Shown here: in pieces, positions 1-54,197 of the stretch
Layout: the number at the start of each line of letters is the position of its first letter
Numbering within the stretch: the stretch's first letter is position 1
NCBI GenBank assembly: GCA_003990765.1
Contig: RBNJ01000019.1
Location: 1-54,197 of the forward strand
DNA from: Jimgerdemannia flammicorona
Lineage: Eukaryota
Length of the DNA stretch: 54,197 nucleotides
Direction of reading: 5' to 3'
The notes under the pieces: model-generated
What the model was told of the DNA's origin: nothing
Seen by the model: the letters and a program-made list of their open reading frames with translations, nothing else
The model's database searches: none
Position numbers and translations under genes: made by a program

Positions 1-449
1 CGAATAGACAAGAACATTCCTGAATACTTCCCCACAATACCCCTTCACACAAATACTCCTAGTATAGCAATATCATGAATAGCAAATAAACCTATTCCAT
101 AACCCACAAACCACTCTTAAGTAAATCCGCTCTCTGTTAGGTCCTACTCCTAACCCCATCACGAAATTTCCAAATTGGGTATTGTCTGCAGCGATACACC
201 GATTCAACTAAGCTGGTCTTAGTTTCTTGAACTTCCTGAAATACGGAAAATCCTGAACATCCAGAACTAGTCCGGAAAAGGACTTTGGTTGAGACGTCAA
301 CCCGATCTTGAAATCAATAAGTATAGAGGACGTACTCCATATGAAATTGATCTTGACCATAAGAAAACGATCTTCCAGAACATCCAGAATATCCAGAAAA
401 CCCTTCCAGAACTACGTAACGATTACCCTAAAAAAGTAACCCTCTTACA
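1..449 (+). mobile_element. 3' part of a family-A Gypsy LTR (3' LTR or solo LTR; begins before the window)
   Basis: Colinear with the LTR ends at ~24410-24855 and ~29295-29742. Ends ...GTAACCCTCTTACA at 449 and is not followed by the PBS. Unlike the other copies it still has about 13 CpGs. Confidence 0.88.
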
Positions 450-1039
450 CTATATATAATTCATAATATACTAGACAATATCTTATTAATAATAATAAAA
501 AGAAAAAAACACCACATCAAAATAGATATACTCCAAATATAATCAAAGATACCAAAAACTATAAAAAAATAAAAATACTAATCTAACACTAATAAAGAAA
601 CAACTCATCACTATTACCTCTCTTTTATCATACTCTTACAAATATAATAAACCAAATCAAAATAAAAAGAATAATAATAATAATAATAAGAAAAGAAACT
701 CAGAAAATTACCTACCAAATCTTATAACCAATAAGATAATAGAGAAAGAAATCTTGTTAAACTAATCTCATATCACTTCTCTTTAGCAACCTACATACTA
801 CATATCAGCCTATCAGCAGCATAACTGCCACAATTTGTTCAAAGCAAAACCTTTGTACTGATTTACAATAATGATAAAACACTGTCATAGAAATCATAGA
901 AATCCAAAAGTGCTGATACTTTGAGAAATTCATAATGACAAACGATCGTCGCTCCAACCGAAGACAAAACTCACCTTCATAATTCATTCTCTAAATATGC
1001 GCATCACTCATTAATACAGGCAGGCACATCCAATCCCGC

Positions 1040-3250
1040 CTACCTAAATATAAACCTAATTCGCGGTACAACCCCCTCTCCTTGCCCGGCCGCAGGCACA
1101 GATGTAGCGTCGGTACCGGTCACCTTGCTCTCCTCCTTGCGGTAACCTAAAACCTCGTCCATCTCGCGCACGGAGTGCCCGAACTTAGTACAGATCTCGT
1201 CATAGTGGTGCTGTCCGTCCAAAAAGGGCAACAACAGGGGCGGGACGCGCTTTCGCACGGATTCGGGAGCCGTATCCGTCAGAATCGGGTATTTATGCAC
1301 GCGGTATAGGAACCCCTTGATGACGCCGAAGGAGATGAAGCGGCTAGGTGGGCGCGATGAGTGTGTGGAGGATGTAGTCGATATAACGGGAAAGCAATAG
1401 GAGACCGGAATTCTCGCGGGTTATATATGACGGAAGAACAGTGTGCGGCAATTACTTTCAAAGTTTTATGCCTTTTCAAACTTACCGAATATCCATGGGA
1501 ATCAAATCGACCCCGTTCTCATCAATCCACTCTCGTAGCGTCGTACCGTGCCTAAGCGCGCAATACAATGCAAAAATCTTGGCAATAGATGGGGCAGGAT
1601 GATCTAAGGCGAAAGATACGACGCAGGATTTATATCGGGTTAGTTGAACCTTTACAATATCGCAAAACGAACGTCCAAGTAAAGCAGAATCTCAAAAAGA
1701 AAACGCAAGGCTGTAAAATTGTATTTGGGATACGGTACTTATCCTTGTAATATAATTTATACACTCGTTTTGCAGCGGTCCGTCCTCCATTATTCGCATG
1801 ACGTCCGGTTTTACAGCATAGATGTTCGAGAACTGAAATATATCGACCATAATCACGCAACCATAGTATCTGTAATGCACAAGATACCACAGACGTGTCA
1901 TTAATTAGGTGTCAGCCTATGAGAACAACGAAACCAAAACAACAGCAATTACTTACACAAGATGTTCCATACTCTTTCGTGCCCAATGCGTGGCGACATC
2001 CGCCATCTCAGCAATCTTTTTGACATGGTTCACACCGTTGATGTAGCCAATGATCTGGGATAAAGTATAACATAATGAGAAATTTACCACACGAACATTC
2101 AATTCGCCCTATTGTTAAATATTTGATTATTCGGAAACAAGACGGTTTATTACAAAGAGTACCCTCCAAGACGGTAACCGCCTAAGCGCTGCAGTAACTA
2201 TACCAACTCCGAAGCCTCATTCATTCAATGCTGACTAAATTGAATCGGCACTTCTCTTCCAAAACTTTCTACCAGTAGTTCAAAGCAAAACAATAAACAA
2301 CACACACACCTTTCGCATGGTAATGTCCCAATTCACGTCTATTAGTTGTTGCAGCTCAACCGTGTAGACCGGTACTTGGTAATCGTGCACGACAGGAGGA
2401 TTGGGGTATGTTGGGAAAAGCTTGATGTTGATGGTGTTGGAGACGTCTGTCATTAATGTACAATGAATGAGAGGGTGTGGATTGATTATAGAGCACCAAG
2501 ATGGTTAGCTCGAAGGAGAATTGTGCCTATACGTGGGAGGCATGAGTATCACAAGTAAGAAAAGAGCTGACACTGCTCAAATCAAGTACGTACTGATAGG
2601 GATTTGGCATTCGCAGTAGCTGTTAAGATCTTCGAGCAACTGCTCAATCAAATTCTGTACGGAGAAACGCTGGCAATTGTTCGACAAAAAAGAACTTTCT
2701 TTCTGTAATAGTAAAGTCAATGAGAAAGCAGTCATCATGACAACATAATGCATAAAAAAATATGCCGAGTTGGAGATATCGTGCTTACTTCCAACCCATC
2801 CAGCAATTTGGCCATTTTCCTCACCACTGGTTCATAGCTGCTCGTCTCCGCATCCCGCTCAAACACGAAACACAGGTTGAACATATAGTCGTTACGGCGG
2901 TACTTTTCGACGTCCACGATGAGAATGGGGAAGCCCATAACCTTGTAGCTGGGCGTAGAGATAGTAACAAGGTGCCCACATAGTTCCTTTTTTGGGATGA
3001 TGTACTCGGAAATAACCTTGAAATCTATCAGTGTCTTGTTGGTATCCTGGCTGCCGGCTGTCGGAGGAAGGGTTGGAGAGGATGGTGTCAATGGGTGGTG
3101 TGTAGAGGCGGAGGTGAGAGAAGTTGGAGGGATTGGAGAGAGGGGTGTAATGGAGCCTTCTGGCACCTGGCACACTACGATGGGGCCATTTTTATCATGA
3201 AAGACGGAATAGAAAATGCTGTGAAGGCGGGGAAACCCTTGGAACTCCAT
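1040..3250 (-). CDS. NPR2: Nitrogen permease regulator 2 / NPRL2 (SEACIT-GATOR1 subunit); about 7 exons (approx. 3250-2789, 2702-2594, 2446-2310, 2054-1957, 1872-1741, 1604-1486, 1346-1040)
   Basis: Spliced translation gives MEFQGFPRLHSIFYSVFH..GP.VVCQVPEG, SEYIIPK.ELC, KYRRNDYMFNLCFVF, LLEDLNSYCECQIPI, INIKLFP, YINGVNHVKKIA, YYGCVIMVDIFQFSNIY, RFISFGVIKGFLYRVHKYP and HHYDEIC, all typical of Npr2. Introns are GT-AG. Confidence 0.93.
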
Positions 3251-4345
3251 GGCGAAGGAAGGATATGGCCAGGTCACGGTGGTGGCTTTGTTCATTTATA
3301 TTACATAGCCTTGTCGATGACATCACAACGAACAGACACAACGAACGGACACAACGAATGACGAACGCTTTCCATGTAATTTATGGGTTGCGACTGAATT
3401 TGAGTTTGTTGGCCACACAGGTTTTCGATGATTTGTTTTGCTTACTGCGGAACGTGAATTCTATATTAAAATTTTCACACCTCTTCGTTGTCACAAAAAA
3501 AGAAAAAATGCCAGGAGAGAAGAGAAAGACAGGGAGGGAAAAAAAATAGCAAGAAGGAAAGGAAGCTCTAGATATGCGAATTTTGGATAATTGTAAGACT
3601 GGTTGCCAGAAAACACCGGATTTTCTGTCATATCGCTCAAAAACCGTGCCACTTGATATATATAAGCGTGCATTGGTCATCATAGCTCAGAGTGGTGACA
3701 AACTGAAGTACGAAAAAGGAGACCAGGCTCCCACACCCAATCTAGATTGGCCAAAATTCCCGCATTATTGGCGGCCTTCTCCAACAATGACTCATTGCCC
3801 TAAGAAATGTGAGTAAATGGGGGGAGAAGTTGTAGAGATATTTGCATTTTACCCGATCCCCGGATTCTCGGATTGGTTCTCTCAGTTTCGGGTTATTTTT
3901 ACAAAGCAGAGGTGGTTTGAGCGATGATGTCATGACCTCCAATGTTACAGAGTTGCTAGTGCTTTGGAATACAAGACAGTTAGTTTGTGCTTGGCTCCTG
4001 GACTCTACTTATATCCCTTCGCTATCCACAACAGACGCCTTTCTTTCCCATCATCTGTTGTGTGCCTGATTCGTTCTTCGCTCTTTCCGCAGGAGAGCTG
4101 CGAATCCTCCCTCCCTCGCCTTAGACTTCCCTTTTAAACCCCTTGCGTCACCCTCACGTTACAGCTTAGACAAGGCTTGGCGCCGTGCTTCAGCTTAACT
4201 AAGAGCACAAGTGTTCTTTCCGCACCTTGACACCTGTTGCCTCTGCCTTTTGTCTACCTATTGAGGAGTTCCGGAAACCCAATTCAACACCACTCGTCGT
4301 CACCTTTCGTCCGGTAACCCCTTGGTTGGTCAACAGCAAACAACT
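3251..4345. promoter_or_regulatory. Divergent (head-to-head) intergenic/promoter region of NPR2 and RSP5
   Basis: About 1.1 kb between oppositely oriented start codons. A pyrimidine-rich leader (4000-4340) precedes the RSP5 ATG. No individual sites can be assigned. Confidence 0.6.
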
Positions 4346-8723
<4,378 letters not shown>

Positions 8724-9202
8724 ACGGAAGGGGTTTACAGATGCTTAATATATTATATGTTGCTTCCATCTTCGATTGTCTTGTGTCTGTGCTGGTGTAG
8801 CGTCGTAAATTCATAACATTATCTTGCGAAATAGCGTTGTGGTTGATAGCGTTGTGGTTGATGAGACGACCAGCATCACGGACATTGGCGTGAACGATCT
8901 TATTACCAGTTACCGCCTTTCCTTCGGTTTTCCTTTTCTCCATATTCAACGTCAAAATTATGTTTCCACTATCGTATTAGTACGTAGAACTGCCATTTGT
9001 ACTTTTCTTCAAACTCCTTCCCCTATCTCACGATAACCTTTTTTTTTTTTTCTTTGAACATTGGCAACATTGGCGAAGATGCAGTAATCGTAATAAAATT
9101 GGTCACAATAAATCACGTGTTGGTCGCTGCTGACGCCATCGTTGAAGGCTCCTGAACATGTTCCAGAGACGTAGTAGTGCAAGCCAACAAGCCAGCGCCG
9201 CA

Positions 9203-10606
9203 ATGTCAAGGTACTGGCTTGGATATGTAGGGAAGGGTACATGCCGTGACAGCTGCATAGTATTTAACTCGCTTAATCCTGCATCAATAGACCCAAGATT
9301 ACATTTGGAACCCGTGCAGTGGTGTGTCAAGAGGCCGAGCTGAAGGGAGAGATCAACATAGGTATGTCTTCCCGACGGTACATCCTCACGTCCTTCAACC
9401 AATGTTCCTCTATCTAGGTAACGTTCGTGTTGCCATCTCACACGTATGATGCTTTATCTTTACGATAGGTTCAGGTATGAGAATGAAGCCCTCCTTTCTT
9501 CCTTTCTGTTGGTGTCAGCGCAAAGTTTGGCGACTGACTTCTCGACCCATTTATCTGTACCGCCGGATTACAGGCTCAGTGCTGCACCCTCAATGTAAAG
9601 TACTGGCGGAAAACGGCCCAATAATAATAGGAACAGATAACATTATCGAAGAGAATGTCGTCATTGTGAACAAGTGAGCTTTGCGGTCTCGAGTAAAGCG
9701 TTTTCTCTTTCGGCACGACTGGAGTCTAATCTCACCGAGGATTCAGGAACACGAAACCCCTCATAATTGGAGATGGAAATGTATTCGAAGTTGGATGCTG
9801 TATCCTTTCAAGATTCGCACGAGCGTGTGCATGATCACCGCCGTGAACACTGCCTTCCTACTTTCTCCATGTCTGCAATTTATTATCGTTCTTCGCACCG
9901 CGATCTATTTGAGCTCTTTTGAGCGTTACCCTTGACATAGCCCGTTTGCGGAACGCGACACTGTATCATTAGATATCGAAGGGTCCAAGATTGGTGATTG
10001 CAATATCGTCGAGGCGAAAGGTGCGCCGGGATTCCGTCCAGATCTATTCTAACGCCTCCACATATGCACATGTGCGTGCGGCGAGCTGCCTGAGCTCAAA
10101 ATATACGTGTCTCTTTAATTGATATAACCGAAAACACAGCACGAATCTTAAACACGACGTCGATCGGCGACAACTGCGTCATTGGCACCGGCTGCTCGAC
10201 CGAGATCCACGAGACCGTGCCGGACAATACCGTAATCTACGGGTACAATCACAACCGGCGCGTGCAGGGCACTATCAATACCGTGAGTCCGGAAGTTCAG
10301 AAGTTAGGAGGAGATTTGTGGAGAATGAATGTTGGTTGTCTATGTGGACTGCTGAAGAGCGCAAGGCCCACAGAATCATCTTTGCCTATCTTCATGGGGT
10401 CGTCGATTGAATGTCACTGACGTAACTCTCCACTTCTAGGCGCACAGGGCGCTCCACGCCAGGCATTTGGATTACCTCCGAGAGGTGAGTATGTATCCTT
10501 CTTTTTTTGTCTCAACTCAATTATCGACATTAGCTGTCGTCTGACTCGCCATGGACGATCTCATCTGTAGGTGTTGCCGAAATACAACCATCTTAAGACT
10601 GTATAG
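9203..10606 (+). CDS. DCTN6: Dynactin subunit 6 (p27), left-handed beta-helix; 9 exons: 9203-9210, 9291-9361, 9469-9474, 9574-9673, 9747-9799, 9973-10020, 10140-10282, 10440-10484, 10571-10606 (169 aa)
   Basis: Exons join in frame (510 nt): MSRPKITFGTRAVVCQEAELKGEINIGSGSVLHPQCKVLAENGPIIIGTDNIIEENVVIVN..LIIGDGNVFEVGC..IGDNCVIG..PDNTVIYG..HLDYLREVLPKYNHL. Hexapeptide repeats and C-terminus are typical of p27. Confidence 0.9.
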
Positions 10607-11008
10607 TTTATTCATCCATAATGTACACTTCCATCATTTCTTGTTTTGGTCATCTCTTTCTGGTTTTGCTGGACATCTTCCAACTACTATTTGAGCATCG
10701 AAACTGGAAATCGGAGCTGCGCGATTCGAGATACTTCGCTGATTGTAGAGGTTAGCACAAAGAAATAAACTTGGCTGATGAAAAGGAGGGCGGAGACAGG
10801 AAAATGACAAATATCTGTTGTATGCAGACTACGACCGTGGTTTTGAAACCTTTCATGACCTCGATACCCAGCACTCTCAAGCAGAGGCTCGACTTCGTTC
10901 CGAATATGAGGAATCATCCAAGCGCAGTCAGCAATAAGATATGCGACGAACGTCATCCTAGCTTATGTAGTTTATTGAAAAACACAAGTAATCTATACAA
11001 ATGTCGAT

Positions 11009-12977
11009 CTACACTCCCAGAATCCTAAACTTCTCATCACGCGGCACGCGATTCACAACGACGCGACCATCATACGAAAGCGACGCGAACGTCCAAATAT
11101 CGGCGTGACTCCACGCCACCGCATAGACGCTGTCTTCGTGCTGGTCATACGTGTGAACCAGGCCATCAGTAGGTATCCTATGATGTGGCGACGATCGATG
11201 AGTAAATATATGATGTTGCGGAAACGTGATGGAGAAGATTACGCAACATCGCACCTCCAATGGCGTGATGCGAACAATTGAGATGTCGAAGAAGCGAAGA
11301 GATAGAACTGGTAAGTTCGACACCATACCCTCTTGCATTATTATTATAGTAACCCGACTGTTGATCCTCGCCCTCTTCATCACCGTTGTCTTCGTAAGCG
11401 TCAAAAGCAGCCGAGGATATGGATACAACGCTCTGCAAATTTACGAGGTTGTCGGAGCTCGAGCTGAGCACAAGTTGGTCGTGAAATCTGTTGAACGCCA
11501 CTGACCATATCCTGAAAAATGGCATTAATTAAGAACCTATGCATGTAGGGCCTCTGGAGGCAGTTTGGCACGACATCGAGCTTTCAAACACTATGAGTTA
11601 AATAGGCCACCATTCGCTTTCTGGATGCAGCTAGCCAGTTCACATCCACAAACACTAGGTTGTGTGCCTGAAGTCGGCTACTTACCAATGAGTATGATCG
11701 GACAGCACTTTTACCGCCTGCTTGCCACCGTTCCGCATGTCCCAGAACCTGATGCGACCGTCATCGCCCCCTGTAACGATACTATGTGGTTTGTTCGGGT
11801 TGTAATCCAGCGCGCGAATCGTGGATGCATGCGCGGATGGGATCGAGAAAGTCTGCCTGGAGGTGTGTATAGATAGAAAACGACACTGGTGAGACTTCAC
11901 CCCAAACTCGATGGTCACATTAGCACAGCCCTTACAACGTCGCCGCAATCGCTCACTCACTTCTGCGACCGCAGGTCCCACCCACTCAGGCACCCCTCGT
12001 TAACAGTCACAATCTCGGCGGCATGTGGATTCCACACCGCATTGGTGAGGTAGGTAGTTGGATCGTCTCCGGTGATGGGAACGGCGATCGACGTCGAGAG
12101 CTAAGGTGCATTTCAATCATTGGCATTGACGTTTCTAATTAAGCCCGTTGAAGGAAGAAGAGTGCGTCAATACGTACCTGCGCTCCGTTCAATGAGTCGT
12201 TCAGCGACCATATCCGTAACGAAGTATCGTCCATCGACACCACTTGCGACATACTCCCTCTTGGTTCCCATAAGACCCTGAAATCAATATGTCGGTAGAA
12301 TGACAATGGTCAAAACCAACTACAGAGATGGATGGATTAGTATCGGAGATACAATGGCATTTCTTTATGGAGACGCTCACTTTTTAACCTTGTCGGCTGC
12401 TAGCGTAAATGCCTTTTGCAATTGTAACCCAGCTCCCTCCCTACCATCGTTTCGCACACCCGAATTTGTCACCCTGTTGTCCTTTTCCTCAGCGGAACTA
12501 CCCATTCGCCATAGGGTCGCCTTCAGCTTGTTGGTGCCGTTTGTAACTAAGCGGATCGACGATACATGAGTCATCAACCCTAAGGCAATCGGGTCGGATA
12601 CAAAACAGGAGTACGTGGTAGCTGCTTGAACTATTCATACCTGCACTGTGGCAAGTGAAGAAGAGCTCCTCCTTTTTTGGACAGGAGGTTATGTCCCACA
12701 CTTCGTCTGGGTGGCGGAAGTCAGTCGAGCCAATCTCGAACGCATCTTCGTCAAAGTCGAGTAGGCAGACCGCGTTATCGCGCTTTGGGCCAAGTGTACC
12801 CACGAGGAACTTGTTATTTTCGGAGGCAGCTGGGACGGCGGTTAAGCATCTGGCATGCTAACGAAGTGCCAAGGCAATTAGATCTTTCTTCGCCATGGTT
12901 GACCGGTTGCGCCGCATAGATGGAGAGAATACCTGATGCCTTAAACCGTAAACGCAGGATCTGTCGTCGTCGTTCAT
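11009..12977 (-). CDS. EIPR1: EARP/GARP-interacting WD40 protein EIPR1 (TSSC1); about 8 exons
   Basis: N-terminus [34 protein letters not shown] repeats [27 protein letters not shown] and [25 protein letters not shown]-terminus [39 protein letters not shown]. Confidence 0.9.
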
Positions 12978-14092
12978 TTGGTCATTGTGGTGAGGGTGTG
13001 CCTGGGACGTGCTTCCGCGGTCTAAGCCACCCGATGCCCATAATAAAATCGTCCCAAAAAAAAATTTCCTTGTCTCCCTTGAGCCCTTGAGCTCCACTCA
13101 TGGTATGTCATCGGTGTACCGCGCCAGCATGATCTTCGTATTCGTATTCCCCGCATTTGATGATTGAAAAGAATCGCTACACTGAAACCCCTCAGGGGCC
13201 CTGTGGATTATTCTAAGCATCTTTCTGATGCCTATATTCAAACCAATGATGTTTGCATTCCAGACGTAATATGTCTTGCTGATCATTCTGTTATCTCTTC
13301 ACAATCAGGATCAAGCCACCGCGTTGACAGACATGTATGGTTTAGAAGGCTAGCGTTACATACATACGGCGCGGAGATAATAGGTACTTTTCCATTCCGC
13401 TCGAGAGACAATGTATAGACATAAACCAAATAAAATTTGCTTGTGTTAGCTGTACTTAAGCTCCTTGAACATAAGCTTCGTTGCACGTAAATTCTGCTCA
13501 AGGTCAAAATCACCAAGGCCGCTTCCTTTTTTTTTTTTTTTCTGCCTGAAAAGGTTGGCGGCTTGGGTGTTTTGCGCTCCCCATACTCACGTCAACAATT
13601 TTACCTACCACAATAAATAATTACTATTTCTTTGAATAGTCTATTCACGTCTTCTCTTGATACCATGGCGATGAGACCTCCAGGCACAGTCTATCTGAAA
13701 CCAAAGGGTTACGTCCATCTTGCCATGATCTCGGTTGGAAGTAGGTTGGTGCGATTCCTCTTTGTTAGATCGACGAGTACCGCAACACGATCCCCGAAGA
13801 GTAGAAGGAATTCAAGTACGCTGACTTTCTTTAAACTAATTCAAAGAGCTACGTGACAATATTGACTTGTTAGATTTGCCTTATCTAGGCAAATCCAGGA
13901 CAACAAAGGTCATCAAATTTGGATGAGTTATATATAGTTTCCTTGAGTATCTTCTTATACTATATTGTCAAAAGAGTAGTAATCTGAGTCTTATTTATAG
14001 TCTTATTTATCTTGATAATAATATTGACTTAATAAATATATAAATTATATTGAGTAAGTTAGAGTTTTTTTTAAGATTAGATTATAATCTCT

Positions 14093-14899
14093 TTTTTTTT
14101 TTTTTTAACAGATTCATAGTCCTGTGGATTTTTATTGAAAGAGAATCTAGACTATATAGACCAAAACTCTCCCCCACTACCCACCAAACATTATCTCTTC
14201 ATTAATCTAGGCTACTAAATTGTCCAGTAGTCCCACCACTCTAGCTATACCTATCAAACACCAGCTATATCAACTCTTATAATATAGACTAGACTTGTCT
14301 ACTCACTAGGACTAGATTATCATAAATACAAATGAGAGTATACTTATGCATTAGATCTAGCAGCATCAGAACTGAATAAAGAATAGTCTCCTGAATTCCA
14401 AAAGAAAGTCTAAGGTAAAGAAAAACTCCCCAACTAACTAATAGAAAGCAAAGTGGATTCAAAGTGAGTAAGTAAAGGACTTATATATAGAATTCTCTTC
14501 AAAAGAATTTATATATAGACTAGGACCAAAAAAGACCCCACTCCCACTCCTTGAACCTATGGGCCTCAATTACATTACTATATCAGCTCTCAGTTTCAGT
14601 CAGATACTACTACATAAATGAAAAAGGTCACACTTTTCAAACCTATGAGCCTTGATCACATTACTGTGTCAGCTTCTAGTTTTAGTTAAGTATAGCTTGG
14701 ATATCAGTCCCTACACTACCCTACCCTCTACCAGTCAATTGGAAAGCTCTACTAAGATAACATCTACTTCAATACCAATAACTATCTCTAGCCTAGCACC
14801 CTACTGGTTTACTATAATTGCTCATTCTCTTATCTATAACAGCCATCTCTCTTCTTATTCTAATAATATTTGAAAAGCAGTCACCTATATCAGTGCTGT
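14093..14899 (-). mobile_element. 3' end of a 5'-truncated non-LTR (LINE) element, family C; remainder at 38033-38633 beyond the Gypsy nest
   Basis: Poly(T) at ~14092-14106, AATAAA on the minus strand (~14131-14136) and a G-rich minus strand. The 18-bp TSD GATTAGATTATAATCTCT occurs at 14075-14092 and 38634-38651. Confidence 0.75.
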
Positions 14900-16134
14900 T
14901 GTAAGAGGGTTATTTGTTAGAATAACTATTATATAGTTTTGAAAGAGTTTTTCTAGAAGTTCTGAATATTCTAAAAGACTGTTTTATTTAAGTCAAGATA
15001 AATTTCATATAGAGTATATTCTCTATATTTATTGATTTCAAGATCAGATTAACACCTTAATCAAAGTCCTTTTTTAGACTGGTTCTAGATATTTAGGATT
15101 TTCTATATTTTAAGAAGTTCAAGAAACTAAGACTAGCTTAGTTGAATTAATATATTGCTGCAGACAATACCTGATTAGGAAATTTCATAATAGGGTTAGG
15201 AGTAGAACCTAATAAGGAGTAAATTTACTTAAGAGTAGTTTATAAATTATTAAATAGATTTATTCACTATTTATGATATTACTATACTAGAAGTAGTTAT
15301 GTAAAGAGATATTATAAAGAAGTGTTCTGAGGTTATATTCAGATATTCTGTGTGTTCAAGTCTATTCAAGTTTAAGATTCTAAGGTCTGAGAGAGAGGAT
15401 ATTTATACTAGTAGAAGGCTATCTAGACTATACTAAATATAGATATAGTACTTAATATCTTGCTGAGTCAGTTCACAGTCATATCATATGAGACTAATCT
15501 AACTATACTAATAACTACTAGGCTATTTATAGATTTAGATACTATTTGGGTAGTCTTCAATAATATTACTATTGATGACATCATCTCTAATGAAGTAGTT
15601 ATCTAGGAAAAGTAGTTCTTAAATTACTTCTCTCTGTTTATTGAGATAATAATATATTGGAACTTCATTACTATCTCATAGAATAGTGTCATCTATCTTA
15701 TATGCTAGATAAGGAGTTAGTAGATAAAAGAGAGATACATCATCTTTGCTTTCATCAGATTCACTATTTATATATCTTCTATAAGTTATAGTATTATATA
15801 TCACTAGATTATAGTAAGCTAATAGCTATTGTTCATATTGCTCATACTTGGATAGTAGAGTTATCAGTTCAATTTCAAGAGTTGTCTGGAGATATAGGTT
15901 GTATTCTCCAGTCTCTTCATTATAGTTGAAGTAATTAGAGATAAATGTAGATTAGTACTTATACTAGTAATTATTATCTCAATAAGTCTCATAGGTAGTT
16001 ATAAACTATTATAAGTTCATTAGTAAGATTGGTAGAGTAATCATAGTTGGTAGAGATTCTTAGCTTGAGGTCATGTCAGTGTCAGAGAGATCATTATCTT
16101 CTGCTTCATTATTATAAAACTGAATTATATTATA

Positions 16135-16272
16135 TTTTTTTTTTTTAATAAACTCAAAGTCCCACAGATTTTTATTGGAAGAGAACATAGACTATATAGA
16201 CCAAAACTCTCCTCCACCACTCATCAAGCACTTCTCTCCCATTAACCTAGACTAGCTATTGTCTAGCAACTT
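16135..16272 (-). mobile_element. 138-bp 5'-truncated copy of LINE family C inserted in the A1 3' LTR
   Basis: Poly(T) 16135-16146 and sequence matching 14093-14230. 18-bp TSD AAACTGAATTATATT(A/G)TA at 16117-16134 and 16273-16290. Absent from the paired LTR (~37243-37265). Confidence 0.88.
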
Positions 16273-17439
16273 AAACTGAATTATATTGTAGATATCCTTC
16301 ATAGTATATATATCCAACTTGGAGCATTTGTAGAATATAGTTATTGGGATATAAGAAGGTTCTATCTGTAGTTTGAATATACTTAATATACTTGTGATTG
16401 AGTTCTTGTATCATATTATCAATTTGGTCATAAAATAGGATAGCAACTATTTCAGTAGTAGTAATTTAAAGATAGAGAATAAAGGTACTATACTTATAGA
16501 AGAGTTCTCAATATTTGTGAGCAATGAGTTTCTAGTGTTGAGACATCTGGATAATATCTGTATCATAGTAGTATTTGATCATATCTTCTAGAAGGTAGCT
16601 GATCTGATAGTAGCTTGAGATTTGTTCAATATAGTAAGCTTTACTAAGTATATTTAGGGTATTTTATCAGACTTCTACAAAGTAGAGAGGTATAAGGTTA
16701 TAGATATTCATAAGAGGCAGTATAATGGTTCTAGTTTCTAAATGAGGAAGTGACTAGTTCTGGTGATCTTAAATAGCTCAAAGAGATATTAAGAATTTAA
16801 GTATTCTTGAAGGTTTTCTGAGAGAAATATTCTGAGGCTTTATTCATGAGAACAAAGGGGATATTTATACAAGATCTGAAGGAAGAATCTGGAAGGATCT
16901 GAGAAATCAAAAGAAAATTCCAAGAGGAAAGTTCTTGGCAAAGATGACAAATGATGACAAATAAAGTTCTACAAGTTTCCAGGATATTCCATGACTAGCT
17001 AAATAAGTACTGATTAATGCTCAGCACCAAGATGGGGATTTCTAAGTATGCAGAAAGTGCTGGAAGGTTATAGAATATTTAAGAAAGACAGAGAAAAGAA
17101 ATAAACTATGCTAAAGTATTACATCTACCCCTCCTTAAGAATCTATGTCCTTGTTGAATTCTCAACATTACACATAACAAACAGTAAGACTAAAAGAAAC
17201 TTCAAATTAAATGTATCAACTCATTGGCAAGGATTGGCCATCCTTGTATAAGGTGAGGGCCAAAGTATCATCTTGATTAAATGAGAACTAGTTTGAACCT
17301 TATTGGTTGCAGGATTTATAGAGTTTTTCTATATCTCTTGTTTCTGATACTGTATCCCTTAGAGAGCCCTAATGTATAATATGCCTGATCAGCACAGTAG
17401 GTCATCTACTATTCAAGGAGAGAACCTCATAGGTAGTCA

Positions 17440-20400
17440 ATGAGTTCCTTTTTGCTCAAACTCTTGGATGAGGTCTTGGGAGTTCTTGAGATTGGCAGCA
17501 GGTTCCCAGGTAGTATCATATTCAGGGTAACCCATCCACTTGACTAGATATTCTGTGCAATGATATTGGACTTGCTTGTCTAAGATTTTCTCAACTTTAT
17601 ACTCGATGTGGTCTTCAACTATAACTGGTACTGATAGTGTCAGAATTTGGCTAGGATATAGAGGTGACTGGTTCTAGGCCTTGAGTTATGACATATGGAA
17701 TACTGGGTGTATATGTATGGTTGTTGACAAGTTAAGGCAGTAAGACCAGGTAGAGACTTGCTCGGTGATCTCAAAGAGTCCAAGATACTTGGGCTGACTG
17801 GTGGTTGACTTGAGATTGAGCCTTAATGTTATTGGCTTTGAGTAGAACCATATCACTAATATTGTATACATATAACATCTCACTACTTCTTATCTGCATA
17901 CTTAGCTTAATGTTGCTGAGCCTTTTGCAGGTTTGTAGTAGTGATCTTGAGAAGGGAATCCATTTTGTTGATAAGGTTCTGGGCTGTGGGGACTTGTGTG
18001 TGACTGGATTGCTGAAATGAGACTAGGCTTGCAGAGGTCTTGGGGTTTTGACTGTGAAGTAGCTAAAATGGGGAAAGGCCAGTTGATAATTAGTTGGCAT
18101 TGTTATAGGCAAACTCAGCATAGGTCAGATAGTGGTCCCAATCATCTTGCTCATAAGACACATAGTTTCTAAGCATTTGTTCAAGTATTCTGTTCATTTG
18201 CTTTGTCTGTCCATCAGTTTGAGAATGAAAGACAGTGGACATAGCAATTTGGGTTCCAAGGGTCTTGAAGAGTGCTTGCCAGAAGTAACTTGTGAACTTG
18301 GGATCATGATCACTGATAATTATCTGGGGAAGTCCATAATGGCAGAAGATAGTCTTGAAGAAGATTCTTGCAATTTCTGGGACAGTGGCATTGGTTGTAG
18401 TTGGCTTGACAATTGTAATCTTGGTGAGACAGTCCACAAACACAACAATAGCATCATAGCTTGTTTTAGTTCATGGGAGTTGTACAATGAAGTCCATTGT
18501 GACTTGTTCGAACTTCTTGGTCGAAATTGACAAGGGTTGTAGAAGACTAGTGGGTGCTTGATTGCTTGACTTATTTCTTTGGTAAAGATCACAGCTTTGG
18601 ACATACTCCTTGATTTCCTTGAGCATGTTTGGCCAGTAGTAGTCTTGTTGGATATTTTTGATAGTCTTCTCAGTTCCAAGGTGACCAGCTAGTGGGGAGT
18701 CATGATGTTCATGAAGAATTTTGTACTATAGTTCAGGGTTGGCAGGAATATATACTTTGTCTTGATAGTACATGAGATTGTCCTTGATGGTGTACTTTTT
18801 CTTGAATTCCTTGGTATTCTTTTATAGAACCAGAGAGTCTTGTTCATATGCTTTCTTGATCTGATTGAGGAATTCAGGTGCCATGGTGACTTGTAAGATC
18901 ATGGCAAGATTAGGTCTTTTTGATAGTATATCTGGTATAACTAGAGTTTTGCCAGACTTGTAGATAATGTTTGGGGTAAAGGTCTGAAGTAGTTGACTCT
19001 ACTTGGCTTGTTGGCAAGAAAGGGTTGGTTGAGTGTTGATGTACTGAAGGGGCCTGTAATCAGTGATCACATTGAACTCAACTTCTTCTAGATAGTATCA
19101 CCAAGTCTTGAGGGCATGTATGATTACCAGGAGTTCCTTTTCATGATTAGCCAGCTTTTGTTCCACTGGAGACAATTTTCTTGACTCAAAGGCAATAGGT
19201 CAGTGTCCTTGACCATCATCTTGAGAAATAACTACACCAATAGCAAAGTTAGATACATCTATAGTGACCATGAACTTCAAGTTTGAGTCTATGTTTCTCA
19301 GGACAGGTGCATGGGTCAGGTGGTTCTTGAGTTCTTGAAAAGCTTGTTGACAGAAAGCATTCCAAATGTAGGAGACATAGAGGTCAGAGTTGGGTTCCTT
19401 TCACAGGAGGTTTGTTAAAGATTCTGCAATACTAGAGAAGTTCTTGACAAATTGATGATAGTATCCAACCAGACCAAGGAAGGACCTGAGTTCAGTGAGG
19501 TTTGCTGGTACAGACTATTGTTCAATGGCTTGTATTTTTCTTGGGTCTACTTGGATTCCTTTGGCTGATACAATGTGTCTAAGATATTCGACTTGATTCT
19601 TGAAAAATTCACATTTTTTGAGCTTTGTATAGAGCTTGTTCTCATGGAGGATCTTGAGGACTTGTTCAATATGCTTGAGGTGTTCTTCTTCAGTACTACT
19701 GAAGATCAGGATGTCATCAATGTATATGAGTACAAAGATATAGAGCTGATCCTTAAAGACAGTTTGTATGAGATCTTAAAAGATTACTGGCACATTGGTG
19801 AGACCAAAGACCATAACTAGAAATTTGTAGAGTCCAAAGGGTGTCATGAAGGCAGTCTTGGGTATGTCTTCTGGTTTGATTCGAATTTGGTAATACCCAG
19901 AAGTGAGATCAATCTTGGTGAAGTACTTTGCATTTTTGAGAGCATTAAAGATTTGATCTATGAGTGGTAGTGAGTAATGGTTCTTGACTGTGATCTTGTT
20001 GAGTGCTTGGTAGTCTATGCACATTTGCAGAGTATAATTCTTTTTCTTAACAAATAGGACTGGGGAACCAAAGGGTGACTTGCTTGGCTGAATGGCTCCT
20101 TGCTCAATGAGTTTATTGAGTTCCTTCTTGACTGCTTCAATTTTGAGTAGAGATACATATGTGGTACATTTTCTTCTTAGGTATAGCTGTATCAGGTATC
20201 AACTTGATTTCATAGTCATGGTCTCTTGAAGGTGGTAGACCAGGTAGTTTGTCTGGGAAGACATCCTTGTACTTGTTCAGCAGTAACTTAATGCTTTCAC
20301 TAATTGATAGCTTCTTGTCTTCTTTCTTTGGTCAGATCAGTGCCACAAAGGCACAGGTAGCTTTCTTGAGGGCCTTCTTGAACTGAATTGCTGAAAGGGT

Positions 20401-22268
20401 AGCAATTGGGGCTCTTGTCTGAGTCTTGTCTGGCTTGATGGTAATGTTGGCTCCATCCTGAATCAAGGTGACTTCATTCTTGGTCCAATCAATCTGAGAG
20501 TTATGCCATATAAGCCAGAGTTTGCCTAGGATTAGGTCATGGTCTCCTAGTGGTGCTACCTCAAAATCTAAATGTTCCCAGTACTTCTGGATCTTGAGGG
20601 GAAGTTTAGTGGCAATTGAGTCAATTGGTAAGGTGGTGCCATCTGCAGTGACAACTCCACCATTCTTGTCAGCTGGTTTGATAAGAATCTTGAGCTTATC
20701 AATGAGGTTCTTGTTGATGAAGTTCCCAATAGCTCCACTGTCTATGAGAATATCTAGTTCTTGTCTCTTGACTAGACCTTTGAAAATGAGCATTGAATTG
20801 ACTCAGTTCTCAGCTATACTTGCAATTTTATCAGTGCTACCAAAGCCTTTCTGATCTCACTTGGTTGAAGACAGCTTGGTGACTTCTTTGATGACTGGTA
20901 GGGTGGCTCACTCCAGAATGAGCTGTGCAATTCTGTCTCCTTCATTGACAGTGTATGGTTGGTTCTTATAGTTGACTAGCAGGACTTACATTTTACCTTG
21001 GAAGTCAGGGTCAATGACTCCAGTGCCAACATCCAATGAGTGCTTGAAACTGAGGCCAGATCTTGGTGCAATTCTTGCATAATGTTTCTTAGAGATTTCA
21101 ACTGAAAGGCCAGTTGAGATGAGCCTTCTTTCATATACAGGAATAGTGACTTGTTGTACTGCTTGAAGGTCCAAACCAATGGCTTCTTCTGACTGTGCTT
21201 GAGAGATCTGGGCCTTGGGGTTGACTCACATGAAATTGAGTATGACTTCTTGTTTACTGATTGACCTTGAGTGTATTTGGACAGGACTAGGATCCTCTTT
21301 GGTTTGGCAGTTTTCTTGGGACATTTAGTTGCAATGTAACCAGGCTGACAGCAAAATAAGTAGGCTCTAGCCTTCTTGAGGTGCTTCTTTTCCTTGGATG
21401 TAAGCTTGCCTTTCTTATTCTTGTCAATGGTGTCTAAGTCCATGAGGGCGGGTCCAACAGTTCTGACTTTGGGTTCCTCCCTTTTGTGATTGCTGTTGAA
21501 AAGCAGTCTCTTCTGTTCAAAGTGGTAACCATAGGTGATAACATCAAACCTATTAGCAATCTTCATTGCTGTATCTAGGTCTCTGGGTTCTTCTAGTTTG
21601 ACACGAACTTGGGTTTGATCTTTCAGACCTCAGATATACTTATCAACCTTCTTGTCTTCAGTAATATGTGGTAATTCTAGCAGAATTGACAAGAATTGTA
21701 TATTGTATACTTACACAGACTTGAGTTGTTTGACATTTGCCAGATGGTCTTGCGTGGCCTTGGTGCTGTTGACTGGTTTGAATTGGCCTTGAATAGCATC
21801 AGAGAATTTACCCCAGGTCTTGATTTGGTCAGAGAATCTGGTATTCTGGACATAATTTCACCATCAGATTGCAGCATTCTCTCAGAGGAGTGTGGCAGTG
21901 AATTGGACTAGTATTGCTTCTTCCAAATTGGTCAGTTCTCTGTATTGCTCTAATTGGAAAAACCAGGCATCAGTAGACAGTCCTCCTCTTTGACCATCAA
22001 AAGTGTCAGACTTCTGAGGCTTGATAGTGACTGCTGTCAGGTATATTGATGTCAGTAGAGGTGTAGAGATATAAGCAGGGGCCTTGCTTTCCTTTCTTTC
22101 TATACATTCTTGAAGTTGAGCAATCTGAGCTAATGCAGTCTACAAAAGACTCTCGATGGCCCCATTTGACTGAGTAGGGTTTTGCTGTTCCTCTTCTTCT
22201 TACTAATTATATGAGGCATTGCCTGGACCATAGGTACTGTATGAAGGGTTCCACCTGTTGTCCTCCAT
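17440..22268 (-). pseudogene. gag-pol of element B: gag, CCHC knuckle, dUTPase, aspartic protease, RT, RNase H, integrase, chromodomain; many in-frame stops
   Basis: Knuckle remnant YLFCCQPGYIATKCP; protease [51 protein letters not shown]; integrase MDFIVQLP, VD(R)LTK, QTDGQT; chromodomain EYKVEKILDK..EYLVKWMGYPEYDTTWEPAANL (~17450-17620). Confidence 0.92.
20835..21235 (-). pseudogene. dUTPase domain of element B
   Basis: All five trimeric dUTPase motifs in order: IGLDL, ARIAPRSGLS, GVIDPDFQG, GDRIAQLI, (R)DQKGFGST. Confidence 0.9.
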
Positions 22269-23357
22269 AGTGTTGTGACTGATATCTTGAGAGGTGTCTT
22301 GATAAGGCTAGGTGTAACTTAACCACTGCTATCAAGTGTAATGGTTCTAGTTTCTAAATGAGAAAGCAACTAGTTCTGGTGATCCTAAGTAGCTCAAAAA
22401 GATACTAAGGATTTAAGTATTCTCAAAGGTTTTCTGGGAGAAATATTCTGAGACTTTATTCATAAGAACAAAGAGGATATTTATACAAGATCTGAAGGAA
22501 GGATCCAGAAGGATCTGAGAAATCAAAAGAAAATACCAAGAGGAAAGTTCTTGGCAAAGATGACAAATGATGACAAATAAAGTTTTACAATTTTCCAGGA
22601 TATTCCGTGACTAGCTAAATAAGTACTGGTTAATACTCAGTGCCAAGAAGGGGATTTCTAAGTATGTGGAAAGTGCTGAAAGATTATAGAATATTCAAGA
22701 AAGACAGAGAAAAGAAATAAACTATGCTAAAGTATTACAAGTAGAGAGAGTATGGCTTGATTGAAAATATCAGTTCAGATATAGTTGTAGATCTCAGTGA
22801 TCATATTTGTATATATATTCAAGAGTTGGAATTGTTTATTTGGTTTATTGTGATTCTCTGTTTCAATATATCTGAGTACTTAGTATATATATATTCAGTC
22901 CTGATTGGTAAGATTCCATTTATATGAATCTTGTATTCTGTGACTTTGAGTTGACTCAGCTTTATGTACTATAACTTCAGTTTGACTTAGCTTCATGATC
23001 TTGTATATAATTTCCAGATTTGTTTGGAGGTGATGTGTAATTTTGATGACTTAGAGGTTGTATACTTATAACTCTCCCCTTTTTAGCTTTCAATGTCCTT
23101 ATTGAGGTCTTCAAATTTTGATCTAGTGTTATTATACTATTTGGATAGTCAAAAGTCTAGTAATATCCTTTTTTCTCAGAAAGTAGTATACTTATAGTAT
23201 AGTTGCCTAATGTGTTAGATTCACATATTAAAGAGTTATATATTGATACCATATATCAGAAGTAATTCTGATGTCATTCACTACTAGAGAATTTCCTCTA
23301 AGAAATCTTCTTAAATGTCTATATCTCATTTTCTATCAATAGTATGAGGAGAATAGG

Positions 23358-26300
23358 TGTAAGCACATAACCTCCAAGCCATCAAAATTACATATCATCC
23401 TCAGAACTAATTTGGAAACTATATGTGAGACTACAAAATAAGTTACTGAAGAGATCACCTGGTTATACAAAATACACTAGCAAAGCATAAGAACCTACTA
23501 CTAAGATACAAGAATACCAGAAAAAGTACTACAATCATAAGACTGACCCTACATCTCTACAACTAGTTTTGGTATACCATACTATTACAAAAGAAAACTG
23601 AAGTACTGAACTCAAACTGAGATAAGAAGAACCTCTCTTATCTACTAAAGGTTCATGAACTATACTTATCAACTCAAGACTAAGATACATCACAACTATA
23701 CAAAGACCTCATTACTTTGTAGAAAAAAAATATATTTGAACAACTCTATTTGCTCTATCTGTATCATCTCTATGAGAGAATAACAGATGCTTCATCTGAA
23801 CTCAAGAAAGCTGACATTGTTGAAACCAATCTCAAGCTCATCTATATAATAGATATTACTACTAGAAATTGTCTCAGATTACAGAAAATATCATTTCTGA
23901 GAGATTTGAACTCCCAGCTATAATATTGGAAGCCCTTGCCCTAGACAAGGATGGTCAGTCCTCGCAAATGCACCAGCAGTCTAAAAAAAAAGAGAACCAA
24001 GACCTATTATCCTTATACAACCACTGTCACCAAGGACAGCCTTAATTTTACAAGAGATAAGAGATAATAATACCTTTGAAACTGATGATATCAGAAGTCA
24101 GAAAACTGCTCAGACTTTACCAAAGATGATGTCATCAATAGTGATATCATTAAAGACTATCCAGATAGTATCTAAATCTATAAATAGTCTGATAGTTATT
24201 AGTATAGTTAGATTAGCCTTATATGATATGACTATAAACTAACTCAGCAGTCAGATGATATCTTGATATGTCAGATCACACTTGTACTATATAACTATAT
24301 TCTAACTCAGTAAGACACTAAGTGCTACATCCATATTTAGTATAGTTCAGATAGCCTCTCACTAGTATAAATACTCCCTCCCCCAGACCTCAGAATCTCA
24401 GACTTGAATAATCTGAACATAACCCCTAAACACTTCTCCACAATATCTCTTCACACAACTACTCCTAGTATAGCAAATATTATAAATAGTGAATAAATCT
24501 ATTTAATAACCCACAAACCACTCTTAAGTAAATCTACTCTATATTAGATCTCACTCCTAACTCTGTCACAAAATTTTCTAATTGGGTATTATCTGTAGCA
24601 ATATGCCAATTCAACTAAGCTGGTCTTAGTTTCTTGAACTTCCTAAAATGCAAAAAATCCTGAATATCTAGAATTAGTTCAAATAAGGACTTTAGTTAAA
24701 ATGTTAAACCAATCTTGAAATCAATAAGTATAGAGGATGTACTCTATACAAAATTGATCTTGAACTTAAGAAAATAGTCTTCCAGAATATCCAGAACTTC
24801 TAGAAAGTCCTTCCAGAACTATATAACAGTTACTCTAACAAGTAACTCTCTTACAACTTGATAGTAGTGGTTTACAATCCAATTCTGCTTCAAGATACTT
24901 CCTCACCTCACTACAAACCCCTCTGAGAATTCCTACAAGTTGATATAAAGCCTAACCTCTGAACTGGAATTTATCCTGAACTATCTAACAATCTGAAGAG
25001 AATTAAATCTGATATATAAGGACAATTTGACCTCCATACTTGCAATAAGTGAAACAGACTTTATTCAAAGAAAGAAGTACTCCAATTAAATCAGCAGATA
25101 GGTAAAACTCTATTCACCAAACTTCTTGCTCTATACTCCATAAGTCAAGACAAAGAAGGTCTTATAGAAGCCTTCTTTACTCTTCTCAATAAGAGTTTTG
25201 TCAGCTCCATAAATCTGAGTGATCTAGGATAACTAGCAGCAGTCTTTCTAGCCTTAGTTCCTCATAAAGCCCAAGCTTCCATAGCCAAGTGGCTCAACTC
25301 TACTGACTTTCACCATACTAGGACCAAGACTGCATTATATTACCAATTCCAGAACAGCAAGGCCCACCATATTCTTAAGGAAGAAGTGAGAGAAACTCTT
25401 TGTCAACAATCTGATCCTGAACCTGAAGTAGGCCTAGCTACAGCTCTATCTAAAACTGAAACCAATACTGAACCAGAACTTGATTTTGAATTAAGTCTAT
25501 CTGAAATCAGATATATAACTAATTCTGTATACTTTGATACTGAGCAAACTCAACTATATGGGGACTAAGCTAAAGAGGAGGAGGAGTATCTCAGTGAATT
25601 CAATCTCAGATATACTATCAAAGGAGATATACCTCCATCAGGACAGAACACACCTACATAGCAACAGATAGCTATCTATTGAGCCCTTACTCTAGACCTA
25701 CAACTACTACTCCAGCAACTTATACAGACTCAAAGAACACCCTCACACTCTGCATCAGTACCTCAAGTAGTATCAGTAATACCACTATCAGTAGTCCAAC
25801 TATCTCCAGCAAACAACATAGCAAATCAACAGATTCTAGATCTTATAGCTCAGGTAGTCATAATGATAGCAACCATTACTATCTTAGCTAAACAGACCTG
25901 ACCAACAAAAAATCTGAGCCTACCTACCTTTAATGGTACTATACAAGACCTCCAAAGCTTTATTAGTGTAGTTGATATCAACTTCAAAGTCAATCAATGG
26001 ACCAATGAGCAAGTTATTGACCATCTTCTGATAAATAATCAAGACCATACTCTGGAACAACTCTTTGCTACTACTACAGCTTATGTCTATTAAGTTGTTA
26101 TATTCTTCCAAGGACTTGCTGAAGAATAGTAGTAAACTCTTTCTGAAAAACCCCTCACATGGGATACCTGACCTATAGTAGTTGCCCAGAATGCAGCAAA
26201 CAATATCCCAGGATATAGAGCCCATCCTACAGCCCCTGAACTGAAATAACTCATGATTGCTCAATACCATAGTAAAACCATAATTGCTGAATCTTGAGTC

Positions 26301-29300
26301 AAACTCCATAACCTCAAATTTGATGTACATGGTAAGGAGGAATTCAAAACCTTCTATACAAAACTCAAGTTACTCCTAAACACTGTTGACCTAGGATATA
26401 TTGCCAATGATAAAGTATGAAATAGTATAAGAGCAGATTATTTATTCAATATACTGCCAGAATGGCTTACTAGAAAATCTGAGAACAAGGATACCCAGTT
26501 GGTTGTGATCACTAACAATAGTGTCTAGTAAGAATCGAGACTATGGTCAAGCAAATTCTAACAGCTGGACCAATTCTGCCCCAAAGACAATTCAACAACA
26601 AGGAAAAGACTTAGACCAAGAAAGAAGAACCTAAGCATAAAGTACCCTGAGCTCCCTCCACATCTACCTCTTAGATACTCCAAAATCATGAACCTACTCA
26701 GCTGAATACCTTTAAGAAACTCACTGAAGGAGAAAGAAATAAACTTTAAAGAAGTAGAGTATACTTCTATTGCCAAAAGACAGGATACATGACCAGTGCC
26801 TGTCTCAACTGAAAACTCCAAACAGTAATATGAGCAACTGTTACTACTCTGCATCATCTCAATAATCTGATCACTAAGATATTGGACTTTGTCAAGTTAA
26901 GGCCAACTGTCAAGGCCCCAACCAAAGGAAGTCAAAAAGCAGCTGGTTATAACCTATATACAGCTGAAGAAGCTAAAGTCTCCAACCAAGAAGTCAAGTA
27001 AGTCTATATAGGAATCAGCATCCAAATCTCTGAAGAACATATTAGAAGGATATGTTATCATAGCAGCCTAGTACTGAAAGAACTCTCAGTAGAAGGAGGA
27101 GTCATTGATGAAGATTATATAGGCAAAATTATTATTCTTATTCAAAACTATAGTTAGACATCCTTCAAGATCCCCATTAGTTTCTATATTGTATAGATTC
27201 TATTCGAGAAAATTAAATCAACTCTAATAGTCAAGGAAGTCTCTGAACTACTGCTCACTATCTGAGGATCCAAAGGATTTGGCTCATCAAATAAGGCCCT
27301 AGCCCAACCTACTATGAACAAAGAAGAACAATTCTATAAGAAAATTGAAGACAGATATGTACCAAGTGGCTTATGTCCTCATGGCATTGGAATGTACTCT
27401 TTTTGAATAATTGATGATTGCTTCTCTTGCATCAATAAACTGGCTCAGAGAAGAACCAATAGAAGGAAAACTCCTACAACTAAAATTACCACCATTGGAT
27501 CAGACAAACTGCTTACACTTTAAGCCTTTATCAACCAAGCATCTGTTAAGATTATAATAGACAGTAGTATCTCAGGCAACTTTATTAATGAAGAAACAGC
27601 CAACAGACTCAAGGTCCTGACATCTTCAGTACAACAAACTCAAGCAATTGTCACAGCTGATAGAATCTCACATGTTATTAGCAAGGAAGTCTACAATCTA
27701 CCCTTCTGAATTAGTAACTACTGAGTACATATTATCCTCCAGATTGTACTTCTTTCAATAATGAAATCATCTTTGGAACCCCATGGTTAAAATAAGAAAA
27801 CTTCATGATCAATTGAGTAAACTATTCTCTGACTATCAAGAAAGGATGCCACAACTTCAAACTGCAAGACAAAAAGGACTCACTCAGTTTTAATGATCTT
27901 GGACCAAAAATCACCTATATCAACAAGCTACAGCTCAAGAAATTGGTCAAGAAATGCTCTCTCTTTACCATCTCCATCTGTCTATCTAAAGAAGAACCTA
28001 AGAACTCTGAAGAAGACTTTTCCAAAGTTGACAGCTGTGTCAAATCCTTATCCCAGAAAGTCCAAGATATATTTCTGAACTGAACTGTAAAACCACCTGC
28101 ACCTGTCATTATTAATGACCAAGAAGAATACAAAGTTGAACAAATTCTCAACAAATACAGCCACAAGAACTATTTCAAATGATATAACAACACTAGATCA
28201 AATTAGAAGGCCTCAACAAGAATGTAAAAAGCTAAGAAGGGGAGAGTTATAAGTGCATAACCTCTAAGCCACCAAAATTGTATATCATCCTCAGAACTAA
28301 TTTAGAAACCACATACAAGACTACAAAACAAGTTACTGAAGAGATCACCTGGTTACACAGAATATGCCAGCAAGCATGAGAACTTACTGCCAAGATACAA
28401 GAATACCAGAAGAAGTACTACAACTATAAGACTGACCCTACATCTCTACAATTAGTTTTGGTATACTATACTATTACAAAAGGAAACTGAAGTACCAAAC
28501 TCAAACCAAGATGAGAAGAACCTCTCTTATCTACTAAAGGTTCATGAACTGCACTTATCACCTCAAGACTAAAATACACTGCAACTATACAAAGACCTTA
28601 TTACTTAGCAGAAGCAAAATACATTGAAACAACCCTATTTGCTCTATCTATATTACCTCCATTGGAGAATGACAAATACTTCATCTGAACTCAAGAAAGC
28701 CAACATTGTTGAAACCAATCTCAAGCCTATCCACATGACAGATATTACTACTAGAAATTACTTTGAATTACAGAAAATATTATTTCTGAGAAGTTTGAAC
28801 TCCCAGCTGTGACATTGAGAGCCCTTATCCTAGACAAGGATGGCCAGTCCTCACAAATATACCAGCAGTCTAAAAAAAAGAGAACCAAGATCTGTTATCC
28901 TTGTACAACCACTACCACCAAGGATAGCCTTAATTTTACAAGAGACAAGAGGTGATAATACCTTTGAAACTAATGATATTAGAAGTCAAAAAACTACTCA
29001 AACTTTGCCAGAGATGATGTCATCAATAGTAATGTCATCAAAGACTATCCAAATAGCATCTAAATTTATAAATAGTCTAGTAGTCATTAGTATAGTTAGA
29101 TTAGTCTCATATGACATGACTGTGAACTGACTCAGCAGTCAGACAATCTCTTAACATGTCAAATCATACTTATACTATGTGACTGCATTCTAACTCAGCA
29201 AAGTACTAAGTGCTACATCTATATTCAGTATAGTCCAGATAGCTCCTTACTAGTATAAATACCCCCTCTCTCAGACCTCAGAATCTTAGACTTGAACAAT

Positions 29301-29742
29301 CTGAACATAACTCCTGAATACTTTTCTACAATATCTCTTCATATAACTACTTCTAGTATAGCAATATTATGAATAGTGAATAAATCTATTTAATAATCCA
29401 CAAACCACTCTTAAGTAAATTTACTTTCTGTTAGGTCCTACTCCTAACCTTATCATGAAATTTCCTAATTGGGTATTGTGTGCAGTAATATACCAATTCA
29501 ACTAAGCTAGTCTTAGTTTCTTGAACTTTCTGAAATATGGAAAATCCTAAACATTTAGAACTAGTCCAAATAAGGACTTTGGTTAGGATGTCAATCTGAT
29601 CTTGAAATCAATAAGTATAGAGGATGTACTCCATATGAAATTAATCTTGACCTTAAGAAAATGGTCTTCCAGAATATCTGGAACTTCCAGAAAGCCCTTC
29701 CAGAACTATATAATAGTTATCCTAACAAGTAACTCTCCTACA
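23358..29742 (+). mobile_element. Non-autonomous, internally deleted Gypsy element A2 (relative of A1) inserted antisense in the 3' UTR of A1
   Basis: LTRs 23358-24855 and 28248-29742 (~1.5 kb). TSD ATAGG (23353-23357) / ATAGA (29743-29747). PBS from 24856, PPT 28234-28247. Internal region is colinear with the reverse complement of 32770-35959 but lacks RT/RH/IN. Confidence 0.9.
24900..28180 (+). pseudogene. Decayed gag - zinc knuckle - dUTPase - protease - truncated chromodomain of A2
   Basis: Knuckle YFYCQKTGYMTSAC (~26762-26805); dUTPase AAGYNL, GGVIDEDY.G, (R)GSKGFGSS (~26890-27290); protease IIDSSISGNFI (~27555-27590); chromodomain start DQEEYKVEQILNK (~28118-28156). Confidence 0.85.
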
Positions 29743-29899
29743 ATAGACTGGCTTTCAGTTTTGCTATTTTTTTAGAGAGTCAGTATTCTTTTGTCTTAAC
29801 TTGCTGAGTTTTTGATTTATTCACAATAATTATAGGAGTACTTAATGTTTGGGAGTAGTAGTATATAATGTAGATTGATACATAGATGTTGGAGTATTT

Positions 29900-32800
29900 A
29901 GGCTTCAGTTGTTCAAGGAATCATATTCTTAAACTAAGTTAGTATATTCTGAAGATTAGTTTTGAGTTCCCATATTACATTATAGATTAGATAATCTTTC
30001 TATTTAACAAAGTACTCTGGATGGTTCTTGTGGTCATGTTTGTTGAGAATTTATTCAACTTCATATTCTTCTTGGTCATTAATAATGACAGATGTAGGCA
30101 GTTTTACAGTTCAGTTTGGAAATAGCTTGTTATCATTTTCATTATATCACTTGAGATATTGAACATTGAAGACTGAATAAATCTTAATAGTATCTGGTAG
30201 CATCAATTTGTAGGAAGTTGGAGAGACTTATGCAATGACTTCAAATGGCTCAATGAATTTTCTATTTAGCTTTAAAGATAGTCTGTACTTGAGATTATCA
30301 ACTCAGTATCCTCAGATACCTAGTAGGACTTTTTCTCCAATATTGAAAGTTTCTTCTTAGTGATGCTGATTGATATACTATGACTGTTGTTCTTGGGCTC
30401 AGGATAAATTCTTAATTGTGATCTGGCTTAGATTGTGTATTTGGAGCAAGAATTCTTCAATAGCTTTAATAGTAGAGGATTCATTAGTATTTCTGATAAG
30501 TATCAGAGAGGTGTTTGAGTTTTGTCCAGTATTGGCAAAGAATGGGATCATTCTAAGAAAGGCTTGCTTACTGTTATTATAGACAAACTCAACTGCAGTA
30601 AGGTATTTATATTAATTATCTTGTCTATAGAAAATATAGTTCCTTAGTATTTGTTCTAAGATTCAGTTCATTCTTTCAGTTTGACTATCAGTTTTGAGAT
30701 AAAAGGCTATAGATAGTACAAGATTCATTCCAAGGTATATATGGAGGGCTTTTTAAAAATAGCTGGTGAACTTCAGATCTCAGTTACTAACAATGATCTT
30801 AGGAAGACCATAATAGCAGAAGATATTATCAAATAATAGTGTAGCAATTTTGAATGTTATTGCAGTTATAGCAATAGATACAAAATAGACTTATTTGCTA
30901 AGATAGTCTATAACAACAATAACTGTATCTTTCCCATTCTTGGTTTAGGGCAGTTGTACAATGAAGTCCATAGAGATTTATTTACAATTAGCAGATAGTA
31001 CTGAGATAGGGTGGAGTAGACCAGGTTTTACTAGTATTGAGGACTTATTGTATTGGCAGGCATCATAGAAAGTAATGTAGGTCTTGAGCTGATCTGTTAT
31101 GTGAGACCAATAAAAGTTTTGAGAAATAACTTCATAACATTTGTCAAATCCTAAATGTTTGGCTATAGGGACATTATGATATTCAAATAGGATAGTTCTT
31201 TGAAGATCTCAATTGTTTGGAATATATAATCTATCTTTATAGTAGATAGTATTATCTTTCAGTTGATATTGATGATACTGGATATACTTATCAATATCAT
31301 CACTGCTCAGGATTTCTTGGAGTACTTGAGCTTTTTTATCATTAGTACATACTGTGATAATTTATTCCATGATAGAGTTAGTGACCAAGGTGAGAGTTTG
31401 GATAATTTCTTTGATTAGTGGTCTAGAGATTACATCAGTAACAATATTCTCTTTACTAGAGTAATACTGAATCCTATAATCAAAGTTGGTGAGAACTTTC
31501 ATCCATCTGGCTTACTTTTAAGAAAGAGTAACCTGTGACTAATGACTTGTAGTCTATTAAAATAGTAAAATGTACTCCTTCAAGGTATGGTTGCCATTTG
31601 ATCAGAGTATCTACAATGGCTAACATTTTCTTCTCATGGATTGTATAGTTGATTTCAGTATTATTAAACTTGTGAGAATAATAGACCACAGGGTATCCTT
31701 CTTACATGAGTACTACTCTAAGAGCTAGATCAGAGGCATCAGTAGTAACTTTATATAGTAGAGTAGGATTTGCTGCTTAAAGTACTAGAGTGGTTATCAA
31801 GATATCTTTTAGCACTTAAAAGGCTATATCTTGTTCAGGTTCCCAATTCATGAGATTATTGAAGTCTTTTTCTTATTTCATAGTCCAGGGCTGTTCTTCT
31901 TTCTTACTATGCTTAGTTATTTGGATAAGAGCAGTGGCAATTTTGGCAAAGTTGGCAATAAATCACCAGTAATAATTTGCTAATCCTAGGAATAACTAGA
32001 GGTTTTTCAGCTTCTTAGGATTGGGCTATTCCTTGATTGTAGAGATTTTGCTGAGGTCTACTTTGATTCCATTTAGTATGACAATGTGTCCAAGGAATTG
32101 AATTTCCTTTAGAAGAAATTTGTACTTACTAAGTTTTGCAAAAAGTTAGTTTTCTTGAAGTTTCAGTAGTATTAGTTCAAGATGTTCAAGATGATCCTCC
32201 AGGGTTTTGCTGAAGACTAGGACGTCATCAATATAGACAATAACAAATTTGTCTAGATATGGGTGTAGGATAGTATTCATCAGTATCTGGAAGGTTGCAA
32301 GAGTATTAGTTAAGCCAAAAGGCATAACCAGAAACTCAAAATATCCATAGTGGGTTCAGAAGGCTGTCTTGTAGATGTCTTCTTCTTTTATGGCAATTTG
32401 TCAGTAACTATTTCATAGGTCAAAAGAGCTCATGAATTGTGGGTTGGTAAGTCTATCAAATATTTCATTAATTTGAGATAATGGGCAATAGTTCTTGATG
32501 GTCTGTTCATTGAGATTATAGTAATCAATATACATTTGCAGGTCTTCTTCTTTCTTGACAATAAAGAGGACTAGTGTACTATAGGGTAATATACTGGATC
32601 TGATGAATCCTTGTTCTAAAAGTTTATCAATCTCTTTCTTAAGTGCATCAATTTCCCTCAGAGATATATAGTAGATTGACTTGAAGGTTGGTTTGGTATC
32701 TGGGATGGTCTTGATGACATGGTCTACTGCTTGTTTAGGTGGTAGGCCTTTCAGGCATTTCTTTGAGAATATATCTCGAAATTTCTGGAGTAGGGGTCTA

Positions 32801-35800
32801 ACATAGCTGTCAACTTTGGAAAAGTCTTCTTTAAGATTCTTGGGTTCTCCTTTGGATGGTTGGATAGAGATAGTAAAGAGAGGGCATTTCTTGGCCAATT
32901 TTTTGAGTTGTAGCTTATTGGTAAGGGTAATCTTTGGTCCGGGATCACTAGAACTGAGTGAGTCCTTTTTACCTTATAGTTTGAAGTTGTGGCATCTTTT
33001 CTTGATAGTTAGGAAATGGTTTACCCAATCAATCATTGGGTTCTCTTGTTTTAACCATGAGGTCCTAAGAATGATTTCATTGTTAGGAAGTGATATAATC
33101 TAGAGTGTAATATATACTTAATAGTTACTAATTCAGAAGAGTAGGTTGTGAACTTCTTTGCTAATGACATAGGAGGTTCCATTAGCTGTGAAAACTGCTT
33201 GAGTCTGTTGGCTGTTTCTTCATTGATAAAGTTACCTGAGATACTGCTGTCTATTATAATCTTGACAGGTGCTCAGTTGATAAAAGCTTGGAGTATAAGC
33301 AGTTTGTTTAATCCAATGGTAGTGATTTCAGTTGTAGGAGCTTTCCTTCTATTGGTTCTTCTTTGGGCCAGTTTATTCATACAAGAGAAGTAATCATTGA
33401 TCATTCAGGAGGAGTATATTCTAATATTATAGGGGTATCAGCTACTTGATACATATCTATCTTTAATTTTCTTGTAGAATTATTCTTCTTTATTTATAAT
33501 GAGTTGGACTGAGGCCTTATTTGATGAGCCAAATCCTTTGGATCCTCAGATAGTGGGTAGTAGTTCAGGGACTTTTTTAACTATCAGGGTTGACTCAATT
33601 TTTTCAAATAGGATCTGGATAATGCAGAAACCAGTGGAGATTTTGAAGAGTATCCAACTATGGTTTCAGATAAGGATAATGATTTCACCTGTATAATCCT
33701 CATTAATGACTCCTCCTTCTACTGAGAGTCCTTTCAATGCTAGGCTATTGCAATAGTATATTCTTCCAATATATCCTTCAGAGATTTGGATACTGATTCC
33801 TGTATAGACTTACTTGATTTCTTAGTTGAAAACTGTAGCTTCTTTGACTGCATATAGGTCATATCTGGTAGCTTTCTAACTTCCTTTGATTGGAGTCTTG
33901 GTAGTTGGTCTTAACTTGACAAAGTCTAATATCTTGATAGTCAGATTGTTGAGATAATGCAGAGTAGTAATAGTTGTTCATATTAGTTTGGGGGTTTTTG
34001 GTTAGGGTAGACACTGGATATATGTTCTGTCTTTCAGCAATAGAAGTATACTCTACTTCTTCAGAGTTAATTTCTCTCTCCTTCAGTGAGTTTCTTGAAG
34101 GTATTTGGCTGGGTAGGTTCAGGATTTTGGAGTATCTAAGAGATGGATATAGAGGGAGCTTGGGATGCTTCATGCTTGGGTTCTTCTTTCTTGGTCCAAG
34201 TCTTTTTCTTGTTGTTAAATTATCTTCAAGGCAGAATTGGTCCAGCTGTTAGGATTTGCTTAACTATAGTCTTGATTCTTACCAAGTACCATTGTTGGTG
34301 ATTACAACTAACTGAGTGTCCTTGTTCTCAGATTTTTCTTGTAAGCTATTCAGGTAGTGTATTGAATAAATGGTCTGCTCTTGTACTATTTCATGCTTTA
34401 TCATTAGCAATATATCTTAGGCCAACAGTATTCAGGAGTGACTTGAGTTTTATATAGAAGGTTTCGAATTCTCCCTTATCATATATATTAAATTTGAGGT
34501 TGCAGAGTTTAACTTGAGATTTGGCAACCATTGTTTTACTATAGTATTGAGCAATCATGAGTTATTTGAGTCCAGGGGCTACAGAATGGACTTCATATCC
34601 TAGGGCATTATTTTCTATATTTTGGGTAATAACTATAAGTCAGGTGTCCCATATAAGAGGTTTTTCAGAAAAGGTTCACTACTATTCTTCAGTAGGTCCT
34701 CAGAAGAATGTAACAACTTGATGGATATAGGCTGTAGTAGTAGCAAAGAGTTGTTCCAGAGTGTGATCTTGATTATTTATCAGAAGGTAGTCAGCAACTT
34801 GCTTGTTTGTCTATTGATTGGCTTCAAAATTGGTATCAACTATACTAATGAAGCTTTGAACTTCCTATATAGTACTATTGAAGATAGGTAGACTCAGACT
34901 TTTTGTTGGTCTGGCTTGTTTAGCTAAGGCAGTAATTGTTGCTACCATTATGGCTACTTATGCTATGAGGTCTAAAATCTATTGGTTTGTCATGTTATTT
35001 ACTGGAGATGGTTGGACTACTAGTAATAGTGTTATTGATATAACTTGAGATACTGGTGTAGAGTATGATAGTATTCTTTGAGTCTGTGTAAGTTGCTGAA
35101 GTAATAGTTGCAAGTCTGAAGTAAGGACTCAATAGATAGCTATCTGTTGCTGTATAGATATATTTTGTTCTGATGGAGATATATCTCCTTCAAGAGTATA
35201 TCTGGGATTGAATTTACTGATATACTCCTTCTTCTCTTGGCTTTGATCCCTATATAATTGGGTTTATTCAGTATTAAAGTAGACAGAATCAGTTATATAT
35301 CAGATTTTAGATGGGCTTAATTCAAAGTCAGGTTCTGGTTCAGTATTGGTCTTAGTTTCAAGTAGGGTTATAGTTAGGCCTGCTTCTGGTTCAGGGTCAG
35401 ATTGTTGATAAAGAGTTTCTCTTACTTCTTCTTTAAGAATATAGTGGGCCTTATAATTCTGGAAGTAGTAGTATAAGACAGTCTTAATTCTTATATGGTG
35501 AAAGTCAGTAGAGTTGAGCCACTTGGCTATGAAGGCTTGGGCTTTATGAGAAACTAAGGCTAGAAAGACAGCTGCTAGTTGTCCTAAGTTACTCAGATTT
35601 GTGGAGCTGATAAAACTCTTATTGAGAAGAGTAAAGAAGGCTTCTATAAGATCTTCTTTATCTTGACTTGTGAGATATAGAGCAAGGAGTTCAGTATATA
35701 GAGTTTCACCTATCTGTTGATTTAATTAGAGTACTTCTTTTTATAGATAAAGTCTGTTCTACTTGTTGTAGGTATAGAGGTCAAATTGTCCTTGTATGTC

Positions 35801-35900
35801 AGGTTCAATTCTCTCTAGATTGTCAGATGGTTCAGGATATGTAAATTCTAGTTCAGAGGTTAAGCTTTATACCAACTTATAGGAATTCTTAAAGGGATTT
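29900..35900 (-). pseudogene. Decayed gag-pol of A1 (gag, knuckle, dUTPase ~33520-33925, protease, RT, RNase H, integrase, chromodomain ~29960-30090)
   Basis: [41 protein letters not shown]; RNase H TDASDLALR, YTIHEKKMLAIV; integrase ISMDFIVQL, QTDSQTE; chromodomain EEYEVE.IL..EYFVK. Confidence 0.88.
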
Positions 35901-35959
35901 ATAGTAGGGTGAGAAAGCATCTTGAAGTAGAATTAGATTGTAAACTACTGCTATCAAGT

Positions 35960-38027
35960 TATAAGAGAGTTACTTATTAGGGTAACTGTTACATAATTCT
36001 GGAAGGGTTTTTCTAGAAGTTCTGAATATTCTGGAAGACTGTTTTCTTTAGGTCAAGATCAATTTCATATAGAGTATATCCTCTATACTTATTGATTTCA
36101 AGATTAGATTGATACCTCAACCAAAGTTCTTTTTTGGACTAGTTCTGAATTTTCAGGATTATCTGTATTTCAGGAAGTTTAAGAAACTAAGACCAGTTTA
36201 GTTGAATTAGCATATTGCTACAGACAATATCTAATTAAAAAATTTTGTGATAGGGTTAGGAGTGTGATCTAACAGAGAGTAGATTTACTTATGAGTAGTT
36301 TGTAGATTATTAAATAGGTTTATTTACTATTTATGATATTGCTATACTAGGAGTAGTTGTATGAAAAGATATTATGAAAAAGTGTTCAGAAGTTATATTC
36401 AGATGTTCTGTATATTTAAGTCTATTTAAGTCTAAGATTCTGAGATCTGGGGGAGGGGGTATTTATACTAATGGGAGGCTCTCTGGACTATGCTAAATAT
36501 GGATATAGCACTTAGTGCCTTGCTGAGTCAGAATGCAGTTACATAGTATAAGTGTGATCTGATATGTCAAGAGATCATCTGACTGCTGAGTCAGTTTACA
36601 GTCATATCATATATATAAAACTAATCTAACTATACTAATGACTGCTAGACTATCTATAGATTTAGATACTGTCTGGGTAGTCTTCAATGATATCACTATC
36701 AATGATATCATCTTTGATGAAGTAGTTATCTAGGAAAAGTAGTTCTCAGATTACTTTTTTCTATTTACTGAGATAATAATACATTGGAACTTTATTACTA
36801 TTTTACAGAATAGTATCATCTGTCTCATATGCTGGATAAAGAGTTGGTGGATGAAGGAGGGGTATATTGTCTTCACTTTCATCAGATTCGCTATCTGTGT
36901 ACCTTCTATAGATTATAGTGCTATGTGTCACTAAGTTGTAGTAAGCTGGTAACTGTTATTCATATTGCTCATACTTGGGTAGTAGAGTTGTCAGTTTGAT
37001 TTCAAGAGTTGTCTGGAGATATAGGTTATATTCTCTGGTCTCTTTATTATAGGTGAAGTAATTGGGAGTAAATTCAAGTTGGTACTTATGTCAGTAGTCA
37101 TTATCTCAATAGGTCTTATAGGTGGTTATGAACTGTTATAAGTTTATTAGTAAGATTGGTGGAGTGATCAGAGTTGGTAGGAATTTTTAGCTTAAGGTCA
37201 TGTCAGCATAGAGGGATCATTATCTTCTGCTTCATTATTATCAAACTAGATTATATATATTATAGATATTCTTCATAGTATATTCAACTTGGGGCATTTG
37301 CAAGATATGGTCATTGGAGTGTGAGAAGGTTCTGTCTATAGTTTGAATATACTCAATATACTTGTGGTTGAGTTTTTATACCATATTGTTGATTTGGCCA
37401 TAGGATAGAGTAGCAATCATTTCAGTAGTAGTAACTCAGAGGTAGGGAATAAAGGTGCTGTACTTATAGAAGAGTTCTTGATATTTATAAGCAATAAGTT
37501 TCTAGTATTGAGACATCTGGATAATATCTGTATCATAGTAGTATTCAATTATATCTTCTAGGAGACAGTCAATCTAGTAGTAGCTTGAGATTTGTCTGAT
37601 GTAGTGGGCTTTGCTAAACATATTTAGGGTATTCTATCAGACTTTTACAAAGTAGAGAGGTGTGAGACTATAGATATTCATAAGGGGTAGAGGGGGTGTG
37701 GCTTGGTTGATAATGGTATTCTAAATATCAGCATGGACATGGTTGTAGATCTCAGTGATCATATTTGTATATATATTTAGAGTTAGGATTGTTTATTTAG
37801 TTTATTGTAATTCTCTGTTTTGACACATCTGAGTGCTTAGTATATATATATTTGGTCCTAATTAGTAAGATTTCATTTATATGAATCTTGTATTTTATAA
37901 CTTTGAGTTGACTCAACTTTGTATACTATGACTTTAGTTTGACTCAGCTTCATGATCTTATATATGATTTCCAGATTTGTTTAGAGGTGACATATTATTT
38001 TAGTGGCTTAGAGATTATGTACTTATA
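35960..38027 (-). repeat. Uninterrupted 5' LTR of A1 (2068 bp)
   Basis: Matches 14900-16134 + 16291-16720 + 22745-23070 after removing the two insertions. Confidence 0.9.
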
Positions 38028-38053
38028 GCTATACTCACTGGAAAGCTCATCAA

Positions 38054-38240
38054 TGAGCAGGTGGAGATAGTGAATGACAAAGTAGTCTTTTGTTAAGAGA
38101 GGGTGTAGGGGGGAGGGGAGAGGGGGGCCCTAGGGGAATTGGTTAGGGGTGGGCACAGTGTAATATATATTATATAGATGAGTATATTAATAAAGAAAGG
38201 AGTCTGAGTGACTATAAAAAAAAAAAAAAAAAAAAAAAAA
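38054..38240 (+). mobile_element. Short 5'-truncated L1/Tx1-like LINE stub related to the element at 47.4-53.2 kb
   Basis: G-rich body, AATAAA and ..GACTAT-poly(A), like 53117-53176. 13-bp TSD GAAAGCTCA(T/C)CAA at 38041-38053 and 38241-38253. Confidence 0.8.
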
Positions 38241-39352
38241 GAAAGCTCACCAAAGCTCAGAGGATCCCACTACAAGTACTAAATAACCTATAGGTAATCT
38301 ATACTGGTACTTGATACCCAAGGTCAGCTGATATCCTATATAGCTTATAAAATACCAAGATAATACTTTATTGATGATGGTAAAAAGAAGAAGATGCTAC
38401 ACTAAAATAAATATATCTCAAATATAGATGAAGGTACCAGAAACTGTGAAAAAGTAGAGAAGACACTGATTCAATACTGATAAAGGGATAACTTATCACT
38501 ATTGCCTTTCCCCTACCATGCTTTTGTGAGCACAATAAACCAATCTAAGGTAGAGAGTAATAATAGAGAAAAGGAGACTTAGAAGGTGCCTATCAAATCT
38601 TGTGACTAGTAAGGTAGCAGAGAAAGGAGTATTGATTAGATTATAATCTCTAAAAGATGTAACTTTAAAATTTATTTATTTTTAATATTTTTATATTTTA
38701 ATAAAAATTTAATTAAATTTTAATTCTTGTCACTAAGGTATGCTAATTTGGCTGTAAAAAAAAATTGAAGTTTATTTGAGTATCTTAAAGTATAGGGCCT
38801 ATTATGACTAAATAGACCCAGATTAAGACCTTTTTTGAGAATCAGTAAGATCTTAATCATCTTCTTAATAATCATATTTTCTATAGCTTATATGTATATA
38901 TATAAATTTGTATAACTGAGTTTTTTATATAATGTTATCTTCTTCTTCTACTTCATCTGCCTTATCTGCTCCTAATACTCCTATATCTATATCAGCTACT
39001 ACTATTATGTATCAGATAGTATAACTATACTCTTACTGTTATCTTCTTGTTTAGCTAAGCCATTGCTTACTTATAGTATTCTAAATAGATAGAATTGATC
39101 CAGATAAGATTCAATTCAGATTTGTCATATAATAGATTCAAATTAACTTCGATTGATCTTGTGATCTGGATTAATTTATCTGGATTGATCCATCCAGATT
39201 GATTATATAAAATCTTTAATGACATCACTCTTTCTTTTGTTCATTTTTTACTCTGATTTTTTTTCCTACTACACTTTGGTGATATCACTCTTTCTTTTAT
39301 TCTCTCTCTTCTTTTGTTCTTTTTCTTTGTTCTTTTTCTTTTCTGCCATATT

Positions 39353-41550
39353 ATGAGTAAACAAAACAATAGTTCTTAGTCATATATTGATCTAGTCTAC
39401 TCATTTTTTTTACCCTATAATAATTATCAAAAGAGGGAATATTTGAGGTAAAAATATACTCTCTGCTGACAATGTTAGATTCTTTCTCATATAGAAGCAT
39501 ACAAGCTACTCATTGAGAGCTAAAGGAGTAATAGTGGTAGTAATGGTGGTAGTAATAGTAATGGCAGTGGCAATAGTAGAGATGAGAGAGAATTCTAGCA
39601 ACAACTTATAGTGGCCCTTTGGACCTCAGAATTTACAGACCTCACAGCTATATATATATGTGACAGCCTTTTTGGAGCAGCCAATAGTAGATATAGGTTA
39701 CTCATTCTGCTACTACTTGTTTACTTATATTTACTTTTTTAATTTTCTCCAATATGACCCAATTTACCTTGTACTTTTTTTAGAGTCCACAGCTCTATAG
39801 TGAGATCTGCCAACTTTATTCACAATGTTTAGTCAAGATGAAGAAAGGCTGGTAGATATTATGGGGCATATCTTTGGCAGCTGAGTTGTTGAGTCAATAT
39901 ATCATATGGCAGAGATCTCAAAAGGAATAGAAGCAAGCCTTCATGAGTAATGTTGTATAACTCATATAACTCATTGGCATACAACTTACTCACTTATACT
40001 CTTTTTCTGAAATACTTATCTTCATATTTTATTTAACTTTATTGTCTTCTCTAAAAATACCTACATGACATCTGTATGCAATCTGTCCACATACAATCTG
40101 TCTGTATACAACTCATCTATATGTAACTCATCTACACATAACCCATTTATATATAACCTATCTGTATACAACCCATCTACACACAACCTGTCTGCACATA
40201 ACCCATCTGTATACAACTCATCTGTATACAACTTATCTACACATAACCTATCTATATGCAACCCATCTGTATACTTATCTCAGCCCCTCATATCAGAACT
40301 CAGTTCTATTGAAAAGAAGAGTTCAAAGTTATCTGAGTTCAACCATATCTGGCATCTGATCAAATAGAGAAATTTGAGGGCAAGATGTTCAGTATGAGTA
40401 GTACCAGTATCATAATCAAGGCTTGGAGGTCTATATTTAAATCAGAGCTAATCATTCTCAATCAAGGGATTCATTGGCCAGCAGGAGTAATCAATGATAA
40501 AGAGAACTACATCATTATTAATAACTATAGAGAGGTAATTGTGATGGTGGTAAGAAATCTCTATAGTGATGAGCTTTGCTATCACATCAATGAGATTTGT
40601 AAGAATTGTATCAAATATCAGATGGCAGGAAAGAGGGGGCAAAAAAAGCAAGGAGGGGGGGTTTGGATGAAAATTGGGTATACTGCAACACTAGCAAAGA
40701 GTGGGTTCTGGAGTTCTGAAATCCCCTGCACTCATCTCTCTTTTTTTTTTTTCTTCTCTCCAGATAATCACTCTCTTTGCCAACATACTCTTTTTGATAC
40801 AATTCTAGAGATGCATAAGATTCTGTATCTCTACCAGAACTTTAGAAGTGCTATCAAAGAGCAAACTATGCACAAGTACAATATGGTCTGTGCAGCAATA
40901 GTGGCTATAATCTGAGGTTCTTTGAGCAGATTAGTAGAGTATATAGTAGGCCAGCTTAGTGGTGATCTCAGTGTAGCTGTATGTATATTCTTGGTGCAAT
41001 TTAGCATACTATATAAGGTGGGGAGCTCTACTTTTTTGATACTATAGCCTGGGGAGTTTCTGTAGCCTGGGGGTTTCTGTCCCCCCACATGCAAAAAGAA
41101 CTGACTGGATGCTATTTGTTTTAGCAGATTTCTAAGCCAGGGCTTCTAGGGCTGGACTAAGGGCAGATATCCACTGGTACAACCTGATAGTATGAGGTCC
41201 TGGGCTAAGGATTCACTCAACTATATACTCATATCACATCAGGATACATTAGGCACAATATTTCTCTACCCATATACACAGATAACAACATCACTCTAGT
41301 AATGTTTTATGTTCTGGAAAGGAAGGGCCCAACTTGGGAAGATAGTGGTGAAGTCTGGTACAATCTCACCTACAGTTTCAGGGTCCCATTTGTGGTCAAC
41401 ATGGTAATCCTATTCTAACCACACAACTACCATAGTACCATTATCTTCAAGGAGAGCTCAGACATCATAGTTATTGTACTCACAATAGATGACAGACTCA
41501 TTAAGGCCTGGAACTGGTAGGTGGAGTAGTTTTTGTAAGAGTTAGATAAT
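39353..41550 (+). pseudogene. Decayed multi-exon cargo gene; C-terminal half resembles a TET/JBP-like 2OG-Fe(II) dioxygenase
   Basis: Exon-like blocks at 40385-40700, 40764-40885 and 41125-41520. YIIINNYREVIV and KRG..GGGVWMKIGY are followed by NISLPI-YTD (HxD after one C>T reversal, 41275-41283), SGEVW and VILF.P..YHST. Assignment is by eye only and the final 2OG-binding Arg is not evident. Confidence 0.45.
40065..40275 (+). repeat. 15-bp tandem minisatellite (~14 units, consensus ACAACCCATCTGTAT; reads NPSVY/H)
   Basis: Directly visible; open as pentapeptide repeats on both strands. Confidence 0.9.
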
Positions 41551-41786
41551 CTTTTATGAGGGTTTAACAGTCATTTTGTATAGGTTGAGCAGTCTTTTGT
41601 AGAGGATTGGGCTGACAGCCAGACACCTCTTCTGTAGCACTAGTTTAGCCATTATGCTGGGCCCTTGGCTCTGCTCTATAGTACAGTACTGCAGCACAGG
41701 GCCAGAGTGTCTATAGAACCTGAACTGGTGACAGGGCCTGAATCTGTGGTGGACTTTGACTGTTAGAAGTATGTATCCTCCAACCA

Positions 41787-41845
41787 CCAGAAGTACCCTC
41801 TGACTACCAGAAGTACCTTCTGACTACTAGAAGTACCCTCTAATC
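41787..41845. repeat. 20-bp tandem repeat x3 (CCAGAAGTACCCTCTGACTA)
   Basis: Directly visible. Confidence 0.85.
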
Positions 41846-41864
41846 TGAACTCAGACTCTTTAGT

Positions 41865-42345
41865 GGCTTGGAGTTACCCCTTTACTACTGATAGAGGGCT
41901 GCAAATTTTGTATATTCTCTCTACCAACCCCACCAACCCCTGGCCCAGGCATAGACTGCTTGGAAGTATTCTATACTGCTTGATAGAGGGCCACAAATTT
42001 TGCATGCTCCCTCTACCTACTCTGCTCCCTCTGCTAACCTTCCTATTCTAGATACTTGTAGCTTAGGACTACCTCTTGCTGTCAGTAGAGGACTGCAAAT
42101 TTTGCACACTTTCTCCACCAACCCTACACCCACTGACCCTGCCCACTGACCTGGGCACTGACAGCTTGGAGCTGCCCCTTGCTGCTGGAAGAGGGCTGCA
42201 AATTTTGCCCACTCTCTCCACCAACCCTGTACTCACTGACCCTGCCCACTGATCTGGATACTGATAGCTTGAGACTGCCCCTTACTGCTGGTAGAGGGTT
42301 GCAAATTTTGCATACTCCCTCTACTACCACCAACTCCACTGACCA
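41865..42345. repeat. About five ~95-103-bp tandem units with core GAGGGCTGCAAATTTTGC
   Basis: The core recurs at ~41895, 41988, 42090, 42192 and 42295. Confidence 0.85.
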
Positions 42346-42489
42346 CTGCTCCACTTGGCCTACAAACTTCAGACCAAGTTTTAAGTTTTTTTTTTCCTTT
42401 TTATTTTTGAAAAAGTATTAAATAATCCACAAGGCCAATTAATTAATCCATGAACCCTAAGATCTGTCAAATTTTAGTGATCTAAGCTC

Positions 42490-44950
42490 TACTAAGATTT
42501 CAGACATATATATATCCAGATTGTCTCAGTATTCAACATACACCTCTTAGGGGCAACAAGATCCACCCTACCTAAGAATACTCACTTGATAGGAGCACTG
42601 ATGGCAGGAATCATCAGATAGTCTCAAGTCATATCATATAGACTGAGGAAGTCCATTTGATATAGCTGTAGCCATATGCTCTAGTGGGTAGAGCAGTGGT
42701 TAGAATGATAGGTAGAGTAGTAGTTAGAATGATAGTTAGGTTGGTAGATTAAATTGGCTCAATGCAACCAACTACCTGCCTGACAACCTACCTTCCACCA
42801 GTTGAGTACTTCTATACTCTCTAGCAGGATTACACAGTTACTAGTGAGATAAATAGTGAGTTCATTTATTGATAGTAGCTCTTTTACTGATAGCTCTCTC
42901 TTCCTCTTTCTGCTGAAGTAAATATAGGACAGGAGAAATCTCTTAGCATATTCATCCAGACTTTGACCAGAACCTTATAGTGGCATGTAGTTTTTCTGGT
43001 ATATTTCAATTATGGCCTACTTATTTCCCTTGATGAACTGCTACTCTTAGCCCTAATCTTTATAGTATTGTAGCTTTAAGTATAGGTCTAGCACTATTCA
43101 GAGAAAGAAGAGGAGCAATAGCCACATACCAATATATCTGTACTAATTGAGTATATGGCAGTATCTGTTTTATAGTAGTATTTTCTGAGCTTGCTTAGAG
43201 CAACCTTTATGGTATCTCTCTGATTTGGACTTAACTATAAATCACTGCAATTCTTTAGTCTATCCTCAAGCTTATCCTTTAGCTAGTCAATCAGAAGGTT
43301 GTATACTGATATTGCAGAGCTTATTATTGGAGTCATTTGTTTGACTATATCCTTTGTATAATTATTGAAATACTGGCAGTTATGTGTAGTGAGGTATTAT
43401 ATTATATAGAGGCAGACAAAATAAGTGTGGGGTCAAAGCAATCACTACTTACTTTTAAAACTCTAACAACATTCCTAAGTATATCCTACTCACTTTCACC
43501 TAGAGCCTCACTCTGCATTTCTTTGTCAGCAGCAACTATTGAATCTATTGGCTTTTTGTTTTGTTTTTTTTTTTTTAAAAAAAAAAAAATCTTTAATCAT
43601 CTGAAACAAGTTGCTTCAGCTGACTAAAGAAAAGGATATATACTATAGCAAACTCCAGCATATACTGGATCATTATAAATGTTGAGTTCCAATACATACA
43701 GATATCCAATATAAGCTCTTTCAGAGCTTAGTGAATTTATCTTATCATTGTGAAGATGATTAGACCAATACAACTAGTTTGCATAGCTTGGAAACTATAC
43801 TCAGAACCTCTTCTCTCTTGGATGTTTTGTCTATATGTGTAAGATAGTCCTGAACAGTGAGGTTCAGTATATGGGCCTAGTATTGTATATATTAGCTTTC
43901 TGCACTGAAGGCTACATTTTCCTATTTGAGACTAGCTACTAAAACTTGAAAAAATGTTGAGTTATTTGTGGTATTGTCCATCATAATGACCAAAATCTAT
44001 ACTTAAATTATTTGGTCAACAAATTTATATAAAAATAAATAACTAATAAAATCTATTTTATTTTAGAATTTCTCTCAAAATGCCAACCTGATGGCAAGTC
44101 TCTCTTTTTTACCTTAGTTGTAATCCTAAGCTCCTGAATATAACTAATAAAAGCATCTGTAATATTATCTCCAGAATGAGGGCCAACAAGTTTGACAAAG
44201 TCAAGAGTGAGAGATTTAAGCTACCAATTGAGGTCAATTTAATAACCAGTAATACCCAGAAATGAAATTACATTGTGAGATATCTAAGTATTGATTGTAA
44301 ATAAAATTTTACCTGCCAAATTCTGCTTATTGAATATGAGATTAAATTGGTGAGGTCTTTATAAATATATATATATAATTTAGCTTGCAAAGGTCATAGT
44401 GCTGCCCTTATTTATTTATTTTACCTGAAGTATCTGGCAGAGATTATTATACTCCTTCCTATAGGCCTCTAGGACATTTTTGCAAATAGTATCAGTACTT
44501 GGCAAATATAAATCATACTTAAGGAGACCAAAGATACTATGTAATTGATCACTCTCAATGATTGTGAATAGCTGGTCTATATATACAATCTAGCAAATGA
44601 GCTGATTTCAAAATTCTGCTAAAGAGTATGATTAAATATTTTTGATTAAATAGAGTTGTTGGTATAGAAATAGTCAGGCAATTGGATAAATGTACCCACT
44701 ATAGCTTGGATATTGATTTTATTTATCTTTATGTTCTTTTTGATTTTGTTAGAGTACTTGTATTTTATATATATGTCAATATATGTTCAAAGTCAAACTA
44801 CCAAGCATTTTGAACTTCTGGCTATGCAGTTTATGAGGATGGATGAAACAGTATCATGTGTGTGTCAAATAAAGTATCAGTTATATTATAGGTATATCTT
44901 TTTTTTTTTTTTTAATTTTTTATCTACAATAGTTATAAATAATATCATCT
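42490..44950 (-). pseudogene. hAT transposase (Ac/Tam3-like), intron-containing, decayed; 5' limit approximate
   Basis: FTI(D)T(W)..FLGITG..IDLNW, LTLDFVKLVGPHSGDNI, MDNTTNN, AHILNLTVQ, LDI..WNSTFIMI, VLD(P), and dimerization domain DYLMIPAISAPI.(R)VF..LVAPKRC.LN.ETI..CLKS. Confidence 0.9.
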
Positions 44951-45149
44951 TCTATCTTAGCACAATATTGTCAGATTTCAGAGCAAGGATTGTATGGAAG
45001 GTGTGGAACTATTGAGAATATTTAACTTAAAGCATCATTGGTACTATAAACTATTGAAGACTAATCTGTTGATATATATTTACATGTATATGCATGTGTA
45101 TTTGCATGTATATATATTGTATATATAGATATATCTAACATATGAGTCA

Positions 45150-45520
45150 TATGAAGGATTTAGATTAGAGAATTCAGATTGGAGGATTCAGATTAGAGGA
45201 TTCAGTTGAAGGATTTAGATAAGGATTTGGATTGAAGAATTTAGATTGAATGATTCAAATTAGAAGATTTAAATTAGAGGATTCAGATTGATTGAGTAAT
45301 TCAGATTGAGTAATTCAGATTGAGTAATTTAGATTGAATAATTCAGATTGAGTGATTTAGATGAGGTGGTTTAGATAGAGTAATTTGGATGAGTAATTTA
45401 GATAGGGCAATTCAGATAGGATAATTCAGATTAATCTGAGTTGATTTAGATAGCTTCAGATTTGAGATTCAGATCAAACCATCATATAATAAATCAAATC
45501 CAAATTTGATTTGAATTGAC
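45150..45520. repeat. hAT subterminal repeat array (GATTCAGATT; 14-bp unit GAGTAATTCAGATT)
   Basis: More than 20 degenerate units just inside the right TIR; a shorter counterpart lies at 39085-39205. Confidence 0.8.
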
Positions 45521-45543
45521 TTGTTCAGAGCATTACTTACTCA

Positions 45544-47380
45544 TCTTCATTATTTGAAGCTATTGCTGACTCATCCTTGTTATCTCAGGCTATTGTCAGC
45601 TCTTTCTGATCTTTGTCTACCTAAGTTATTATTACTCTATTCTTGTCCACCCAAGTTGTTGTCAGCTCATTATCAGCTTTCTTTATAGATAAGTATAATA
45701 TTCCTGTTTATATCCTCCTTAGTTACTTATATATAAGTATTTTGAAAAGTTTTCTTAAACAAATAAATAGCAAATTACCTAAAGGAGCAGTTATACAAGT
45801 TTCTTGGGCTTAGAAATAGTAGTTTAGTGATAAATATTTAAGATTCTATCACTATTTGTAAGGATCTGAAGTTTTGAAAATCAATTATAAATATGATAAA
45901 GCACTTAGATATATAAACTGAACTATATCTGAGAAGTCTTTTAAGAATTACACATGTAACAATTGTTGTTATAAGATCTGAAGACCTTTCAAAAATACTT
46001 CTTTATAAGCAGATATGCTTGAATCCATCAAAACAACTGAGCCATTATTAATAGTAATACAGATTACCTCAAGTATACCCACTCTTACTATTATTCCTTG
46101 AGTGAAGAATATTGTAGAGACTGTTCATCAATAGGAGGATAGAATAATCAAGTAACTTATAGATCTATACTGCAATATAGCTAATTGAAATATTTTTAAA
46201 AATATAGTTTCTAAATATAAAATAAGGATCAATTTATTTAAAATGAGTAAAAATTGATAGGAATTATTAATAAACTATATATTTTAGTAGAAAAAATGTT
46301 AAATTGTGCTAATTTCTCAAATTCTTTACATTATTCTTAAATTATAGTATCTGTATGAATAATATATTAGTTATTAAAGTAATATAGATCAATTTGTTAT
46401 AGCATGTTCAGATACTGATGCAAATAGACAAAGAATTATATAAAGTATCAAAAAGATGATAGATAAATTAAAAGAATATAACAATCATAATAAGTGAGTA
46501 TAATTGAGTGAAGATTAAATAAATATAATATATATATATATATTACTCTTATCAATATAATTTCAATTTATCTTATAATAGATAAGAATAAATACTGTAA
46601 TTAATATAGCTATCAATGTATGAGTTCAATAAGATGAGGTTAAAGATCATATAGATATACTTAGTAATTTAGCTGAAGAAGAAGCCATTGATAATTTAAA
46701 TTGAAAATTTCTAGCTCTTATTGATATTGCTCAAGGTAATCTTAATAATGATGATTATGAAGAACTCTTTATAGTAGATTATATCTCTCTTATACAAAAG
46801 TAAGAGGTTTATGATATTAGTATAGTTATAGTGAAAAACTATAATTAATAAGTAATTATTTCTAATATATATTGATATATATATATCAGACTTCTTATTT
46901 ATTATTATTATTATATATTTTAGAATCATTAAAGTCTATACTATTTTTCATCAAGAATGTAATCCTAAGTTTAATCTCACCTTTTTAATAAAAGGTACTC
47001 TAGGCTATATTTATATATATATTTATAAAAAATATTATTTTGAGAATTAAAAGAATACTAATAAAAAGGTTATTGAATGTGAAAAAAAATCTATAAGTAT
47101 TTAAATATATGTAATTCATTGATGTGTTCAATAATAAAAAATACTGATATCTTCTTTATATATATAGTATTCTCTTATTATGATAATTTAATCAGTAATT
47201 AGCAAATATTACTATGATTTATATAACTGTGGTAACTAACAATGAAATTTGAGCTATATAGAGAAGAAATATATAAGTAATCTATCATTATCTACCAAAG
47301 TTAGTAGATATATATGGAGTCTATATAAGTATAAGGTACAAGTAGGTAATAGTACTGAATCTGTTCAAGCATTGATAAGT
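45544..47380 (-). other. Extremely AT-rich decayed coding-like remnant that hosts the hAT (continues at ~38652-39073); family not identifiable
   Basis: The sequence joins across the hAT TSD. The minus strand shows acidic repeats and codon-like structure but no recognisable motif. Confidence 0.3.
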
Positions 47381-47559
47381 AATAATATGAACGGACCTTT
47401 CACCAGTAATATTCGGGTGACACAAGACTCAGACAGCACTTTTTATAACATTTTTGGTGTCTGACGACTAACAACATAGATGGCAACGATCAAACTAGTG
47501 AGTGTAGTGGCGGTGCCTTTGGCTGGCAGCAGGTGGAGAGGAGGGGAGATGGTTTGGGG

Positions 47560-49380
47560 ATGCCAGGGGCCTCGATGGCTAGCCGAGGCCCCAGCAGCAG
47601 AGGGAGGGGAGGTCTGAGGCAGAGAGGAGGGGAGAGGTCGACCTTTGCTGACAAGGTCAGATTGGGGAAGATGGCTTCTGGGCTGGATAGTTGGCTGGGC
47701 CTGGAGAAGGCATCAATGGCTACTGCTGGAGGTCAGGGAGGTGCACCCCAGGGTACTTCTGGTAGTAGGGAAGGGGCCAGAGTAGGGGCTGGAGATGTGA
47801 CTGTTGATGGGGCTGTGACTGGGGATCTGGCAAAAAATCCAGATGTGATGGTGATTGGCAATTTGGGACTTGGAGTAGGCACGAGGCCTGGGGACCTGGC
47901 AGATGGGGTGATGGGCATGGTGTCGGCCCTGTTACTCAAGAAGTCAAGGTCCGAATTCATGGTCACAATGTGCTTTCAGGGCTTGGCAGTAATGGCGAGG
48001 ATGATTTTGGGGCTGGTAGTGCAGGAGGCTAAGGGAGCAGCATCGGTGAAGTTCTTGAGGGGAAAGGAAGGGGTTGAGGTGGGGTTTGAGGAGGAAGATG
48101 CCTTGTTGGCAGCCATGGAGAAGGGGGTGATGGTTGGTGGGGTTGTGGTCCCTATGGCCCGGTGTATGTGCTGGGACCCCTGGGTGGTGCAGTTGACAGT
48201 GTTGGACCTTCCTATGGTGTCGAAGGAAAGGACCAGGGAGTTGGTTGTGGAGGTGATCAAGGAGTATGGTGAGATTGTGGATGTTGGGTTCAAGGTCTGG
48301 AAGGGCATGGAGCTTAGAACCAAAGACGTCGATGTCAGAGTGAGACTGGCTGGAAAGGAGAATATGGGGAAGTCGAGGGACTGGCCAGCAGTACTGAGGT
48401 GGGGACCAGTGGAGTGTAAGGTCACTAGGGTGAAGGGGACTCAGGAGGAGGAGGAGGATCTGTTGGAGGCTCTGGAGGACCTGGAAGGGGCAGTTGCAAG
48501 GAGGAGATTAGCCTGGAAGGAGTTTGAGGCCAGGACGGTGGTGGGGGAGGTGGATGGAAAGAGGGTTCGGATGGAGAAGGGAGCCTAGGAGAAGATGCAG
48601 GGGAGGAGGATTCAGAAGGAGTTGTTGGCGAGGTTGGGTGGGGATAGGGCTGGTGGAAGCTCTGGGGAGGGGGCTGCAGGGTTGCAGGAGAGTGCCTGGG
48701 CTGAAGGGGGAGAGATGGCCCAGGGCGGGGCTCAGATTGGAGTTGGGGAGGGGAGGGAGGATATCTTGGAGGTGGATGCTGAAATGGGCGAAGGTGGGTG
48801 CCCTCAGTATAGTGTTCCAAATGGAGCAGGAGGTGAGGAGGAGCTGATGGATGTGCCAGATGAGGAGTGGGATGAGTCAGTGCGGAGGAGTGCACTGGTA
48901 GACCCCAAGGTGGACAGGGGACAAATTGCTCAGGGGGCGGCAGAGGCAGTAGATGAGGAGAAGTGGATGTGGAAGACTCTGGAAGGGGTAGTGGCTAAAG
49001 AGCTGGGGGGTGAGGACTTCAGGGTGATGGAGGAGAGGCATTGGGAGGAGATTCTACATGGGGAAGAGGTGTCAAGGAAGATGAGGAATGAGATCCTGGC
49101 TGTCCTCTTGGAGTCTGTTGAGTATCAGGTTGATGATCAGTGTGAGGAGGAGCTTAGAAGGATTGCAAGTGACAGGGCACTTGTCTTGTGGAACTCGAGG
49201 AAGGGACTAAAGAAGTGGTGCATGGTCTGCTTGGATTATAGGGCAGATATGGAGGAGGTGGACAGGGTAGAGTGTCAGGAAATCTTGGGGGCACTAGATG
49301 CATGGGATATTACAGAGGGTGAATTGGAGGCTGAGCAGCTCTTGGACTTGGCGAGGGATGAGATGAGCATGGAATTATAG
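47560..49380 (+). pseudogene. LINE ORF1 (RRM-like middle, acidic C-terminus) with one in-frame TAG at 48586-48588
   Basis: ORFs 47533-48588 and 48595-49380 are in the same frame. RSTFADKV and VLDLP..VIKEYGEIVDV are ORF1-like, and it lies directly upstream of ORF2. Confidence 0.8.
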
Positions 49381-49411
49381 GTTGAGGTCTCTTCTACAAT
49401 ATCTACTCAAT

Positions 49412-52400
49412 ATGAATAGTATAACTAGGATATTCTCATTGAACGTTAATGGGCTACGGGGGGTGGCTAGGAGGAAGTACATCTTTGGCTGGCTTCAGGG
49501 TCTGGATGCGGACCTCTTCTTGTTGCAGGATGTTCGGTATGATGCCGATGTAGATTTACAGGATTGGACTAAGGAATGGGGGGGTGTGGCAGTTTGGCAG
49601 GGGAAAGTGGGTATTCTTGTCCAGAAAGGGATGGGGGACATTGGGGACATTGGACATTGGGGGTCGCGGGTGGTGTGGGGAGTGTGGAAGAGGCCTGGGT
49701 GGGGCTCGCTGATGGTTGGGTCTTGTTACTGTCTGGCTGAGAGAGGGGAGAGGGTGGATTGGATTTGCAGATTGAAAGAGGCTGGTATATTGGGAGAAGT
49801 TGGGTTTGACTATATGGGGGGGGACTTCAACATGGTGCGGGATAAGGAGCTGGACAGAACTGATGGTGGGAGAGGCATGCGAGGTGAAAGTGGTGGGTTG
49901 GCAGACTGGTTGGAGATGGAAAGGTTGTGTTCTTTAGTGGACTCAGGGAGACATTTTTGGGCTAATCGGCGGATGTATACCCATTGGGCAGCAGGACTGG
50001 GCTCTAGGATTGACTGGGTTCTAACAGCAGAGTGTTGGGGAGCAGATGTCTGGACAGTGCTGAGAGTTGTATGGTATCCATGGTCTGATCACTGGGGGTT
50101 GCTTGGAGGGGGGCAGTTTGGGGGAAATGAGGATGGACTCGGACATTGGTGGCTAAATTCATCCTTACTGGAGGATAGGGCATTGTGGGAGGGTTGGGAA
50201 ACAGAGGTGGTTGGAGATATCGGCAGGTGGCGGGATCAAGGACTGGCAATTGGGGACCACTGGAGAAGGTTGAAGGTGAAGGCTCAGGGGTATTGGAGAG
50301 AGGCGGGGAAAGGAAAGAGTACTCAGCGAAGGCAGCGGGTGATGTGGGCCTCGCGGCGTTTGGTGGCGCTCATGGAGAGATGGGCAGGTGTGCTGGAGGA
50401 TAGGGCCGTGACTGATTGGTGTATTGTGAGAATCCAGCAGGAGGTGGGGGAGCTCAAAGGGGTGCTACGGAGGGAGGAAGAGGAGCAGCTGCAGGGGATG
50501 GTGGCCCGCTTGTGATGGCAGGGGCTTGAGGAAGGGGAGAGACCTACCAGGTTCTTGTCGCGGTTGTTACAAGCATGACGAACGAGGCAGTGGTGGGAGG
50601 GAGTTTTGGATGAGAATGGCAAGCTGGTGGTGAGGACCCTGGCAATTTTGGGCCTATTGTGATCCCAGTGGGGGAACCTTTGGAGTGAGGACAAAGGAGG
50701 ACTAGATGCTCCGGACATTGAAAGGCAGCTGGGGGATTGGCACCCGGACCCTGCCATGGGACTTGTGGAGTTGGGGGACCCAGTGAGCGGTGAGGAGATT
50801 TGTAAGGTGGTGGCCTCTACGAGTAAAGGGACAGCCCTGGGAGAGGATGGACTCCCCTGGGATTTTTGGCAGAAGATGACAGGGGTGCATGAGGTACTGG
50901 AGGAAATGATGGCTATGTGTGATGAAGTTCTTCGGTCTGGTGCTTGGATTGGGGGACAGTGCTTGGGGCTGGTCTCCTTGCTATATAAGAACAAGGGCAG
51001 GAGGGAGGATTGGAAGAACTGGTGGCCGATCATGCTTCTGGACATGGACCGCAAACTGGTGACGAAGATCTTGGTGTTGTGGTTACAAGGGATTGCACAG
51101 CAGGTGATTGGTTTGGAGCAATGTGGGTTTGTCGGTGGTCAGTTGATTCGAGATGGGATGGCCTAGGTTCATGGAGTAATTGAAGGTGCCTGGGCTACCA
51201 GGGTGGATGGCAGATTAGTATTTCTGGACCAGGAGAAGGCTTATGATAGAGTGTGGAGAATATGGCTGGAGAGAGTGCTGAAGCAGATTGGTATCCCCCC
51301 AGGGTTCCGAGGTTCATTGATCAGCCTCTTGGAGGACAGTCAGATGGTATTGGTCATCAATGGCCACTGGGGGGTAACCTTCCCCCTGGGTCGTGGGGTG
51401 CCACAAGGGGACCCCTTGTCACCCATATTGTATGCTCTTTCCCTGGAGCCACTACTGGACAGGATTCAGCATAAGATTGGGGGTTTGGACATTTTAGGGG
51501 TGAACTGAAAGGTGGGGGCCTTCACTGATGATATGGTGGTCGGACTGGGTTCCTTGGGGGATGTTGGCGAATTGCAGAGGACAGTGGAATGGTATGAGCA
51601 GGGTTCTGGTGCCAAACTGAACTGGCACAAATGTGAGATGCTGGTGCTGGGTGCTGGAATTATCGGTGGCGATGTTATTGGAATGGTGGTTCCAGCTGGT
51701 GAACCAGTGCACTACTTGGGAATCTACTTCTCGGTGTTCGGATCTCTTCTTCTCCAGGCATAGTGGGACCGTAAACTGCTGGAGTGGGGCGATGTCTTGA
51801 TGCGATGGGGAGGCTGGCATATGTCCCTTGCCGGAAGGGTGATGGTGTTGAATGTGTACTGGATGCTGAAGCTATGGTATCACCAGGCCCTCAGACATAA
51901 AAGCCGCTTAGTAAAGTCCACTAAGCCCAGTCCACCACTCTCCAAGGGCAGTGTGAGCACCTCCCAACCAACCTGGCTCTGCTGCCCTCCCCAAATCCAT
52001 GACCTCGCCATCTTCAGCAACCTCGTAACCACCCATGGTAGAAAATCCAAATGATATCCAATACTAAGGAGGGTGAGTGAGCTCAGAGGTCGGGAGTGGG
52101 TGCCACTCATGCAGAGGCTGTGGGAGGTTCGATACTCCCCACATGGTAGCTCTGGTGATCTGCTTGCAATGGTGGCCATAGAAGGGAGCCGGAGGATGCG
52201 GTTTACAGGCTTTTGGTGGGGAGCAGTAGATGGTGCTAAGAAAATTGGCCTTCGGTGGTGAGGTGATAAGGCCGAGGAGATTTGGGGACTGCAGATGTGG
52301 AGATGGGACAGGCTCCTATTGGGTGGTGCTCTGGTGGAGGACTTTCAGCTTGGCGAGGATCTGGAGTGCCTGCGAGGCCTAGGTGGAGACCTGTGGCCTG

Positions 52401-53074
52401 AAGCCTGGCAGAGGGTTGGAATCGGGAAAGAGTGGGATTGGAATGGGCTCTGGCTTTGGAGCAAATGGGTGAGGCAGTGGCTGCCCCCTAAGTTCTGGTT
52501 GGCATGGTGGCAGATCCTATGGCAGAATGTGATGCTGAACTATCAGTCTGGTCACTTGGTGGATGGTGGGGTATTCAAGTGTGAGAATTGTTTCAATGTT
52601 GGTCAGGAGGGAGGGGTGGTATAAACACCTGAACATTGGCTTGGAGAGTGTGAGGTTTTGGGGGAGTTTTGGGGATGTATAAGGGACAGGTTAGGGTTGG
52701 GGGCTGGGGGAGGGGAGGGAGGGGGGAGATGGGGAGAGCTTTGCTGGCGACTAGTGGGTGGGGTTGGGGACGAATGGCTGACCCTTGGCTGAGCCTTAGC
52801 TATGTGGGTTGGGTTGGCGGAGCATTGGGTATATGTATTTGAGGATGGGTGTCGGGTTGTGGTTGATGAAAAGGTGGCATAGTGGGAATGGTTGCTGTTG
52901 GACATTTTGAATAGCTGGTGGCGGGGTAGAGGTATGGGTGGGGGGTACCGCAGGGGTTTGGTGCAGTGTATCTCCCAGAAGAGTGGTGGAAGGGTTCAGG
53001 TAGTGGGTGGTCAGGTGGTGCTTGGGCAGGGGGAGGTTGAGGGAGGGGGGTTGGGCCCCCGGGGCATTGGTTGA
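49412..53074 (+). pseudogene. LINE ORF2 (APE endonuclease, reverse transcriptase, C-terminal CCHC); single frame broken only by nonsense codons and one inversion
   Basis: APE: SLNVNGL, GGDFN, SRIDWVL, SDH. RT: GEDGLP, NW(R)PI.LL, QCGFV, LDQEKAYDRV, GVPQGDPLSPILY, FTDD, SGAKLN..K, YLG. CENC..EHWLGEC. All fragments start at positions congruent mod 3. Confidence 0.93.
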
Positions 53075-53138
53075 AGGGGTGGGTGACATTATATTGTTAA
53101 CACTATAGACTTCGGTAATAAAGGGCAGTCCAAGAGAC

Positions 53139-53176
<38 letters not shown>

Positions 53177-53178
<2 letters not shown>

Positions 53179-54160
53179 AGTATCAAGTAATGAAGAAAGT
53201 ACACAAACAAGGATACCTAGGAGGAATCAACACATATGATAAGGTAAGAAGAACTATGTAGTGGCTCAAGATAGAAGAAGACCTGTGCCAATTTGTCAAA
53301 GGATGTGACAAGTACCAAAAACAGAAATAAGATCAGCAAGACTAGGCACCTGGGTTATCAAGAATTGAGCCTATCCTCTTCCACCACATTACAATGGATA
53401 TTATTGGGCCACTACTAGTAATACTATCAGGAAACTACTATATTATAGTTATTATAGACCTCTTTACCAAATAGATAGAAGCAGGAGTATTATAAGAAGC
53501 CAATGTCCTCTCTATAGCTAACTTTCTATATTGAGAAATCATCTGCTGCTATAAGATACTAAAGCAAATCACTACAGACTACAGCATAGAATTTGTCAAT
53601 AGATTCTATGAGATAATATATCTGAAATACAAGATTCAGCACATCAAGACCATCACATACCATCCTCAAGGAAATAGACAGAGAGAATCAACAAGACCCT
53701 CAAGAATATTCTGACAAAGATCTCAGACATATACGAGAATTGGGATAACTTCCTCCCAACTACCCTCTCTGTTTTATGAGATATATGATCACAGAGCACA
53801 CACTTTACCCCAAAAGAACTGCTCTTTGGAGAAGAAGATTCTGATAGAACCTCAGCTACAAATCTGGACCTAACTTAGAGATAAGTTGACTTAGAAATCT
53901 GGAGACTATACCAAATCAGGAAGAAGGCTGAAGATTATATCATCAAGTCACAAGCACTGACAAGAAAGAATACAGAAAAGAATCACAAACCCCTAGAACT
54001 TATCCAAATTAGAGAAAAGGTCCTACTGTATTGAAATATAGTAGAAGCCTCATAGTTATGAAAACTGGAGCCCAAATGGGAAGGACTCTTCTATATACAA
54101 GATATCAAGAGAACTACTTTCTGGCTTAGAAAAATCTCAGAGACTATACTACCTACCACA
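53177..54160 (+). pseudogene. Decayed Ty3/Gypsy integrase of a third family (zinc-binding, core and GPY/F regions)
   Basis: VHKQG(H)LG..CDK(C)QK, ITMDIIGPL..SGN.YIIV.IDLFTK.IEA, EIICCY, ITTD.S.EF.N, TYHPQGN, EKVLLY..KLEPKWEG(P). Confidence 0.88.
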
Positions 54161-54165
54161 ATATA

Positions 54166-54197
<32 letters not shown>

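Follow-up and report, generated by a model that had tools for sequence, protein, structure and literature searches.

A decayed hAT transposon copy that probably carried a divergent TET/JBP-like dioxygenase gene

Could a hAT transposon have carried, as its own cargo, an enzyme acting on modified DNA bases? The question is raised by the interval 39074–45535 of a 54,197-nt stretch of DNA (the window, i.e., the whole sequence analyzed), in which the relic of a transposase on the minus strand faces a second, plus-strand gene. We conclude that this interval is probably a single dead copy of an autonomous hAT transposon in a fungal-looking genome, and that its passenger, a convergent three-exon gene, probably encoded a divergent TET/JBP-like dioxygenase of the Fe(II)/2-oxoglutarate type. 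The features on which this reading is built are listed in Table 1.

Table 1. Features of the putative hAT copy and its flanks, in window coordinates
Feature	Position	Strand	Details
Left target-site duplication copy (putative, 8-bp)	39066..39073	.	CTTACTTA; 7/8 match to CTTACTCA
Left terminal inverted repeat	39074..39093	+	TAGTATTCTAAAT...; compared with reverse complement of 45516-45535
Left subterminal region	39094..39220	.	copies of motif RATTYRRAT; contains the element's sole CpG
15-nt tandem array, 11.5 copies	40101..40273	.	immediately upstream of the dioxygenase-like gene; Tandem Repeats Finder
Exon 1 of the putative TET/JBP-like gene relic	40361..40700	+	frame open from 40337; stop-free; tblastn P0005, P0006, P0007
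Intron 1	40701..40808	+	GT...AG, 108 nt
Exon 2	40809..40940	+	3' end approximate; in-frame TGA 40916-40918
Exon 3, decayed catalytic core	41143..41520	+	five in-frame stops before natural end
103-nt tandem repeat, 2.6 copies	42085..42355	.	between the convergent genes; Tandem Repeats Finder
hAT transposase relic	42480..45000	-	three frames, many stops; 5' limit approximate; three-frame translation
hAT C-terminal dimerisation domain relic	42498..42677	-	PF05699 Dimer_Tnp_hAT; residues 828-887 of frame starting 45158
Right subterminal array, 14-nt unit AGGATTCAGATTGG	45155..45432	.	about 15 copies in 45155-45362, continuing to 45432; Tandem Repeats Finder and motif counts
Right terminal inverted repeat	45516..45535	-	reverse complement TAATGCTCTGAAC...
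Right target-site duplication copy (putative)	45536..45543	.	CTTACTCA

For the transposase, Dimer_Tnp_hAT was the only family matched in Pfam, and this match, obtained with a read-through of the decayed frame, has an E-value of 0.0015 and 18.7 bits, under the Pfam cut-off of 21.4. Further motifs picked out by eye on the minus strand, DNTTNN, AHILNLTVQD (43847–43876), WNSTF, and NWWK, are ones that we take to be hAT-like. For the RNase H-like DDE core, the transposase read-throughs produced neither a Pfam nor a PDB sequence match, and the PDB sequence search with them returned no hAT protein. The sub-threshold domain match and the motifs support the minus-strand hAT transposase relic proposed in a preliminary description of the locus.

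Judged from its sequence, the plus-strand passenger is a real gene, since it has homologues in the protein library and its first and third exons match them colinearly. A HMMER search of the full library found three proteins at E ≤ 0.001 among 1,835,955,588, the best with E 3.6e-19. By tblastn, exon 1 matches P0005 (E 9e-26), P0006 (4e-11), and P0007 (2e-10), and exon 3 matches residues 238–356 of P0007 (5e-9); this 374-aa relative is colinear with both exons. Downstream of the first intron, homology picks up again at 40811, where MHKILYLYQNFR aligns with MHSCITPYRNFK of L001 and P0008 at a score of 33–34 (reached by 3 of 300 shuffles), and the intron occupies the same position as in L001, an intact three-exon relative. 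The relatives come from metagenome and run assemblies, and none were found in genome contigs or viral contigs. In the word-index protein search, P0007 retrieved only P0008, and profile A1 only P0007. The convergent multi-exon gene had been placed at about 39353–41550; homology covers 40361–41496, and the segment 39353–40336 has no support of any kind. The translation quoted for the last exon is exact.

Both kinds of ends expected for the hAT superfamily, short terminal inverted repeats and subterminal repeats, are present at 39074–45535. The inverted ends are detectable only when transitions are forgiven: when the right 20 nt, which end at 45535, are reverse-complemented, they are identical to the left 20 nt from 39074 on at 11/20 positions and agree with them in purine/pyrimidine class at 19/20, eight of the nine mismatches being transitions. 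A standard inverted-repeat finder was drowned in A/T runs. The flanking 8-mers CTTACTTA and CTTACTCA agree at 7/8 positions, with a transition as the single mismatch; a duplication of 8 bp is what is expected of a hAT. When 4,000,000 (left, right) pairs were ranked by a duplication of at least 7/8 and the inverted-end score, the pair 39074/45535 came first; its end score was equalled by one internal subterminal pair. Thus, the enclosure of both genes by one pair of inverted repeats, as originally described, is upheld as the best-ranked solution, while the 8-bp duplication around it survives as an imperfect one. A perfect 7-bp duplication, TTACTTA, is obtained if the right end is moved to 45532, but the inverted ends then fall out of register (7/20), whereas the 8-bp reading keeps them in register at 19/20, in this one decayed copy. 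Another candidate for the left end, at 40915 (18/20 by purine/pyrimidine class), was rejected, as it has no duplication and would split the dioxygenase-like gene.

The architecture could also be read as that of two elements: the dioxygenase-like gene would come from a different transposon or be a decayed host gene, would lie beside or nested in the hAT by accident, and 39074 would not be the end of the latter. Only one decayed copy is available, with the low identity of its inverted ends. If the left end is held at 39074, positions 45631 and 45661 tie with 45535, and the duplication is cheapened by a right flank consisting of a degenerate repeat, some 30 nt long, that resembles it. Furthermore, no hAT sequence was seen in the 2.9–3.7 kb each of L001 and L002. 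However, when the right end is held at 45535, no other of the 15,400 positions scanned pairs with it as well as 39074 does, and a second pair of ends around the dioxygenase-like gene was not found. In published cases, TET genes inside transposons are likewise described as having no ends or duplications of their own (Kojima 2025, PMC12730594). Within 37000–47500, the subterminal motif RATTYRRAT occurs three times in 39100–39399, 24 times in 45100–45699, and three times elsewhere. With the motif common to both ends and nearly absent between and outside them, the dioxygenase-like gene and the transposase relic probably belong to one element, and we consider the two-element arrangement unlikely. 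From this one copy, the cargo would have been mobile together with the hAT.

The third exon holds the decayed catalytic core. Y-T-D at 41275–41283 occupies the H-x-D site, DSGE at 41341–41352 occupies the D-[SG]-G-G site, and the distal His codon lies at 41431–41433; in the window, Asp and the distal His are retained, while the first His position is a Tyr codon (TAC at 41275). All four relatives that cover the column of this Tyr (41275–41277), namely P0007, P0008, L001, and L002, have H-V-D, and the HxD/E...H metal-binding triad is kept in 4/4 relatives covering it. A Tyr retained in this column, which the preliminary description had named as a refutation of its reading, is therefore not what the relatives show. 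At the sites of the other decayed forms, the relatives carry GG-x-F-Y-N and H-G-[ST]-T (alignment A3). Hence, the His, Gly-Gly, and His-Gly-Thr that had been reconstructed earlier agree with the residues of the relatives: undoing C>T changes in the raw sequence foretold residues that homologues then bore out. Exon 3 as a whole differs from the relatives by 80 mismatches; undoing C>T/G>A changes alone removes 31 of these, as compared with 11 and 13 for equal-opportunity transversions and 5 for the forward direction. At the position of the 2-oxoglutarate-binding Arg, about 15 residues past the distal His, P0007, P0008, and L001 have Ser, Ser, and Thr, respectively.

Three separate, individually weak tests point to a TET/JBP-like identity of the passenger. 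Firstly, the family profile was aligned by hhalign with a profile of seven phage proteins, all of which (7/7) match Pfam Tet_JBP; this was the sole profile tried. The alignment spans 97 columns with a score of 24.3 (P 0.02, probability only 2.3%) and sets HxD on HRD and HG[ST]T on HGVTP; a reversed decoy scored 18.6, and none of 100 column shuffles reached the observed score (maximum 23.1). Secondly, the top cluster in the ESM Atlas (score 0.96, 211/256 features shared) comes from Basidiomycota. In 15% of the proteins of this cluster there is a PF20515 (2OG-FeII_Oxy_6) domain, presumably a JBP1/TET-type oxygenase domain, on which a literature search found no paper; the cluster at rank 11 carries Tet_JBP. 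The recognition value was 2137, under the 2300 mark of the tool. Thirdly, the AlphaFold2 model of P0007 was compared with 48,161 chains by VIA-align, although its mean pLDDT (36.8 with 6 alignment rows and 38.1 with 9) is too poor for residue-level claims and the tool itself flags the model as unreliable. The first rank went to NgTET1 (186 residues aligned, rmsd 4.6) with Z 7.2, a value within the range often reached by unmatched models; CcTet (5.7), TET2 (5.7), and CMD1 (5.3) followed at ranks 2, 3, and 5 with the model of mean pLDDT 38.1. Among the best 50 rows, at least 40 are Fe/2OG-type oxygenases, judged by title.

Two checks on this identity had been proposed in the preliminary description, a search against family models and a structure prediction with Foldseek. 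In the Pfam comparison, the window frames and read-throughs of the passenger, P0005–P0008, and the exons of L001 matched no family at E ≤ 10, Tet_JBP (PF12851) and 2OG-FeII_Oxy_6 (PF20515) included. Structure prediction yielded only the poor models mentioned above, and with the P0007 model as query, Foldseek matched nothing in the PDB at E ≤ 0.001. Nothing meaningful for the passenger family was found in PHROGs, and neither profile A1 nor profile A3 matched any PDB sequence at E ≤ 10. A Pfam match is not defining for divergent fungal TET members, though, because the PU and PE types, too, were recognized only with HHpred (Kojima 2025, PMC12730594). That this small family of relatives escapes Pfam suggests that annotation pipelines undercount such genes.

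The same data bear on whether the passenger was a 2OG-Fe(II)-type oxygenase of different specificity, for example a hydroxylase of proteins or small molecules or a repair enzyme resembling AlkB, rather than a DNA-base oxidase of the TET/JBP type; an anti-methylation role would then not apply. The failure to match Tet_JBP in Pfam and the absence of the canonical Arg at His+15 are compatible with this, as are the best, non-significant Foldseek rows, which are prolyl hydroxylases; in the VIA-align ranking, OGFOD1, ACC oxidase, and prolyl hydroxylases are no more than 2 Z units from NgTET1. Yet four of the first five ranks among the 48,161 chains are held by TET/JBP-family structures, the very ones named as closest to the PU and PE types (Kojima 2025, PMC12730594), Tet_JBP aligned with the triad in register, and the ESM Atlas neighbors carry 2OG-FeII_Oxy_6 and Tet_JBP, so that we hold a different specificity to be improbable. 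As for the view that the plus-strand frames are open merely by chance in DNA that is decayed and rich in A and T, their failure in Pfam and that of the uninterrupted 192-aa frame in the ESM Atlas (no usable match) and in the word-index search (nothing among longer proteins) weigh very little against library homologues, colinear matches of two exons, a common intron position, and an intact relative, and this explanation was rejected as having practically no chance of being correct.

The TET/JBP-bearing hAT copy that we favor is thoroughly decayed. The element contains a single CG, at about 39149–39150, as opposed to 199.5 expected. Because all but one of its CpGs are gone, this copy appears to have undergone the same methylation and mutation as the 32-kb repeat block around it. 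Both genes were destroyed: the catalytic His became Tyr, five premature stops arose in exon 3, and what is left of the transposase is distributed over three frames.

When intact, the element would have moved by cut-and-paste, its transposase binding the inverted ends as well as the subterminal repeats of 14 nt. The dioxygenase may have acted on the DNA of the element itself by oxidizing 5-methylcytosine or a similar modified base, and such oxidation would counter both methylation-based silencing and the methylation-driven C-to-T decay. The base substrate and the anti-silencing role are thus suggested here as candidate functions of the passenger. The present copy would illustrate the opposite side of this arms race: of about 200 CpGs expected, 199 are gone, and the catalytic His has been lost as well, despite the cargo.

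The preliminary description knew of no earlier combination of a hAT transposon with a TET/JBP gene. Such TET-carrying hAT families were, however, described for the first time in 2025, from rust fungi (Kojima 2025, Biology (Basel) 14:1741, PMC12730594), with 20 families in six Puccinia species and the same anti-silencing role proposed. In that account, the first notice of the PU-type TET/JBP proteins of Pucciniomycetes is credited to Iyer et al. 2014.

A more far-reaching reading, which we regard as rather doubtful, is that the passenger belongs to a separate undescribed TET/JBP-like lineage, neither PU, AG, nor PE, that lacks the canonical 2-oxoglutarate-binding Arg, maybe uses another co-substrate, and was captured independently, in convergent orientation, by a canonical hAT with 8-bp duplications outside Puccinia. 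The use of another co-substrate has been reported for CMD1. If the lineage is indeed separate and the capture independent, this would be an eighth independent capture route.

Among known systems, a candidate counterpart of the passenger itself is the PU-type protein, likewise a fungal transposon-borne TET/JBP-like protein visible only to sensitive methods (HHpred or structure); the solved structures reported as closest to it, CMD1, CcTET, NgTET, and TET2, are the four heading our structural list (Kojima 2025, PMC12730594). Across fungal TET types, only H, D/E, and H are described there as conserved, the Arg not being included. CcTET of Coprinopsis cinerea, the AG-type TET of Kyakuja, is also transposon-associated and has the HxD...H triad, and matches the passenger model structurally (7vpn_A, Z 5.7), but it resides in another transposon superfamily, Kyakuja, that has no inverted ends, and HMMER against PDB sequences detected no sequence similarity between it and the passenger family. 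The phage Tet_JBP proteins (Mycobacterium phage Cooper gp2 and relatives) have the HxD, the Gly-rich turn, and the distal HG-x-T in register with the passenger in a weak alignment (P 0.02); in contrast to the Ser/Thr of the passenger family, they have an invariant Arg236 at His+15.

At the level of the whole element, hAT7 of Puccinia, as described in Kojima 2025 (PMC12730594), is a close comparison. Like the proposed element in the window, it is a hAT with a gene for a TET/JBP-like dioxygenase besides the transposase, residing in a host whose repeats carry C-to-T hypermutation at CG sites. On the other hand, hAT7 generates 7-bp duplications, whereas 8 bp fits best here and a 7-bp reading throws the ends out of register. 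In the three hAT7 families whose layout is described, the TET gene precedes the transposase and both face the same way, while the two genes of our element are convergent. The locus would thus be a further independent case of a DNA transposon with a demethylase-like enzyme of its own, here in a hAT whose layout, and probably also duplication length, differ from the published ones.

The decayed copy reads as a single element: its ends are of hAT type, it holds the relic of a hAT transposase, and the relatives of its passenger gene retain an HxD...H triad. In a standard inverted-repeat search, A/T runs buried the signal. When transitions were forgiven, the 20 nt starting at 39074 matched the 20 nt ending at 45535, taken as reverse complement, at 19 of 20 positions, 11 of them identical. 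With the right end fixed at 45535, 39074 was the best left partner among 15,400 left positions scanned; with the left end fixed at 39074, 45535 shared its score with two other sites, both in the repetitive sequence on the right. The 8-mers adjoining the ends are CTTACTTA and CTTACTCA, and the pair 39074/45535 ranked first of 4,000,000 position pairs when a duplication of at least 7/8 was combined with the end score. An alternative right end at 45532 gives a perfect 7-bp duplication, but leaves the ends out of register (7/20). The element sits in a degenerate tandem repeat with units of ~30 nt beginning gctattg or gttatta, which lowers confidence in the target-site duplication; the right-flank portion of this repeat resembles the duplication. 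The loose subterminal-repeat motif RATTYRRAT occurs three times in 39100–39399, 24 times in 45100–45699, and only three times in the rest of 37000–47500; a 14-nt unit is present in about 15 copies at the right end.

The transposase reading is dispersed across three frames. Its assignment to hAT rests on a Pfam match to Dimer_Tnp_hAT (E 0.0015; 18.7 bits, below the 21.4 cut-off), the structure of the ends, a duplication of 8 bp, and hAT-like motifs recognised by eye in the relic. Comparison of the transposase with PDB sequences gave no hAT match.

A sharp boundary near 14 kb separates host genes with normal CpG content from a CpG-poor repeat block of 32 kb, and no second copy of the element was found elsewhere in the window. 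The window is eukaryotic and of fungal appearance: it contains short GT...AG introns, and the ESM Atlas clusters closest to the passenger's relatives are fungal. The CpG-free block also contains an LTR retrotransposon relic. Downstream, a G+C-rich segment (0.54) with strong G-skew, long open frames (one with an Exo_endo_phos endonuclease domain) and partial CpG depletion has the appearance of a non-LTR (LINE-like) retrotransposon of younger age.

Features of the window, with observed and expected CG counts and database matches
Feature	Position	Strand	CG observed/expected	Match
CpG-normal region	1–14000		753/715	
NPR2 host gene fragment	2735–3295	-		E 2.8e-36
WD40 repeat protein, host gene fragment	11009–11440	-		
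Repeat block	14001–46000		20/956	
LTR retrotransposon relic	19776–20802	-		RVP_2, E 1.4e-9; RVT_1, E 1.4e-13
Insertion-site repeat	39040–39073 and 45536–45690			
hAT element	39074–45535		1/199.5	
Passenger exon 1	40361–40700	+		
Passenger intron 1	40701–40808	+		
Passenger exon 2	40809 to ~40940	+		
Passenger exon 3	41143–41520	+		
hAT transposase relic	~45000 to 42480	-		Dimer_Tnp_hAT
LINE-like segment	47400–53200	+	97/338	Exo_endo_phos, E 1.6e-7

Scoring the complete library of 1,835,955,588 proteins with a read-through of 40337–41101, in which each stop was written as X, gave three matches at E<=0.001 (P0005, 3.6e-19; P0006, 1.1e-4; P0007, 1.3e-4). Placed back on the window, P0005 aligned to 40361–40711 (E 9e-26), and P0007 (374 aa) to 40478–40699 (E 2e-10) and then colinearly to 41143–41496 (E 5e-9). 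P0007 led to a further protein, P0008, and to two metagenome contigs with normal CpG content (o/e 1.2): L001 (1–3666) carries an intact three-exon dioxygenase-like gene, while in L002 (1–2870), 99.0% identical to L001 across 2717 nt, the gene is interrupted by two premature stops, a pattern that fits a multi-copy element. Open frames downstream in L001 (2320–2945) have no Pfam match, and short repeats lie close to both ends of that contig. Exon 2 is recognizable in the window (score 33–34, attained by 3 of 300 shuffles), and intron 1 was therefore placed at the same point as the L001 intron. Judged by this homology, the second gene is real; no support was found for a 5′ part from 39353, as proposed in the preliminary description.

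The relatives also matched the residues reconstructed in that description. His, proposed at the window Tyr, is present in all four relatives covering the column, where Y-T-D-N-N-I-T-L-V corresponds to H-V-D-x-D-[VL]-T-P-V; likewise, D-S-G-E-V-W-Y-N corresponds to D-[SG]-G-G-x-F-Y-N, Y-S-F-R-V to Y-G-x-G-V, and H-S-T-I to H-G-[ST]-T. Exon 3 of the window copy, a pseudogene, has five in-frame stops; its 129 aligned columns comprise 49 identical to a relative and 80 that differ, 31 of which are accounted for by C>T/G>A reversal alone, compared with 11 and 13 for equal-opportunity transversion controls and 5 for the forward direction. The excess is smaller in exon 1 (30/67 vs. 23, 17, and 6). At 41275 His became Tyr (CAC to TAC) and at 41350 Gly became Glu (GGA to GAA), both by transitions in a non-CpG context, and hence CpG deamination did not cause all of the decay; several further Gly and Asp codons that have decayed (41287, 41374, 41380) lie at sites that were once CpG and span codon junctions.

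The plus-strand family is probably TET/JBP-like, as had been proposed: three lines of evidence agree among themselves, although Pfam has no match at E<=10 for any window frame or any relative, and Foldseek with a predicted model returned nothing at E<=0.001. Profile searches of PDB sequences with the family likewise gave no match. Firstly, we compared the family with seven phage proteins, all matching Pfam Tet_JBP, built around Mycobacterium phage Cooper gp2, the TET/JBP representative in the Figure 7 legend of Kojima (2025; PMC12730594). The single hhalign alignment (97 columns) placed HxD on HRD and HG[ST]T on HGVTP, with P 0.02, score 24.3 and an HH-suite probability of only 2.3%; a reversed decoy scored 18.6, and none of 100 column shuffles attained 24.3. 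Arg at distal His+15 of the phage set is Ser/Thr in the fungal family. Secondly, in the ESM Atlas, where the relatives' closest clusters are fungal, P0007 adjoins a Basidiomycota cluster (score 0.96, 211/256 features) with PF20515 2OG-FeII_Oxy_6 in 15% of members, and a viral Tet_JBP cluster ranks 11, at a recognition of 2137, below the tool's 2300 mark. Thirdly, two AlphaFold models were poor (pLDDT 36.8 and 38.1), and the second, compared exhaustively with 48,161 representative chains, retrieved NgTET1 first (Z 7.2, 186 residues, rmsd 4.6) and CcTet (5.7), TET2 (5.7), and CMD1 (5.3) at ranks 2, 3, and 5, Z values that alone fall in the range the tool cautions about. Of the 50 rows listed, at least 40 have titles that denote Fe/2OG-type oxygenases. 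The weight of this model-based search lies in the identity of the leading chains; the same four structures are given by Kojima (2025) as nearest to the fungal PU and PE types.

The preliminary description, largely right in observation and interpretation, had treated the hAT–TET pairing as possibly new; both the pairing and the proposed anti-silencing role are already in print (PMC12730594). That paper reports eleven lineages of fungal TET-carrying transposons, including 20 hAT families across six Puccinia species ("hAT7", with 7-bp duplications), and proposes that the enzymes counteract both silencing by methylation and the C-to-T hypermutation of CG sites. Our literature search on hAT transposons with TET dioxygenases, rust included, found no other relevant paper. 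By analogy with the family and that account, the element's 5mC (or a related base) may have been oxidised by the passenger enzyme, and silencing and CpG decay of the element could thereby have been delayed; the window copy nonetheless lost this race. The element thus resembles the Puccinia hAT7 families in being a hAT with a TET-like passenger for which the same role is proposed. In contrast to hAT7, its genes are convergent, whereas in three named families the TET gene is upstream of, and oriented like, the transposase; its duplication is probably 8 bp rather than 7 bp; and its passenger comes with a set of relatives that Pfam misses.
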